Source: Alphaproteobacteria bacterium (GTDB taxonomy: Bacteria > Pseudomonadota > Alphaproteobacteria > GCA-2746255). Taken from it: 64,000 nt of DNA. Below the pieces are notes generated by a model, which was not told the DNA's origin, made no database searches, and saw only the letters and a program-made list of their open reading frames with translations. Location: assembly GCA_965249135.1 (NCBI GenBank), contig OZ252220.1, positions 1,792,001 through 1,856,000 of the forward strand, given 5' to 3'. Shown here one piece after another: positions 1 through 64,000 of this stretch; the stretch's first letter is position 1; every line of letters starts with the position of its first letter. A program made the position numbers and the translations under genes.

Positions 1-52
1 CGGGAAGGGGACCGATCGTATTCTTAAGGAAGTGAAGCTGATACCATGTTGA
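1..52 (+). CDS. 3' end of upstream gene (partial), possibly PseG/SpsG/NeuC-like GT-B fold protein
   Basis: Frame from base 2 reads GKGTDRILKEVKLIPC*, with the stop at 50-52 overlapping the next ATG. It resembles the C-terminal DGxGxxR[IV] motif of PseG/SpsG-type proteins. Confidence 0.35.
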   Translation, partial: GKGTDRILKEVKLIPC

Positions 53-1059
53 ATGACACTTTCACCATTGACGGCCGTCTTGTTGGCGCCGGAGCGTCGC
101 CCTACGTGATCGCCGAGGTCGGCTCAAATTTCAATCAGTCGAAAGATGTTGCCCGCAGATTGATTGACGCCGCGAAGGTGGCAGGCGCCGACGCCGTCAA
201 GTTTCAACTCTTCCGTGCGGACGTGCTCTATCCGGATGGCGGGGAAGTTCACGACATCTTCAAGTCGGTGCAGCTCGATGTGGACTGGCTGCCGGATCTT
301 AAGGCACATGCGACGGGGCAAGGGCTGCATTTTTCCGCATCTGCCTTCGACCGGGAGTCGATCAAGTCCTTGGCCGAACTGGGCGTACCTTTCTTGAAGG
401 TCGGCTCATCGGAAACCGCCAATCTTGATCTGGTGGCCTGGATGGCGGCAGTCGGCAAGCCACTGTTCCTGTCGACCGGGATGTGCGGCCTGGGCGAAAT
501 TTCGGACGCGGTCGAGGTCTGCCTTGGCCTAGGCCTGGCGGATGTCAGCCTGATGCAATGCCAGTCGGTTTACCCGCTCGAAAACGCCGATGTGAACCTA
601 GCGGCAATCAACACCCTGCGGTCCGCGTTCGGCGGGCCGGTCGGATTCTCCGATCATTCGCTCGGAATCTTCGCGCCGATCGCTGCGGCTGCGCGCGGCG
701 CCCATTCGATTGAAAAGCACTTTACGCTCGACCGGTCTATGGCCGGCCCGGACCATTTCTATGCACTGGAACCCGGTGAATTAAAGACCATGATCGAGGG
801 TATCCGTGCCGCGCATGAGGCAATTGGGGACGGCGAGAAACGTATTTTGCAGCCGGAACGGGATCAAGGTAGGCGAAACGGTTTGTGGTTCGCGGTCGCG
901 GCGTCTGAGGGCGATGTCATCACGGCCGAGCTTCTGGAAGTTAAGCGCCCAGCCGTTGGTATCAAGGCCGGGCACCAGGCAGCGGTAATCGGCGCACGAT
1001 TGAACCGGAATGTCTCGACTGGCGACCCCCTTACCTGGAACGACCTGAGCTTTTCCTAG
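46..1059 (+). CDS. N-acetylneuraminate synthase (NeuB/SpsE/PseI) family protein with C-terminal SAF domain
   Basis: [37 protein letters not shown] motifs; SAF-like tail (VKRPAVGI...GDPLTW). Confidence 0.92.
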   Translation: MLNDTFTIDGRLVGAGASPYVIAEVGSNFNQSKDVARRLIDAAKVAGADAVKFQLFRADVLYPDGGEVHDIFKSVQLDVDWLPDLKAHATGQGLHFSASAFDRESIKSLAELGVPFLKVGSSETANLDLVAWMAAVGKPLFLSTGMCGLGEISDAVEVCLGLGLADVSLMQCQSVYPLENADVNLAAINTLRSAFGGPVGFSDHSLGIFAPIAAAARGAHSIEKHFTLDRSMAGPDHFYALEPGELKTMIEGIRAAHEAIGDGEKRILQPERDQGRRNGLWFAVAASEGDVITAELLEVKRPAVGIKAGHQAAVIGARLNRNVSTGDPLTWNDLSFS

Positions 1060-1076
1060 CCGCTACAGCGATCATC

Positions 1077-1760
1077 GTGGCCAACCTCGTCATCTTTGGG
1101 AATCGCGAAATCGCCTCGCTAGCGCGCTATTATTTCGAGAATGATAGTGACCACCGCGTTTCGGCCTTCACGGTCGATGACGCTTTCGTCGATGCCGACA
1201 CATTTGAAGGCTTGCCCCTCGTTCCGTTCAGCGAAGCACCGAATCGGTTTCCGCCTTCCTCGCACGCGATGCATGTCGCGTTGTCGTACCGGGGACTCAA
1301 CCGGCTTCGGGAAGAGAAGTTCCAGCAGGCGCGGGAGGCGGGGTATGAGTTGGTGTCCTATGTCTGTACCAAGTCTGTGACTTGGCCGGATCTTTCCATT
1401 GGCGATAACTGCTTTATCCTCGAGAACCAGACGATCCAGCCGACGGTGCAAATTGGCAACAACGTTATAATCTGGTCTGGTAACCACATCGGGCACGCGA
1501 CGGTCATCCGCGACCATGTCTACATCGCATCGCACGTCTGTATTTCCGGTCATTGCGACATCGGCGAGCATAGTTTCCTTGGTGTCAATGCTACGTTGAA
1601 GGATTTCACGCGGATCGGTAGCGACTGCTTTGTTGCCATGGACGCATCGATTACCAGCGATCTGCCTGACGGCGCGGTTGCCATAGGCGAGGGGGCTACG
1701 GTCTTCACCGCCGACGACCGGCGGGCGCGCACCCTGAAACACCGGTATTTCGACGGTTGA
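1077..1760 (+). CDS. NeuD/PglD-family hexapeptide-repeat sugar acetyltransferase
   Basis: N-terminal LVIFG Rossmann-like domain, then hexapeptide repeats (IGDNCFI, IGNNVII, NHIGHATVI). Confidence 0.85.
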   Translation: MANLVIFGNREIASLARYYFENDSDHRVSAFTVDDAFVDADTFEGLPLVPFSEAPNRFPPSSHAMHVALSYRGLNRLREEKFQQAREAGYELVSYVCTKSVTWPDLSIGDNCFILENQTIQPTVQIGNNVIIWSGNHIGHATVIRDHVYIASHVCISGHCDIGEHSFLGVNATLKDFTRIGSDCFVAMDASITSDLPDGAVAIGEGATVFTADDRRARTLKHRYFDG

Positions 1761-1797
1761 GCACCCGGCCGTATCATTAAATGCATTGGATGGAGTC

Positions 1798-2568
1798 ATG
1801 AGCAGCGATCAAAAACAATTTGGATACAAGGGCGAGACCAAAGCCACCGACGAACAGATGGCGCATCGGGAGATACTCTATCGCCTATTCCGCGAGCGCC
1901 CGATGCCGGACGACCAGTTGATGATCTGCCTCGGGCTCTTCATGCGAAGTTCGGCCCTGGCAAAAGTCTTGTTCCTGAACGAGCTCTACGAATTGATCGA
2001 GGGAAAGCCAGGGGTCATCGTCGAGTTTGGCACCTGGTGGGGTCAGAATCTGGTGCTGTTCGAGAATCTACGGGCCTTATATGAACCGTTCAATGCCAGC
2101 CGGCGCGTGATTGGGTTCGATACCTTCACCGGTTACCCCAGCGTGTCGGACCAAGACCGCCGCAGCGAGACGATCGTGGAAGGCGGATACAAGGTTTCAG
2201 ACGACTATGAAAGCTACCTCGATGCCTTGCTAGGCTATCACGAGGAAAACAGCGTTCTGCGCAATACCCGCAAGACCGAGCTCGTGAAGGGGGACGTCGC
2301 GAAGACCGCGAAAGACTATTTCAAGAAACACCCTGAACTCGTGATTGCACTCGCCTATTTCGACATGGCGCTTTACGAGCCGTCGAAGGCGGCGTTCCAA
2401 GCCGTCAAGCCGCATCTCATACCTGGCAGCGTACTGATGCTGGATGAGTTCAATTCGCGCGAATATCCCGGGGAAACCATCGCTTTCCGAGAGGTTATGG
2501 GTGACATGAATTTTGAATTCCGCAAGTCGCGCTTCATGACCGATCGCACCATCGCCATCCTGCGCTAA
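1798..2568 (+). CDS. TylF/MycF-like SAM-dependent O-methyltransferase
   Basis: PGVIVEFGTWWG, GFDTFTGYP, LAYFDMALYEP, LMLDE motifs; ATG at 1798 preceded by GGAG. Confidence 0.75.
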   Translation: MSSDQKQFGYKGETKATDEQMAHREILYRLFRERPMPDDQLMICLGLFMRSSALAKVLFLNELYELIEGKPGVIVEFGTWWGQNLVLFENLRALYEPFNASRRVIGFDTFTGYPSVSDQDRRSETIVEGGYKVSDDYESYLDALLGYHEENSVLRNTRKTELVKGDVAKTAKDYFKKHPELVIALAYFDMALYEPSKAAFQAVKPHLIPGSVLMLDEFNSREYPGETIAFREVMGDMNFEFRKSRFMTDRTIAILR

Positions 2569-2609
2569 GTACACGGACTCCCGTTTCGGTTGGCAACGAA
2601 AAATCTGCA

Positions 2610-3308
2610 ATGAAACTGGTTGAAAGCCACCTCGACTGGAGCGGAGCGATACCAACATCCGGGTTGGCCGAGGCCGCACGGACGATCATGGGAGGCGATA
2701 TCGTTGTCCTCAAACGTGTATTCCCAGAATCCCTCATGGATAGCTGCAAAGCCACGTTGCTCGATTGGCAGTCGAAGCATCCGGCAAGCGATCCGGAACG
2801 GCTGGAGACGAATGCCCATTGGTGGCGGCGTGACGTCAACCCACCGTCGAAGACCAAGCATCTCTTCGAAACCTTCTGTTTCGTCTTCGATGGCAGAAAG
2901 GATTCTCTGGCGGAGGTCGCGACAGTCTTTGAGCGCATGGACGCGATCTGGCGGGCGCTCACCAGCCGAACCGAGACAATGCAAACCGGTGACAAGGGCG
3001 GCATGCTGCGGCCGCAAGTAATCCACTACCCACGCGGTGGCGGCTTCTTCGATTGGCACTGTCACGACCTGGAGCCCCAGGGCATCGGCCTGATCGTGGG
3101 GATGTCGAAATACGGAAGGGACTTCACCGCCGGCGGCACCAAGTTCAGGCTCGGTAGCTCGGAGCTGGATACGACATCGGCGCACGACATCGGCGATATC
3201 TGCTTGTTCCGTTACGACCTCGACCATGCAGTGGGTGACGTAGATCGGGATTACCCGCTCGAATGGGGCGGCACGGGCCGGTGGACCATGGTCTCACCGT
3301 TGATGTGA
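2610..3308 (+). CDS. 2OG-Fe(II) oxygenase-like protein
   Basis: IHYPRGGGFFDWHCHD, FTAGGT, distal H (DHAV), GRWT strand. Confidence 0.65.
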   Translation: MKLVESHLDWSGAIPTSGLAEAARTIMGGDIVVLKRVFPESLMDSCKATLLDWQSKHPASDPERLETNAHWWRRDVNPPSKTKHLFETFCFVFDGRKDSLAEVATVFERMDAIWRALTSRTETMQTGDKGGMLRPQVIHYPRGGGFFDWHCHDLEPQGIGLIVGMSKYGRDFTAGGTKFRLGSSELDTTSAHDIGDICLFRYDLDHAVGDVDRDYPLEWGGTGRWTMVSPLM

Positions 3309-3333
3309 CGGCGCGGGCGACGAGGAAAGCACT

Positions 3334-4236
3334 TTGGCTCATTGGCGCAAACTAGGGCTTCTGATCAAACCCGATCGCTCGCTGTGGTGGTCCCGGACCC
3401 ATGCGATGGTGCCGACGCCACAGCCGCTCGGAAATGGTCTTTTCAAGATCTATTATTCGGGCCGTGACGACGACAACCGATCGCATGTTGGTTGGGCGCT
3501 GGTCGATCTTTCGGGGCCGCCAAAAGTTCTTGAGAACAGTGAACAGCCGGTGTTGTCGCCGGGCGAACTCGGCTGTTTCGACGACAACGGCGTCACGCCG
3601 TCCTGCATTGTCGAAAACGATGATGGCATCTATCTCTATTACCTTGGCTGGAATCCTGGCTCGACGGTACGCGTGCACCTGTTCGGCGGACTGGCGATCA
3701 GCAGAGACAACGGCGAGAGTTTCGAACGCTGGTCTCCCGCCCCAATTCTGGAGCGCTGCCAGAGCGACCCGTTTCTCAATACCGCGCCGTGGGTCATCCG
3801 CGAGAAGGAGCATTGGCGTATCTACTATGTCTCTGGTGTTGGTTGGGAGCATCGTGATCTGCCGCACTATTTAATCAAGACCGGCACGTCGGAGGACGGC
3901 CGCACATGGCAACGCGACGGCACTGTCTGCATCGATTTCGCCAATGAACATGAAGTCGCCCTAGCGCGGCCCTACGTTGTGAAGGAAGACGGCCACTATC
4001 GCATGTGGTTCTCCCATAAGGGTGCGGAATACCGAATGGGGTACGCGGAATCCGACGACGGCGTGACCTGGCGGCGAGACGATGCGGCCTGCGATTTGGG
4101 GCCATCGGCTGACGGCTTTGATTCGGTGATGGTCGAATATGCCTCGGTGGTTCGTCACGGGGGCCAGCGCTTCCTGTTCTACAACGGAAACAACTATGGC
4201 TTTGACGGGATTGGGCTGGCGGCCGAAGAGGCGTGA
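3334..4236 (+). CDS. Five-bladed beta-propeller glycoside hydrolase-like protein (GH32/43/130-like fold)
   Basis: Repeated blades ending in SxDGxxW/F (SRDNGESF, SEDGRTW, SDDGVTW); C-terminal YNGNNYGFDGIGLA; TTG start. Confidence 0.7.
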   Translation: MAHWRKLGLLIKPDRSLWWSRTHAMVPTPQPLGNGLFKIYYSGRDDDNRSHVGWALVDLSGPPKVLENSEQPVLSPGELGCFDDNGVTPSCIVENDDGIYLYYLGWNPGSTVRVHLFGGLAISRDNGESFERWSPAPILERCQSDPFLNTAPWVIREKEHWRIYYVSGVGWEHRDLPHYLIKTGTSEDGRTWQRDGTVCIDFANEHEVALARPYVVKEDGHYRMWFSHKGAEYRMGYAESDDGVTWRRDDAACDLGPSADGFDSVMVEYASVVRHGGQRFLFYNGNNYGFDGIGLAAEEA

Positions 4237-4955
4237 GCGATATACGCGTGGCCATTTCACAGCCGACCTATTTGCCGTGGATTGGCTACCTCGCGATGAT
4301 CGATCGAGTTGACCGTTTTGTCTTCCTCGACAACGTCGCCTTCAACGATCGCTCCTGGCAACAGCGCAACTACATTCGTGCCGGCGATGACAAGCTCATG
4401 CTGACCGCTCCTGTCCTCAAGAAGGGGCGGCGCGGCCAGCTCATCCGAGACGTAGAGGTAACGAGAGATAAAGCGTTTCCCGAAGGGCATATCCGCTCGA
4501 TCCAGAATGCTTATGCCAAGGCGCCCTTCTTCGATGCCTATGCGCCCGCACTCTTTGAGATCATGTATCGTGAACAAAACAGGCTGTGCGAAGTGACCAT
4601 CTCGATCATCCACTGGATGATGGATGCGTTCGGAATCACCACGCCGACGATGTGTGTGAGTGCAATGAGCGTAACCGGGGCAAAAGCGGACCTATTGGTC
4701 GATATTTGCCGGGGCTTGGGGGCGGACTGCTATCTCTCCGCGCCGGGGTCACGCGATTACATCGAGGAGTCCGACGCTTTTCAAGAGGCCGCCATCAACG
4801 TCGAGTACCACCTTTATGAGCACCCGAAATACCGGCAGGTCGGAAGCAGTTTTGTCCCCTATCTCGGCAGTATAGATCTTTTATTCAACGAAGGCGGTGA
4901 GGCGGGCCTGCGCATTTTGCGCTCGGGCGTACAGCATACGGCAGGTAATGCATGA
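4233..4955 (+). CDS. WbqC-family protein
   Basis: AISQPTYLPWIGY, FVFLDNV, WQQRNYI, YLSAPG, SIDLLFN motifs. Confidence 0.88.
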   Translation: MSDIRVAISQPTYLPWIGYLAMIDRVDRFVFLDNVAFNDRSWQQRNYIRAGDDKLMLTAPVLKKGRRGQLIRDVEVTRDKAFPEGHIRSIQNAYAKAPFFDAYAPALFEIMYREQNRLCEVTISIIHWMMDAFGITTPTMCVSAMSVTGAKADLLVDICRGLGADCYLSAPGSRDYIEESDAFQEAAINVEYHLYEHPKYRQVGSSFVPYLGSIDLLFNEGGEAGLRILRSGVQHTAGNA

Positions 4956-5659
4956 CCAGTCTCCTTGGAATCATCCCGGCACGCGGTGGCAGCAAGCGGA
5001 TCAGGAACAAGAATATTGTCGATTTTTTCGGTCGGCCGATCATTGCCTACAGCCTCGACGCCATGCGAGCCGCCGGTATCTATGACGAGATTCATGTCTC
5101 AACCGATTCCGAACGGATTCGCGATGTGGTCACGGGCCTTGGTACCGATGTGCCGTTTCTGAGGGAAGGGCATGCCGGCGACAACGATGGGGTCCTGGAT
5201 GTTGGGCGCTGGGTTCTCGACGAATTCGAAAGACGGGGCCGCCGGTTCGATGTGGTCGGCTTCGTGACGGCCTGCAGCCCGCCCATCGAGGGAAGCGACC
5301 TTGAGGCGGGGTTTCGTCATTACCAAGAAGGTGGCAGTCGCCCGCAATTGGCGGTGTCCGACTATCCGGCGCCTCCGCAGCAAGCCCTGCTGCGCGATGC
5401 GGATGGCGGCATTCGTCCGGAACGCTCCGAGCTGTTCGTGGCACGGTCCCAGGATCTGCTGCCAACCGTATTCGATACAGGCGCTTTTGCCTTTTTCTCG
5501 GTTGAAAGCCTTCGCAACGGCGAGGCCGAACGTTTCGAGCAATACCGCGGTTTCCGGCTAGCGCGGCACAAAGCGGTCGACATAAATACGCCGGAAGACC
5601 TCGATTTCGCGCGTATGCTGTTTGCTGGGAACAGGGCAATACGCGGTATCAAAGGATGA
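4952..5659 (+). CDS. Acylneuraminate cytidylyltransferase (NeuA/PseF-like)
   Basis: IIPARGGSKRIRNKN, VSTDS, RSQDL, VDINTPED. Confidence 0.9.
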   Translation: MTSLLGIIPARGGSKRIRNKNIVDFFGRPIIAYSLDAMRAAGIYDEIHVSTDSERIRDVVTGLGTDVPFLREGHAGDNDGVLDVGRWVLDEFERRGRRFDVVGFVTACSPPIEGSDLEAGFRHYQEGGSRPQLAVSDYPAPPQQALLRDADGGIRPERSELFVARSQDLLPTVFDTGAFAFFSVESLRNGEAERFEQYRGFRLARHKAVDINTPEDLDFARMLFAGNRAIRGIKG

Positions 5660-6882
5660 CCGGCGCGATTTCAATTCTTGCAGATGCGCCGCACGGATTG
5701 ACGCGGTGTCGGGTGTGTCGGGCGTCCGGTGGACGACAGGTCGGGCAGGTGCCGGCCGTGCCAATCAGCCTCTGGCCGACAGAGGCGCCGCCACATTCGG
5801 CGTTTGACCTCGAGCTTTTTGTTTGCGAGGCGTGCGGCCATTTGCAGCTTCAGACGATGACGCCCGAACTGGTCAGTCGTTTCTATGCGGACGGCTCGTT
5901 CGTCGAAGACAATTCGGAGGGCCACGACGATCGACTGCAGGCGTTCAGGAGTCGGTTCGGCGCGGACGCGATGGCCGGTTGCACCGTCCTCGATATCGGT
6001 GGCGGCAACAACCCGTTTGTCGGTCGCATCGACGACGCGAAGGAACGCTGGATTAGCGACATCGCGGTGAGCGAAGCTGCCGCAGCACAGGCCGATCGGA
6101 CCGTGGCAGGTGATTTTGCCGACGCGGACCTGCCGGATGCGGCCTTCGACGTCGTCACGCTGTTCCACACGCTCGAGCATTTCGCGGAACCAGATCGCGC
6201 CGTGGAGCGTCTGGCACGTGTGGTTCGGCCCGGCAGGCTGGTCCTGATCGAGGTGCCGAATGCGGAAGGCTTCACCCGAACGATCCCGCACTATGCGGTC
6301 TTCCATCAACATCAAAGCTATTTCCATCCCGCGGCGCTCGACGGGCTGATGGCGCGCTTCGGCTTCGATCGCGAGCACCTGTTTCGGGAGGATGTCGTTT
6401 TGCTGGCTGCCTATCGGCGCCGATCGGAGACGACGGCCATGCCGGTCAAGGGCGACCCAGCCACCGGCGTAGCGATCGGCGACTTGCGACGCCGCATCAT
6501 CGACAGCGTCGACGCGACGTTTCGCGAAAGCCTTGGCTCCGTTGGACGGGTCGCAATCTATGGTGCCGGCGGCTCGACCACGATGTTCCTGACATTGTTA
6601 CCCTGGTTGCGGGAGCGCGTGATTGGGGTGTTTGACCGGGATACGGGCAAGCAGGGCCGTTTCGTGCCAGGTACGGCCGTCCGCGTTGGCTCGCCCGACC
6701 AGGTCGATGCCTGCCATGCCGATGTCGTCATCTACCTGTCGAGACGGTTGTTTGAATTATTGGCGCGTGACTACACAACCCCCGCCATTGATGCCGGCGC
6801 TATCCTTGAAGCGGCTGGTCGGCGGGAAAAGATGGCAGGCCGAGGCGAGGACGACGGGAGGCCAGTGATCAATGCTTGTTGA
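5656..6882 (+). CDS. Class I SAM-dependent methyltransferase with Zn-binding N-terminus (NDP-sugar C-methyltransferase-like)
   Basis: CRVC...CEAC Zn motif, VLDIGGG, FHTLEHF, C-terminal YGAGG Rossmann domain. Confidence 0.75.
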   Translation: MTGAISILADAPHGLTRCRVCRASGGRQVGQVPAVPISLWPTEAPPHSAFDLELFVCEACGHLQLQTMTPELVSRFYADGSFVEDNSEGHDDRLQAFRSRFGADAMAGCTVLDIGGGNNPFVGRIDDAKERWISDIAVSEAAAAQADRTVAGDFADADLPDAAFDVVTLFHTLEHFAEPDRAVERLARVVRPGRLVLIEVPNAEGFTRTIPHYAVFHQHQSYFHPAALDGLMARFGFDREHLFREDVVLLAAYRRRSETTAMPVKGDPATGVAIGDLRRRIIDSVDATFRESLGSVGRVAIYGAGGSTTMFLTLLPWLRERVIGVFDRDTGKQGRFVPGTAVRVGSPDQVDACHADVVIYLSRRLFELLARDYTTPAIDAGAILEAAGRREKMAGRGEDDGRPVINAC

Positions 6883-7840
6883 ATTTACGAAGCTTCGCGA
6901 GGATCCACTGCTTGTCGAGGGTGTTAGGCATATCGCGGACTTTCTCGAGCCCGAAGATCGCGATCGCGCGATTCGTGAGGCGACCGCCTTCTATGCCGAT
7001 GCGTACGCAAAGGGCCTTTTCTTTACTGAATTGGAAGCACAAGAGCACGGACTGTTGGAGCCAGACGCTCCCGGACGCCAGGTCGAACGAAAGAACAACC
7101 TGATGTATTCGGATATGGGCTGGTTCCTCGAAAGCCGAAGCTTCGAAAAGCTGGTGCGGGGGATATCCGTCTACATCGGGCCGGACATCGACATGTTTCT
7201 TGCCCGGCTGTTGATCGCTGTGCCCCTATGCGACATTCCGAATTACATCCAGCGGCGCTATTTCCCCATGGAGGAGCTGCTGCACGGCTCGATCAATCGC
7301 TTCGTGAAAGACGAGTTTTTGCGCGCCTTCTTTTTCATTCATAATCCATGGCATCAGGATTGGGTCGACATGCCGCGTTCCGACCTGCGATTTATAACCA
7401 CACTTCTACCGATCACAAACCGCCGTGGCGACCAAGCACCGCTTTATATTTTGCCGAAGTCCGCAGCCGTCGAACCGCAGGCAACGCCGATTCCCCATGA
7501 GGAAGACGACGCGACGACGACACTGATGGCTGGGCCCGGCGGCCCACGGCCGTTCGAGAAACGGCGTATGTTGGTCGACCCCGGCGATCTCCTCGCATGG
7601 TCTGCCAGGACTTTCCACAAGGTCGAGCCGAACCTTTCTGCCGAGCCGGCGATCAATCTCCGCTTTAATTTCGCGCCAGCAGGCGCCCGCACCGGCGTAC
7701 GCGACCCGGGAAGCATCCAACGGGTCGGCAGGTCCGCTCTGTCTTATCTGTGTGAGGCAGGCCCGACCGGTCCGGGGACGCCGCCTTTCGTGGCGCATGA
7801 AGAAGATGAATTGGTCGTGACGCGCGAGGGCTATCAGTGA
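6872..7840 (+). CDS. PhyH-like 2OG-Fe(II) dioxygenase
   Basis: PWHQD, PGDLLAW, TFH, N-x-S-x(5)-NLRF. Confidence 0.7.
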   Translation: MLVEFTKLREDPLLVEGVRHIADFLEPEDRDRAIREATAFYADAYAKGLFFTELEAQEHGLLEPDAPGRQVERKNNLMYSDMGWFLESRSFEKLVRGISVYIGPDIDMFLARLLIAVPLCDIPNYIQRRYFPMEELLHGSINRFVKDEFLRAFFFIHNPWHQDWVDMPRSDLRFITTLLPITNRRGDQAPLYILPKSAAVEPQATPIPHEEDDATTTLMAGPGGPRPFEKRRMLVDPGDLLAWSARTFHKVEPNLSAEPAINLRFNFAPAGARTGVRDPGSIQRVGRSALSYLCEAGPTGPGTPPFVAHEEDELVVTREGYQ

Positions 7841-8631
7841 GGCGCGTCGTGCATTTTCTCGATGCGGTACAGCATGCCGAGAGCGCGTTCCTGGGAGATG
7901 ACCTCTGCCGTGGCGTCGAACAGGTCGGTGGCGGCGATGGTCCGCAGACCGCTTCCTTCGCCCGGCCGCGAACCACGGTAAAAGCCTCTTTGCCAAAGCA
8001 ACTCACCCATCGGGTTCACGTCGGTCACGACGCCGGCATCGCGATCGCGGACGAGCATCTCGAAGGTGAGGGTGCGTTCGACGCCGTCGAGGTCGATATG
8101 TTGCCCCGTGAAGGGTTTCTTGTAACGGTAAGGCACGTTCAAGCACTGCTCGACGTAATGGTAGAAAGTTATGCTGTGCTGGTCGTCCAGGTCGAGCACG
8201 GCCACCTTTCCCCCTGCTTGGTGAATCAGGGCGAAGGGACTGTCCGTACCGAAGGCGTCGAGGTTGATCCGTCCCTGCAATTCGTCGGTGCAACGGCCGA
8301 AACAGGAAAAGGAATAGAACGGGTGGCCGGTACGGTTGCGGTCGTAGGCCTTGCGCGCGGTTTCGCTCAGGGCGCCCATACCCGATGGAGATGTTCGCAT
8401 GTCGAAGGGGACGCCGTCGGCAAAGTCATATCGGAAGGCGGGAAACAGCAGGCCACCATCCGGGCCGACCGCGCGAAGGAAAGACTGCAGCAGGTCATTC
8501 GTATCGATGCGATGGCCGAAAGCTCTGTAGCGACGGTAGACGCGGTCCACCCGGCTGTGCAGCATAACTAAGTCGCCGCGCTCGATGCCGCTGTCCCGCC
8601 ATTCGCCTACGAGCTGATCGATCTGATCCAT
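7834..8631 (-). CDS. AAC(3)/YokD-family N-acyltransferase
   Basis: GDLVMLHS, GGLLFPAF, SPSGMGALSE, RTGHPFYSF, FGTDSPF, ITFYHYVE, VPYRYKK; alternative start at 8652. Confidence 0.88.
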   Translation of the reverse strand: MDQIDQLVGEWRDSGIERGDLVMLHSRVDRVYRRYRAFGHRIDTNDLLQSFLRAVGPDGGLLFPAFRYDFADGVPFDMRTSPSGMGALSETARKAYDRNRTGHPFYSFSCFGRCTDELQGRINLDAFGTDSPFALIHQAGGKVAVLDLDDQHSITFYHYVEQCLNVPYRYKKPFTGQHIDLDGVERTLTFEMLVRDRDAGVVTDVNPMGELLWQRGFYRGSRPGEGSGLRTIAATDLFDATAEVISQERALGMLYRIEKMHDAPH

Positions 8632-8705
8632 TCTGCTTTCCCAAAAAAACATGGCCGCACGATGAAGTCGCCACCGAACCTTAGTGATTTCGAGGCTCCT
8701 GCTCC

Positions 8706-10628
8706 ATGATTATCGCATCTCTCTATCCTTGTCCTTACGACCCGCAGATTCGTCACGATCTAAATGCGGCCTTGATTCGGGATGAGGAGATCTATGCTTA
8801 TGAAGAGGACAAGTTCACCGGGATCAAGAACGAGTACACCGTGCAGTTCCCAGAGCGTAGCCTGATGATGGGCTGCAAAGAGCTGGGCGTGGTGCCGCGC
8901 GATGTCGACATATGGGTGCTTCCGACCCCTCGGGAGACGCCGCGCATGGACATCCAGTTCATGTTCTTTGCCACTCTTATTAAGGCTTACGAAGGAACTT
9001 TCGATGCGTTCGAAGCGTGGTACCGCGACCATATCCGTTTCGTCGACCATCATATCTGTCATGCTTCTGCGGCGATTCACACGTCCGGCTTTGAGGAGTG
9101 TGCGTTCGTCAGTCAGGACGGCGGCGGAGACATGGGTGATCCGCGCGACATGATCTTTGGTGAATTTCTTGATGGGGAGATGCACGTTATCGGGCAGCAT
9201 CAGGGGTTGCAAAATATCTGCTCATATCATGCCTTCGCAACCGACGCCTGCGGCTTTAATGGTGGCGAGAATGGGAAGACGTCCGGTTTAGCCTCCTACG
9301 GCACTGTTCAGCCGAAGCTGCTGGAGCACCTGCGTACCCTGATCCGAGAGGATGGCGATGGGCTGACCTTTGACCGTGAGCGCTACAGTCGCACGCCCGT
9401 GAATCTGAGCAAGGTCCGCCCCCAGGAATATGATCGCAACAAGATTTTCCTTCAGGTTCCGTCCGAGACGAACGTCCTGCGCATGGCGCTCGGGTATCTG
9501 CCCCACGATATAGCCGCCACGGGGGAAGCCCTGCTGCAGGAAGCGTTTCTGAACTTTCTCAAGCGGGTCAAGAAACGTGTTTCCAGCCGGAAAATCGTGT
9601 TCAGCGGTGGCCTGTTCCAGAACGTCGCCTTGAACCGCGCAATTGTTGTCTCCGGCCTGTTCGATGAATATTTTTTCCCGATGGCATCGTCGGATGCCGG
9701 GTTGGCGCTTGGCGCTGCGCTTAAGGTCAAACACGATGTCGCGCGGGCAGCCGGGAAAGTGTCGAACTGGCCGGCGAATGGACCGACGCCTGCTTTCATC
9801 GGGCCATCCTTCCCTGATGCGGAAATTGGAGGGCTGCTCGACCGGTTCCAGCTGCACTACACGCGGAGCGACGATCCATCGGAAGCGGCTGCCGAGATGC
9901 TCAGCGACGGCAACGTGATTGGATGGTTCCAGGGGCGCGCGGAACATGGTCCCCGGTCTCTGGGGGCCCGTTCTATCTTGGCCGACCCGAGATCGCTTCA
10001 GTCGAAGCAGCGGGTAAACCAGCGGCTCAAGCGCCGGGATTGGTTCATGCCCTACGCGCCATCGATTCTCGAGGAGGCCTTCGAGGAGTGGTGCGAGCAT
10101 CCGGTATTTTCGCCCTACATGCAGATTGCGTTCACCGTTCCCGAAGGTTTGCGGGACAAGATCCCGGCGGCAGCCCATGTCGATGGTACGTCGCGTATCA
10201 ATGTCGTGCGGCAAGCGGACAACCCGGCTTACTGGCGGCTGATCGACGGTTTCCGGCGTCGGACCGGTTTGCCGCTGGTCCTCAATACCAGCTTCAATCG
10301 GCATGGCATCCCCACGATCTCATCGCCGCGTCAGGCGATCGAGCACCTGATGGAAGGGTGCATGGATAGTCTCGTGATCGGCAATTTTGTAGTGCGCTTC
10401 GCCGACAATCGAATCACGCTAGAGGTGGAAGAGACGTTGATGGCGGAAGAAGATCTGTTGATCAAGGATTGTATCCGCCGCATCCCCAGCGTTGCGCGAA
10501 TGGGAACCGCGAGGGATCTACAGGACTATCTCGACCGCCTGTCTCGATTGGTCGGCGGCCCGGTTGAAGTCGACGGCGATATGGTCACGATAGCCGATCG
10601 TGGTTCAATCCGTATTGGGACGGCATAG
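8706..10628 (+). CDS. Carbamoyltransferase (NodU/CmcH/TobZ family)
   Basis: HD, HHICHA, DGGGD, SGGLFQN, SDAGLALGAA, GWFQGRAEHGPRSLGARS, HVDGTSR, LNTSFNRHG. Confidence 0.93.
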   Translation: MIIASLYPCPYDPQIRHDLNAALIRDEEIYAYEEDKFTGIKNEYTVQFPERSLMMGCKELGVVPRDVDIWVLPTPRETPRMDIQFMFFATLIKAYEGTFDAFEAWYRDHIRFVDHHICHASAAIHTSGFEECAFVSQDGGGDMGDPRDMIFGEFLDGEMHVIGQHQGLQNICSYHAFATDACGFNGGENGKTSGLASYGTVQPKLLEHLRTLIREDGDGLTFDRERYSRTPVNLSKVRPQEYDRNKIFLQVPSETNVLRMALGYLPHDIAATGEALLQEAFLNFLKRVKKRVSSRKIVFSGGLFQNVALNRAIVVSGLFDEYFFPMASSDAGLALGAALKVKHDVARAAGKVSNWPANGPTPAFIGPSFPDAEIGGLLDRFQLHYTRSDDPSEAAAEMLSDGNVIGWFQGRAEHGPRSLGARSILADPRSLQSKQRVNQRLKRRDWFMPYAPSILEEAFEEWCEHPVFSPYMQIAFTVPEGLRDKIPAAAHVDGTSRINVVRQADNPAYWRLIDGFRRRTGLPLVLNTSFNRHGIPTISSPRQAIEHLMEGCMDSLVIGNFVVRFADNRITLEVEETLMAEEDLLIKDCIRRIPSVARMGTARDLQDYLDRLSRLVGGPVEVDGDMVTIADRGSIRIGTA

Positions 10629-10631
10629 GCG

Positions 10632-11933
10632 GTGCCGACGATGAAAATTACTTGCATCGCCCATGCTTGCCTTCTGATCGAGGCAGGTGGATTGAAGATC
10701 CTCACCGATCCATGGATAGCGGGCCCATCTTGGGGCGGTAATTTGTGGGTCTATCCTCCGGCTAAGGTAACACCGGAAGATTTTGATGATGTCGATGTCA
10801 TCTATTTCTCACATGCTCACGAAGACCATTTTCAGCGCGAATGCGTTGAGCGCCTGCCCCAGGCGACCAAGGAAAGGGCGAAGGTTCTGATCCCTGAGTT
10901 CGGCATGCCCTATTTCGAAAAGGCGGTACGGAAGGCCGGTTTCGCAAACGTCACCGTGATGCAGCACGAGGACGTGGCCGACTTTGGCGACGGCGTGCGG
11001 ATGCACATGCAGCTTAACGATCGGGGCGATCATGATTCGTCTCTCGTGATCGAGGCGGACCGCTCGACCTTGTTCCTGCAGACCGATAACATTTTTTCTC
11101 AGGAAGAAGCGAAACGTCTCGGCCAAAAATTCGATGTGGATCTGCTGTTTGCGATCACCGTTCTCACCGGCATCTATCCGGCATTCTGCGACATGCCGGC
11201 GGATCGGATGATCGAGCATGCGAGGCAGAAACGCGAATGCTCGATCGCCTATGCATTAGATGTGACGCGCGCCCTCGGCGCAAAGGCGGTCGTCCCCTAC
11301 GCATCCGACCTGTGCTATCTAGACCATCTTTTTCACATCAACGCGTTGCATCACCACGACAAGGCGGGATTTCTGGCCAGGGTCGTGAGCGAATTGCCGG
11401 CAACCGAGGGCATCCGTATGACGCCCGGCGACTTGCTGGAGCTGAAAGGCGGTCATATCGTGGATCGTTCGTTGGCGGACGCGGAGGATCGAGTCGAAAA
11501 ACTCGCTACCTTCGCCATCGAGATGCAGGAGCGCTACGATCGTTCCTGGCGGGAAGAGCATTCCAGGACGACGCCGCCTTTTGCAACACTGGTGGAGGCG
11601 TTGTCCAACGCCCTGTCGAACGCCGTAGGGAATTGGACACACGCGCCCTATCGGGTGCTTTGGCGGGTGCAGGATGAGGATGGAAGCCGGCGCGCGATCG
11701 GGCATGTGGCGGGCTCGGCGGCGCAGGCGGCGGACGACGCGTGGCCGTATGACCTCAGGATCGATGTCCCCGCCTTTCGCTTGCGGCGGTTGGCGCATGG
11801 CGATTACCCGATGGGGTTTCTGACGCTTCAGAATGGCGGGATACGTTTCCACCGGCATGTGGACGGGCTGACCGCGCCGGAACGGGCTTACTGGCAGGCA
11901 CTTCTGCGCCTTCGTATTCCGTTGCAGGTGTGA
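10632..11933 (+). CDS. Metallo-beta-lactamase-fold protein, CMP-Neu5Ac hydroxylase (CMAH)/UlaG-like, lacking a Rieske domain
   Basis: ITCIAHAC, TDPWIAGP, SHAHEDH, DSSLVI, VPYAS. Confidence 0.75.
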   Translation: MPTMKITCIAHACLLIEAGGLKILTDPWIAGPSWGGNLWVYPPAKVTPEDFDDVDVIYFSHAHEDHFQRECVERLPQATKERAKVLIPEFGMPYFEKAVRKAGFANVTVMQHEDVADFGDGVRMHMQLNDRGDHDSSLVIEADRSTLFLQTDNIFSQEEAKRLGQKFDVDLLFAITVLTGIYPAFCDMPADRMIEHARQKRECSIAYALDVTRALGAKAVVPYASDLCYLDHLFHINALHHHDKAGFLARVVSELPATEGIRMTPGDLLELKGGHIVDRSLADAEDRVEKLATFAIEMQERYDRSWREEHSRTTPPFATLVEALSNALSNAVGNWTHAPYRVLWRVQDEDGSRRAIGHVAGSAAQAADDAWPYDLRIDVPAFRLRRLAHGDYPMGFLTLQNGGIRFHRHVDGLTAPERAYWQALLRLRIPLQV

Positions 11934-11949
11934 CGGCGGAGAATTCGCA

Positions 11950-13605
11950 GTGCCCAATGGCAATTTCATTTCGAACTGGTACCGACAGCGCGCGAGAGCG
12001 CGGGCGCGGGCGTTTCTCCGGACGCATCGCGCCATTTTACGGGCCACGCTCGACCTGGAAAATCATCGCCTCGCCGGATTGCTGGAGGATGCCGGGCCAC
12101 CCGTACCGGACGACGCATTGAATGACTTCGCACCAGAGGCATACCGCGAGGCAGCGAAGACGTGTTTGCGGCAGCGCTGTCTGACCATGAATTTCAGCTT
12201 CCTGCTCGCCGAAACGGGGAAACATTTGGTCGTCCCCGGGATGCCACTGGTGATGCCTGTCTCGAAGCGCTGGCGCGCGCATCTTCGTGGGCAGGGGCTC
12301 GCCATTTCCGCACAGTCGCGGGTGCGCTTCGCCATCGTCGTTCTTGACGGCTTGATCGCAGGTCTTCGCGCCACACGTCTGTTGATTCTCGCGCAAAGGC
12401 GCGGCTGGCAGGCCGTTCCGCCGGCACCCGGGCATCACGTATTCGTAGGCGTTGGTCCGGGCAACCTGCCGGACCCGTCCGGACGGGAAGAAAGGCGCAA
12501 TCTTCACAACTGGTACCAAGCCTATTACGGGCTCGAGAAAGACTACCCGTTCGTAGCGGAGAATCGCGGAATTGATGAGCCGCAATGGTACGGCACAAAA
12601 GGCGTGATGACGCCGCGGCAGTTTCCGCCGCTCGATCCTGCAAACCGCCGGAAATTTATGCGCGCGGCGATTGGTCTGATGAGGCAAGCGGTTACCGGGG
12701 TGCTCTGCGGGCGATGGTGGCACGCCATTCTGCTGGCGGACGCGGTGGAACTGGCCTATTTCCGGGCGATCCCCGCCAATTGTCTGGCGCACCGCTACGT
12801 GTTCCATGCAGGGAACTGTCTGGTCAGGCCATTGTGGACCTATGATGCAGAGGCACGCGGCTGTGCCGTCGTCAATGCCTTCTATTCCGCGAATTTCATA
12901 ACATTCACGCCAAATCCCAATATTCAGCCGGCGCGAACGCTTGCCTTGTCGGCCATGTCCTGGCCGGAGATGATCTGCCTCGACAGGGAATCGCGGAACG
13001 CCCTGATCGATTACGGTCTCTCGGCTGATACGGTGACGATCAGCGATATCCCCATCGATTTCTATGACGATGGCTTCCCATTGCCGGTAGTCGACGGCCC
13101 AGTAGTCGTGCTGTTCGATGTCACGCCATACCGGTCCTATTTCAAAGCATCGCGCGGCGTTCATAACGCCTATTACACGGCCGAGACCTGGATGCGCTTT
13201 GTCGACGACGTTGTCGAGAGCGCCAAGCGGCACGGGTGGACCGTTGCCCTGAAAGCCAAGCGGCAGAAGGACCAATTCAATGCGCCAGCCTACCAGCGTC
13301 ACGTCGAGCGGCTGGCGGTGGATCCGAATGTCGTGCTCATGGAGGCTGGCATCGGCGCATCGCGGGCGATGACAATCGCCGATGCGGTCATATCGATGCC
13401 CTTCACGTCGCCGTCTCTGATCGCGGCGCGACAAGGCCGTCCAAGCGTCTTCTACGATCCCGGTGGAAAACTTTCCCATTACAAATCTTTGGCGCGCGGG
13501 TTGCCAATGTTGGCAAACCAGTCGGAACTCGATGCTTGGTTCCGGTCGCTCGACACCAAGGCCACGGACCCAGAACCGTGTTCAACCTCCACGCTTCAGG
13601 TCTGA
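11950..13605 (+). CDS. Polysaccharide biosynthesis PFTS-motif protein
   Basis: C-terminal ADAVISMPFTSPSLIA...SVFYDP; LFDVTP; located in a glycan locus. Confidence 0.8.
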   Translation: MPNGNFISNWYRQRARARARAFLRTHRAILRATLDLENHRLAGLLEDAGPPVPDDALNDFAPEAYREAAKTCLRQRCLTMNFSFLLAETGKHLVVPGMPLVMPVSKRWRAHLRGQGLAISAQSRVRFAIVVLDGLIAGLRATRLLILAQRRGWQAVPPAPGHHVFVGVGPGNLPDPSGREERRNLHNWYQAYYGLEKDYPFVAENRGIDEPQWYGTKGVMTPRQFPPLDPANRRKFMRAAIGLMRQAVTGVLCGRWWHAILLADAVELAYFRAIPANCLAHRYVFHAGNCLVRPLWTYDAEARGCAVVNAFYSANFITFTPNPNIQPARTLALSAMSWPEMICLDRESRNALIDYGLSADTVTISDIPIDFYDDGFPLPVVDGPVVVLFDVTPYRSYFKASRGVHNAYYTAETWMRFVDDVVESAKRHGWTVALKAKRQKDQFNAPAYQRHVERLAVDPNVVLMEAGIGASRAMTIADAVISMPFTSPSLIAARQGRPSVFYDPGGKLSHYKSLARGLPMLANQSELDAWFRSLDTKATDPEPCSTSTLQV

Positions 13606-13617
13606 AAGTTCGTTACT

Positions 13618-14871
13618 GTGGCGAGGACGTTGGCTGTTGTCGCGCTTTCGGATTCGAGCCGCGTTGATCTCGAGTGGATCCTTCCGTTGATCGACGAACT
13701 GATCGAAGCGGGCGACAGGATAGAGGTATTCGATTTCACGCCCATGGACAGAAACGACCGCTCGTCCTACGGGATGCGGTCACTGCGTCATGTCCTTGGA
13801 CGCTGGCCGCGACGATATGCCGATCTGGAGTCAATCCCTTCGGTCGTTGCCCGATTTCTCGACCGGCTGAGGGCAAGCGCAAGTGTTGCGGTGGCCCGGA
13901 TCGGTGCGTTCTACTTCAGCCCTAAATCACCGCTGGAACGTATTGTTCCATTATCCAAATGGCGAAAGCGTACCCGGGTACGGGCTCTGGAACGACTCTT
14001 CGACGACTGTAGCGGATTGTTCGTCGGGTTGCGCGCGGAGGAATGGGTGGATGGTACGGGTGAGTCGGAGTTGATAGAGGCTGCGCGCGCTCGCGGTGTC
14101 CCAGTCATCGGTTATCCTCCGGTGGTCGACCATGAAATCCCGCATCGGCAACTGATGGCATGCGACATTGCATTGGCCAACACGCCACAGCAAGCGGCCG
14201 CGTGGGCAAAGATTTCAAGCGCGCACATTGTCTCGGTCACGCCGCCGATTTTCACGCAGCGCTGGCTGACCCGGCTTGAAGCCATTCAACGTGCCATGCT
14301 GGGCGACTGCGACGTGCCGAGCGGGTGCAACTCGGCCCTGGTCATCCTCAAGAACGATAATTCCATCGTTTGGACTGGTCTTGATTTCCACGAGACGGCG
14401 AGCGAAATGCTGACGGTACTGCTCGATGCCAGCATGCATCTCTTGATCAAGCCGCATCCACGGCAAAGTCCGGAGGCGTTGAAGCGACTGCTCGGTCCGA
14501 TCGATCGCACGCGGTACACCCTTATCGACGGTCCTTTGGCGTATTGGGCGCGACGGGCCGATCTCGTGGTGTCGTTGTTCTCCGGCGGTGTTCTGGATTG
14601 TCTCGCCGTGGGTAGGGTCGCCGTTCTTTATTGGCCGATGACGGCGTCCTATCTGGAGAAGATCAAGGAAGGTGAGGTAACGGATGTCTATATTCGGAAC
14701 CGCAGCGGCGGCGCGCTTAGCACCAAATATCGTGATTTCTGTTTCGAGGTAACCGACCTCGTTTTCAAGCTCCCTCCGATAACCGATATGGCATCGCGGC
14801 TGGCTACATTTCGGAAGCATTACCCTGCGGCGGAAAATTGCCGTGCGATACGCGAGTTGATTGCGCGCTGA
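13618..14871 (+). CDS. Hypothetical GT-B-fold protein (putative glycosyltransferase)
   Basis: LLIKPHPRQ and ADLVVSLFSGGVLDCLAVG resemble a GT-B C-terminal domain. Confidence 0.5.
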   Translation: MARTLAVVALSDSSRVDLEWILPLIDELIEAGDRIEVFDFTPMDRNDRSSYGMRSLRHVLGRWPRRYADLESIPSVVARFLDRLRASASVAVARIGAFYFSPKSPLERIVPLSKWRKRTRVRALERLFDDCSGLFVGLRAEEWVDGTGESELIEAARARGVPVIGYPPVVDHEIPHRQLMACDIALANTPQQAAAWAKISSAHIVSVTPPIFTQRWLTRLEAIQRAMLGDCDVPSGCNSALVILKNDNSIVWTGLDFHETASEMLTVLLDASMHLLIKPHPRQSPEALKRLLGPIDRTRYTLIDGPLAYWARRADLVVSLFSGGVLDCLAVGRVAVLYWPMTASYLEKIKEGEVTDVYIRNRSGGALSTKYRDFCFEVTDLVFKLPPITDMASRLATFRKHYPAAENCRAIRELIAR

Positions 14872-14889
14872 CGAAGGACGGATTGCAGC

Positions 14890-15894
14890 ATGCGGGAATG
14901 TCATGACATGAGACTGGGGATTGTCGGGGCAGGGGCGGTGGCGCTGGACCATGCCGCGGTCGCCGAAGCGCTAGGTGTCAGGATCGTTGCGGCAAGCACG
15001 CTAAGTATGCAGTCGCCACGCTGGGCCGCGTTCAAGATCGCACATCCCGACTGCAAATTCGAGCCGGACCCGGCCGCCATGGCTAAGCGCAGCGACGTCG
15101 ATGCGATCGTTCTCTGCCTGCCTTGGAAAACCCAAGTCGAGTGGCTGGAGTGGGGACTTTCGATGCCGAAGCCGGTGCTGATCGAAAAGCCGATAGCTCT
15201 TACAGAACAAGCGCTTAGTGTCGGACTCGCCCGCAACCGCGCTACCTTGTCGGGGAAACTGGTAGGGTACAACCGGCGTTACTATCGAACCGTTGCCCGG
15301 CTTGCTCAACGTCTCGAGCAAGGCGGCCTACGGGCGGCGGATATCACGATTTCGGAAGATATCGCACGGCTCGTACAGCGACGCGGAAACAATATGCCGC
15401 TTTTTTCGATGGAATATTCGGGTTGTCACTTGATCGATCTCGCGGTCCATTTGTTCGGTCGGCTCTCCGTGGTGCATATGACATGCTATCCGGAAGAACA
15501 CGACGGGGTCTCCTTCGAGGATTACAATGGATTGCTCGAAACGCAATCGGGAGTTCCCGTGGCATTCTTCAACAACGCAAACGACCCGAGCCGCGTCGGC
15601 ATTCGCTGTAAGTTCGATGACGGATCCTTCTGGCACCTCACGCCGTCCGAGATACTGACGGTTTACCAAGGCTACGACATCATCGAACGCAACCCCGATT
15701 GCCAAGTCCGGCAGTATTCGCCCCGTGAGACGGAACGGATGATCGAAGACGCGACGTATCGGCCTGGATTCTTGGCACAGATGCGCGCCTTCCTGACGGG
15801 GGACGTTGGGCCGGGCTGCACGCCGGAAATGGCATTAGGGCCGCTTGAACTCATCGGCGCCATCAAGAGCCAGGCCAAGGACATTCGCGCATGA
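14890..15894 (+). CDS. Gfo/Idh/MocA family oxidoreductase
   Basis: LGIVGAGAVA, VLIEKP, GYNRRY, HLID. Confidence 0.85.
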   Translation: MRECHDMRLGIVGAGAVALDHAAVAEALGVRIVAASTLSMQSPRWAAFKIAHPDCKFEPDPAAMAKRSDVDAIVLCLPWKTQVEWLEWGLSMPKPVLIEKPIALTEQALSVGLARNRATLSGKLVGYNRRYYRTVARLAQRLEQGGLRAADITISEDIARLVQRRGNNMPLFSMEYSGCHLIDLAVHLFGRLSVVHMTCYPEEHDGVSFEDYNGLLETQSGVPVAFFNNANDPSRVGIRCKFDDGSFWHLTPSEILTVYQGYDIIERNPDCQVRQYSPRETERMIEDATYRPGFLAQMRAFLTGDVGPGCTPEMALGPLELIGAIKSQAKDIRA

Positions 15895-16997
15895 AGACAC
15901 GTGGATCAAATTCCAAGGAAAAGACGATCAACGTCGCACCGCCAATCGCAACCTTGCGCGAGGCGCGCGAACGGGCCCGTTCGCTGGTGCCGCCGCAGGC
16001 ATGGGACTGGTTGGAATGCGGCACGGAGCGCGAGTGGACACTCGCCGCCAACGGCGAAGCCTATCAGCGGTATTTTCTGCAACAGCGGGTCTTGCGCGAT
16101 GTCACAAACGTCGCGACGGGTCGCCGTTTTCTTGGTACGAAGCTTCCGATCCCCTTGATCGGCGCGCCGCTCGGTGGGATGACACAATATCACCAGGACG
16201 GCGAGATCGCGCTTGCCCAGGGCGGTCACCTCGCCTCGACAATCACGTCAATCAGCACCATGTCGCGGTTGCGGATCGAGGAAATCAGGGAAGCCGCACC
16301 CAAGGCGGCCTTGATCTATCAGGTCTATTTCCAGGGGCCGGACGAATGGCTTGAAGAGGAAGTGGCGCGCGCCAAAGCCGTCGGGGTCAAGGCGCTGTGC
16401 CTTTGCGGCGATGCGCCGGTTCGGACCGTGCGCTATCGCGATCGGGAGAACCGGTATGACGCGCGCAGATTCGGTCGTCGGACCAATGCACCGCCGCCCA
16501 GCCACGCGCTAGGCGCCCGTGCGACGTGGGACTACGTGGCATGGTTCAAGCGGCAGGTCGATGTGCCTGTGATCGTAAAAGGCATCGTCTGTGCGGCCGA
16601 TGCAGAGCTGGCGCTGGGGCATGGCGCCGACATGATCTGGGTGAGTAACCACGGGGGCAGAGTGCTCGACTCGGGGCTCGCGTCGCTCGACGTCCTGCCG
16701 GAAATCCGGGCTGCGGTCGGCAAGAAGGCCACGATCATATTCGATGGCGGTATTCGGACCGGTTCCGATATCCTGAAGGCGCTGGCCCTCGGCGCGGATG
16801 TCGTTGCCGCCGGACGCCCGGTCGTCTATGGCCTTGCGGTGGACGGGGCGGCTGGTGTCGCGCGGGTCCTTGAGTTGTTCGCCGAGGAATTCCGATCTGC
16901 GATGGCAATGTGCGGGGTTACTCGCCTTGAGCGGATCGGGCCGGACATCCTGCGGACGCGGCCAGACGCCGAAACGCTGTTAAATCTTTTGCGCTGA
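15891..16997 (+). CDS. FMN-dependent alpha-hydroxy acid oxidase/dehydrogenase
   Basis: PVIVKGI, VSNHGGR, FDGGIRTGSDILKALALGA. Confidence 0.93.
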   Translation: MKTRGSNSKEKTINVAPPIATLREARERARSLVPPQAWDWLECGTEREWTLAANGEAYQRYFLQQRVLRDVTNVATGRRFLGTKLPIPLIGAPLGGMTQYHQDGEIALAQGGHLASTITSISTMSRLRIEEIREAAPKAALIYQVYFQGPDEWLEEEVARAKAVGVKALCLCGDAPVRTVRYRDRENRYDARRFGRRTNAPPPSHALGARATWDYVAWFKRQVDVPVIVKGIVCAADAELALGHGADMIWVSNHGGRVLDSGLASLDVLPEIRAAVGKKATIIFDGGIRTGSDILKALALGADVVAAGRPVVYGLAVDGAAGVARVLELFAEEFRSAMAMCGVTRLERIGPDILRTRPDAETLLNLLR

Positions 16998-18373
16998 TGC
17001 CATCGATGGATAAGGGCTCGATACCCGCGGCCGAGACGCGAAGTTACGTCATCGAGGGGAAAAGTGACCTCGAGGCGGGGCGGATCGCATTCGGCATTGC
17101 CAATATGGCCGGTAACAAGGCCTATCGGTATGCGACGGAACGTGCCGGTGGCGATGCGGATGGTGCGATTCTTCGCCGATTCCAGGGTCGTTTTCGTTGG
17201 TATCGCGAAAGCTGGCGCGGTCTGCCCGCGCAGGCCGTGGCGGAAAAGCGGTGGGGTCAGAAATTTGAGGCGCTTGGCTACCCACCGCTCTGCGTTGACG
17301 TGGAAAGTGCGGCGGTGTGTGATTTAGCCTGCCCATTTTGTTTCCGGCAGTGGATCGCGACGCCGGACAAGATCATCGATTTTGAGTTGTTCCGCCGTAT
17401 CGTTGATCAATGCGCCACGCTGGGCGTGCCGTCGATGAAGCTCAATTGGCGTGGCGAGCCACTGCTTCATCCACAATTGCCAGAGATGATCGATCTTGCC
17501 AAGCGTGCCGGTATCCTCGAGGTGATCATCAATACCAATGCGACGACGCTTGACGAAGAGAAGTCGCGTGCGCTGATCGATGCCGGCCTCGACATGATAA
17601 TCTATTCCTTCGACGGCGGCAGTAAGGAAACCTATGAACGGATGCGACCGGGGCGGTTCAAGCCGAACAGCTTTGATGCCGTCTACGATAACATACGTCG
17701 GTTCGCAGACATCCGGTCGCAGATGGGCGCCGTCTTTCCCCGTACGCGCATTCAGATGGTCTTGACCGAGGATACCTTTCCCGAGAGGGACGCCTTCTTC
17801 CATTTGTTCGAGGACTGCGTCGACGATGCGTCGGTCAAGGCTTACACTGAGCGCGGCGGCAAGATCAGCGAGCTCGATGCCGAAACCCGGGAACGCCTGT
17901 CTGACGAAATTGCGCGCCTTAAGCTTCCTGACGATACGCCAGTGTGGCGCGATCTCAGTGGCACTCTCCATGTGTCGACGGGCCGTCTGCCCTGCGAGCA
18001 GCCGTTTCAGCGGCTGCTAGTCACCTACGATGGCCGTGTCAGCATGTGTTGTTATGACTGGGGCAGCCAGTATCCGGTCGGCTATGTTGATACCCAGGCG
18101 ATCGAAACCGGCGAGCGGGAATACGAGGAAATTTTCGAGAAAGTCGCCGCAGGCGCAAAAGGGTTCGAGTTGATGACCGGCGCCGTAATGCCGGAGAAGA
18201 TGAACGAGCCTGAGCCGGTCGTCCGGACGTTGCAGGAGATCTGGCACGGCGCCGATATCACGCATGTGCGTCGAAAGCATGTTTGCGGCGAAGGCGAGAC
18301 GGTGAGCGCGTGCCGCCGCTGCACCTTCCGCGAAACCTATGCCTGGCAGGCGATCGGTGACGGAACGTCTTGA
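16997..18373 (+). CDS. Radical SAM protein with SPASM/twitch domain
   Basis: CDLACPFC, WRGEPLLHP, NTNA, SFDGG, CEQPF...DGRVSMCCYD...CRRC. Confidence 0.92.
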   Translation: MPSMDKGSIPAAETRSYVIEGKSDLEAGRIAFGIANMAGNKAYRYATERAGGDADGAILRRFQGRFRWYRESWRGLPAQAVAEKRWGQKFEALGYPPLCVDVESAAVCDLACPFCFRQWIATPDKIIDFELFRRIVDQCATLGVPSMKLNWRGEPLLHPQLPEMIDLAKRAGILEVIINTNATTLDEEKSRALIDAGLDMIIYSFDGGSKETYERMRPGRFKPNSFDAVYDNIRRFADIRSQMGAVFPRTRIQMVLTEDTFPERDAFFHLFEDCVDDASVKAYTERGGKISELDAETRERLSDEIARLKLPDDTPVWRDLSGTLHVSTGRLPCEQPFQRLLVTYDGRVSMCCYDWGSQYPVGYVDTQAIETGEREYEEIFEKVAAGAKGFELMTGAVMPEKMNEPEPVVRTLQEIWHGADITHVRRKHVCGEGETVSACRRCTFRETYAWQAIGDGTS

Positions 18374-19244
18374 TGGGCTGTCGTGGCGTCGAGCTGCGTG
18401 TAGATGGCGTATGTCTGGAATAGCAGCGGCATTCAAGCGCCATCCGGGGCTTACGCTTGCGCTGGTTGCCCATACACTCGGCCGCAACCTCCGCCTGAAA
18501 CTGTTCGAGCGGGCGCTCCGTTCGAAAGTCTGGCGCGACTCTGTCCGCTCGGTGCGGCGGGAAGGCTACGCCATCGTCCCGGGCTACCTGACAGGTGAAG
18601 AGATCGCGTTCCTGCAAGACGTGTGTGACAGGTCGGCAGAGGGAATCGATGGCCTGAACGGCGATCCGTATCTCATCGCTATGGCGCCGGGATCGCTGCG
18701 GTTGCGCCATATGGAAAGCCGCCATCCGGAGATGGATTATTTCCGGCGGCACATTAAGATCGCCATACTGTCGGCCTGTCTGCACGGCCGGCTGCATTGG
18801 CCGTCGGTGCAGTACTCGGCGACCTATGATGGCCGGAGCAATCCGAGTTTTGTTTCGGGGCGGGCCGAGGTGCCTTTCGGTGGGGCCTGTCATCTGGATC
18901 AGTGGCACCATCAGTTAAAAGCGATCTTCCTGCTGGATGACATGAGCCAGGAGAACGGACCCCTGATGCTCTACCCGGGGACATGGCGGCCCCAATGGTC
19001 CGGGATCGACGTCTACCGGCTCAAGAAGTGGAACAAGCTGCATGACGGTTCACCACCAGCCGATCTGTCGCACCTCCGCGACGATAATTTCCCCCCGGAA
19101 GTCTGCGCGACGGTGGAACAACGGGGCGCGCCGTTTCCGATGACGGGAAAAGCAGGCGACCTTGTCCTGCTCGACACGCGAACGCTGCATTTTGCAAGAA
19201 AAATCGAGACGGGGCGGCGGCGGTTGCTATGGTTTTATTTCTGA
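18339..19244 (+). CDS. PhyH-like 2OG-Fe(II) dioxygenase (start uncertain)
   Basis: EGYAIVPG, CHLD, ENGPL..YPGT, GKAGDLVLLDTRTLH, RR. Confidence 0.78.
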   Translation: MPGRRSVTERLDGLSWRRAACRWRMSGIAAAFKRHPGLTLALVAHTLGRNLRLKLFERALRSKVWRDSVRSVRREGYAIVPGYLTGEEIAFLQDVCDRSAEGIDGLNGDPYLIAMAPGSLRLRHMESRHPEMDYFRRHIKIAILSACLHGRLHWPSVQYSATYDGRSNPSFVSGRAEVPFGGACHLDQWHHQLKAIFLLDDMSQENGPLMLYPGTWRPQWSGIDVYRLKKWNKLHDGSPPADLSHLRDDNFPPEVCATVEQRGAPFPMTGKAGDLVLLDTRTLHFARKIETGRRRLLWFYF

Positions 19245-19324
19245 TCGTAACCGGGGCGTGGCGGTTTCATGACTGCCGTTTCGTGGCACCGGTCTCAAAT
19301 GGTTCTGAAGAGGTCTAGTCCGGC

Positions 19325-20170
19325 GTGAAGAGTGAATTTCCGTTTTATTCTCTGAAACAGCGCGTCAGTGCCGGGGGGTACGTCACGCTGAAGGCGCGCT
19401 ATGACAGACGCCGTAAAATCCTCGACTTCGTCGCATGGGTGCGAAGCTTGCGGCGCGTGCGCGCCTTGGTTCCTGTCGATCCGCCCTTCGACCAGACGCC
19501 CGCGTTCCTCGATTATTTGGAATTGGATCAGGAGCGCGCACATCAGTTGGCAGAGGCGACCTGCACGAAGAACGACATTCGCTACTCGCGGCTTTATTCC
19601 AGCAGCCACTTCCTCGCTTTTGCGGCCCTGGCAGCGAGTGGCTTCACGCCGCGTAACATTCTGGAAATTGGAACGGGCAGCGGTCAAACAACGCGCGTTC
19701 TTGCCGATCTTTTTCCGGATGCGCACGTGCATACGGTAGAACTTCCGTTGTCCGATCCGATCTATGGCGAAAATGCGGGCCGCTTTGACCAGGATCGGCG
19801 CAATCAGTTTCTCGAACTGCCGCGCATCACGGCGCACAGTCAAAATTCAGCCTTCCTGTTCGACGCCGATCTTCCGGATTTCGATCTGATCTGGCTGGAT
19901 GGCGGCCATGTATTTCCGGAAGTCGCGTGGGACCACTTCTATTGCCTTTCGAAGTTGCAGCCCGGCGGTTGGATTTTCACCGATGACATTCGCTTCCCCG
20001 ACAATCCGCTGTACAAGGTCTACGAAGGGAGTACCGATGCGTATGAAACGCTTGCCTATTACGCCAGGCGCACGGCGCATCGCTTCTTTTTACTGATAAA
20101 GCGTACCGATCTGCATCGCAACCTGTTTGATCCGAAATACGTCGGTGCGATCCACAAGGCTGCCACCTAG
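19325..20170 (+). CDS. Class I SAM-dependent methyltransferase (Methyltransf_24-like)
   Basis: ILEIGTGSG, FDLIWLDGGH, PGGWIFTDD. Confidence 0.82.
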   Translation: MKSEFPFYSLKQRVSAGGYVTLKARYDRRRKILDFVAWVRSLRRVRALVPVDPPFDQTPAFLDYLELDQERAHQLAEATCTKNDIRYSRLYSSSHFLAFAALAASGFTPRNILEIGTGSGQTTRVLADLFPDAHVHTVELPLSDPIYGENAGRFDQDRRNQFLELPRITAHSQNSAFLFDADLPDFDLIWLDGGHVFPEVAWDHFYCLSKLQPGGWIFTDDIRFPDNPLYKVYEGSTDAYETLAYYARRTAHRFFLLIKRTDLHRNLFDPKYVGAIHKAAT

Positions 20171-20220
20171 GGGTCATTTCCGGGCCTTGCTGAAGTGCGC
20201 CCGCCGCCGGTCCACGCATC

Positions 20221-21766
20221 ATGCTGTTTAATTCGTATCCGTTCCTGATCGTCTTCTTACCCGTCGTCCTCATGGCAACGTATTTTGCCGGACGCAGCCG
20301 TGGCCGAGAGACACTGGTCGATGTGGGGGTCCTAGCGTCCCTGGTTTTCTACGCTTGGTGGGATGTTCGCTTGCTGCCGCTGCTAGTCGGCTCGATAGTC
20401 GCGAATTACTGGTTCGCCAGCGCTTTCTCCCGAAGCGACAGTCCTTGGCTGTTTCGAATCGGGATTGCTACCAACCTTGCGGTTCTTTTCCTGTTCAAAT
20501 ACGCGGTCTTTTTCTCCGATGAGGTCATCGGCCGGCCAGGCTTCTTTTTCGGACTGGAAACAATCGTGCTGCCGCTCGCCATCTCCTTCTTCACCTTCCA
20601 GCAGATCGCATTTCTGTGCGACGTCCGTGCGGGAACGGTACGCGTTCCGAACTTCCGCGACTACGCGCTCTTCGTCTCCTTCTTTCTTTCCGCAACTGAT
20701 CGCCGGCCCAATCGTGCGCCTGAACGAATTCCTTCCCCAGCTCGACCTTCGGCGATTCAGAATCAATGCGAACAATCTTGCTGTCGGGCTGGCCATATTT
20801 TCGATCGGGCTTTGCAAGAAAACGCTTTTGGCGGACCATTTCGCGATCGTGGCAAACGACGTGTTTGACGCTGTGGAGCGTGGTGAGGTGGTGTCGGTGA
20901 TCGCCGCATGGGGCGGTACGTTGGCATTTTCCCTGCAGATCTATTTCGATTTCTCCGGTTATTCGGACATGGCAATAGGGTTGGGCCGAATGTTCGGCAT
21001 CCGGCTACCGGAAAATTTCCGCTCGCCCTACAAGGCGGCAAGCTTCATCGAGTTCTGGCGACGCTGGCACATTACCTTGTCACGTTTCTTTCGCGACTAT
21101 CTTTACAAGCCGCTGGGCGGCAATCGCAGCGGCCTTACCCGGCAATGCATCAATCTGATGACCGTGATGGTGTTGGGCGGCCTCTGGCATGGGGCCGGAT
21201 GGACCTTCATGATCTGGGGAGCCATCCACGGCGTCGGCCTGACCCTCAACCACATTTTGAACTGGCTACGGCGCAGCTTCGGTATGAACAGGCCCATGCA
21301 ACACATTGCATGGGTCGCCTGCGGCTGGATCGCCGTACAGACATTCGTCTTAATCGCGTGGGTGTTCTTTCGGGCGCAAAGCTTCGATGGCGCAACGAAC
21401 CTACTCGCCGCAATGTTTAGTTTGAACAATGCGTTGCTAATTCCGAGCGAGCTGCTGGTTTTTCCAGGCTTTGCGGCCGCGCTCGGTACCGCTGCGGTGC
21501 CGATGGCGGAGATTCCACATTTCCACGGATGGGTCGAGCTGGCGTTGTTGGCTGCCGGGCTCCTCATCGTCTTTGGTCTGCCGAACACCGCTCAGATCAT
21601 GCAGCGTTATAATTCCGTTATCTTGGTCAAACACCTGCCCCACCTCGTGCGGGCACGCTTCAGCTGGCGGCCGTCTCCGCTCTGGGCGATGGCCACCGCC
21701 TCGCTGTTCGTCGTTGGCCTCCTCGGAATGTCACGCGTCAATGAGTTTATCTATTTCCAGTTCTAA
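20221..21766 (+). pseudogene. AlgI/DltB-type MBOAT O-acyltransferase, frameshifted near 20686
   Basis: The N-terminal half (MLFNS, LPLAISFFTFQQI) and the C-terminal half (FPQLIAGPI, YFDFSGYSDMA, FWRRWHITLS, GLWHGA, EFIYFQF*) are in different frames. Removing one CTTT of CTTTCTTT (20682-20689) restores FVSFFPQLIAGPI. Confidence 0.85.
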
Positions 21767-22787
21767 AGCTTCCAGTTCTAATTCCAGTTCTAAAGCTTCC
21801 AGTTCTAAAGCGCGCGCCTTCGGGCGATGGACCAGTGTCCGATTTTTGGCGCTCTGGTTGGCCGGCGTGGCCGCCTCGCTATTGGCGATAGGCACGTTTA
21901 ATGCATGGGTTGATCCGCTTGGGCGGCTCGGTCACAACACTTTGGGCATCTATCATTCGGCGGAGTTCGAATACAAGGTAGCGCAGCTGCCGACTGCGGT
22001 ATTTGACGGTATTCTCATCGGATCCAGCAAGATCGCGAACATAGATCCCGAATGGATTCCTCAGGCAAGGCTGTTCAATGCCGCCTTTAGTGGCGCGCTT
22101 CCCGAGGAGATACTCCTATTCCTGCGTGCGAACGTGGTGCATCTAAGGGAAAAATTCGTCGTGATTGGCCTCGACTTCTTCATGTTCAATAAAAGAACCA
22201 AGTCGATACGGGGAGATACTCTTATCTCTCCATCGGCGACGGGTGTCCTTACCTACCTTCTTTCCATGCGCAGCACCTACTTTTCGCTACAGACTTTGCT
22301 GAAACATGAGCGAGGCGAGAGGGCGCGGATAAAGGTGAATGGTGCCCGGTACATTGATGATCTAATCGAGGAAGATCAGGCTCTGACAGCACCCGATTAC
22401 GGAAATAAAATAAAAGACATCCTACGTTCCCTTTATGATCGGTACGATTTCTCGTACCGCCGGGTCGGCCTGATGCGGGAGTTGCGGCAGCTCATGGAAG
22501 GCCACGGGATAGCCTACGCGGTGATGCTGAACCCGCAGAACGACTCATTGATAGCCGCCGTTCGCCGTGCCGGTCTAGGCGATGCATTCGACACCTACCG
22601 ACGCGAACTAAAGTCAGCCTTTCCCGACCTTGTCGATCTTTCCCAGAACGAATTGAGCGCGCCCGAGCATTTCTTCTATCAGTCCGCGTTCTATTTCCGG
22701 CCGGCGGTCATGCGCAATATGGTGAGCCGGGCGCTGCAGGCGATGGGTGATCGCCGTCAAGGGCGTGCGGTGGAAGAGGGAAGGTAA
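21741..22787 (+). CDS. MBOAT-associated membrane-anchored SGNH/AlgJ/DltD-like protein
   Basis: ATG at 21741 overlaps the MBOAT 3' end; TM segment followed by VDPLG, IGSSK, VIGLDFFMF. Confidence 0.65.
   Translation: MSLSISSSKASSSNSSSKASSSKARAFGRWTSVRFLALWLAGVAASLLAIGTFNAWVDPLGRLGHNTLGIYHSAEFEYKVAQLPTAVFDGILIGSSKIANIDPEWIPQARLFNAAFSGALPEEILLFLRANVVHLREKFVVIGLDFFMFNKRTKSIRGDTLISPSATGVLTYLLSMRSTYFSLQTLLKHERGERARIKVNGARYIDDLIEEDQALTAPDYGNKIKDILRSLYDRYDFSYRRVGLMRELRQLMEGHGIAYAVMLNPQNDSLIAAVRRAGLGDAFDTYRRELKSAFPDLVDLSQNELSAPEHFFYQSAFYFRPAVMRNMVSRALQAMGDRRQGRAVEEGR
21755..21811 (+). repeat. Tandem repeat: four copies of TTCCAGTTCTAA, three followed by AGC
   Basis: Copies at 21755, 21770, 21782 and 21797, equivalent to a 27-bp unit twice plus AGC. 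Confidence 0.95.
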
Positions 22788-22790
22788 CAG

Positions 22791-24575
22791 GTGCAATCTC
22801 CACGCAAGTACGAGATCATCGCCGAGATCGCTAACGCGCATCAGGGCGATCCGGAAACGGCCGCGAAGATGACTGCGGCTTTTGCAGAGGCCGGGGCGGA
22901 TGCGGTGAAATTCCAAATTTATTTTGCCGACGAACTGTTGACCCCAGACCATTCCCGATATGACCATTTCAAGCGCCAGTCGTTCTCGTCAGAAATTTGG
23001 GCCGATCTCCTGCCGCGCGCCAGGGCCTGCAATGTCCGGGTCTATTGCGATGTGTTCGGGATCGAGGCGCTCGCGGTCGCGGCCCGGCACGGCGCCGATG
23101 GCTTCAAGCTGCATGCGTCCGATCTTTCGAATGATCCACTGCTCGACGCGGTCGCCGACACGCCTGGCCGTGTGTTTCTGTCCACGGGCGGCGCGACCAT
23201 TCGTGAAATTGTCCGTTCCGTCGAACGGATGCTGGCTGCCGGGAAGCGCCCTGTCCTGCTGCACGGCTTCCAGGCCTATCCCACGCGTATCGAAGACTCA
23301 TGCCTTGGCCGCCTGGCGTGGCTGTACGAAATATTCGGCGACGATTGCGATCTTGGCTATGCCGACCACGTCGACGGTAACGATCCATTTTCCCGATCGC
23401 TGCCGCTGTTCGCCATGGGCCTTGGCGCCACGGTTATCGAAAAGCACGTGACCTTCGACCGGGCCGCCAAGAACGTAGACTATTTCTCCTCCATCGAGCC
23501 GGAGGAATTTTGCAACTTTGTGGACCATGTCCGAAAATGCGAGCTGGCGCTGGGCGATCGTCCGAGCGACATGTCGGAGGCCGAACGGGACTATCGGCAT
23601 GCAGTTAAGAAGCATTGGGTGGCGGTGCGTGACCTAAAAGTCGGCACCGTTCTGGCTGCCGGGGACCTGGTTATGAAGCGGGTGGAGGATGCGCCGGGCG
23701 ATCCATTGCCGCGTGAGCAACTCGTCGGGCGGCGTCTTAAGCAGGACGTTCCGGAAGATGCCAGGGTATCGCGCACGATGGTCGAAACGACGGTATGGGC
23801 CCTGCCGGTGGCGCGTTCCAAATCATCCAGGCTGCCCGGAAAGGCGTTGATCGGGATCGCCGGTCGGCCGGCCTTGGCGCATCTTTTCGAACGTCTCAAG
23901 CAGTGCGCGATGGTCGACCGCGTTGTCTTTTGCACGACCACGGACACGGACGACGACGCGCTTTGCGCGCTCGCCGTAGATGCCGGCATCGATGTTCATC
24001 GCGGGGCAAGCGACGACGTGTTATCCCGCATGGTCGGTGCGATGGGATCGGAACGAGTCGATGTGGTCTTGCGCGTAACCGGGGATGATATCCTGATGGA
24101 TCCGGACTATGTCGAACGTGGCGTAAAGCATCATCTTGCGTCCAATGCGGAATACACCGATCTCAAGGCATTGCCCTCAGGCACCGAAGTTGAAGTTTTC
24201 GACGGCGCGCTGCTGCGCGAACTTCTAGAGGCGGCGCGGGATAGCTCCGGCACCGAATACCTGACCAACTACATCACCGAGAACAAATCGCATTTCCGAT
24301 GCAGTAGTCTGCCCGTGGCTAATCGCCATGCGCATGACTGGCGCCTGACCCTCGATACGCCGGAAGACCTGGATTTGATCAATGGGCTTCTTGAACATAT
24401 GGCGGCAGTCGGCAAGGCTACGACCTACCGTCTCGATGACATCGTCGACTACTTTACGCGATATCCAGAGCGCCTCGAAGTCAATGCCGGCGTCCGCCAA
24501 AGAGCCAAGCCGATTACGGTGGAGACCGCGATGCGGTGGAACCGGCGCCCAACACCTGCCGGCGCAGACGAATGA
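22791..24575 (+). CDS. Fusion: NeuB-type synthase + SAF + SpsF/KdsB-like cytidylyltransferase
   Basis: AEIANAHQG, AVKFQ, GYADH, IEKHVT; then ARSKSSRLPGK, RVTGD, RLTLDTPED. Confidence 0.9.
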   Translation: MQSPRKYEIIAEIANAHQGDPETAAKMTAAFAEAGADAVKFQIYFADELLTPDHSRYDHFKRQSFSSEIWADLLPRARACNVRVYCDVFGIEALAVAARHGADGFKLHASDLSNDPLLDAVADTPGRVFLSTGGATIREIVRSVERMLAAGKRPVLLHGFQAYPTRIEDSCLGRLAWLYEIFGDDCDLGYADHVDGNDPFSRSLPLFAMGLGATVIEKHVTFDRAAKNVDYFSSIEPEEFCNFVDHVRKCELALGDRPSDMSEAERDYRHAVKKHWVAVRDLKVGTVLAAGDLVMKRVEDAPGDPLPREQLVGRRLKQDVPEDARVSRTMVETTVWALPVARSKSSRLPGKALIGIAGRPALAHLFERLKQCAMVDRVVFCTTTDTDDDALCALAVDAGIDVHRGASDDVLSRMVGAMGSERVDVVLRVTGDDILMDPDYVERGVKHHLASNAEYTDLKALPSGTEVEVFDGALLRELLEAARDSSGTEYLTNYITENKSHFRCSSLPVANRHAHDWRLTLDTPEDLDLINGLLEHMAAVGKATTYRLDDIVDYFTRYPERLEVNAGVRQRAKPITVETAMRWNRRPTPAGADE

Positions 24576-24638
24576 GCACCCGGTGCAGCCAAGACCTCAG
24601 GAACCCATGACAGACCTATCAGCCCGACCGAATTTCCG

Positions 24639-26048
24639 ATGACGGAAGCCAAGCCAAAAATCACCGTCTACATAACGAACCACAACTACGAGCGGTACGT
24701 CGCACAAGCGATCGAAAGCATCCTCGCCCAGACGACCGGCGATTGGGAGCTGATCATCATCGACGACGGGTCGAGCGATGGCTCCCGCACTATTATCGAG
24801 GGGTTTCGCGATCACCCCAAGATCCGGCTGGTGTTCCAGGAACAAAAGGGACTCAACGTCACCAACAACATCGCCTACCGGCTTGCGAGGGGCGACTATC
24901 TGATGCGCTTGGATGCCGACGACTTCATTGCGCCCGAGGCACTCGCGACCATGAGCGGTGTGCTCGACCGTGAGCCGAATGTAGGGCTCGTATTTCCCGA
25001 CTACTACCATGTCGACGAGGATGGCGAGATCATCGAGCAGGTGCGCCGCCATGACTTCGAGGAAGTGGGGCTCCTGGACCAGCCAGCCCACGGCGCGTGC
25101 ACGATGATTCGCAAGTCGTGCCTCGACGTCATCGGCGGCTATGACGAAGCTTTTACCTGTCAGGACGGCGTCGATATGTGGCTGCGTTTCATCGAGCATT
25201 TCGACGTTCGCAACATCAACCTTCCGCTCTTTTATTACCGGCGGCACGGCAACAATCTGACGCAGGACGAGGGTAAGCTGCTGCGAACCCGCTCGCAGAT
25301 TTTCGCCAAACGGGCGGAGACACGAGCGCGGAACCGAACGGTGTTGGGGGTCATCCCTGTTCGCGGCCGTTCCGTGGATCCCCGATCGGTGGAAATGGAG
25401 CTGCTCGACGGCAAGCCGTTGATCGAGTGGACCATCGATGCCGCACTTGCTGCATCGAGCCTGTCCCGGATCGTGGTGACGTCGCCGGACGAGGCAGTCC
25501 TGACGCATGTCCGGCAGCGCTATCCCGACGGCAAGGTTATAACCCTTGCCCGCGCCCCTTCACTGGCCAGCCTCAACACTGGAATCGAGGAAACGGTGCG
25601 CGATGCCGTGCAGCACATGAGCAATCCAGCCCAGCCTTTCGATTACGTCGTGACCCTGATGATCGAATCGCCGTTCCGCCAGGGTTTGGAAATTGACATG
25701 GCGGTCGATGTGCTCACGGTCTTCGATCTCGACAGCGCGGTTAGCGTACGCCCGGAACTCGATATCTTTTACCAGCACCACGGCGATGGTCTGATGCCCG
25801 TTCGCCGGACGCCGCAATTGCGGCTTGAGCGGGAAGAACTTTACCGGGAGGCAGGGCAGATCTACGCCACGAGATGCGCCAAGCTGATCGACGGCAGCCG
25901 GTTGGTCGATGGTCGCGTTGGCCATTTCGTGGTCCGCGAGGCATCAGCCTTGCGCCTCACGTCGGGATGGATGTGGCAGATTGCCAAGGCGATTGCGCCT
26001 AGTGTCGCGCACGGCGACCGCCAGGAGCAAGTGGGGATACGGGGCTGA
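24639..26048 (+). CDS. Fusion: GT2 glycosyltransferase + degenerate cytidylyltransferase-like domain
   Basis: [22 protein letters not shown]; C-terminal half VIPVRGRS...[11 protein letters not shown]. Confidence 0.85.
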
Positions 26049-26082
26049 TTTTCTCCAACGGATTAAAGAGGGGTTAGACACG

Positions 26083-26772
26083 ATGCTGTTCATCGCGGAA
26101 ATCGGCATGAACCATAATGGCAATTTCGGGTTGCTTTACGAATTGATACGGCGGGCGAAAGACGCCGACGCCGATATCGCCAAATTTCAACTCGGCTGGC
26201 GGTGGGAGGGGGGCGAGATCAACCAGATCACGCCGGACATCATCCGCCAGATCATCAAGATCTCAGATTACTACGGCATCGAGCCGATGTTCTCGCTGAT
26301 CACGCGCGAAGCCTTCGAGATGGCGAAGCCGTTTAACTTTAACCGCTATAAAGTTGCCTCGCGTACCGTGAAGGATGACATTGATCTGGTTCGCGACATC
26401 GTCGCCGAGGGCAGGGAAACTTTCGTCTCGCTGGGCATGTGGGAAGGCAAGGGCATGCCGTTGGAAGCAGGCGCGGACAAGGTGCGCTATCTGTTCTGCA
26501 AGTCGCTCTATCCGACCGCGCCGTGGGAGATCACCGACCTTCCAAAGGACTTCGATACCTCGCCTTACGATGGCTACAGCGACCACACCGTCGGGATTGA
26601 AACAGCCTTGCTGGCCATTGCCCGCGGCGCTCGCGTTATCGAGAAGCACTTCACGCTGGACAAGTCGGACACGACCATCCGTGACCACGCCTTGAGTGCG
26701 ACGCCCGACGAGTTTGGCCAACTCGTTTCGCTGGGGCGGGGCATCCGCCGGTGTCTGGATGTCGGCCAATAG
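26083..26772 (+). CDS. Short NeuB-type synthase lacking the SAF domain
   Basis: [40 protein letters not shown]; GAGGGG RBS upstream of ATG 26083. Confidence 0.88.
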
Positions 26773-26786
26773 GCGCGCGAAACCGG

Positions 26787-27911
26787 ATGCGGCCGTACCG
26801 TAACGCAGAGGCAAGGCGTTTGAACACTCCGAAACTGATCATTGGCGGATACAGCGCCTCCGGGAAGAGCACGCTTTGTCTGTTGCTCGACGGTCATCCC
26901 CGCCTGCGCGTCTCTTACTTCATGGAGAAGTTCGACCGTGTCCTAACCGCGGGGCTGGATCGAATCCGGCAAGCCTCGGACATGACCGGAGCACGTGGCA
27001 GAAACCTGAAGGCGTTGTTCTGCCTGCAGGCGGTCGATGAAATCTACAACGTGCACTTTATAACCTTCCGAAACTTGTTGGAGCTTCATAGCTATCTCAG
27101 CATTATTGAAGCCGAAAGCCTTGTCGGAGAAACAGACAGCGGGGCAACCGGAAGCGCGATCCACGGCATGTCGTTCAACCTAGATTTCGAGGGGTTTCAA
27201 CGGCTTTGGAAGGAACGCCTATTCCTTACCGACCGCGTCCTCAGCCGTGAGGACGTGCTCGACATTCTCTACGACTGTCTCTTTACGTCTTTTCGCGACG
27301 TAGACTGGTCCCATAGCGATGAGACCATGAATGTCTTCTGCATCGAAAACAGCCTCGCCCCGATCGAACTCGCACTCGCGGACGACTTCGATGCGAAGTT
27401 CATCATCATGCGCCGTCCGCTCAAGGATATGTACGCGGCATTTGTGGAACGAATATCCTACACGAACGGACTTTCCAACATGCGCGAAGCCGAGGTGAGA
27501 TCCAGGGAGCACTGGTTCCGGCATCCGCGCCTGCGGATTGACCGCAGGATCGACGAGCTGGCTGCTCGTCATCCGGATCGTTTCATGATCCTGGATATCG
27601 CAGACGTTGTCGTCGACTACCGGAAAACGATTCCGAAAATCGCCGATTTCATCGGCATCGAGATGGACTCGATCCTGTTGCGTCCGACTTTTCACGGCCG
27701 CGAATTCCCCGAAAGCGCGGAGTATCTCGGCAAGGTTCAAGACGCTGAAAAGAAGGATCTGATCAGCACCCTATCGCAAGCCGTTTTCGAACTGCAGTAC
27801 CGCGAGGCGACCATCGGTGAGGCGCTTGCCTGTGGTCATCTTCCGGCGGGGCTGGAATATACGCGCCTGAAACTCAAACGAGCCCGCTGGGGACGCTTCC
27901 TTCCCATATAG
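26787..27911 (+). CDS. Sulfotransferase-family protein (P-loop-like)
   Basis: GGYSASGKSTLCLLLDGHP (5'-PSB-like), AKFIIMRRP (3'-PB-like), IADFIGI; start uncertain. Confidence 0.65.
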   Translation: MRPYRNAEARRLNTPKLIIGGYSASGKSTLCLLLDGHPRLRVSYFMEKFDRVLTAGLDRIRQASDMTGARGRNLKALFCLQAVDEIYNVHFITFRNLLELHSYLSIIEAESLVGETDSGATGSAIHGMSFNLDFEGFQRLWKERLFLTDRVLSREDVLDILYDCLFTSFRDVDWSHSDETMNVFCIENSLAPIELALADDFDAKFIIMRRPLKDMYAAFVERISYTNGLSNMREAEVRSREHWFRHPRLRIDRRIDELAARHPDRFMILDIADVVVDYRKTIPKIADFIGIEMDSILLRPTFHGREFPESAEYLGKVQDAEKKDLISTLSQAVFELQYREATIGEALACGHLPAGLEYTRLKLKRARWGRFLPI

Positions 27912-27970
27912 CGAAGGTTCAATGATATGCAGACCGACGCCACTTACCTCCGCGGTGCAGCATAATTCGG

Positions 27971-29812
27971 ATGTCACAAGCGTTGCTGAACAAATTTAAA
28001 CGCCCGGCCGAAGCCGTTTGGCTGTCGGTGCGGCAACGGCTGGGAATCACGGGATTGCTGCTCTGCCTGTCGCTCGCGCAGGGGTTCGCCGCCCTGTTCG
28101 GCATTACTGCTTTTGTTCCGATCATCCAGCTGATGAGCGGAGAGGCCGCTGGCGGCCAGCAACGACTGCCGATCGTCGACGATCTTGTCAGTTTCTTGGG
28201 TGGCTATGGATCCGAAACGTTCTATTGGCTTGTCGGTATTCTTTTACTGCTGGGCCTAACGAAGGGCGTTCTGCAATTCGGATATCAGTACTTCCTAATG
28301 CGGCTGAAACTTTTCGTCATCGCCCATTGGCAGCGACGCATCGTCTTCAAGTGGATCAACGCGCCCTACGAACAACACAGCCGCCAACGTTCGGCTAACT
28401 TACTGAATCTGACGGCCAACGAAGTTGGCCATATGGGAAACAGCATATCCTCCGTGATCATTGGGCTGGGGGCTGTGTTACAGATAGCACTTGCCTTGGC
28501 CTTTCTTGCCGCGGTCTCGATTACCGCACTTGCCGCACTGCTTATCGCGCTGTTCATCGTGGCCATGCCGATATTCTTCATCGCGAAACGCTTGTTTTCC
28601 GCCGCGTCGAAGGAAGCCGAAGGGCTGCGCGGTTACACCGAGCGTGTTCACGACATCATCAAGCGCATCGAGCTGATCGACCTTGTCAGAACATGGGCTC
28701 AGGAGGAGTCACTGGCGCAACAAAGCTTTGGCACCCATATCAGAAACAAGTCCCGGTTGTACCGCCTGCGTCTCCTCGCCCCGTTTTCGATCCAGACAAC
28801 GCTAACGATTATCGTGTCGGGCCTGATCATCTTCCTTTTCGAAACGGAAACTGGTTCCGCCCCGCTCGGCACGTTTCTGATGTTCATAGGCGGCTTGATC
28901 ATAATCCAGCCCCAACTGGAGGCCCTCGTCACCGCGCTCAATGAATTTATCCGCATCGGCGCCGCCTACGATCAGATGCTCGCCGTGCTGAATCTGCCCG
29001 ACCGCCCGAAGGCTCTTCCGCAATTGTCGCCGTCGGCGACACCGGAAACGCCATACAAGATCCAGGTCCGGGATCTCAGTTTCAGCTATAGCTCGGAGCA
29101 TGAAACGGTGCCGGTTCTCCGGCACGCCGCGGTGAATTTGCGAGCGGGCGGACTCTACATGGTTTTTGGCGAGACCGGTGCCGGCAAGACGACGTTCCTA
29201 CGGCTGCTGCAAGGATTGCTGCAACCAGATCGGGGAACAATCCTCATGGACGGTGTTCGCGCCGATACCCTGGACCGGGAAGAGATGGTGCGGAAGATAT
29301 TGATGATGCCGCAGGATTATCTCGTGTTTACGGGGACGATCCGCGAGAATCTTGAATACGGCATGGGTTCGATCTCCAACGAGAAGATCGAGCGTGCACT
29401 GCAACTTGCCGGCGCGGAGGATTTCGTCGCCAAGCTGCCCAGCGGTATCGACACCGATATTGGTCGCGACGGCGCCTTGCTTTCCGGCGGTCAACGGCAA
29501 CGGGTCGCCCTTGCGCGAGTCATTGTGGCGGCGCCGCAGATCATGCTTTTCGACGAACCGACCAGCGCCTTGGATCGTCATATGGAGCGCCATATCATGG
29601 CCGGCATGGACGAACTCTGCTCCCAAGGACACACCATCGTCATGTCCACGCACAAAATCGATCTGGCACCGTTGGCCGATGAATTGTTGTGGTTCAGCGA
29701 CGGCACAATCGTTCAAGGGTCGTACGACGATTTCAGCCGGATTCTTTCTGAAACGCATCGAGTGGCGCGGCGGGTAAGCAGCGCTACAGCCGAGCGTTTC
29801 GAGGGTTTTTAG
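27971..29812 (+). CDS. ABC transporter, fused permease/ATPase (MsbA/PglK-like, putative glycan flippase)
   Basis: Multiple TM helices, GETGAGKT, LSGGQRQR, LFDEPTS. Confidence 0.9.
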   Translation: MSQALLNKFKRPAEAVWLSVRQRLGITGLLLCLSLAQGFAALFGITAFVPIIQLMSGEAAGGQQRLPIVDDLVSFLGGYGSETFYWLVGILLLLGLTKGVLQFGYQYFLMRLKLFVIAHWQRRIVFKWINAPYEQHSRQRSANLLNLTANEVGHMGNSISSVIIGLGAVLQIALALAFLAAVSITALAALLIALFIVAMPIFFIAKRLFSAASKEAEGLRGYTERVHDIIKRIELIDLVRTWAQEESLAQQSFGTHIRNKSRLYRLRLLAPFSIQTTLTIIVSGLIIFLFETETGSAPLGTFLMFIGGLIIIQPQLEALVTALNEFIRIGAAYDQMLAVLNLPDRPKALPQLSPSATPETPYKIQVRDLSFSYSSEHETVPVLRHAAVNLRAGGLYMVFGETGAGKTTFLRLLQGLLQPDRGTILMDGVRADTLDREEMVRKILMMPQDYLVFTGTIRENLEYGMGSISNEKIERALQLAGAEDFVAKLPSGIDTDIGRDGALLSGGQRQRVALARVIVAAPQIMLFDEPTSALDRHMERHIMAGMDELCSQGHTIVMSTHKIDLAPLADELLWFSDGTIVQGSYDDFSRILSETHRVARRVSSATAERFEGF

Positions 29813-29813
29813 A

Positions 29814-29842
29814 TTGACAGAGCCCGCATTCAATCCTAATCG
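29814..29842 (+). promoter_or_regulatory. Possible sigma70 promoter for the downstream SIS/cyclase cassette
   Basis: TTGACA (29814-29819), 17-nt spacer, TAATCG, in a 165-bp intergenic gap. Confidence 0.35.
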
Positions 29843-29977
29843 GAAGCCGGCAGATCAGAAGATACCTGGGTACCGGGCAGTGACTGCGGCGACAGAAGCA
29901 GTGCTCAAAAAGGACATAGCAAGTGACGCGCATTTTGCTCCCGGCCGCCAGCAAGTACCCACGGACCCGAATCGACG

Positions 29978-30595
29978 ATGAGTGAAGAACAACAATCGGC
30001 TGACGTGGCGGTCAGTTTCCTGAGAGCTGTACAGCAGCACCTTGCCCCCTCAGAGCGGATTTTAACGGACCTCCGCACGATCTACGACCTGCTGCGCCAA
30101 ACCTCGCGTCAGGGAGGACGAGTCCTAATCGTCGGCAACGGCGGCTCCGCGGCTATCGCGTCACATGTCGCGACCGACATGACAAAGAACGCCGGCATCC
30201 GCAGCCTGACATTTTCGGACGCATCGATGATCTCCTGCCTGGCCAATGACTATGGTTTTGAGAATTGGATGCATCATGCCGTTAGGCTTCATGCCCAATG
30301 GGACGACATGCTTATTGCCATCAGTTCGTCCGGCCGGTCCGCCAACATACTTGGCGCGGTGGAACAGGCGCACAAGATGGACCTGCCGGTAGTCACTCTA
30401 ACGGGCTTCGATGTGGACAATCCGGTCCGAGAACTCGGCGACGCCAATCTCTGGGTGGACAGTCGTGCCTACAACGTAGTGGAAACGGTTCACCAGACGT
30501 GGTTGCTGTGCTTGGTCGATATGATTATCGGCAAAAGTGAATATTTGGCAACGCGGGTCGCGCAGCCGACGCTGGTGACCAGGACGACGTCGTGA
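29978..30595 (+). CDS. SIS-domain sugar phosphate isomerase (GmhA-like)
   Basis: GNGGSAAIASH, ANDYG, AISSSGRSAN, VETVH. Confidence 0.88.
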   Translation: MSEEQQSADVAVSFLRAVQQHLAPSERILTDLRTIYDLLRQTSRQGGRVLIVGNGGSAAIASHVATDMTKNAGIRSLTFSDASMISCLANDYGFENWMHHAVRLHAQWDDMLIAISSSGRSANILGAVEQAHKMDLPVVTLTGFDVDNPVRELGDANLWVDSRAYNVVETVHQTWLLCLVDMIIGKSEYLATRVAQPTLVTRTTS

Positions 30596-31605
30596 CAGTC
30601 TCGAATTCTGTATTCCGGGCGGGACTCATCGGTCTGGGGGGGATGGGGAAGATCCACGATCGCGTCCTGGCGGGTATCGACGATATTGACGTGATCGCCA
30701 TATTCGACCCCGAGCCGGTCGACGATCCGCGCGCGGTCGCAGATGCCGCTGCGATACTGAACCACCCTGATATCAACGTCGTCTATATCGCGACCCCGAA
30801 TCACCTAACCGTCGACTACGGCATCGCGGCCCTTGAGCGGGGAAAGCACATCTTCTGCGAGAAGCCCTTGGGCTGTTCAGGCTCTGACGCCGCCCGCTTG
30901 GTTGCGGCGTCCCTCAAGGCCCCTGAATGTGTCGTCAAAGTTGGCCTCAATCATCGCTACATGGTCCACTACCGGGAGGCCAAGCGACTCATTCAATCCG
31001 GCAAGTACGGTCGGATTTTGTGGATTCGCGGACGCTACGGTAAGGGCAGCGACGAACTTTACCCGAAGAGTTGGCGCGCAAAAAAGGATCAGGCGGGCGG
31101 CGGCATTCTGATCGACCAGGGCATCCATATGATCGACCTAGCGCTCGACATACTCAACGAGCCGATCATCGAGAAAAAAAGTTTCCTTTCGAGCCGACGC
31201 TGGCCGGAAATCGACACGGAGGACAACGCGTTCGTTCTGCTGCGCAGCGAATCGGGCGTGACAGTATCCGTGCACTCCTCGATCACGCAATACAATCACA
31301 TCTTTTCGCTCGAGATTGGCCTCGAGTACGGCTTGGTCGAAGTAAATGGCGTGCTGAGCTCCACGAAGAGTTACGGGAAGGAACGCCTTATCATCCATCA
31401 CAGTTGGAAAGACAATTTTTGTCATGAGAATACGTTCACTTACCGATCCAACGATTACTACACGATTAGGAACGAAAGCATCGACTTCATCGATGTCATT
31501 CGTACCGGCCGCCGCGAATTCGACGGCAACCTGGCGCAGGCAGTCAGGTTGATGGAGATAATCGATGAGATCTACAGTGCTGACGATATCTTTCAACAGT
31601 ACTGA
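30592..31605 (+). CDS. Gfo/Idh/MocA family oxidoreductase
   Basis: GLIGLGGMG, ATPN, FCEKP, GGGILIDQGIHMID. Confidence 0.9.
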   Translation: MTVSNSVFRAGLIGLGGMGKIHDRVLAGIDDIDVIAIFDPEPVDDPRAVADAAAILNHPDINVVYIATPNHLTVDYGIAALERGKHIFCEKPLGCSGSDAARLVAASLKAPECVVKVGLNHRYMVHYREAKRLIQSGKYGRILWIRGRYGKGSDELYPKSWRAKKDQAGGGILIDQGIHMIDLALDILNEPIIEKKSFLSSRRWPEIDTEDNAFVLLRSESGVTVSVHSSITQYNHIFSLEIGLEYGLVEVNGVLSSTKSYGKERLIIHHSWKDNFCHENTFTYRSNDYYTIRNESIDFIDVIRTGRREFDGNLAQAVRLMEIIDEIYSADDIFQQY

Positions 31606-31638
31606 TTACAGCAATCGTATATCCATATTCGTGATTGG

Positions 31639-32313
31639 GTGAGGGTCGACATGAGAGCTGTCGCAGTCGTTGGCATCAAGACCAACAATGTGAGGATGCC
31701 GGGCAAGAATACCCGGCCCCTGGGTGGCGTGCCACTCTACGCGCATGTCTGGCGCATGCTGTTGGAGACGGTTAGGATCGACCGTGTTCTGGTCGATTCT
31801 TCGGATCAAGCGATCCTCGCGTCGGCGGTCGAACACGGGTTTGATACGCACGCACGCGATCCCGCATTAAACGGACCGGAGACGAGCGGGCACGATCTTA
31901 TTCGCAACCTGCTGCCTGTCATTCAGGAAGAGATTATTTGCCAAATCTTCGTCACCACGCCGTTCATCCGCGCGGAGTCTGTCGACGGCGCCATTCAGGC
32001 GCTGGTCGACCACTGGGACACGGCGGACAGCGTCGTCCCGGTCTATCCCGTGTACGATCGGTTCTGGCACAATGGGAACCCCGTCGCGCATGATCCACGT
32101 AGCCTCGTCGGCACCCAGTTCATGGCGCCGTTGATGCGGGAAAGCGGCTTCTACGTCTTCAAGACCTCAGCGTTTGCTGAAGAAGACTGTCGCGTCACTG
32201 CGCGGCGCCTATTCATTGAGTTGAGTGAGCAGGAGTGTGTCGACATCGACACCGAGATCGATTTTTTGCGCGCGGAATCAATGTTGCGGCGGCAACAATC
32301 GGCACCGTCATGA
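31639..32313 (+). CDS. Cytidylyltransferase (NeuA/KdsB-like, divergent)
   Basis: IKTNNVRMPGKNTRPLGG, TTPFI, ECVDIDTEIDF. Confidence 0.8.
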   Translation: MRVDMRAVAVVGIKTNNVRMPGKNTRPLGGVPLYAHVWRMLLETVRIDRVLVDSSDQAILASAVEHGFDTHARDPALNGPETSGHDLIRNLLPVIQEEIICQIFVTTPFIRAESVDGAIQALVDHWDTADSVVPVYPVYDRFWHNGNPVAHDPRSLVGTQFMAPLMRESGFYVFKTSAFAEEDCRVTARRLFIELSEQECVDIDTEIDFLRAESMLRRQQSAPS

Positions 32314-33398
32314 CAATGCTGGATCGCATCGACATACAGGCGGCGCGGCACCCTTACTCCGTGCGGTTCTCCGAAACACCATTTGCCGGCCTCGTACCCG
32401 CAACTTCCCCCCCGCGTCACGTCTTCATCGACCGGCGTGTCGCCCAGCTGCATCGCGCGCATCTTGGCGCCTTGTCTGACGCACGTTCCGTTCTGGAACT
32501 CGACGCCACCGAAACCGCCAAGTCTCTCGATCAACTCACCGGCTATGTCGAGCACTTGGTGGCTCACGGCTTTCGCCGCGATCACCTGCTCGTCGCGGTG
32601 GGTGGCGGGATCATTCAAGACATCGTAGCCTTTATCGCGGCCACCCTGATGCGGGGCGTCGACTGGGTATTCTATCCAACGACGCTGCTCGCGCAGGCAG
32701 ATTCCTGTATCGGCTCAAAGAGTTCGATCAATGTCGGACAAGTCAAGAACCTTATGGGCTGCTTCTATCCGCCGCTGGACATCCAGATTTCGGTCGATCT
32801 GCTCGCGACGCTCGACGCGGTCGACCGCCGGTCCGGAATCGGCGAAATCTTGAAGGTGCACATTATCGATGGCCCGGAGAGTTTCACCTGGGCATCCGAT
32901 CACTACCAAGACCTACTGTCGGACGACGAAGTTCTTCGAGAGGGCATCGTAAGAGCGCTGTCGGTTAAAAAAAGATTTATCGAGGTTGACGAGTTCGACA
33001 CCGGTCTTCGTAGTATCTTCAACTACGGTCACACATTCGGCCACGCCATCGAAGCCGCCACCGACTTCGAGGTTCCCCACGGCATCGCGGTGTCGATCGG
33101 AATGGCCCTCGCCAATGCGATGTCCGTTGCGTTCGGCCGGATGTCGCGCGAGGACGAGAGCCGCATGCGGCCGACATTGGAGCAGAACGCTCAAGGATTC
33201 GGAGACGTGCCCTTGTCTATGACGACGTTCTTTGCGGCGCTCGCCAAGGACAAGAAGAACCAGGGGCAGCTCCAGACCGTCGTCTTGCCAGGGCTGGATT
33301 CACTCCCGGAGAAGGTTCAAGTGCCCCTGGATAAGACATTCAAGGATGTCTGCACCGGCTTCTTGGACGAGTCGAACCTGCTGACTCTCGCGAAATAG
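32310..33398 (+). CDS. AroB/3-dehydroquinate synthase-related sugar phosphate cyclase
   Basis: GGGIIQD, PTTLLAQADSCIGSK, GEILK, NYGHTFGHAIE, PHGIAV, DKKN; ATGA overlap with the upstream stop. Confidence 0.88.
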   Translation: MTMLDRIDIQAARHPYSVRFSETPFAGLVPATSPPRHVFIDRRVAQLHRAHLGALSDARSVLELDATETAKSLDQLTGYVEHLVAHGFRRDHLLVAVGGGIIQDIVAFIAATLMRGVDWVFYPTTLLAQADSCIGSKSSINVGQVKNLMGCFYPPLDIQISVDLLATLDAVDRRSGIGEILKVHIIDGPESFTWASDHYQDLLSDDEVLREGIVRALSVKKRFIEVDEFDTGLRSIFNYGHTFGHAIEAATDFEVPHGIAVSIGMALANAMSVAFGRMSREDESRMRPTLEQNAQGFGDVPLSMTTFFAALAKDKKNQGQLQTVVLPGLDSLPEKVQVPLDKTFKDVCTGFLDESNLLTLAK

Positions 33399-33405
33399 CC
33401 CGAAT

Positions 33406-34377
33406 ATGAACGTCTTCATTTCCACGTTACCTTTTGGTGAGATCGACAAAGGGCCGCTCGAGTTGCTGGTCGAGGTCGGCGCTAAGGTCCTCGTCAACCC
33501 GACCGGTCGGAAGCTGAGGGATGGCGAAATAGACGCTTTCCTGGGCGACACGGATATTCTGATTGCCGGGACCGAGAATCTCGACGCTGCGAGCCTGTCA
33601 CAGGCCTCTCGTCTCAAGCAGATCAGTCGCGTCGGTATCGGCGTGGATTCCGTCGACTTGAATGCAGCGAGAACGCTCGGGATCGAAGTCACGAACACGC
33701 CCGATGGACCGACGGAGGCGGTGATCGACTTGGCGATCGGCCTGATGGTCTCGCTTCTGCGCAGAGTTCCAGAGGCTGATCGTTGTATCCGCAACGGTCA
33801 GTGGGATCGTCTGATGGGACGTCGGCTCGGGACATGCACGGTCGGCGTCATCGGAGTGGGACGGATTGGCGGTGGCCTAATCCGCCACCTTCGTCGCGCG
33901 TATCCCGGAATATATATCCTAGCCAACGATCCCGAGCCCAAGCCTGAGTTCGAAAACCTGTCAGATGTCGAATGGGTCGCCAAGTCCGAGATCCTAGAAC
34001 GCGCCGATGTTGTCACACTGCACGTTCCGCTGACCGACTTGACTCGGAACATGATCGATGGCGCGGCGTTGGCCAAGCTTCGACCCGACGCCGTTTTAAT
34101 CAATCTCGCCCGCGGCGGGATCATCGACGAGCAGGCGCTTTACGAATGTTTGAAGGCCGGAGAGATACAAGCGGCTGCGATCGACGTGTTTACCAAGGAG
34201 CCCTATCGCGGCGCGCTGGCCGAACTCGGCAACTGTCTTCTGACTGCCCACCAGGGGCCTTTGTCCGAGGACTGCCGCGCCTTGATGGAACGCCAGGCGG
34301 TGGAGGAAGCCGTTCGCTTCATCCGGGGTGAGCGCCGCCACAACGTGGTCGTGCCCGGCCGCCGAGCGGAGCCGTGA
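33406..34377 (+). CDS. D-isomer-specific 2-hydroxyacid dehydrogenase (SerA-like, no ACT domain)
   Basis: SRVGIGVDSVD, GVIGVGRIG, LHVPLT, INLARG, IDVF..EP. Confidence 0.9.
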   Translation: MNVFISTLPFGEIDKGPLELLVEVGAKVLVNPTGRKLRDGEIDAFLGDTDILIAGTENLDAASLSQASRLKQISRVGIGVDSVDLNAARTLGIEVTNTPDGPTEAVIDLAIGLMVSLLRRVPEADRCIRNGQWDRLMGRRLGTCTVGVIGVGRIGGGLIRHLRRAYPGIYILANDPEPKPEFENLSDVEWVAKSEILERADVVTLHVPLTDLTRNMIDGAALAKLRPDAVLINLARGGIIDEQALYECLKAGEIQAAAIDVFTKEPYRGALAELGNCLLTAHQGPLSEDCRALMERQAVEEAVRFIRGERRHNVVVPGRRAEP

Positions 34378-34447
34378 CCCGCACGCACGTGGACTCCCAT
34401 CCGCAGGAAAAGTAATTACGACGGAATGGCAACACACGGATCGTATT

Positions 34448-35767
34448 TTGAAATCTGACTCCATCGGTATCGAGCTTCATCGCGTGGCCGAAAAGCTATT
34501 CCCGATTTGCCGCAGCATTACGGGTGACGGTGTGCGGCAGACGATCGATGTGCTGAGCCGTAATTTCACGCCGTTCGAAGTTGCCGAAGTGCCCTCTGGG
34601 ACACGGTGCTTCGACTGGACTGTCCCCGATGAGTGGAACATACGTGGCGCGCGCCTGATCGCCCCGGACGGATCTACGGTCGCCGACTTCCAGGAAAACA
34701 ATTTGCACGTGGTCGGCTATTCCGAGCCGGTCGATGTCGAGATTGGACTCGAGGAGCTGCAGCAACACTTGCATTCGCTCGATGCGCTCCCGGAGGCGAT
34801 TCCCCATGTGACCAGCTACTACCGAAGGAATTGGGGATTCTGCCTACCTCACGGACAGCGGGAGCAATTACCGAAGGGTACGTATCGTGCCGTGATCGAC
34901 AGCACGTTAGCTCCGGGATCGATGACCATCGGGGAGTATGTGCTTCCAGGTGAGAGCGCCGACGAGGTCCTGGTGTCGTCCTACGTATGCCATCCGTCCA
35001 TGGCGAATAACGAACTGTCGGGACCGATCGTCGCAAGCGCCATCGGCCGCTGGCTCGGCGAGGAAAAACGGCGATTCACTTACCGCATCGCGCTCTTCCC
35101 GGAAACGGTCGGTTCGATCGTCTATCTCAGCCGCAGGCTGGAGCACCTGAAGCAACGACTGATTGCCGGGTTTCACCTCTCCTGCATCGGCGACGAGCGG
35201 GCCTATTCATTTATTGCAACACCGAGCACCGATACATTTGCCGACCGCGTGGCGCGGCATGTCTACAAGTCAATAGATCCGGGTGCTATCGAATACGATT
35301 TCCTCGATCGTGGCAGCGACGAACGGCAGTTTTGCGCACCCAATGTCGATTTGCCGGTCGTCACATTGATGCGGTCACGGTTCGGCAGCTTTCCAGAATA
35401 TCACACCTCACTTGACGATCTGACTCTGGTTACGCCCGCAGGGCTGGAAGGTGGGTTCTTGGCGGTAAAGCGCTGCATCGAGACCATCGAAGCCGCTTGT
35501 GTGCCGCGGGCCACGCGAACGGGAGAACCGCAGCTGCGGAACTACGAGCTTCGTCCTGATACGTCGACCCGTGATCTCGGCGACTTTTTTCGCCTCGTCA
35601 GCGATGTCCTTGCCTTTGCCGATGGACGCAGGGACTTGGTCGAGCTGAGCGATCGCATCCGGCGGCCTGCCTGGGAGGTGGTTTCGGTCATTGAGCACCT
35701 GGAATCCCATGGCCTCATTGAGCGCTTGCCGGGTACCCGGTCGGGCGGTGGTGTGGATGGTGGCTGA
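34448..35767 (+). CDS. DUF4910/DUF2172 aminopeptidase-like protein with C-terminal HTH (Cj1295-like); start uncertain
   Basis: LFPICRSITGDGVR, DWTVPDEWNI, TSYY, CHPSMANNELSGP, PETVGS, RGSDERQF, EYHTSLDD. Confidence 0.88.
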   Translation: MKSDSIGIELHRVAEKLFPICRSITGDGVRQTIDVLSRNFTPFEVAEVPSGTRCFDWTVPDEWNIRGARLIAPDGSTVADFQENNLHVVGYSEPVDVEIGLEELQQHLHSLDALPEAIPHVTSYYRRNWGFCLPHGQREQLPKGTYRAVIDSTLAPGSMTIGEYVLPGESADEVLVSSYVCHPSMANNELSGPIVASAIGRWLGEEKRRFTYRIALFPETVGSIVYLSRRLEHLKQRLIAGFHLSCIGDERAYSFIATPSTDTFADRVARHVYKSIDPGAIEYDFLDRGSDERQFCAPNVDLPVVTLMRSRFGSFPEYHTSLDDLTLVTPAGLEGGFLAVKRCIETIEAACVPRATRTGEPQLRNYELRPDTSTRDLGDFFRLVSDVLAFADGRRDLVELSDRIRRPAWEVVSVIEHLESHGLIERLPGTRSGGGVDGG

Positions 35768-35797
35768 GGGCGTCCGACACAGAAATGCCGAAAAATC

Positions 35798-36772
35798 ATG
35801 AGTGACGCGATTCAAGTCTATGTCGGGACCGACCGTTCGCAGGCTCTGGCGGTCGAAGTTCTAGCCTATTCGATCCTTCGTCACACAAACCGGACGGTTG
35901 AGGTCCACTCGATGCTCGATCTGGATATCCCGGCGCCGAAGGATATCCGGCAAGGTCAACGCACCGGTTTTTCGTTCGCGCGGTGGGCGATCCCCGAGCT
36001 CACAGGCTATCGCGGTCGGGCGATCTACGTCGACGCGGATATGCAGGTATTCAGGGACATCCACGAACTCTGGAGCGTGCCCATGGATAGTGCCAAGATC
36101 GCCGTTCTGGAACCGCAGCGCGAGACCGGACACAACATTCACCACAAAGCCAACGAGACCTCGGTGATGGTGCTCGACTGTGCCCGCTGCGACTGGACGC
36201 TCCAGGAACTGGTCGACGGATTGGACGGGCGGTACAGCTATGAGCAGATGATGTCGGACCTGCGTTTCCTTGGTGATCGCGACATCGCCCGGACAATTCC
36301 CGCGGACTGGAACCGGTTGGAATATTACACGCCGACCACCGGCCTGCTTCATTACACGATCATGTCGACGCAGCCCTGGGTATCGGCGCGCAACCCTCTC
36401 GCTCATCTCTGGATCGAGGAGGTCAGGCACATGATCGGGGAGGGGGCTCTTGAGATTTCAAAGATCAAACAGGAGATCGATCTCGGTTATTTCCGGCCAT
36501 CGTTGATGGTGGAAATAGAAGAGGGGCCAGTGAACAGCACGGACGATCGACGAATCCGCCAACTTGAAGAAATCGACCGTGCGGCGGGCTATGTTCCACA
36601 CCGCAGTGTCAAGGAATTCGACAGGCAGCGGGCCGCCACCGTGGCCGCATACGAACGCCGGTTGGCGCGCGAAAAAGGCGCGATGCCTTATGCCCGTTTC
36701 GTAGGCGCGGAAATGTTTTACGCTGGCCGGAACAAGGCCGCCGCCTTGAAGCGTCGTATCCTGGGCGGTTGA
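35798..36772 (+). CDS. GT-A glycosyltransferase (GT8-like)
   Basis: VYVG, TGFSFARW, AIYVDADM, SVMVLDC, WN, LLHYT, QPW. Confidence 0.72.
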   Translation: MSDAIQVYVGTDRSQALAVEVLAYSILRHTNRTVEVHSMLDLDIPAPKDIRQGQRTGFSFARWAIPELTGYRGRAIYVDADMQVFRDIHELWSVPMDSAKIAVLEPQRETGHNIHHKANETSVMVLDCARCDWTLQELVDGLDGRYSYEQMMSDLRFLGDRDIARTIPADWNRLEYYTPTTGLLHYTIMSTQPWVSARNPLAHLWIEEVRHMIGEGALEISKIKQEIDLGYFRPSLMVEIEEGPVNSTDDRRIRQLEEIDRAAGYVPHRSVKEFDRQRAATVAAYERRLAREKGAMPYARFVGAEMFYAGRNKAAALKRRILGG

Positions 36773-36787
36773 GGAACAGTAACTCGC

Positions 36788-38719
36788 ATGTGCGGTATCG
36801 CCGGTTTTCTCCGTAGCGATGGGGGCCCAGCCCAAGAATTCTCCAGGGAACTCGATGTGATGGCCGACCTGGTGGCGCACCGGGGACCCGATGCGCGGGG
36901 CGCCTGGATCGATGATGTCGTCGCGCTCGGCCATCGGCGCCTGTCAATTCTCGATGTCAGCGATGCTGGTCTTCAACCAATGGAAAGCCGCTGCGGCCGG
37001 TACATGATCGCGTTCAATGGCGAGATCTACAATTTTCCAGAATTGCGTCGGACATTTCTCGATCCTGCCGGGATCGTTCCGAAGTCGGGTACCGACACCG
37101 AAGTGCTGCTTGAAGTTCTCGCCTGCCTCGGGCCGGAGCGAGCGCTTCCGCACGTCAATGGCATGTTTGCTTTTGCCCTTTGGGATCGCCGCGAGAGAAA
37201 GCTCCATCTGGCGCGCGACCGAGTGGGCATCAAGCCGCTCTATTGGGCGCGGCGCGGAAAGTTCGTTCTCTTCGCGTCGCAGCTCAAGAGTTTTACTGCT
37301 CATCCTGCCTGGACGAAGGAACTTTCGAATGTCGGAATCTGGGATTTTCTGCACCACACGAATATCGGCGAGGACCGGACAGCATTCGCCGAGTGTTGGA
37401 AGATGGAGCCGGCGCAGCATTTGATCATCGGGAGCGACGGCCACATTCAGAAGCGAAGTTTCTTTGATCTGGCGGCGCTGGCCGGCACGCGGAGAGACCG
37501 GGCTGCGGCATGGGGCTCCTATGAGGACGCGGTGGATGAACTCGACACGATCCTGCAGCAAGTCGTGCGAGACCAGTCGCGCGCTGATGTGCCGTTAGGC
37601 GCATTTCTATCCGGTGGCATCGACTCGTCGACCATCGTGGCGATCCTGCGGCAGGATCGGCCGGTCCACAGTTTTTCCATCGGATATGAGGAACCGGAAT
37701 TCGACGAGAGTGGTGACGCCCGGGAAATCGCCGGGCATCTTGGCACCGATCATACGGAATTCATTCTCACCCCCAGGCACGCGGCCGAGGTGATTCCGGA
37801 GCTTCCGTTCATCTACGACGAGCCCTTCGCCGATCCGTCGCAGATTCCGACGACGCTCGTTTCCAGGTTGGCGCGCGGTTCGGTTACCGTGGCGCTGTCG
37901 GGGGATGGTGGCGACGAGCTTTTTGCCGGATACGAGCGCTATGAGCAAAGCGTGGATATGTGGCGCTTTGCAGAGCGCGTGCCGAAGTGGTTACGACGCC
38001 CGATGGCTCGTGGGATCGGCAGTGTACCGCCAGTAGTCTGGAAGGCACTTCTTCGTCCTTTTCTGGCGGACGCAAGCCGAAGCATGCCGTATTACGCAAG
38101 GTTATTGCGCGAACCGGGCATCGCCGCCTACAACGAGCGGGCGAACTATCTTGGGGTGGGCTCGGCCTGTGCGATGGAGTCGCACTATGCATGCGAGACC
38201 GAGCGCCTGTTCCGCGCATCGTCGGACATGGGTAGCTCGCTTGATTCCTTGTTATATTCGGATCAGCGGCGCCGGCTCCCCGACTCGATGCTCACCAAGG
38301 TCGATCGTGCGAGCATGGCTTCGAGTCTGGAGATCAGAGTGCCACTGCTGGACAACAGGGTGCTCGAATTCGCCTGGTCTGTTCCCCGCGATTTCTTGAT
38401 CAGAGACGGCCGTCGTAAAGCGGTGTTGTGTGATGTTCTGGGTCGGTATGTGCCGCCGCCCTTATTCGAACGCCCCAAGAAGGGATTCCATGTTCCAATC
38501 AAGCTTTGGTTGGGCGGTGCGTTGCGGGAATGGGCGGAAAGCCTTTTGTCGGATCGGCTCAAGACTGTTTCGGCATTCCTGGACCGGGCTGTGGTGTACG
38601 ACATGTGGCGGCGTTACTTGGACGGTGATAGTGACCTGACGCATCCGATCTGGGTAGTTTTAATGTTCATAGCTTGGCACGCGAGCCTGGATGCCACCCC
38701 ATCGAGACGGGCGGCATGA
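36788..38719 (+). CDS. asnB: Asparagine synthase (glutamine-hydrolysing)-like amidotransferase
   Basis: MCGIAG, HRGPD, FNGEIYN, RDRVGIKPL, LSGGIDS, SGDGGDELFAGY, KVDRASM. Confidence 0.93.
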   Translation: MCGIAGFLRSDGGPAQEFSRELDVMADLVAHRGPDARGAWIDDVVALGHRRLSILDVSDAGLQPMESRCGRYMIAFNGEIYNFPELRRTFLDPAGIVPKSGTDTEVLLEVLACLGPERALPHVNGMFAFALWDRRERKLHLARDRVGIKPLYWARRGKFVLFASQLKSFTAHPAWTKELSNVGIWDFLHHTNIGEDRTAFAECWKMEPAQHLIIGSDGHIQKRSFFDLAALAGTRRDRAAAWGSYEDAVDELDTILQQVVRDQSRADVPLGAFLSGGIDSSTIVAILRQDRPVHSFSIGYEEPEFDESGDAREIAGHLGTDHTEFILTPRHAAEVIPELPFIYDEPFADPSQIPTTLVSRLARGSVTVALSGDGGDELFAGYERYEQSVDMWRFAERVPKWLRRPMARGIGSVPPVVWKALLRPFLADASRSMPYYARLLREPGIAAYNERANYLGVGSACAMESHYACETERLFRASSDMGSSLDSLLYSDQRRRLPDSMLTKVDRASMASSLEIRVPLLDNRVLEFAWSVPRDFLIRDGRRKAVLCDVLGRYVPPPLFERPKKGFHVPIKLWLGGALREWAESLLSDRLKTVSAFLDRAVVYDMWRRYLDGDSDLTHPIWVVLMFIAWHASLDATPSRRAA

Positions 38720-39567
38720 TGCTGAAGACCGCAAAAAATTGCCTCATGACGGTGACCATAAGATTGGTAGAGTTTTTCTTTTCTATCGGCGGGCCGGAGT
38801 TGCTGCACAATGTGGGGCAACGATTCATCCGCACGAGCCGTCTTGGGCTTGGCGCCTTTCCCGTCGGTTTCCGGCCCGAGGAAGTCGAGTATTTTCGAAG
38901 CGATTCCGGAGAGCATTTCAAGGCGGTCCGTGACTATGAGCAGGCTCTCGTCGCTACGGGCTGTGAAAACACCGACAATTTCGCCAAACGGGCGCGCTAC
39001 CTCATGCTGCACCAGTTCGCGCATGCGGCATTCGACCGCCTCGGTGGCGAGGGTGAGATGGCGGAGTGTGGATGTTGGCGGGGACATTCAACCTTTATGT
39101 TGGCACGCATCGCGGAGGCGAGAGGAATTTCCGCATTTCACGTATTCGATTCCTTCGAAGGGCTTTCCGAATACGGCGAAAAAGACCAAGGGGGGCTGTC
39201 CCCGGCGGACCCGCGGCTCGCCGATGCGCGCCGACGGCATTTTGCGGCGGATATCGAAAGCGTCCGAAGGACGCTCGCGCCCTTCGATTTCGTACGTTTG
39301 TACAAGGGCTGGATTCCGGAACGTTTCCCCGCGATCGCAGACCGACGGTTCAAATTCGTCCATATTGATGTCGACCTCTATCGGCCCTACGTCGACTCGA
39401 TCGAGTTCTTCTATCCGAGGCTCCTCGAAGGCGGCGTTATCGTGTTCGACGATTACGGTTCCGCCGGCTTTCCAGGAGCGCGCAAGGCCGTCGACGAGAT
39501 GCGTGAGCGGTTTAAGCCGAGCCTGAGCCTCTACTTTCCGTTGGGCGGCGGCGCCTGGGTAAAGTGA
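38716..39567 (+). CDS. TylF/MycF/NovP-family O-methyltransferase
   Basis: AECGCWRG, FDSFEGL, KGWIPERF, VHIDVDLY, VFDDYG. Confidence 0.88.
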   Translation: MMLKTAKNCLMTVTIRLVEFFFSIGGPELLHNVGQRFIRTSRLGLGAFPVGFRPEEVEYFRSDSGEHFKAVRDYEQALVATGCENTDNFAKRARYLMLHQFAHAAFDRLGGEGEMAECGCWRGHSTFMLARIAEARGISAFHVFDSFEGLSEYGEKDQGGLSPADPRLADARRRHFAADIESVRRTLAPFDFVRLYKGWIPERFPAIADRRFKFVHIDVDLYRPYVDSIEFFYPRLLEGGVIVFDDYGSAGFPGARKAVDEMRERFKPSLSLYFPLGGGAWVK

Positions 39568-39586
39568 CGTCCGGCCAGAGAGTGTC

Positions 39587-41350
39587 GTGCTGACGCTCGA
39601 TTTGTATGGTCCGGCCTATCAGGGCCGGTCGGGCAAGCCCGGCTTCGTTCTTCCGACGAGTACGGAAGAGCAGGAGACGTGGTTGGGCCGTGTCGCAAGC
39701 TTGCCGCCGCTCACAGAGAACGGTCAGCGCGACTTCCTCGCAGACTACCGCAGCATCATGGACGGTTTCGACGATGCCAATGCGCAATCGGATGCCTATT
39801 GGTACAGTGCCTTTGGTTCGAGGAATGCGCAGAATTCAAGCTTGTACCATGGATTGGAGCAGCTTTGGCGTCTCGATCAGCAATTGACTCGGTTGGATGT
39901 GCAGGGTTCACCGATCGGCCTGGTTATCCCGGAGCGGTGCATGCTGCAGCCAGTTCGACAACTGGCCCAGTTGCGTGGAATAAGGACGCAGTTACGGGAT
40001 GGATTTCCCGCGCATCGCTGGCTAGATCCATTGCGGCGCCCATGGGGGGCGCTCCGTTATCTGCTCATCTTGTGCGACTATGGGCGTATGCACGGCGACT
40101 ATGGGCCAGCCGGAAATGACGTACTCATCGTCACGGTGTCGGCAGATGAATTGCTGCGGCCGGAACGCTCCGTTCGCGATTTCATTTTCGGCGAATTGCC
40201 AGCCGACCTTGCGAAAGCAGGCTGCAAGGTGCTCATGGTGGCGCAACTGACGGGGCAGATCCAGTCGGCCGCCGGGCGCGCCCATACTCTGCCGCCGCCT
40301 CCCGTCAGGACGCTTGTCGACCTCGCCCGCCCGCGCGATGTCTTTTCCGCTATTTTGCGAGCTGCGGCGTGGCGCCCGGCGGTGGGCCGGGTGCGAAGCA
40401 GGCTGGGCATAGAGCTCTTGTCGCTATTTAGGAACGACGTGCAAATCTGTCGTTGGCGCGACCTACCTACGGCATTTCTTTTGCGCAGGGTTCTCGATCG
40501 GATGCTGGACCGAAACCCGCGGGCTGTGTTGGCTTATCCGTTTGAGAATAATGGTTGGGAACATGCCTGCCAGAGCGCTGCGCAGGCAAGGCACAGCTTT
40601 ACCGCGGCCTTTCAACACAATGCGCTCGTGCCATCTTCGGAGAAGATCTACGCTTCCCGCCGTCGCCCTCATCCCAATCGGATCATCGCCATGGGGCCGG
40701 CCGCAAAGACCATGCTGTGCGACAGATTCGACTATAGTGCAGAAGTTGTATGCGTCGGCTATGCTATGCGCCAATCTGCTGTCTATCGGCATGTTCCGAA
40801 GACCGCTGCGCCACAGACCGTAAAACGCATTCTTGTACTGCTGCAAGGTACGGCGGATTCGGTAGCGCTTATTAATCTGCTTGTCGACGCTTTTTCGGAC
40901 CGAGGAGGATTCTCGGTGACGTTCCGTCCGCATCCAGCCATCCCGCTTGCCGGACAACTCCAGAAGACCAAGCTTGCCGAGCTTCGACCCCCTTTCCTGG
41001 CTAGCAGTAAGAGTGACCTTTATGCCGATATACTCGACCATGATGTGGCGGTGTCCGCAGGATCTACGGCGGGTTGGGAAGCCGTAGCCCTAGGTGTGCC
41101 GACCATCCATGTGGACTTGGGATTTGCCGCGTCAAACAATCCGATGCTCGCCGAGCCGGCCCTGTGCCGTACAGCACACAATGCGGAGGAGTTAGTTGGC
41201 GCGTTACGGGACATCGCTGGACTCAGCGATAGCAAATTTAAGGCTGAAGCGCATCGAGCGCGCCGGTATTTTAAAGAATGTTTTTCCATGAAGAGCGACG
41301 ATGCCTTCAAACGGATTGTGGCCCTCTTTCCAGGCAACAGCGAAAATTAG
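39587..41350 (+). CDS. Hypothetical surface carbohydrate biosynthesis protein (GT-B-like)
   Basis: YPFENNGWE, FQH, TFRPHP, GSTAGWEAVALGVP. Confidence 0.55.
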   Translation: MLTLDLYGPAYQGRSGKPGFVLPTSTEEQETWLGRVASLPPLTENGQRDFLADYRSIMDGFDDANAQSDAYWYSAFGSRNAQNSSLYHGLEQLWRLDQQLTRLDVQGSPIGLVIPERCMLQPVRQLAQLRGIRTQLRDGFPAHRWLDPLRRPWGALRYLLILCDYGRMHGDYGPAGNDVLIVTVSADELLRPERSVRDFIFGELPADLAKAGCKVLMVAQLTGQIQSAAGRAHTLPPPPVRTLVDLARPRDVFSAILRAAAWRPAVGRVRSRLGIELLSLFRNDVQICRWRDLPTAFLLRRVLDRMLDRNPRAVLAYPFENNGWEHACQSAAQARHSFTAAFQHNALVPSSEKIYASRRRPHPNRIIAMGPAAKTMLCDRFDYSAEVVCVGYAMRQSAVYRHVPKTAAPQTVKRILVLLQGTADSVALINLLVDAFSDRGGFSVTFRPHPAIPLAGQLQKTKLAELRPPFLASSKSDLYADILDHDVAVSAGSTAGWEAVALGVPTIHVDLGFAASNNPMLAEPALCRTAHNAEELVGALRDIAGLSDSKFKAEAHRARRYFKECFSMKSDDAFKRIVALFPGNSEN

Positions 41351-41353
41351 GAC

Positions 41354-42301
41354 ATGTTGAAAATCAGCGTGATCATTCCCAGCTACAATCGCGCGGCGTT
41401 GCTAGGTCGCGCGGTAGAAAGCGTGCGGGCACAGAATTTCGAGAACTTGGAGATCCTGATCGTCGACGATGGCTCGAAGGACGATACGCTAGATATCGTC
41501 GCTAATTTACAGTGGGACGAGCCTAGAATCAGGCTGGTGCAACATCCGCAGAACCGTGGAGAGGCGGCGGCGCGTAACACCGGATTGCGCGAAGCCCGCG
41601 GGCGTCTCGTTGCCTTTCTCGATTCCGATGATGAATGGCTTGAAGGAAAGCTTCATCGCCAATATGCCGCACTGGAAGCAGCTGGTGGCGATGTGGCTGC
41701 GGTCGTGACCGGCTATATCGTCGTCGCTCCAGATGGTGCGCGGACTTATAATGATGCTTGGCATTTTCATAACGAAATCACGGTACGCAACCTGCTGGTC
41801 AGGGGCTGCGCAATTGGTCTGGGCGGGTGCATCCTGATGCGCCGCGAGGCAGCCCTGGCGGCGGGACCATTCGACGAATCCTTACGTCTGTACGTCGATG
41901 TAGATTGGCTCTGCCGGTTTCTCGACAGGTACCGCATGATTTCCATCAACGAACCCTATACGACCTATTACAAGGCGGCGCTCCGCGACGGCGCCTTTGT
42001 CGGGGCTGTGGCAAAGGCATTTCTAGAAAAGAACGCAGCGCTGATCGAACGCTTCCCACGGTCCGACCGCCGGCTGATTCTTGGCCAATTACACGAAAAT
42101 GTGGCTGTGAGCCACAAAGCGAACGGAAATCGTGCCGGCTTCCTGCGTGCATCCATGAAATCGCTGATTGCGAACCCAAAACGCCAACCTGGCGTTTATG
42201 TTGAGTTCCTTGAGAGCGCCTTGGGCCTCAATCTGCGGCAGCCTCTGTTGCAAATGCTAGGGCGAAGATCGGATCGAAACAACAAGGAGCAGATACCATG
42301 A
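41354..42301 (+). CDS. GT2 glycosyltransferase
   Basis: ISVIIPSYNRA, VDDGSKD, ARNTG, FLDSDD. Confidence 0.92.
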   Translation: MLKISVIIPSYNRAALLGRAVESVRAQNFENLEILIVDDGSKDDTLDIVANLQWDEPRIRLVQHPQNRGEAAARNTGLREARGRLVAFLDSDDEWLEGKLHRQYAALEAAGGDVAAVVTGYIVVAPDGARTYNDAWHFHNEITVRNLLVRGCAIGLGGCILMRREAALAAGPFDESLRLYVDVDWLCRFLDRYRMISINEPYTTYYKAALRDGAFVGAVAKAFLEKNAALIERFPRSDRRLILGQLHENVAVSHKANGNRAGFLRASMKSLIANPKRQPGVYVEFLESALGLNLRQPLLQMLGRRSDRNNKEQIP

Positions 42302-43239
42302 TTGGTAGTCTCAGCGTATCAAGCAAGGCGCTTCTCGCCTTTGCCAAGGAGCAGGGAATCGAACCGATCGGAACGCCGCCCGTGGAAGTATTCGATGCCG
42401 TAGAGCCGATTGACGCCGCCGGTTCGACACACGTTACGTTCTGCCGCTTTGACGACGACCGAGGCCGGCGCTGGCTTGAGACGACTCGCGCCGGCGCGGT
42501 ATTCATTCTTCCGCATCTCGCCGCTGAGGCACGCGAACGCCGCGAAGCCTTATACCTGCCCTGCGCGGTGCCTCGGTTCGGGTTGCTTCGTTTCATTGAA
42601 CGTTTCTGGCAAGAGCCACTTTGGCATCCGCCTAGTGGCCGCAACCCCGATATTCACGAATCCGCACGGCTTGACGACAATGTGCGAATAGGACCGTTTA
42701 CCACTATAGGCCCGGATGTCGAGATCGGCACCGAAACCGTGATTGGAGCCGGCGTACATATCACGCACAGTTCGATTGGCCGCGACTGTCTGATTGGCAG
42801 CAACAGCGTCGTCGGCGGACCTGGCTTTGGTTACGAAGACGACGATCAGACCAAAGAGGTGATTGAATTTCCGCAGATTGGCCGTGTCCGGATTGGCGAT
42901 CGGGTCAGACTGGGCGCGAATAATACCGTCGATCAAGCGGCGTTGGGCGAGACGGTGATCGAGGACGATTGCAAGTTCGACGACGGCGTTCACATCGGAC
43001 ACAACGCCAAAGTCGGCAAACGCTGCAAGATTACGGCCCATGCCATGCTTGCGGGCAGCGTGGTAATCGGCTCCGGTACCTGGGTCGGGCCTTCGGCGGC
43101 CATTCGGGACTGGCGGACAGTCGGTGAAGATGCTCTGATCGGTATTGGGGCGGTCGTTACGAAGGATGTGCCCGATGGCGCCACCGTCGTCGGCAACCCT
43201 GCCCACCCGATCGAACGAACAACTCACCGTTACCGTTGA
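42298..43239 (+). CDS. LpxD-like hexapeptide acyltransferase (glycan-locus paralog)
   Basis: N-terminal LpxD-like domain, GGPGFGY, PQIGRVRIGD, HIGHN, VVGNPA. Confidence 0.8.
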   Translation: MIGSLSVSSKALLAFAKEQGIEPIGTPPVEVFDAVEPIDAAGSTHVTFCRFDDDRGRRWLETTRAGAVFILPHLAAEARERREALYLPCAVPRFGLLRFIERFWQEPLWHPPSGRNPDIHESARLDDNVRIGPFTTIGPDVEIGTETVIGAGVHITHSSIGRDCLIGSNSVVGGPGFGYEDDDQTKEVIEFPQIGRVRIGDRVRLGANNTVDQAALGETVIEDDCKFDDGVHIGHNAKVGKRCKITAHAMLAGSVVIGSGTWVGPSAAIRDWRTVGEDALIGIGAVVTKDVPDGATVVGNPAHPIERTTHRYR

Positions 43240-43243
43240 GGCG

Positions 43244-43945
43244 ATGGACTCTGTGACCACAAATGTAACCGTGATTGCCGCACATCCGGATGATGAAGTG
43301 CTTGGGATGGGAGGGACCCTGGCTCGCCACCGCGCCATGGGCGACCGGGTCTACATTTTCTTTCTGTCGGACGGCATCACCGGACGCGATATTGTCTATG
43401 ATCCTGTGAAGCGCGCCGATGAGATCGAGGCTCGGCGCAAGGCGGCGGAAGCATGTGCCGAACTTATAGGACTAGAATCCATCGAATTCGAGGGCTATCC
43501 AAATCTTCGTATGGACCGCGAGTCGCTGCTTGATGTGACGCAACGGATAGAGAAGCGCCTTGAGCAGTGGGATGCGGAGATCGTCTATACGCATCATTCC
43601 AGCGATATGAATATCGATCATCGCGTAGCCTTCGACGCAACCTTGGTCGCGTGCCGGCCCATACCGGGACGAAGCATCAGGTCCATCCGCTGCTTCGAGG
43701 TCGGCTCGAGTACTGACTATTCGGTGCCATCTCTCGGCCACCCCTTCGAACCCAATCTCTTCATCGAAATCAGCGACTATCTGGATATCCGCCGGCAGAT
43801 GATCGAACGCTATGATATTGAAATGCGTGCTGCGCCGTTTCCCCGGTCGCAGGAGGTTCTCGATGCGCGCGCGACGGTGCGGGGTTCCCAAGTGGGGCTC
43901 GCGGCCGCAGAGGCCTTCATGGAAATTCGCCGCATCATCCGCTGA
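43244..43945 (+). CDS. PIG-L/LmbE family N-deacetylase
   Basis: AAHPDDEVLG, YTHH..DMNIDH, PRS, AEAF. Confidence 0.9.
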   Translation: MDSVTTNVTVIAAHPDDEVLGMGGTLARHRAMGDRVYIFFLSDGITGRDIVYDPVKRADEIEARRKAAEACAELIGLESIEFEGYPNLRMDRESLLDVTQRIEKRLEQWDAEIVYTHHSSDMNIDHRVAFDATLVACRPIPGRSIRSIRCFEVGSSTDYSVPSLGHPFEPNLFIEISDYLDIRRQMIERYDIEMRAAPFPRSQEVLDARATVRGSQVGLAAAEAFMEIRRIIR

Positions 43946-43947
43946 CG

Positions 43948-45276
43948 TTGCCACGACGTCGCCGCATTACATTGGAATCACCCACCACATCGACGGGATA
44001 CGACCAGCGCCAGCATTTAGACGTGGCGACTGGACCTCGGATTCTGTTCATTATCGGCAATCTCCGTCATGGTGGTGCCGAGATTCATTTAAGTATGATT
44101 TGTCCGCGTTTGCGGGAACGTGGGTTTCGGCCGGAAATTTTTCTTCTTACCGGTGGTGGCGAATTGGTCGACGACGTCAAGAACGCCGGAATACCAGTGC
44201 ATGAGCCGCTTTACAAGCTTCCTCCAAAGGCAGGTATTCTGCGACGGGTGTTTCGCCTGGGCGTGGTAACACTTCAGCTGTGGGTATTTCTTCTACGGCG
44301 AAGGTTTGACGTCGTGCACTTCTTTCTTCCAGAAAATTACGTCGTCGGTGCGCCAGTCGCTCTTCTCAGCGGGCATCGCCGGCTCGTAATGAGCCGCCGG
44401 AGCTTGAATTGCTATCAATCTAGGTTTCCTCTACTCGCCCGAATCGAGCGGTTTCTTCATCGGTGCGGTATCGCGATCTTGGGAAACTCCCGACGCGTGG
44501 TCTCGCAGTTGCATGAGGAAGAGGGTGTGCCGGAGGAGCAGCTTGGATTGATCTATAACGGTATAGACTTGACTGCTTACGCTTCAGCGCCCTCGCGGCA
44601 GGCCGTTCGCAATAAGCTTGGGATAGCTGATGAAGCGCTGGTGATGTCGATGGTGGCGAACCTGATTCCTTATAAGGGGCACGCCGATCTGCTTGAAGCA
44701 TTGCGGCTGGTTAAAGATGATCTGCCGGCCGGGTGGCGGCTTCTCGTCGTCGGCCGTGATGATGGTATTGGCCCCCGGCTGAAGTTGTTAGCTGCGCAAA
44801 TGGGATTGGCGGAGAACATCCTGTTCCTCGGCACGCGCAACGATGTCGCGTCTCTCCTGACCACATCGGATATTGGGATTCTGCCCTCGCATGAAGAAGG
44901 TTTTTCGAATGTGCTGGTTGAGGGCATGGCCGCGGGCTTGCCGATGATTGCGACGGATGTCGGCGGTAATGTTGAAGCCGTTGTAGATGACGTTACCGGG
45001 CTCATTGTTCCGCCAAAGGATCCTGCCTTACTCTCGGTGGCGATCATTCGTTTTGCAATGAATGCGGCCGAGCGTGCATCGATGGGAAACGCCGCCCGGC
45101 GCCGAGTACAGGAACTTTTTTCCATCGAGCGATGCGTAGACAACTATGAGCGCTTCTATCGCGCCTTCCTACGCGGTGCCAAGGTGGGAGAAATTCCCGG
45201 GATTCGCGCCAGCGATTTTGGTGGTTGCACTGAAAGCCGAGCGCCGTTGATGATGCATGCTGAAACCAGGAACTGA
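43948..45276 (+). CDS. GT4 glycosyltransferase
   Basis: GGAE, IYNGID, KGH, PSHEEGFSNVLVEGMAAG. Confidence 0.92.
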   Translation: MPRRRRITLESPTTSTGYDQRQHLDVATGPRILFIIGNLRHGGAEIHLSMICPRLRERGFRPEIFLLTGGGELVDDVKNAGIPVHEPLYKLPPKAGILRRVFRLGVVTLQLWVFLLRRRFDVVHFFLPENYVVGAPVALLSGHRRLVMSRRSLNCYQSRFPLLARIERFLHRCGIAILGNSRRVVSQLHEEEGVPEEQLGLIYNGIDLTAYASAPSRQAVRNKLGIADEALVMSMVANLIPYKGHADLLEALRLVKDDLPAGWRLLVVGRDDGIGPRLKLLAAQMGLAENILFLGTRNDVASLLTTSDIGILPSHEEGFSNVLVEGMAAGLPMIATDVGGNVEAVVDDVTGLIVPPKDPALLSVAIIRFAMNAAERASMGNAARRRVQELFSIERCVDNYERFYRAFLRGAKVGEIPGIRASDFGGCTESRAPLMMHAETRN

Positions 45277-45397
45277 TGAGGGGCGGTATCTGTCCAGGAA
45301 TGTCGCGAAGAGAAAACAATAAAATCAGTTAGTTAACGCATATTAAAGCATCCGAATTCCGGCTCGATGACCGGCACGACGTCTGACGAGGCCCCGG

Positions 45398-46252
45398 CTA
45401 GTCCGGCACGCCTTTGCTTCTGAGCTGTTCCTCGAGCCGCTCGATCTGGGTTTGAAGCGGAGCGAGCAGCAAGTGGTCCGCCGGCAGGTCTTTGGCAAGT
45501 TCTTGCCAGCGCTTCAACGCCGCTTCGTAGTCTTCTTCTTGGACGTCGGCGAGCCCGAGATAGTAGCGGGCGGAGAGGTCCTTCGGGTCGTAATCGAGGA
45601 CGGAAGCAAAAGCGCGCCTTGCTTCCTTCGTTACCTCGCCGTTTTCGGCCAGCACCAGGTTTTCGGCGTAGACCGCAAGGAGATCCGGCCGGTCCGTTCC
45701 CGCAAGGCCGACGGCATGGGCGGAAGCCTCGGACGCCTCCCGATAGCGGCCGAGAAAGCGGTAGGCTTCGGCCAAACGGATCCAGTCCTCCAATTCGTCC
45801 GGATTGTCCCGGAGTTTCTTCTCCTGTTTTTCCACAAACTTTGCCACCTCGCCGGTCGGGTCCGCCGTCGCACTTGCCGTGTCAAAGGGCCGGCTCTGGA
45901 GAAGGGGTGAGCCCTGAAACGCGTAGACGATGACGGCGCCGATGGTAAGGGTAAGCACAATCATGCCGGCCGTACGCAAGGGATCGAAATAGAACTCGGC
46001 TTTCGTCGTCGCTTCCTCCGCCTGAATCAACCGGTGTCCGATTTCGGTACGCACCGCTTCCGCTTCTTCCTCCGAAACCACGCCTGTGGCCCGATCGCGC
46101 TCAAGCTCCTTTAGCTGGTCGCGATAAATGGCTAGATCGCCCGTATTTTCGAAGAGCGATTCGATCTTCTTGCGGTGGCGGATGAAGGGGCGCACCAGAA
46201 GCACCAGCGCAATGCCGGTAAAAACGATGGCGAGTAGCCAGAAATAGCTCAT
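45398..46252 (-). CDS. ccmI: c-type cytochrome biogenesis protein CcmI (TPR)
   Basis: IYRDQLKELERD motif, two TM segments, TPR region; last gene of the ccm operon. Confidence 0.88.
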   Translation of the reverse strand: MSYFWLLAIVFTGIALVLLVRPFIRHRKKIESLFENTGDLAIYRDQLKELERDRATGVVSEEEAEAVRTEIGHRLIQAEEATTKAEFYFDPLRTAGMIVLTLTIGAVIVYAFQGSPLLQSRPFDTASATADPTGEVAKFVEKQEKKLRDNPDELEDWIRLAEAYRFLGRYREASEASAHAVGLAGTDRPDLLAVYAENLVLAENGEVTKEARRAFASVLDYDPKDLSARYYLGLADVQEEDYEAALKRWQELAKDLPADHLLLAPLQTQIERLEEQLRSKGVPD

Positions 46253-46707
46253 CGGTGACGGTCCAGGAGGCCTTGAATGCGACGCTCTTCATCGGGTGAG
46301 AGGGTGCGGGGCTCAAGGGCGGCGCGTCGGCGTCTGCGCAGGTAAAAAGTTGCGACAAGGATGGTGATTCCGAGAATGGCAAACGGACCCAGCCACAACG
46401 GATAGGTGGCCGGTTTCAAGGGGGGCTTCAAGAGCACGTAATCCCCATAGCGCTCGACGACGAAGGCAATCACCGCTTCGTCCGAATCCCCGGCTTCGAG
46501 GCGTTCGCGGATCAGCAGACGAAGATCGCGGGCAAGATCGGCATCCGAATCGTCGATGGATTGGTTTTGGCAGACCAGGCAGCGAAGTTCCTTTCCGATC
46601 TCTCGTGCACGCGCCTCGAGCATGGGATCGTCCAGGATTTCGTCCGGCTCGACGGCAAGGGCCGGCGTTGCGGCGAAAAGCAAAAGCGCGATGAAGACTC
46701 CCCTCAT
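46249..46707 (-). CDS. ccmH: Cytochrome c biogenesis protein CcmH
   Basis: LRCLVCQNQSIDDS, RYGDYVL. Confidence 0.95.
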   Translation of the reverse strand: MRGVFIALLLFAATPALAVEPDEILDDPMLEARAREIGKELRCLVCQNQSIDDSDADLARDLRLLIRERLEAGDSDEAVIAFVVERYGDYVLLKPPLKPATYPLWLGPFAILGITILVATFYLRRRRRAALEPRTLSPDEERRIQGLLDRHR

Positions 46708-47231
46708 TTTTCAAACCCTTCGATCAGAGACAGGAAATCTTCCTGCCAGTCGTCCGGCGTCAGGACTCCGACATGTTTCCACCGGATGCGGCCGTTCTGA
46801 TCCACCAGATAGGATTCGGGCACGCCGTAAACCCCCCAGTCGATGGCGACGCGGCCCGAACGGTCGGCACCGATCCGATCATAAGGGTTGCCTCTCTCCG
46901 CCAACCAACGCCTGGCGTCCTCGGGCTTGTCTTTGTAGTTGATGCCGACGACGCGAACGCGTCCCTCCTTTTGCAGTTTAACAAGCAAGGGATGTTCGAC
47001 TTTGCATGGAAGGCACCAGGAAGCAAAGAAGTTGACGAGCGTAAGCGTACCCACCAAGTTGGCCGTCTTGAGCCCTTCTTCGTTGGCTTCGAGAGAAGGA
47101 AGGTTGAATTCCGGCGCCAGCCGGTTGACCAGCGGCGAAGGCACGAGAGAAGGGTCATGGCCAAGACCCGTGAAGAAGAAAGCAAGGAGGCCGGCGAAAA
47201 GGAGAAACGGAAGTAGGAATTTAAAGCGCAT
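46704..47231 (-). CDS. ccmG: Thiol:disulfide interchange protein CcmG/DsbE
   Basis: ASWCLPCKVEH, WGVYGVPE. Confidence 0.95.
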   Translation of the reverse strand: MRFKFLLPFLLFAGLLAFFFTGLGHDPSLVPSPLVNRLAPEFNLPSLEANEEGLKTANLVGTLTLVNFFASWCLPCKVEHPLLVKLQKEGRVRVVGINYKDKPEDARRWLAERGNPYDRIGADRSGRVAIDWGVYGVPESYLVDQNGRIRWKHVGVLTPDDWQEDFLSLIEGFEK

Positions 47232-47232
47232 G

Positions 47233-49215
47233 TCATCCTTTCTCCGCTTCTAGCATGGTCTTTATTTTTGGGCCGTCTTTCACGCGGTAGCGGCGGTCGG
47301 CGAGCGAAAGGCCACCCCCAAGGGCGGCGAGGATTGCGCCGATCCAGATCCAGGGAACGAGGGGGTTGTGGTAAAGCCGGACCGCCCAAGGGCCTTCGCC
47401 ATCCGGCCGTTCGCCGAGAACGGCATAGAGATCCGCAAGCCAAGTCGTGTGAATCGCCGCCTCCGTCGTCCAGCGCCCTTCGACCGGGTAGTAACGCCGT
47501 TCCGGCGTGAGGCTTACGATTGCCTTGCCTTCGCGCGTGACACGGAAGGTGCCACGATCGGAAAGATAGTTGGGTCCCGAAAGGCGTTCTGCGCCCTCGA
47601 AGCGGACCTGGTAGCCAGCGATCGATACCTCATCGCCGGCTTGCATCGCGCGAATTTCCTCCGTCCGCCAAAGCGTCGAGGCGGTAATCCCGGCCAGCAG
47701 CACGGCGATGCCCATATGGGCGACGAACATGCCAAAGAAACTCAGCGGCAAGGCATGAAGGCGCGCCAAGCTTCCCGAAGGGCCGCTACGAAAAAGTTTC
47801 ACGCGTTCCGCCAGTAGAACCAGATTGCTGGAAAAGAGCCAGGCGGCGAGCCCGACGCCAAGCAGTGCCAGGAGAGATTTCCCTGAATAGAGGGCAGCGG
47901 TAGTGCCGGCCACGACGAAGGCTGCGAGCGCAGCAGCCCATAGGCGTCTAAGAACGGCGACGATATCCGCCCGCTTCCATGGGAGATAAGGCCCGATCCC
48001 CATGGCGAACACAAGCGGCAGGAATAACGGTAGAACGGTCGCATTAAAAAACGGCGGGCCGACGGAGACCTTCTCATCGCTCACTGCCTCCAGGATCAGG
48101 GGGTAGAGCGTGCCGAGAAACACACTAGCCGCCGCCGTCACGAGGAGCAGGTTGTTCAGCAGAAGTCCGCCTTCTCGCGACAAGGGCTCGAAATTGCCAA
48201 CGGGTTTTAGTTTCGGTGCGCGCATGGCGAAAAGGGCAAGGGAGCCTCCGATCGCAAGGGTGAGTAAGGCTAGAATGAAAATGCCCCGTGTCGGATCCGT
48301 GGCAAAGGCGTGGACGGAGACCAGAACGCCGGAACGCACAAGAAACGTTCCGATCAGGCTTAAGGAAAAAGCGAGGATGGCAAGCAATACGACCCAGCTT
48401 TTTAAGCTCTCGCGTTTCTCGACGACGCTTACGGAATGCAAAAGTGCCGTGCCGGCTAGCCACGGGAGAAGGGAGGCGTTTTCGACCGGGTCCCAGAACC
48501 AGAAACCACCCCAGCCGAGTTCGTAATAGGCCCACCAGCTACCCAGCGCGATGCCGATCGTGAGAAAGGCCCATGCGGTGAGGACCCAGGGGCGGACCCG
48601 TCGCGCCCAAGCCGAATCGATGCGGCCTTCAAGCAGACCGGCGATGGCGAAGGCGAAGGCAACGGAGAACCCGACATAGCCGAGATAGAGGAAGGGCGGG
48701 TGAAAGGCGAGGCCTGGGTCCTGAAGGAGCGGGTTCAGCCCCTGGCCATCCATCGGCGCCGGGTCGAGCCTGAGAAAGGGGTTCGACGTAAAAAGGATAA
48801 AAAACAGGAACCCCGTCGAAAGGCATCCCTGAACGCCAAGAACTCGGGCCCGCAGGGTGTGGGAGAGTTCCTTGCCGAATGCGACGAGCGCCTGGCCGAA
48901 GATGGCGAGAATAAGGACCCAAAGCAGCATCGAGCCCTCGTGATTTCCCCAAACGCCGGTAATTTTGTAGAGAAGCGGCTTTGCAGAATGGGAATATTTC
49001 GCAACGGTGAGTACGGAGAAGTCGGAAACGACAAACGCATGGATCAGTGCAAGGAATGCAATGGCAACGAATAAAAATTGAGTCGATGCGGCCGGTCCGG
49101 TCGCCAACATCCAATACGCATCCCTTCGTTTGGCTCCGAGAAGTCCGAGGATCGCCTGCACGCCTGCCGCGAAAAGGGCAAGCACCAGCGCGTAATGACC
49201 GAGCTCCGGTATCAT
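47233..49215 (-). CDS. ccmF: Heme lyase CcmF
   Basis: HEGS, HPP, WAYYELGWGGFWFWDPVEN, SVHAF. Confidence 0.97.
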   Translation of the reverse strand: MIPELGHYALVLALFAAGVQAILGLLGAKRRDAYWMLATGPAASTQFLFVAIAFLALIHAFVVSDFSVLTVAKYSHSAKPLLYKITGVWGNHEGSMLLWVLILAIFGQALVAFGKELSHTLRARVLGVQGCLSTGFLFFILFTSNPFLRLDPAPMDGQGLNPLLQDPGLAFHPPFLYLGYVGFSVAFAFAIAGLLEGRIDSAWARRVRPWVLTAWAFLTIGIALGSWWAYYELGWGGFWFWDPVENASLLPWLAGTALLHSVSVVEKRESLKSWVVLLAILAFSLSLIGTFLVRSGVLVSVHAFATDPTRGIFILALLTLAIGGSLALFAMRAPKLKPVGNFEPLSREGGLLLNNLLLVTAAASVFLGTLYPLILEAVSDEKVSVGPPFFNATVLPLFLPLVFAMGIGPYLPWKRADIVAVLRRLWAAALAAFVVAGTTAALYSGKSLLALLGVGLAAWLFSSNLVLLAERVKLFRSGPSGSLARLHALPLSFFGMFVAHMGIAVLLAGITASTLWRTEEIRAMQAGDEVSIAGYQVRFEGAERLSGPNYLSDRGTFRVTREGKAIVSLTPERRYYPVEGRWTTEAAIHTTWLADLYAVLGERPDGEGPWAVRLYHNPLVPWIWIGAILAALGGGLSLADRRYRVKDGPKIKTMLEAEKG

Positions 49216-49658
49216 TCCGGCTTTCCTTCCTGCCAGCGACCGGCTCTCTTTAAGGCATCCGCCACTTCCGGAGGCATGTAGTTTTCATCGTGCTTGGCCA
49301 GCACACGGCTTGCTTCGAAAACGCCGTCTTCCCGCAAGCTTCCTTCCGCAACGATGCCCTGACCCTCCCGGAAGAGATCCGGCAACAGCCCGCGATAACG
49401 CACGGCGGTGCTATGTTCAAAATCCGTCACCCGAAAGGTCACCTCAAGGCCGGTTTTGCTTTTCTTCACGCTCCCTTCCTCGACGAGGCCGCCGATCCGG
49501 ATTCGTTCCTTCATTTGAACCGTTTTTGTCTGAAGATCCGAAGGCGAATAGAAAAAGACGAGGTTTTCTTCAAGAGCGGAGAGAATAAGCGTCGCCGCTA
49601 GACCTAAGGCAATCAATCCGGAAAGCACGAAAAAAAGGCGACGCCGCTTGCGGGTCAT
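49212..49658 (-). CDS. ccmE: Heme chaperone CcmE
   Basis: LPDLFREGQG, LAKHDENY. Confidence 0.97.
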   Translation of the reverse strand: MTRKRRRLFFVLSGLIALGLAATLILSALEENLVFFYSPSDLQTKTVQMKERIRIGGLVEEGSVKKSKTGLEVTFRVTDFEHSTAVRYRGLLPDLFREGQGIVAEGSLREDGVFEASRVLAKHDENYMPPEVADALKRAGRWQEGKPE

Positions 49659-49834
49659 CCCTTGCGCTCGTCCGATCCGTTCGATTGAAGATCACGGAGA
49701 GTCCGCTCGTGCACGCGCAATTCACGAAGGCTCCATGCAAGAAGTCCAACTAGCACGACAAGTGCCACGGCGTAAGCCGGCCAGATGAACTCGCCATAGC
49801 CACCCATCATCAGGAGCTCTTTGATTTTGTCCAC
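49655..49834 (-). CDS. ccmD: Heme exporter protein CcmD (59 aa; absent from the ORF track)
   Basis: Manual translation: GTG start, DKIKELLMMGGYGEFIWPAYAVALVVLVGLLAWS...KG*; lies between ccmC and ccmE. Confidence 0.88.
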   Translation of the reverse strand: MDKIKELLMMGGYGEFIWPAYAVALVVLVGLLAWSLRELRVHERTLRDLQSNGSDERKG

Positions 49835-49855
49835 GTCGCCTCTGGGGGTTGGTGC

Positions 49856-50596
49856 TTACGCCTCTCCAATATGCGGGTCCGTGCCTGCTTGAACAAGGCG
49901 AAGGGTGCGGATTTTCCGCACCAAAAGCGCGCTTCGGACACGAATCAGGAGGAGGACGACGAAAAAGGCGGTGAAACCGACCGTCATCAGCAGAAGTGGG
50001 GTCAACATCGAAGCATGGATCGTCGGCCCGTCAAAGCGAACGACGCTCGCCGGCTGGTGGAGGGTGTGCCACCAGTCAACGGACCATTTAATGATTGGCA
50101 CGTTGACGAAGCCAATCAAAGCCAGCACGGCCGCCGCCTTCGCGCTACGGCTTGAGTCTTCGAAGGCATTCTGCAAGGCTATATAACCAAGGTAGAGAAA
50201 GAAAAGAATCAGGACCGATGTCAGACGTGCATCCCATACCCACCACGTTCCCCAGGTCGGTTTTCCCCAAAGCGATCCGGTCACAAGGGTGACTAGGGTA
50301 AAGCCTGCACCGATCGGAGCCGCCGCGCGCGCCAGCACATCGGCGAGCGGGACCTTCCAAACCAGGAAGAAGCCGCTTGCCACCGCGATTGTCGTATAGA
50401 TGGCAAGCGCCATCCAGGCGGATGGAACGTGGACGTACATGATGCGCACGCTTTCGCCTTGTTGGTAGTCGGGTGGGGCGAAGAAAAGACCCAGCACAAG
50501 ACCGGCACCCATGCTCACCACCGTGATTCCAGCCGCCCATGGCAGGATTTGCTTGGCAAGCTTTTGAAAACGATTCGGGTTGGCGAGTGCGAACAT
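49856..50596 (-). CDS. ccmC: Heme exporter CcmC
   Basis: YVHVP, WGKPTWGTWWVWDARLT, LHQ. Confidence 0.97.
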   Translation of the reverse strand: MFALANPNRFQKLAKQILPWAAGITVVSMGAGLVLGLFFAPPDYQQGESVRIMYVHVPSAWMALAIYTTIAVASGFFLVWKVPLADVLARAAAPIGAGFTLVTLVTGSLWGKPTWGTWWVWDARLTSVLILFFLYLGYIALQNAFEDSSRSAKAAAVLALIGFVNVPIIKWSVDWWHTLHQPASVVRFDGPTIHASMLTPLLLMTVGFTAFFVVLLLIRVRSALLVRKIRTLRLVQAGTDPHIGEA

Positions 50597-50609
50597 CGGA
50601 TTTGGAATT

Positions 50610-51275
50610 CTATTCGAGCGCTTGACGTAAGGCCACCGCGCTTACCCATGGGGAAAGAGCCAGCGCAAGCACCAGAAAACCGCCTAGCACGGTAAGGCGC
50701 GGGGTCGGGTCCAGCCCCATCGCTGCGGCATCGATGGCAGCTACGCCGAAGATAAGAACCGGTACCAATAGCGGCAGCAACAGCAACGAGAGCAGGACGC
50801 CGCCGCGCTGTGAACCAAGAATTAAGGCCGCCCCAATCGCTCCTAAAAAACTCAGCACCGGCGTTCCAAGCAGCATCGCAAGCACCATCGCGCCGATCGC
50901 GGAGGAGGGAAGTTGCAACAGCAAAGCAAGGATCGGGGACGCCACTAGAAGCGGGAAGCCCGTCGTCAACCAATGGGCGACACATTTCGCAAGGACAATC
51001 ACTTCCATCGGCACCGGCGCCACCGCCAATAGCTCGAGGCTGCCGTCCTCGTAATCCACCTGAAAAAGGCGTTCGAGCGAAAGCATGGCGGCTAGCAAGG
51101 CCATCACCCAAATGACACCGGCGGCGATACGTGCCAGCACGCTTGCCTCCGGTCCGACACCAAATGGGAAGAGAAGGGCAGCAAGCAAAAAAAAGAACAC
51201 CGCCGCCGCACTCTCATTTGCCTGGCGGAGGCTGAGTGTCAGCTCACGCCGAAGAAGAAGCGAGAAAGCCTTCAC
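50610..51275 (-). CDS. ccmB: Heme exporter CcmB
   Basis: FQVDYEDGSLE, PVLIFG; hydrophobic. Confidence 0.95.
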   Translation of the reverse strand: MKAFSLLLRRELTLSLRQANESAAAVFFFLLAALLFPFGVGPEASVLARIAAGVIWVMALLAAMLSLERLFQVDYEDGSLELLAVAPVPMEVIVLAKCVAHWLTTGFPLLVASPILALLLQLPSSAIGAMVLAMLLGTPVLSFLGAIGAALILGSQRGGVLLSLLLLPLLVPVLIFGVAAIDAAAMGLDPTPRLTVLGGFLVLALALSPWVSAVALRQALE

Positions 51276-51907
51276 GGGGCTCGCTCCTGCAGGTATGCCG
51301 CGAAAACGAGCTCGAGGATTTCCCCGTCCGGAGGCATTTCCTCGTCATGGGTGGCTAGCACAAGCATGCCGCCATGGGCACGGTGTTGGATGATCGCCTC
51401 ACGAAGACGGTGGCTAGTCTCTCGATCGAGTGCTGCCTCCGGCTCATCGAGAAGCCAAAGGGGAGCCTTCGTCGCGAGAAGCCGTGAAAGCGCCAAACGC
51501 CGGCGCTGACCCGCCGACAGAAACCGCGCCGGCATGTCGGCGAGATGGCCGAGCCCGAAGTGGTCAAGCGCACTGTTCACCCGGTCCGCTGCGCCATGGA
51601 GCGTCGCCCAAAAGGCAAGGTTTTCCCGAACGCTCAAACTTGTCTTGATGGCGTCCGCATGGCCGACGAAGCAAAGCCTTTCGTGATGGGCCTCCGGGTT
51701 GTCGGCGATTGCAACCCCTTCCCAGCGGATGGCGCCACTTGCCGGTGCGCTCAACCCCGCCATCAGGCGGAGCAGGCTGGTCTTACCGCTGCCGTTGGGA
51801 CCGGTGAGCACGAGGGCGCCGCCATTTCGCACTTCGAAATCGAGTCCGTCGAAGACCCGACGTTCCCCGCGGATGCAGGTAAGGTCTTGGCCCGTAAACG
51901 TCGCCAT
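51272..51907 (-). CDS. ccmA: Heme ABC exporter ATPase CcmA
   Basis: GPNGSGKT, LSAGQRRR, LWLLDEP. Confidence 0.95.
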   Translation of the reverse strand: MATFTGQDLTCIRGERRVFDGLDFEVRNGGALVLTGPNGSGKTSLLRLMAGLSAPASGAIRWEGVAIADNPEAHHERLCFVGHADAIKTSLSVRENLAFWATLHGAADRVNSALDHFGLGHLADMPARFLSAGQRRRLALSRLLATKAPLWLLDEPEAALDRETSHRLREAIIQHRAHGGMLVLATHDEEMPPDGEILELVFAAYLQERAP

Positions 51908-52121
51908 GCTGTCCTGTCTCTTTTATTCCAACGGCTTAAGGGTTGTCCATGGATGGGGGAGCCTAAGGGATTCGCGCCTTCCTAGCCCAAATGAAAACGA
52001 AGCTCAAGCCGACCCACTTTTGGAGCCACGCCGGATGGGTGTGCCCGCGTAGGAACCTCCCGTTAAAGACGGAGTATGTAATCCATGATAGTTTCTAGGC
52101 GCGTTTTTCTGGGAGGCGTAG

Positions 52122-54797
52122 ATGGCAGCGAGCGGATCGGATAGAGCACCGTCCAAGCGGTCCCTCAAGGTTGGCGATAAGGCTTACGACTACTTCAGTC
52201 TCGAGGCGGCAGCCGCGATTGGGGACATCCGCCGCTTGCCCTTTTCACTAAAAGTCTTGCTCGAAAATCTTCTCCGTCATGAAGATGGGAAGAGCGTGAT
52301 GGCAGATGACATCGAGGCTCTCGCGAAATGGACCGAGACGCGAACCTCCGACCGTGAGATTGCCTTCCGTCCGGCGCGGGTTCTCATGCAGGATTTCACC
52401 GGTGTCCCTGCCGTCGTCGATCTGGCGACGATGCGCGATGCGATGGTGGCGATGGGCGGGGATCCGAAAAAAATCAACCCACTGTCACCGGTCGATCTCG
52501 TCATTGACCATTCCGTCACCGTTGATAATTTTGGGGATGCCGGTGCATTTCAGGCGAACGTCGCAAAGGAGTTCGAACGCAACCGCGAACGTTATGCCTT
52601 TCTTCGCTGGGGTCAGGAGGCGTTCGACAATTTTCGCGTTGTCCCGCCGGGGACCGGTATCTGTCATCAGGTGAATCTCGAATACCTGTCGAAGGTCGTC
52701 TGGACCATGGAGGGTGCCGCTTCGCCGCTAGCCTATCCCGACACGCTGGTCGGTACGGACAGCCACACGGTCATGGTGAACGGCTTGGCCGTTCTGGGCT
52801 GGGGTGTCGGCGGCATCGAGGCGGAGGCGGTCATGTTGGGCCAGCCGATCTCGATGGTGATTCCGGAAGTGATCGGCTTCAAACTTACCGGCGAATTGGC
52901 GGAAGGGGTTACCGCCACGGATTTGGTGCTTACGATCACACAGATGCTGCGCGAGAAAGGGGTCGTCGGCAAATTCGTCGAATTCTTCGGGACCGGCCTT
53001 GACCATCTGTCGCTCGCCGATCGCGCCACCATCGGCAACATGGCGCCGGAATATGGTGCGACCTGCGGTTTCTTCCCCGTCGATGACGAAACACTTCGCT
53101 ACCTTCGCCTGACCGGACGGGAAACGGCTCAGATCGAACTCGTCGAGGCCTATGCAAAGGCGCAGGGGCTCTGGCGCGACGGCGGCACCCCGGATCCGGT
53201 CTTTACCGACACGCTCGCGCTTGAACTTGGCGAGGTGGAGCCAAGCCTGGCTGGGCCGAAACGTCCACAGGACCGCTTGTTGCTTTCGGAGATGGCGGCG
53301 TCCTTCGGCAAGACCCTCGAAGAGGCAGGCGTGAAGGCACAACGCCGGGTCGAGGTGGAAGGGATGGACCATGCGCTTAGCGACGGCGACGTCGTCATCG
53401 CCGCCATCACCAGCTGCACGAACACCTCGAACCCCGCCGTCATGATCGGCGCCGGGCTTCTGGCGAAGAAGGCGCTGGAAAAGGGCCTCGTCCGCAAGCC
53501 CTGGGTGAAAACCTCGCTCGCACCCGGCTCGCAGGTCGTCACCGAGTATCTGGAAGCCGCCGGCCTGCAAGACGCGCTCGACCGGCTCGGCTTCAACCTC
53601 GTCGGCTATGGCTGCACGACCTGTATCGGGAATTCCGGGCCGCTGGACCCGCGGATCGCCGCGGCGATCGAGAAAGAAGACCTGATTGCAACGAGCGTCC
53701 TTTCGGGAAACCGCAACTTTGAAGGCCGCATCAATCCGCAGGTGAAGGCGAATTATCTCGCCTCGCCGCCGCTGGTTGTGGCCTATGCGCTAGCCGGTTC
53801 CGTCACCATGGATCTTAAACGCGACCCGATCGGCGAAGGGAAGGACGGGCCGGTATTCTTGCGCGACATTTGGCCGTCGAACCACGAGATCCATGCCATC
53901 ATCGAGAAGGTGTTGAGCCCGGAGATGTTCAGGAAGCGCTATGGGAACGTCTTCGAGGGCCCGGAGGAATGGCGTGCGATCGCGGCGCCCGCCGGGGAAA
54001 CCTATCGCTGGGACGACACCAGCACCTATGTGAAGCATCCCCCCTATTTTGTTGGCCTTGCGAAGCGGCCCGGCGCCATTACCGATATCCACGGCGCCAG
54101 GCCTCTTGTCGTCCTTGGCGACAGCGTGACGACGGACCACATTTCGCCGGCCGGTGCCATCAAGAAGGCATCCCCGGCCGGCGAATATTTGCTTGAGCGG
54201 GACGTGACGCAGGGCGACTTCAATTCCTACGGCGCGCGGCGCGGCAATCATGAGGTGATGATGCGTGGCACCTTTGCGAACATTCGCCTCAGGAACGAAA
54301 TGGCGCCGGGAACGGAAGGTGGCGTGACCCGGCATATGCCGGACGGCAAAGAGATGTCGATCTATGAGGCGGCCATGGCCTATCAGCGGGAAGGCGTGCC
54401 GCTGGTGGTGGTGGCCGGCAAGGAGTATGGCACCGGCTCGTCCCGCGACTGGGCGGCGAAGGGGACGCGCCTTCTCGGCGTGCTTGCCGTCCTCGTGGAA
54501 AGCTTTGAGCGCATACACCGTTCGAACCTCGTCGGCATGGGGGTGCTGCCGCTTTGCTTCCCGAGCGGCGTTACCCGGAAATCGCTGCAGCTGGATGGAA
54601 GCGAGACCTTCGATCTTCTCGGTATCGGCAAAGGGGTAAAGCCCCGCATGGAAATCGAATGCCGGATCACACGGGCGGATGGAAAAAGCGAAACCGTGTC
54701 CCTGCTTTGCCGTATCGACACGGCGGACGAGGTGCAATACTTCCTGAACGGCGGCATCCTGCACTATGTGCTTCGCCGTTTGGAAGAAGCGGCTTAG
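52122..54797 (+). CDS. acnA: Aconitate hydratase A
   Basis: [54 protein letters not shown]. Confidence 0.98.
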
Positions 54798-54824
54798 GAC
54801 AACGTTTCGAAAACCGGATGGAAG

Positions 54825-55616
54825 CTAACGGGCGCGCTTTAAACTCGCCTTCGTGAAGCCCGCGTCCGTGAGCCCTGTCTGGAACTGATAATTCCCCCAG
54901 AGAAGCGTCGTGCTTTTGCCCGTCTGGTGGTTCACCATCAACATTTCATGGGACCGCCAGTACTTGTCCAGGTAGCGGCGGTATTTCTTGAAAGTCAGCG
55001 TCTTCAGAAGCGACTGCTTGCGATCGTAATAATCCACTTTCCATATGCGGTATTCGGTCTTGTCGAGCCATACGACCTGGCGCGTGTAACCGGAATATTT
55101 GTAGGTGGGGATGCGCTCGATGACGAAGCAACCCTGCCCCTCGATCTCTTCGTCGAGGAGGTACCGGTAGGTGTATTTCTCGACTTCTTGGTCGGAAAGG
55201 TCCTCAAAGGCGAACTCGCTTCCCATGAAGGGGCCGGATTTATTCGTGGAGGCGATTCGTTTCACGCGCTTCACCGCCGGCAGGTAGAGCCATTGATCGT
55301 CCGGTTCGAACTTGTGGCTGAAGGTCAACAGACCGGTGTTCTTCACGTCGGCGGGACGCTTGAAGGTCATCAGGCTCTTGTCGCTGTCTTCCAGGAGTTC
55401 CAAGGAGCGCACCTCCATGAAACGCTCGCTTTCCTCGCCATGGCGGTTGCGCAAGACCATCACCAGTTCGGCCGTGCTGTCCTGGTAGCCGAGCCCGCGG
55501 CGATCCGCCTCCTTGGCGATGGCAAGGCCTTTCTCTTCCGGCGTTTCCGCCCGGGCGGTCGTTGCAAACGCCAGCGCCACTGCTAAAACCAAGGCGATCC
55601 TTCGCATCTGCCTCAT
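54825..55616 (-). CDS. Outer membrane lipoprotein-sorting (LolA-like) protein
   Basis: Signal peptide, DDQWLYLPA..RVKRI, FMGSEFAFED; coupled to the MMPL gene. Confidence 0.82.
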   Translation of the reverse strand: MRQMRRIALVLAVALAFATTARAETPEEKGLAIAKEADRRGLGYQDSTAELVMVLRNRHGEESERFMEVRSLELLEDSDKSLMTFKRPADVKNTGLLTFSHKFEPDDQWLYLPAVKRVKRIASTNKSGPFMGSEFAFEDLSDQEVEKYTYRYLLDEEIEGQGCFVIERIPTYKYSGYTRQVVWLDKTEYRIWKVDYYDRKQSLLKTLTFKKYRRYLDKYWRSHEMLMVNHQTGKSTTLLWGNYQFQTGLTDAGFTKASLKRAR

Positions 55617-57913
55617 GCCTTTTTCTCCACGAGCCGCATCAAGAGCGGCGGCAGGAACAGAAAATCAGCGATCAGGGCAAGGCCGATCGTGATCGCCGAA
55701 AGCAACCCGAAGGTCACGTTTACCTGGAAGGTCGACAGCGTGAGAACAAGAAATCCGAGGATAAGGATAATGGAAGTCGTCACCATCGCCTTGCCGACCG
55801 TCGAGAAGGCATAGTGGACGGCGTCTTCGGCATTCAGCTTCATTTCCCGCATGGCACGCAGGTATTTGCTTAGGAAATGGACCGAGTCATCGACGACGAT
55901 CCCAAGACAAATCGCCGCGACGATGGCGGAAGAAACGTTGATCTGGCCGACGATCGCGCCCCAAAAGCCGAAGGCGAGAAGCATCGGCACCAGGTTCGGG
56001 ATCATGCTCAACGTTCCGATCTTGACGCTTCGAAGTGCGATCACAAGCGTCAGCCCAATCAACAGGACCGCGATGGACGTCCCGAACAGCATGCTTCGGA
56101 TGTTTCGCTCCGAGATGTGGGCAAACATGATCGAGCCTCCGCTTCCCTCGGCCCACATATGTCTAGGTGTGTTTTCCCTAAGCCAGGCCTCTGATCTGGC
56201 GGCAAGACCTTTTAGATCCTCCGTGTTCATGTTTTCCGTCGTGACGACAAAGCGCGCGGCGGAGCGATCGATGTTGATCTGGTTATTTAAATCGAGCCCG
56301 AAGGGAAGCGATAGCTCGTAAAGCAACAAATATTGTGCTGCCAACTCACGGCTTGATGGAAGGCGGTACCAGTCGGAATCGTCGCCATGCATGTTCCTGT
56401 TAAGCCGCTTAAAGGTGTCCGTGATGGTATTGATGTGGATGACGCCAGGCTGTTCACGGTACCATTCGGCGAAGCGCTCGACGTTCTGCAAGTAGTCCGG
56501 TTCCGAGATGCCGCCGCTTTCGGCTGCCTTGATCGAATAGTCGATGATCGAAATGCCCGTCAGGTTGTTCATCACGAAATCCGTGTCCCGCCGGAAGGTC
56601 ATGTCCTCGTCGAAATAGCCGACCCATTCGTCGTTGAATTCGATTCGCGGGATCATGGCGCTGACGAGCACGATCAGGGCCGTCATTCCATAGAGCAGCG
56701 GTTGCCGCCGCTGGATGACGAAGCCCGCGAGTTTGTCCAGCAATTCCTTGAACCTGTCCGCCTTCGTGGGTGCGCGAACCGGAAGCGAAGCGACAAGCGC
56801 CGGCAGGAACAGGATGGAATAGAAGAAGGCCGCCACGACCCCCATCGCCGTGATGTTGCCCAGGTCCTGGAAGGGAGGCGCGTCGCTGAAATTCATGCTC
56901 AGGAAACCGATGACGGTCGTGAGGCTGGTAAGGAAAACCGGCTGCATGTTGATGCGCATGCTTTCGATCAGCGCGTCGTTGCGCGCCATGCCTCGGCGCA
57001 TCGCGTTGAACATCGAGATCAGGATGTGCACGCTGTCGGCGATCGCCAGCGTCATGATCACGGTGGGGGCTCCCACCGATGACGGAGTCAGCATGATTCC
57101 GATCCAACCTGCGATTCCCATCGCGGTGACCGCGGAAAGGAGAATGATGCCGATCGTTCCGATCACGCCGGCGAACGAGCGCAGCATAACGACCATCATG
57201 ACCAGCAAGATGCCGTACATGAGAGGCGTGAGATTCTCCATGTCCGCGATGCTGGCCTCCGCGAAGGCGGCGTTCAGCATGACGAGCCCGGTGATGTAGA
57301 TATCGACGTTCGGATGGGCCTTGCGGACCTTGTCAGCAAGTTCTCGTGTGAAGGCGACCGTTTCTTCTTCCGCCTTTGGGTCTCGTCGCTTCAAATAAAC
57401 GGTCACATTGATGCCGGTGACGTGCCCCTCCGTCGAGACGAGCCGGCGAACGAGCAGCGGCTCGGCAAGGGCGATCTTGCGGATTTCCTCGAGTGCGGCC
57501 GGCGTCAGATCCTTCGATTCCGGCACCAGGTCGGCGACGATCAGGTCGTCCCCTTCGGCCCGCGTGTGCTGATAGTTCGTCAGCGAATCGACGCGCGTCG
57601 AATAAGGAGTCTTCCACGCTTCTTCCGTCAGCTCCCGAACCGCCGCCAACGCTTCCGCTGTGAAAACGTTGCCGTCCTTCGGCGCGACCACGAAAAGAAC
57701 ATTGTCGTTGCGGCTATAGATATCCTGTAAGGCCTCGAAGGCCTGTAACTGCGGATTGTCCTCGCCGAAATAGACGCGATAGTCTTTTTCGAATTGCAGG
57801 CGTCCCATGCCCATCCCGACAAGCCCCGCCACGAGAAGGCAAGCAAGCAGGATGAGAAACCGATAGCGGATTACCCCGCGGGTGTAGCGAACAACTGGCG
57901 TGTCCATCGTCAC
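55613..57913 (-). CDS. MMPL/RND family transporter
   Basis: Two repeats with LAIADSVH and GIVVDDSVH; many TM segments. Confidence 0.88.
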   Translation of the reverse strand: MTMDTPVVRYTRGVIRYRFLILLACLLVAGLVGMGMGRLQFEKDYRVYFGEDNPQLQAFEALQDIYSRNDNVLFVVAPKDGNVFTAEALAAVRELTEEAWKTPYSTRVDSLTNYQHTRAEGDDLIVADLVPESKDLTPAALEEIRKIALAEPLLVRRLVSTEGHVTGINVTVYLKRRDPKAEEETVAFTRELADKVRKAHPNVDIYITGLVMLNAAFAEASIADMENLTPLMYGILLVMMVVMLRSFAGVIGTIGIILLSAVTAMGIAGWIGIMLTPSSVGAPTVIMTLAIADSVHILISMFNAMRRGMARNDALIESMRINMQPVFLTSLTTVIGFLSMNFSDAPPFQDLGNITAMGVVAAFFYSILFLPALVASLPVRAPTKADRFKELLDKLAGFVIQRRQPLLYGMTALIVLVSAMIPRIEFNDEWVGYFDEDMTFRRDTDFVMNNLTGISIIDYSIKAAESGGISEPDYLQNVERFAEWYREQPGVIHINTITDTFKRLNRNMHGDDSDWYRLPSSRELAAQYLLLYELSLPFGLDLNNQINIDRSAARFVVTTENMNTEDLKGLAARSEAWLRENTPRHMWAEGSGGSIMFAHISERNIRSMLFGTSIAVLLIGLTLVIALRSVKIGTLSMIPNLVPMLLAFGFWGAIVGQINVSSAIVAAICLGIVVDDSVHFLSKYLRAMREMKLNAEDAVHYAFSTVGKAMVTTSIILILGFLVLTLSTFQVNVTFGLLSAITIGLALIADFLFLPPLLMRLVEKKA

Positions 57914-57962
57914 CGATCAGCCCTTCGATGGATTACGCTTCGACGGTAGGGAAAACTGAGGA

Positions 57963-59414
57963 TCAAGCAGCGGACCCGCCGGTTTGAAACAGCCGTCGCC
58001 GGCGGGATGGGACATGAATTTTCTGAGGTAGATGAATCCGAAAGACGGTCCCTTTCTCGGAGGTTTTGACGAGCGAAAGTTCCCCTCCATGGGCCTCCAG
58101 GAGATCACGGGAGATCGCAAGCCCAAGCCCGGTGCCGCCAGAGCGTGCCGAACCGGCAAAGGGTTGGAAAAGCTGGTTTCGTATCTTCATCGGGATGCCG
58201 GGGCCGTCGTCTGCAACGTCGATGGCAACGTTTTTCTTGGTAATGGTTGCCGCAATCGTCAACCAATGGGCGCCGGCTTCCACCGCGTTGCGGGCAAGAT
58301 TCGTGAGCACCCGGTAAAACTGGTCGCGATCAACCTCGAGGATGAAATCGGCTGGAACACGATTATCGATGGCGAAAACACGCGCTTCCTTCTCGGCGAA
58401 GATGAGACCGCCGCCAACCTCGTCGACGAGATGGCGAAGGGACACCTGCGAGATTTGCAGCGTCGGTGGTCCTTCATTCGCGAAAACGAGCGTTTGCGTG
58501 CAAAGCTTTACGGCGCGGTCGATCGCATCCAAAAGCCGCGGAGCAACCCGTTTCACCTCGGGATCGTTACTGAGGGAAAGGCGGTCGGAAACAAGAGAAG
58601 CCGTGGATAGGATATTGCGAAGGTCGTGATGAATTTTTGCGACCCCTTCACCAAGAGCGGCAAGGCGCGTCTTCTGGGTCAATGCCGCGCGCAACTCTTC
58701 CTGCATGCGGGAGAGTTCCCGTTGGGCGATGCCGATCTCGTCTTTTCGGTTGCCCAGAAGAATACGGCGCGTTGCATCTTCCGGCGATTCCCGAAAGGCT
58801 ACCATGCTGGCAGTGATCCGTCGCATCGGCTGAACGAGAAGCCGATGAAGCGCAATGTAGACGAGGCTGGCAGTAATCAAAGAAATGAAGATGGAAAGGG
58901 CAAGGACACGCCTGGCGAATTCGTACATCGCCTCGCTCAGGGGTTGTTCATCCATGACGATACGCACGGTGGACTCCGGTGCCGTCGTCGGCATCCCGGT
59001 TACCTGCATGACGCGATTGATCTTCTGCGACATCGTATTAACCGCGTCCCGAATATGGGTGAAGAAGTTCCCTTCTCTGAGATCGAAGCTTATTTCGATC
59101 GGCGTCGGCATGGTGCGCCGAAGCATGTAGGTTGCCGACTCTTCACGGAAGGTGGCCGCGTCGTCGACGCGGGCGTTGTCGAGAAGTTTTTCTTCCAGTG
59201 CGGGACTGACCTCGAGCGTCGGCGTCGCCTCTAGGGCGAGCGTTGCAACGTGGGCCGCGTTGATATGTTCCTGAAGGGTGGAGATGCGGAAACGGGCGAT
59301 GGAGGGGAAGAAGATCAGGAACTCGCTTACCATCACGAAGATGATCGTGAGCACGAGCAGTCGGGCCGAAAGACTGGTCGCGAATCCAGGTAGATGGAGG
59401 CTTCGCCAAGTCAT
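57963..59414 (-). CDS. HAMP-domain sensor histidine kinase
   Basis: Two TM segments, DEIG, HHDLRN H-box, NLARNA, DDGPG, GGTGLGL. Confidence 0.92.
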   Translation of the reverse strand: MTWRSLHLPGFATSLSARLLVLTIIFVMVSEFLIFFPSIARFRISTLQEHINAAHVATLALEATPTLEVSPALEEKLLDNARVDDAATFREESATYMLRRTMPTPIEISFDLREGNFFTHIRDAVNTMSQKINRVMQVTGMPTTAPESTVRIVMDEQPLSEAMYEFARRVLALSIFISLITASLVYIALHRLLVQPMRRITASMVAFRESPEDATRRILLGNRKDEIGIAQRELSRMQEELRAALTQKTRLAALGEGVAKIHHDLRNILSTASLVSDRLSLSNDPEVKRVAPRLLDAIDRAVKLCTQTLVFANEGPPTLQISQVSLRHLVDEVGGGLIFAEKEARVFAIDNRVPADFILEVDRDQFYRVLTNLARNAVEAGAHWLTIAATITKKNVAIDVADDGPGIPMKIRNQLFQPFAGSARSGGTGLGLAISRDLLEAHGGELSLVKTSEKGTVFRIHLPQKIHVPSRRRRLFQTGGSAA

Positions 59415-59487
59415 GGGCTCTATTCTACTCCGGCCGGCCTCTCCGTGACATGGGGGGTAAGCGTTTGCTCGTCAAGGCAAGGATTCT

Positions 59488-60915
59488 CTAGCCAAAACGG
59501 GCCAGGAACTTGACCAGTTTCTGGGTGCGCTCTCCGAAGAGGGCCGGCGTATAGTAGCTGCTGGCGGCACGCTTGCTCACCTCGCCCAGGGTAGGATAGG
59601 GGGCGATCACATTGGCCATCGCCCCGATTTTAAGCCCGTTCGAAATCGCCAGCACCCAAGGCTGGATCAACTCGCCTGCTCTTGGGCCCAGGATATCGGC
59701 GCCTAAGATACGCCCCTTCTTATCCGTCACGACCTTCACAAGTCCTTCCGTGATCCGCTCGGCCAGGGCACGGTCGTTTTCTGCAAAGGGCCAGCGCAAA
59801 ACCCGAATCGTACAACCGGCGTTCTTTGCCTCGCGCTCGCTGAGGCCTACATGGGCAAGTTCGGGCGCCGTATAGGTAACCCAGGGTACGTTCGCCGTGT
59901 CGGCCTTTGCCGGTAACCGGAAGAGAAGGTTTCGAATGGCAATACCGGCGTGGTAGCTCGCCACGTGGGTGAATTGCGGGCCGCCCGCGATGTCGCCGAT
60001 CGCATAGACCCGTCGGTTCGTCGTCGATTGCAATCGCCCGTTTACCGTGATTCCCTTCGGTGTGAAGGCAACCCCGCCTGCCTCGAGCCCAAGTCCATCG
60101 ACATTTGCCTTCCGTCCGGCGGCGATCAGAAGGTGGGAGCCTTCGATCCGTTCTTCGCCGGCATCGCCCTTCAACACGGCGACGACCTTGCCGCCGTTTT
60201 TCTCGAGACGGGCGATGCGGATACCTTCGCGAATCGCGAGGCCGTCCTGGCGCAAACGGTTGCGAAGGATCTCGACAAGTTCGGGGTCGTCCCGCGGCAG
60301 AATGCTTGCGATTTCCAGCACGGTGACGCGGGCACCCAGCAGGCGATGGGCGTGGGCCAGCTCGATCCCAATCGGGCCCCCGCCGATCACAAGGAGGTGT
60401 TCGGGCAATTCGGTGTTGTCAAAGATCGTTTCGTTCGTGAAGTAGGGGACCGCCTCGACGCCCGGGATCGGTGGCACGGCGGCGGAGGATCCGGCGGCAA
60501 TGACGAAACGCCGCGCACGAATACGCGTGCCTCCCGCCTCGACTTCCCGCCGATTGACGAAGCAGGCCGTCTCCTGGATGACCTTCACCCCGAGACCTTC
60601 GTAACGCGCGACCGAATCATTGGGTGCGATGGCCGCGATCACCTGCTTGACGTGCCGTTGCACGGCCGGAAAATCGACCCTTGGCGCATCCGCTTGGATA
60701 CCGAAGACGTGGGCATTGCGGATCTCTTCCGCGGCGTGGGCGGCAGCGAGCAAGGATTTTGAAGGCACGCAGCCGGTGTTCAAACAATCGCCGCCCATTT
60801 CGCCACGTTCGATAAGCACGGTTTCCGCGCCCATCTGCGAGGCGCCGGCGGCGACGGAGAGCCCGCCGGAGCCTGCACCGATGATGCAAAGATCAGGAGT
60901 GAGGAAGTTCGCCAT
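59488..60915 (-). CDS. FAD-dependent pyridine nucleotide-disulfide oxidoreductase (LpdA/MerA-like)
   Basis: IGAGSGG, GGDCLNTGCVPSK, GGGPIG; C-terminal YPTLGE. Confidence 0.9.
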   Translation of the reverse strand: MANFLTPDLCIIGAGSGGLSVAAGASQMGAETVLIERGEMGGDCLNTGCVPSKSLLAAAHAAEEIRNAHVFGIQADAPRVDFPAVQRHVKQVIAAIAPNDSVARYEGLGVKVIQETACFVNRREVEAGGTRIRARRFVIAAGSSAAVPPIPGVEAVPYFTNETIFDNTELPEHLLVIGGGPIGIELAHAHRLLGARVTVLEIASILPRDDPELVEILRNRLRQDGLAIREGIRIARLEKNGGKVVAVLKGDAGEERIEGSHLLIAAGRKANVDGLGLEAGGVAFTPKGITVNGRLQSTTNRRVYAIGDIAGGPQFTHVASYHAGIAIRNLLFRLPAKADTANVPWVTYTAPELAHVGLSEREAKNAGCTIRVLRWPFAENDRALAERITEGLVKVVTDKKGRILGADILGPRAGELIQPWVLAISNGLKIGAMANVIAPYPTLGEVSKRAASSYYTPALFGERTQKLVKFLARFG

Positions 60916-60943
60916 AGGAATTTACCGTTTTCGAAGGAGGGTG

Positions 60944-61678
60944 TTAGCGGCCTTTCATCTTCTTGTAGGCGATCGGCAGAAGCGCCAGAAGAGCAAGGCC
61001 GACGATCGGGATCAGGATCGCCGGCTCGAAGATGATACAAAGGTCCGGCGTCTCCCCGCGATCGAAGATTGCCCCTAGGCCATTTCCGATGCTCGTATAG
61101 ACAAACGTTCCCGGGACGATGCCGATGAAGGTAGCAATCACGTATGTGCGTAGTGTGACCCCAAGAAGGGCCGGCGCAAGGTTAACGAGCCAGAACGGAA
61201 AGATCGGAACAAGGCGTAGAACGAGAAGGTAGTTGAAGGCGTTTTCCTGAAATCCGGCTTCCATCTTTTGGATGATTTTTCCCGCCTTCTTGCGCAACAC
61301 GTCGCCGACGGCGAGTCGTGCAGCGAGGAAGAGGCCGGTTGCCCCAAACGTGGCGCCAACCACCGTCGACAGCGTGCCAGTCGTCAATCCGAACAGGAAC
61401 CCGCCGGTGATTGTGAGCACGGCCCCACCCGGAATCGAAAAGGCGACCACCACCGCATAGCCGACGATGAAGATCAGGATCGCCAAAGCCAAATTGTGCC
61501 CGACGAAGTCGAGGAGCTCGATCCGATTTGCCTTCAGAGTCTCGAAGGTGACGTATTCATGAAGGCCAAGGGCAAAGAAGGCGATGAGCCCCGCCGCGAG
61601 GACCGCGATCGGGAGGTAGCGCCATGGAAGGCCTTGTCTAGCCTCTCCATCCCTATCGGGATCGGTTTGGTCGGTCAT
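60944..61678 (-). CDS. TVP38/TMEM64 (VTT/DedA) family membrane protein
   Basis: PGGAVLTITGGFLFG, LRLVPIFPFWLVN, ATFIGIVPG. Confidence 0.9.
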   Translation of the reverse strand: MTDQTDPDRDGEARQGLPWRYLPIAVLAAGLIAFFALGLHEYVTFETLKANRIELLDFVGHNLALAILIFIVGYAVVVAFSIPGGAVLTITGGFLFGLTTGTLSTVVGATFGATGLFLAARLAVGDVLRKKAGKIIQKMEAGFQENAFNYLLVLRLVPIFPFWLVNLAPALLGVTLRTYVIATFIGIVPGTFVYTSIGNGLGAIFDRGETPDLCIIFEPAILIPIVGLALLALLPIAYKKMKGR

Positions 61679-61797
61679 TTGGCCCCTCCGTCACAGGCGT
61701 CCAATCGGGTGTAGCGGGCTCTAAGAGTTGTGGCAAGTCAAGACGTTATCAAAAGGACGTGAGGAGGCGTCCCAGGCGTGGAACGATCCTGGTGACA

Positions 61798-61826
61798 TTG
61801 ACTTGCCCCCCTCTAGCCCTTATACA
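61798..61826 (+). promoter_or_regulatory. Probable sigma70 promoter of the rpmH operon
   Basis: TTGACT (61798-61803), 17 nt, TATACA (61821-61826), about 40 bp upstream of rpmH. Confidence 0.6.
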
Positions 61827-61868
61827 GCGGGCCCTGTAAGGACCAAGCCGCCGAACGGAGCACCACCT

Positions 61869-62003
61869 GTGAAACGCACCTATCAACCAAGCGTTCTTAT
61901 TCGCAAACGACGCCACGGTTTCCGTAGCCGAATGGCAACGGTTGGTGGGCGGCGCGTGCTGGCCAGACGTCGCGCGAAGGGCCGCAAGCGATTGTCGGCT
62001 TAA
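61869..62003 (+). CDS. rpmH: 50S ribosomal protein L34
   Basis: GTG start; [23 protein letters not shown]...KGRKRLSA; GGAG RBS. Confidence 0.97.
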
Positions 62004-62411
62004 ATGACGCGGATGTCGGTCGGGCGCCTGCAGCACCGGGCCGATTTTCTTCGGGTCGCCGGCCGAGGTCGCAAGTGGGTTACTCCAGGATTAATTCTTC
62101 AGGTAGCACCCACGACCCCGAATGCTAACGGGGCTGAAGAAAAACACTTGCGAATCGGCTTCACGGTGAGCCGACGCGTCGGTAACGCAGTCGAACGAAA
62201 CCGGGTGCGCCGCCGTCTAAGGGCCGTCGTGCGAGAGGTGTTGGTGGCCCATGGAAAAGAAGGTTGCGACTACGTCGTCATCGGGCGACGCACATCGCTT
62301 ACCCGCCCTTATGGCGAACTTGTTCACGATTTGGAAACCGCACTCGCAGAGCTGGATTCCCTTATTGAGTTTTCGAGAACGAATGGATCCGGTGTTGGGA
62401 AGCCGCAATGA
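62004..62411 (+). CDS. rnpA: Ribonuclease P protein component
   Basis: [24 protein letters not shown]. Confidence 0.96.
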
Positions 62412-62677
62412 AAACGATGGGTGAACTTTTGCGTGCGGTAATCTGGCTTTACCGGTGGACGCTTTCTCCGCTGCTGCCGCCAAGTTGCCGCTACTTGCCG
62501 ACTTGTTCGGAATATGCAGGCGAGGCGATCGCACGCTTTGGCCCGTGGCGGGGCGGCTGGCTCGCACTCAAACGTCTCGGGCGGTGCCACCCTTGGGGAG
62601 GTAGTGGCTACGACCCCGTTTTGGAGCCGACCGAAAAAGAGGCTCCAGCCAGACAGGTTTCAAATCCTTCAAGTTAA
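62408..62677 (+). CDS. yidD: Membrane protein insertion efficiency factor YidD
   Basis: [23 protein letters not shown]. Confidence 0.95.
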
Positions 62678-62682
62678 GGCAT

Positions 62683-64000
62683 ATGGAACAACGCAATCTC
62701 ATCCTTGCCGTCGTCCTTTCGCTTGGCGTTCTCTTAAGCTTCCAGGCGTTCTACGACTATCACTACCCGCAGCCCACCGGGACGGTGGAAGGCGAAGCCA
62801 TGGCGGTCCCGGAAACGCCGACGGCGCTGACCGAGGCAAGCGATATCCCACAGCCTCAGAAGGCACAGCCTCAGAAGGAAGGTTCCGCAGAAATCGCCGA
62901 GGCAAGCGAGCAAGACCGGGCAACGGCCCTTTTCAAGGACGTTCGGATCGCCATCGATTCGTCCCGCCTCGACGGCTCCCTTCGCCTGAAGGGTGGACGG
63001 ATCGATGACATCAACCTCAAGGCCTATCGCGAGACGACGGACCCATCGAGCCCGGAAATCACCGTTTTCCATCCTTTGGGAACGGCGCATCCCTACTACG
63101 CCCAGTTCGGCTGGGTGGCGGCGGATGGGGGCGTGTCCTTGCCGGACGCCGACACCCTATGGCAGACGGCTGATACGGTTTTAACCTCGGAACGAGCGGT
63201 GACGCTTACCTGGCAGAACGGCCAAGGCCTCGAATTCACCCGCCGGATTGCACTGGACGATGCCTACCTCTTCACCGTCAAGGACAGCGTGAAGAACCTA
63301 AGCGGGAGTGAGCTTATGCTTCACGCTTACGGTCTCGTCTCCCGTACCGGCACGCCTGAGACCCTGGGCTTCTTCATCCTCCATGAGGGCCTTCTCGGGG
63401 TCTTCGACGAGACCCTTGAGGAATTGGATTACGACGATCTTGAGGATCAGAAGCCGATCAAAACGAACAGCCAAGGGGGGTGGATCGGAATCACCGACAA
63501 ATTCTGGCTCGCCGCCCTGATTCCCGATCAGGCCGCCGCGAACCACTATAACTTTAGGCGTCGGACCGTGTCCGGGCAGAGCAAGTACCAGGTCGATTTT
63601 CTGGGGCCCGGCCTAGTGCTTCCGCCAAGCGGCGAGCTTGAGACGGTCAATCACCTCTTTGTAGGCGCCAAAGAAGTCCGGTTGCTTGATGCTTACGCAA
63701 ACGATCTCAATATCCCACTCTTCGATCGTGCCGTCGATTTCGGTTGGTTCTACTTCCTGACAAAACCGATTTTCTATCTGCTCGACTATTTGAATACGCT
63801 CCTGGGAAATTTTGGGCTCGCCATCCTCGTGATGACGGTCATGATCAAGATCGTTTTCTTTCCGCTTGCCAACAAATCCTATCGTTCGATGAGCAAGATG
63901 AAGTTGCTCCAACCGAAAGTCATTGAGTTGCGTGAGCGTCTGAAGGAAGACAAACCGCGGATGAACCAGGAGCTCATGACGCTTTACAAGACGGAGAAAG
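62683..64000 (+). CDS. yidC: Membrane protein insertase YidC (3' truncated by window end)
   Basis: Manual translation: MEQRNLILAVVLS..., ILHEG, GWIGITDKFW, VDFGWFYFLTKP, SYRSMSKMKLLQPK. Confidence 0.95.
   Translation, partial: MEQRNLILAVVLSLGVLLSFQAFYDYHYPQPTGTVEGEAMAVPETPTALTEASDIPQPQKAQPQKEGSAEIAEASEQDRATALFKDVRIAIDSSRLDGSLRLKGGRIDDINLKAYRETTDPSSPEITVFHPLGTAHPYYAQFGWVAADGGVSLPDADTLWQTADTVLTSERAVTLTWQNGQGLEFTRRIALDDAYLFTVKDSVKNLSGSELMLHAYGLVSRTGTPETLGFFILHEGLLGVFDETLEELDYDDLEDQKPIKTNSQGGWIGITDKFWLAALIPDQAAANHYNFRRRTVSGQSKYQVDFLGPGLVLPPSGELETVNHLFVGAKEVRLLDAYANDLNIPLFDRAVDFGWFYFLTKPIFYLLDYLNTLLGNFGLAILVMTVMIKIVFFPLANKSYRSMSKMKLLQPKVIELRERLKEDKPRMNQELMTLYKTEK

Follow-up and report, generated by a model that had tools for sequence, protein, structure and literature searches.

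A NamH/CMAH-superfamily protein without a Rieske domain in a sialic-acid-like locus: a candidate N-acyl hydroxylase

Introduction

N-glycolyl sugars are known from animals (Neu5Gc, CMAH) and from actinobacterial peptidoglycan (NamH). CMAH is the animal CMP-Neu5Ac hydroxylase and has an N-terminal Rieske domain. NamH (Rv3818) is the mycobacterial UDP-N-acetylmuramic acid hydroxylase, and it works in a peptidoglycan context in Actinomycetota hosts. The diiron beta-hydroxylases CmlA and FrsH have the MBL fold and no Rieske domain; their substrates are carrier-bound amino acids, and they depend on an external reductant. MBL hydrolases typically carry His at motifs 3 and 5 of their canonical motif set, and acyl-CoA and lipids are the classical ligands of SCP2 folds.

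NamH and CMAH are both described as hydroxylating the N-acetyl group on a nucleotide sugar (PMC13574776, PMC4819959), and the Rieske domain of NamH is placed at the C-terminus in PMC13574776. Prokaryotic CMAH homologues are already in print (PMC5767959). As described in PMC7785958, iron MBL oxidoreductases have a more acidic ligand set. For bacterial N-glycolyl nonulosonic acids, the 2017 account in PMC5378307 goes no further than a suggestion from mass in Tannerella forsythia, which agrees with the first-pass annotation of the DNA studied here, where such sugars were called not well established in bacteria. In the flagellin island of Campylobacter jejuni, as presented in PMC3068675, pseudaminic acid has an N-acyl group that is modified by an aminopeptidase-like protein together with an N-acetyltransferase before it is O-methylated; the same source ties the Cj1295-Cj1296/7 region to a di-O-methylglyceroyl group and not to acetyl.

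Locus and Target Gene

The window is the whole stretch of 64 kb that was analysed. A sialic-acid-like locus was found at 46-45276, with three genes of the NeuB family, at least three genes or domains for cytidylyltransferases, and numerous tailoring enzymes. This bore out the sialic-acid-type locus named in the first-pass annotation, and the target ORF and all motif strings quoted there were also present in the translation of 10632-11933: KITCIAHAC at residues 5-13, TDPWIAGP at 25-32, GNLW at 36-39, SHAHEDH at 60-66, DSSLVI at 135-140, and VPYAS at 221-225. Base composition gave no signal of a foreign island, with a GC content of 0.56-0.61 throughout. The genes considered in this study are as follows.

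1786..2568, + strand, TylF-type methyltransferase, with homologues beside the target in loci that lack a carbamoyltransferase
7834..8652, - strand, AAC(3)-like N-acyltransferase (Pfam Antibiotic_NAT 5.3e-25), divergent from the carbamoyltransferase-target pair
8706..10628, + strand, NodU/CmcH-family O-carbamoyltransferase (Carbam_trans_C 5.3e-61, Carbam_trans_N 9.7e-21), ending 3 nt before the target ORF
10632..11933, + strand, target ORF, a single uninterrupted frame that opens with GTG and runs for 433 codons to its stop
11950..13605, + strand, PFTS-motif polysaccharide biosynthesis protein (TIGR04417 E 6.5e-34, above cut-off), directly downstream of the target
34328..35767, + strand, DUF4910/DUF2172/wHTH protein (aminopeptidase-like), 22 kb from the target

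The target orthologues begin at MKIT, and AGGCGG lies 8 nt ahead of the ATG at 10641. The true start is therefore probably ATG 10641, which gives a protein of 430 aa, rather than GTG 10632. A protein search with the target returned approximately 50 full-length homologues with 31-89% identity, and another 61 orthologue loci were retrieved (n = 62 with the window). Thalassospira has a homologue at 59%. Judging from these homologues and loci, the target frame is a real gene.

The product of 8706..10628 also matched the NodU model at 3.4e-31, which is below the cut-off. The O-carbamoyltransferase gene and the target form a probable operon. Since the upstream gene stops at 10626-10628, there is no room for an N-terminal domain ahead of the target. 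The PFTS-motif gene was also conserved in orthologue locus L001.

Domain Architecture and Putative Metal Site

The target protein consisted of an MBL-fold domain followed by a C-terminal SCP2-like domain, after which the protein ends. Domains were located, and putative ligands assigned by alignment, as follows.

10641..11480, + strand, MBL-fold domain, residues 4 to approximately 283 (Pfam Lactamase_B_3/B_2; AF2 model)
10812..10829, + strand, HxHxDH motif (H61, H63, D65, H66), putative metal ligands, invariant in the family alignment A1
11034..11036, + strand, Asp135 in the MBL motif 3 range, a superfamily-wide Asp and putative ligand
11085..11087, + strand, Asp152 (QTD), aligned with the canonical motif-4 bridging Asp, putative ligand
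11295..11309, + strand, P222-Y223-A224-S-D226, aligned with the motif-5 position and without His
11484..11930, + strand, C-terminal SCP2-like domain, residues 285-433 (domain model, Foldseek, VIA)

Pfam matched Lactamase_B_3 (PF13483) on the target with E 4.8e-10 (40.1 bits against a gathering threshold of 24), plus Lactamase_B_2 and nothing else. The AF2 model that shows the MBL domain reached a pLDDT of 92.2. VIA comparison of model residues 1-285 gave Z-scores of 24.1 for TM1162, 23.9 for Igni18, 23.5 for UlaG, 23.1 for CmlA, 22.4 for NAPE-PLD, and 21.7 for FrsH. Fold comparison of the whole model failed as a discriminator of oxygenases and hydrolases: both kinds fell within the range of 21.7-24.1. 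The model of the C-terminal domain had a pLDDT of 92.7. Foldseek matched it to SCP2 proteins (E 2.4e-6) and to the C-domain of the alkylsulfatase SdsA1 (5e-4), and VIA to the N-domain of SpnK (Z 10.9) and to SCP2 (Z 8.0-8.6).

The HxHxDH motif was present in every row covering these columns in the 199-protein superfamily table. HxHxDH, Asp135, Asp152, and P-[YF]-A were common to Rieske-bearing and Rieske-less members in this table, and the motif-5 His was absent from every superfamily member. In the superfamily alignment, D226 was specific to the target clade. Across the orthologues, Asp135 and P-Y-A-S-D at the motif 3 and motif 5 positions were invariant. The putative metal ligands did not vary in orthologues down to approximately 30% identity, which argues for a working metal site. 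The MBL domain of the target probably carries iron.

A search for longer fused forms of the target family (759-2165 aa) found none, which is weak evidence, and no fusion to an N-acyltransferase occurred among the homologue search matches. Among the superfamily proteins checked for domains, one (P0097) was fused to a methyltransferase.

Relation to NamH, CMAH, and Other MBL Proteins

Alignment of the family profile A1 with NamH-type proteins (MBL + SCP2_Rv3818 + Rieske) by hhalign gave a probability of 100 and E 9.8e-39 over 333 columns. The same profile aligned to the bacterial Rieske-N + MBL (CMAH-type) proteins P0162 and P0199 with E 3e-31 over 258 columns. The profile of the C-terminal part did not match the SCP2_Rv3818 region significantly (E 0.2), and Pfam SCP2_Rv3818 (PF25451) was unmatched; the fold of this part is SCP2-like. 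By profile and architecture, the target belongs to the NamH/CMAH superfamily as a Rieske-less protein, with the catalytic core of NamH (MBL + SCP2-like fold) and without the Rieske domain. The first-pass annotation had likened the protein to the MBL-fold catalytic domain that CMAH and NamH have in common, and these E-values, the common putative ligands, and the NamH-like core agree with it.

In the phylogenetic tree, the target clade comprised 28 rows (SH-aLRT 100) on a deep branch apart from the Rieske-C and Rieske-N clades, with the Rieske-C clade inside a separate 109-row part of the tree. Identity between the target clade and the two Rieske-bearing clades was 25-30%. By its place in the tree, the target is an orthologue of neither NamH nor CMAH and belongs to a separate clade. 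The deep separate branch and the low identity suggest that the function of the target clade may have diverged from those of NamH and CMAH.

The target and NamH share a homologous 'UlaG-like' MBL domain followed by a domain of SCP2-like fold, the HxHxDH motif, Asp135, and Asp152, and the lack of the motif-5 His. Both belong to cell-surface sugar pathways handling N-acetyl amino sugars. Unlike NamH, the target has no C-terminal Rieske domain, its gene lies in a nonulosonic-acid locus, and its clade is hosted by marine Proteobacteria, Cyanobacteria, and Thaumarchaeota. CMAH shares the nine-carbon sugar context with the target, as well as MBL homology by way of the bacterial Rieske-N + MBL proteins. 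In contrast to CMAH, the MBL strand of the target starts at residue 4, and the target falls outside the Rieske-N clade.

The Rieske pattern (CxH...CxxH) was absent from the whole target protein, and no Pfam Rieske match was found. The lack of an N-terminal Rieske domain had been pointed out in the first-pass annotation and extends to the entire protein; the N-terminal placement assumed there was wrong for NamH, whose Rieske domain is reported as C-terminal (PMC13574776). The superfamily core was joined to Rieske in three ways: by N-terminal fusion, by C-terminal fusion, and through a separate adjacent gene of 119 aa (locus L171). Pattern search, which atypical clusters may escape, detected no Rieske protein, ferredoxin, or reductase in the 64-kb window or in any of the remaining 61 orthologue loci. 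Outside the window, the closest Rieske match in this genome was approximately 38 kb beyond the window end.

Among solved structures, FrsH (8a90) was the top sequence match, with E 4.6e-11 for the target family and 1.3e-12 for the NamH-type profile; CmlA matched with E 3.8e-5 and 3.5e-12, respectively. FrsH outranked all hydrolases for both profiles, and CmlA did so for the NamH-type profile only. For the target family profile, TM1162 (6.5e-7) and NAPE-PLD (3.8e-6) ranked above CmlA. The alignment to FrsH spanned only positions 2-118 of the target, and that to CmlA positions 4-220. CmlA and FrsH resemble the target in the MBL fold and in lacking a Rieske domain, whereas they have an N-terminal domain of approximately 250 residues: the matches begin at residue 250-273 in their chains and at 2-5 in the target, whose SCP2-like domain follows the MBL domain. 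Alignment A4, which covers only the second half of the MBL domain, matched no solved relative in the PDB sequence search, so residue-level mapping onto the CmlA ligands, including CmlA Glu377, failed.

The UPF0173/UlaG-type hydrolases (TM1162, Igni18, UlaG) share Pfam Lactamase_B_3 with the target and gave the top fold Z-scores. The target differs from them in its ligand set and in its additional SCP2-like domain, and the UPF0173 hydrolase model (NCBIfam PRK00685) scored only 29.7 bits against a cut-off of 144, over residues 4-68 only. Grouping with UlaG-type lactonases, which the first-pass annotation had taken as evidence against its own reading, was thus not seen by sequence, although the fold ties with hydrolases.

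Gene Neighbourhood in Orthologue Loci

The most conserved partner of the target across the 62 loci was the AAC(3)-like N-acyltransferase. Its distance from the target was 3 kb or less in 46 of 62 loci, and 200 nt or less in 31. Among the 24 loci whose flanks reach 3 kb or more on both sides, 23 had it near the target, and it was present in 15 of 17 orthologue clusters (60% identity). The O-carbamoyltransferase was found within 3 kb of the target in 19/62 loci; a TylF/Methyltransf_24 methyltransferase accompanied the target in 18/62. One or the other O-capping enzyme thus occurred in 37 loci, and both together in none.

A DUF4910-type protein was located within 3 kb of the target in 28/62 loci; it and PIG-L are candidate deacylases encoded in these loci. 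With DUF4910, an AAC(3)-like transferase, and O-methyltransferases, the orthologue loci are comparable to the acyl-tailoring Cj1295/Cj1296-7 region of Campylobacter.

Proposed Function and Alternative Readings

Our direct observations concern homology, the domain architecture, the conserved putative ligands, and the genes nearby. Because the target almost always adjoins the N-acyltransferase in sialic-acid-like loci of marine microbes, we propose that it probably hydroxylates the acyl group attached by this neighbour. We lean, by a modest degree, towards the target being an O2-dependent N-acyl hydroxylase whose new hydroxyl would then be carbamoylated in this bacterium. This reading is favoured by the profile matches to NamH- and CMAH-type proteins, the NamH-like two-domain core, the conserved ligand set without a motif-5 His, the sequence matches to FrsH and CmlA, the three ways in which the core is joined to Rieske, the neighbourhood counts, and the oxic marine hosts; the missing redox partner, the deep separate branch, the fold tie with hydrolases, and the short stretch matched to FrsH weigh against it. 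The AAC(3)-like enzyme would acylate an amino sugar of the nonulosonic-acid pathway, and the target, as an O2-dependent monooxygenase, would hydroxylate that N-acyl group, in the simplest case from N-acetyl to N-glycolyl. In this bacterium, the primary alcohol so formed would receive its cap from the probably co-transcribed NodU/CmcH-type O-carbamoyltransferase; in other lineages, a TylF-type O-methyltransferase would add one. The electron donor would be encoded elsewhere, as it must be for CmlA and FrsH too. The conserved N-acyltransferase neighbour fits an N-acyl target, and several hydroxylation stages are compatible with it; we infer the stage (NDP-hexose, CMP-nonulosonate, or acyl donor) as well as the substrate, the step order, the iron content, and the oxygenase chemistry. 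The CMP-nonulosonate substrate and the N-glycolyl product put forward in the first-pass annotation remain candidates. PhyH-type Fe/2OG dioxygenases are encoded in the same loci and could supply hydroxylations instead.

The target may also be a metal-dependent MBL hydrolase that partners the N-acyltransferase, for example as a de-N-acetylase freeing the amine for re-acylation, as an acyl-CoA or acyl-carrier thioesterase, or as an NDP- or CMP-sugar phosphodiesterase replacing a PseG-type step. The top fold similarity to TM1162, Igni18, UlaG, and NAPE-PLD is consistent with this, as are the public annotations of homologues ('MBL fold metallo-hydrolase' or 'UlaG'), the lack of a Rieske domain in more than 90% of superfamily members among the matches listed, and the weakness of the single PseG-like match in the window (39587-41350). 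A literature search found no assay or biochemical study of a Rieske-less superfamily member; since no electron donor is encoded nearby either, a hydrolase role retains some probability. We nevertheless consider it unlikely: the UPF0173 model scores far below its cut-off, Asp replaces the hydrolase motif-3 His and the motif-5 His is missing, and the profile matches to NamH and CMAH types are much stronger than those to solved hydrolases (6.5e-7 or weaker). Other candidate deacylases are already present in the loci, and the strict either/or pairing with O-capping enzymes would be left unexplained.

All of the oxygenase evidence would apply to an iron oxygenase with another target: a longer N-acyl chain (e.g., propionyl converted to lactoyl or glyceroyl), one of the sugar carbons, or an acyl-CoA donor before transfer, with the SCP2-like domain binding the acyl thioester. 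The classical binding of acyl-CoA and lipids by SCP2 folds points this way, as do the donor used by the AAC(3)-like enzyme, which need not carry acetyl, and the Campylobacter region linked to di-O-methylglyceroyl (PMC3068675). We regard this reading as quite improbable, since the only characterised relatives, NamH and CMAH, are described as acting on N-acetyl (PMC13574776, PMC4819959), NamH has an SCP2-like domain yet uses UDP-MurNAc, and, by gene spacing, no acyl carrier protein or acyl-activating gene adjoins the target in the window. The very close adjacency to the N-acyltransferase would also suit a non-catalytic or scaffold protein that retained the fold and assists this enzyme; the invariance of all putative metal ligands makes such a role very improbable.

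If the Rieske-less clade does act as a hydroxylase, some of the most abundant marine microbes would carry N-glycolyl-type surface sugars, carbamoylated or methylated. We speculate, tentatively and as a possibility rather than a likelihood, that a three-enzyme module (N-acyltransferase, Rieske-less MBL/SCP2 hydroxylase, and O-carbamoyl- or O-methyltransferase) produces N-(O-carbamoyl)glycolyl or N-(O-methyl)glycolyl nonulosonic acids on SAR11, ammonia-oxidising archaea, Synechococcus, and marine Rhodospirillales, all abundant plankton. Among bacteria and archaea, such a route to N-glycolyl-type sialic-acid-like sugars would be the first. The module would moreover contain a diiron-type hydroxylase working without the Rieske domain on which NamH and CMAH depend, and would show how their catalytic core obtains electrons without a fused Rieske. 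If the target is a hydrolase, it would be an ordinary accessory enzyme.

Such N-glycolyl-type surface sugars, if made, could matter for phage recognition and for grazing. A scan of viral contigs yielded no target-clade orthologue, only distant relatives with 22-29% identity and one short match of 47% over 66 residues. The named orthologue hosts belong to oxic marine groups, namely Pelagibacteraceae, Nitrosarchaeum, Synechococcaceae, and Rhodospirillales.

Gene and relatives of the target protein

The target gene is one uninterrupted reading frame of 433 codons. Pfam matched only MBL-superfamily models to its product (Lactamase_B_3, E 4.8e-10; Lactamase_B_2, 1.9e-6). All strings quoted in the first-pass annotation (KITCIAHAC, TDPWIAGP, GNLW, SHAHEDH, DSSLVI, VPYAS) were found in the protein. 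The annotation had described the protein as lacking an N-terminal Rieske motif, and the Cys/His Rieske pattern is in fact missing across its entire length. There is no space for a lost N-terminal domain, because the upstream carbamoyltransferase gene stops at 10626–10628. Orthologues begin with MKIT, and AGGCGG lies 8 nt 5′ of ATG 10641, which makes this ATG the probable true start (430 aa).

Features discussed below:
1786–2568: TylF-type O-methyltransferase, about 8 kb from the target
8706–10628: NodU/CmcH-type O-carbamoyltransferase, ending 3 nt before the target ORF
10632–11933 (+): target, Rieske-less NamH/CMAH-like protein
11950–13605: PFTS-motif polysaccharide protein (TIGR04417, E 6.5e-34), directly downstream of the target; kept in the orthologue locus L001
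13618–14871: 417-aa protein downstream of the PFTS-motif protein, no family match; kept in L001

Searched in full with HMMER, 1.84 billion representatives gave 2066 proteins at E ≤ 1e-3, and the majority of the best 150 of these are Rieske-less proteins of about 410–480 aa. A C-terminal Rieske pattern was present in seven of 199 relatives aligned, three of which showed the NamH architecture (MBL + SCP2_Rv3818 (PF25451) + Rieske) when checked with Pfam. Two relatives have the CMAH architecture, with an N-terminal Rieske domain. The resemblance to both catalytic domains proposed by the first-pass annotation was confirmed by profile-profile comparison of the target family with the NamH-type set (probability 100, E 9.8e-39, 333 columns) and the Rieske-N set (E 3e-31, 258 columns).

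In the alignment of 199 proteins to the target-family profile, HxHxDH, Asp135, Asp152 and P-[YF]-A were kept in Rieske-bearing and Rieske-less members alike, and no member had the usual MBL motif 5 His. The putative ligand set thus comprises three His and at least three Asp. The ligand set of iron-dependent MBL oxidoreductases is described as more acidic than that of hydrolases (PMC7785958).

The best solved sequence relative of the target family was the diiron hydroxylase FrsH (8a90, E 4.6e-11), in a match spanning only about the first 118 target residues; the second half of the MBL domain alone had no match in the PDB. CmlA followed at 3.8e-5, outranked by TM1162 and NAPE-PLD. With the NamH-type profile, FrsH (1.3e-12) and CmlA (3.5e-12) were on top among solved relatives. 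Solved hydrolases scored 6.5e-7 or weaker, beneath FrsH for both profiles.

The AlphaFold2 model of the target was confident (pLDDT 92.2, pTM 0.90; 31 homologues as input), with the MBL fold at residues 1 to about 283. VIA-align placed TM1162 (Z 24.1), Igni18 (23.9), UlaG (23.5), CmlA (23.1), NAPE-PLD (22.4) and FrsH (21.7) close together, and Foldseek gave the same mix of hydrolases and oxygenases; therefore, the fold alone does not separate the two. Residues 285–433, modelled separately (pLDDT 92.7), are predicted to adopt an SCP2-like fold. With Foldseek, they matched sterol carrier proteins (from E 2.4e-6) and alkylsulfatase SdsA1 in its C-terminal domain (5e-4); VIA-align matched them to the SpnK methyltransferase N-domain (Z 10.9) and SCP2 proteins (Z 8.0–8.6).

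Phylogeny and Rieske partners

In a tree of 137 MBL domains, the target falls in a 28-row clade (SH-aLRT 100) apart from the other 109 rows. Among these 109, the Rieske-C proteins fall together (support 95), as do the Rieske-N proteins in a clade of their own (support 99), and both clades lie nested within Rieske-less proteins. The NamH/CMAH reading holds for a homologous MBL domain; the target itself is an orthologue of neither enzyme.

Rieske-bearing forms in the fetched loci:
Rieske-N + MBL + C-terminal DUF1858, 619–652 aa: L160 607–2562, L161 5656–7512, L166 3077–4933
Rieske-C NamH-type proteins on viral contigs (52–181 kb): L084 8001–9446, L086 8001–9389 (by pattern only), L088 8001–9533 (also matches SCP2_Rv3818)
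MBL gene, then a separate 119-aa Rieske gene (PF00355, E 5.8e-15): L171 1760–2905 and 3034–3390

The L171 pair amounts to the NamH/CMAH architecture split over two genes, its MBL protein being a distant family member. Rieske domains are thus linked to the core by three independent routes, which argues that the MBL core itself would perform redox chemistry.

Distant Rieske-less relatives in L010–L080 (Acidobacteriota, Bacteroidota and others) share 22–30% identity with the target over the MBL domain only. They often adjoin AsnB-like amidotransferases and GT4 glycosyltransferases in place of NeuB genes, which suggests a different sugar substrate.

Gene neighbourhood

The sialic-acid-type locus recognised in the first-pass annotation proved to be a very large nonulosonic-acid locus (46–45276) with three NeuB-family genes and several cytidylyltransferases. 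It also holds methyltransferases, PhyH-type dioxygenases, a radical SAM/SPASM enzyme, an FMN-dependent dehydrogenase, an MBOAT, a sulfotransferase, glycosyltransferases and an ABC exporter. Next come housekeeping genes (ccm, aconitase, yidC), and GC is even (0.56–0.61) across the window.

Full-length orthologues (26–78% identity) were compared in 62 loci: the window, nine genome loci and 52 metagenome loci (fetched as L001–L009 and L095–L146).

Neighbours of the target gene (columns: 62 loci, within 3 kb; 62 loci, within 200 nt; the 24 loci with at least 3 kb on both sides). The loci are related to each other; their counts should not be read as independent events.
AAC(3)-like N-acyltransferase (PF02522): 46; 31; 23
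DUF4910 aminopeptidase-like protein: 28; 7; 16
NodU/CmcH-type carbamoyltransferase: 19; 9; 11
TylF or Methyltransf_24 methyltransferase: 18; 11; 9
Carbamoyltransferase or methyltransferase: 37; –; 20
Both together: 0; 0; 0

The N-acyltransferase, which lies just upstream of the target in the window and is divergently transcribed, was found in 15 of 17 clusters (60% identity); the other two each consist of one sequence, on a contig shorter than 2.4 kb. Neither capping enzyme was found in 25 loci, 21 of them short-flanked. The two largest identity clusters each contain both capping types, so these have been swapped between close relatives and look like interchangeable modules.

The target gene is sporadic, occurring in 3 of 401 same-class genomes, which all belong to the genus of the window. 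Among three other genomes from this genus, one (G113) is without it (E ≤ 1e-40), so locus content varies within the genus. Named orthologue hosts are Pelagibacteraceae, Nitrosarchaeum, Synechococcaceae, Rhodospirillales and other Alphaproteobacteria.

Proposed function

As read from the sequences, the conserved core is a putative N-acyltransferase and the target protein, then one of two hydroxyl-capping enzymes. The transferase would make an N-acetyl (or other N-acyl) amino sugar, the target would hydroxylate its acyl methyl group like NamH and CMAH, and the new primary alcohol would be O-carbamoylated here and O-methylated elsewhere. The cephamycin pathway is a precedent, in which a methyl group is hydroxylated and the alcohol then carbamoylated by a CmcH-type enzyme. 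NamH and CMAH are reported to hydroxylate the acyl methyl group (PMC13574776, PMC4819959). In Campylobacter jejuni, an O-methylated hydroxy-acyl group on pseudaminic acid is reported to require Cj1295, which Cj1296/7 adjoins in the same glycosylation locus (PMC3068675).

Hydroxylation by this route is our favoured reading, at somewhat better than an even chance. It takes up the observed homology, architecture, ligand conservation and neighbourhood of the target; the presence of iron, the dependence on O2, the substrate, the stage of action and the electron donor are our inferences. The target could instead be a hydrolase, which we consider possible at clearly lower probability. Its MBL fold ties with hydrolases, and no redox partner lies near it: neither the window nor the 61 other loci with target-clade orthologues showed a Rieske or ferredoxin gene, and the four Rieske matches in this genome lie elsewhere. 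However, profile similarity is far stronger to NamH/CMAH types than to any solved hydrolase, and the putative ligand set is altered. A grouping with UlaG-type lactonases, named beforehand in the first-pass annotation as evidence against its reading, was not found by sequence; with the UPF0173 hydrolase model the protein reached 29.7 bits, far below the cut-off of 144. We give still less weight to an oxygenase that works at a different position, on a longer acyl chain or on the acyl donor. A non-catalytic role is quite unlikely, the least probable of all, as the putative ligands are invariant.

CMAH is classed in print as an oxygenase of MBL fold for which there was no structure (PMC4819959), and a BLAST list of its homologues names about 60 prokaryotes with no function given there (PMC5767959). 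N-glycolyl legionaminic acid was merely suggested for Tannerella forsythia UB4, from a 350-Da mass, and is termed "not yet described in bacteria" in that source (PMC5378307). Our literature search, supplements aside, found no study of Rieske-less members. What is new here is a variant in which the NamH/CMAH catalytic core lacks a Rieske domain and, in marine-plankton nonulosonic-acid loci, is tied to an N-acyltransferase and an O-capping enzyme.

Other features of the locus

The block 14890–19244 encodes a GFO/IDH oxidoreductase, an FMN-dependent alpha-hydroxyacid dehydrogenase (E 1.6e-101), a radical SAM/SPASM enzyme and a PhyH-type dioxygenase. Such a putative tailoring set is unusual in a sugar locus, and its gene order is the same in L001 (73–86% identity). 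One 594-aa ORF (22791–24575), kept in L001, encodes a NeuB-type synthase, SAF domain included, fused with a cytidylyltransferase domain. At 24639–26772, a 469-aa GT2 ORF, which includes a weak cytidylyltransferase-like stretch, shares ~140 nt with a 287-aa ORF. The latter matches the NeuB model over model positions 53–235 only and may be a NeuB paralogue that is truncated or has a wrongly called start.
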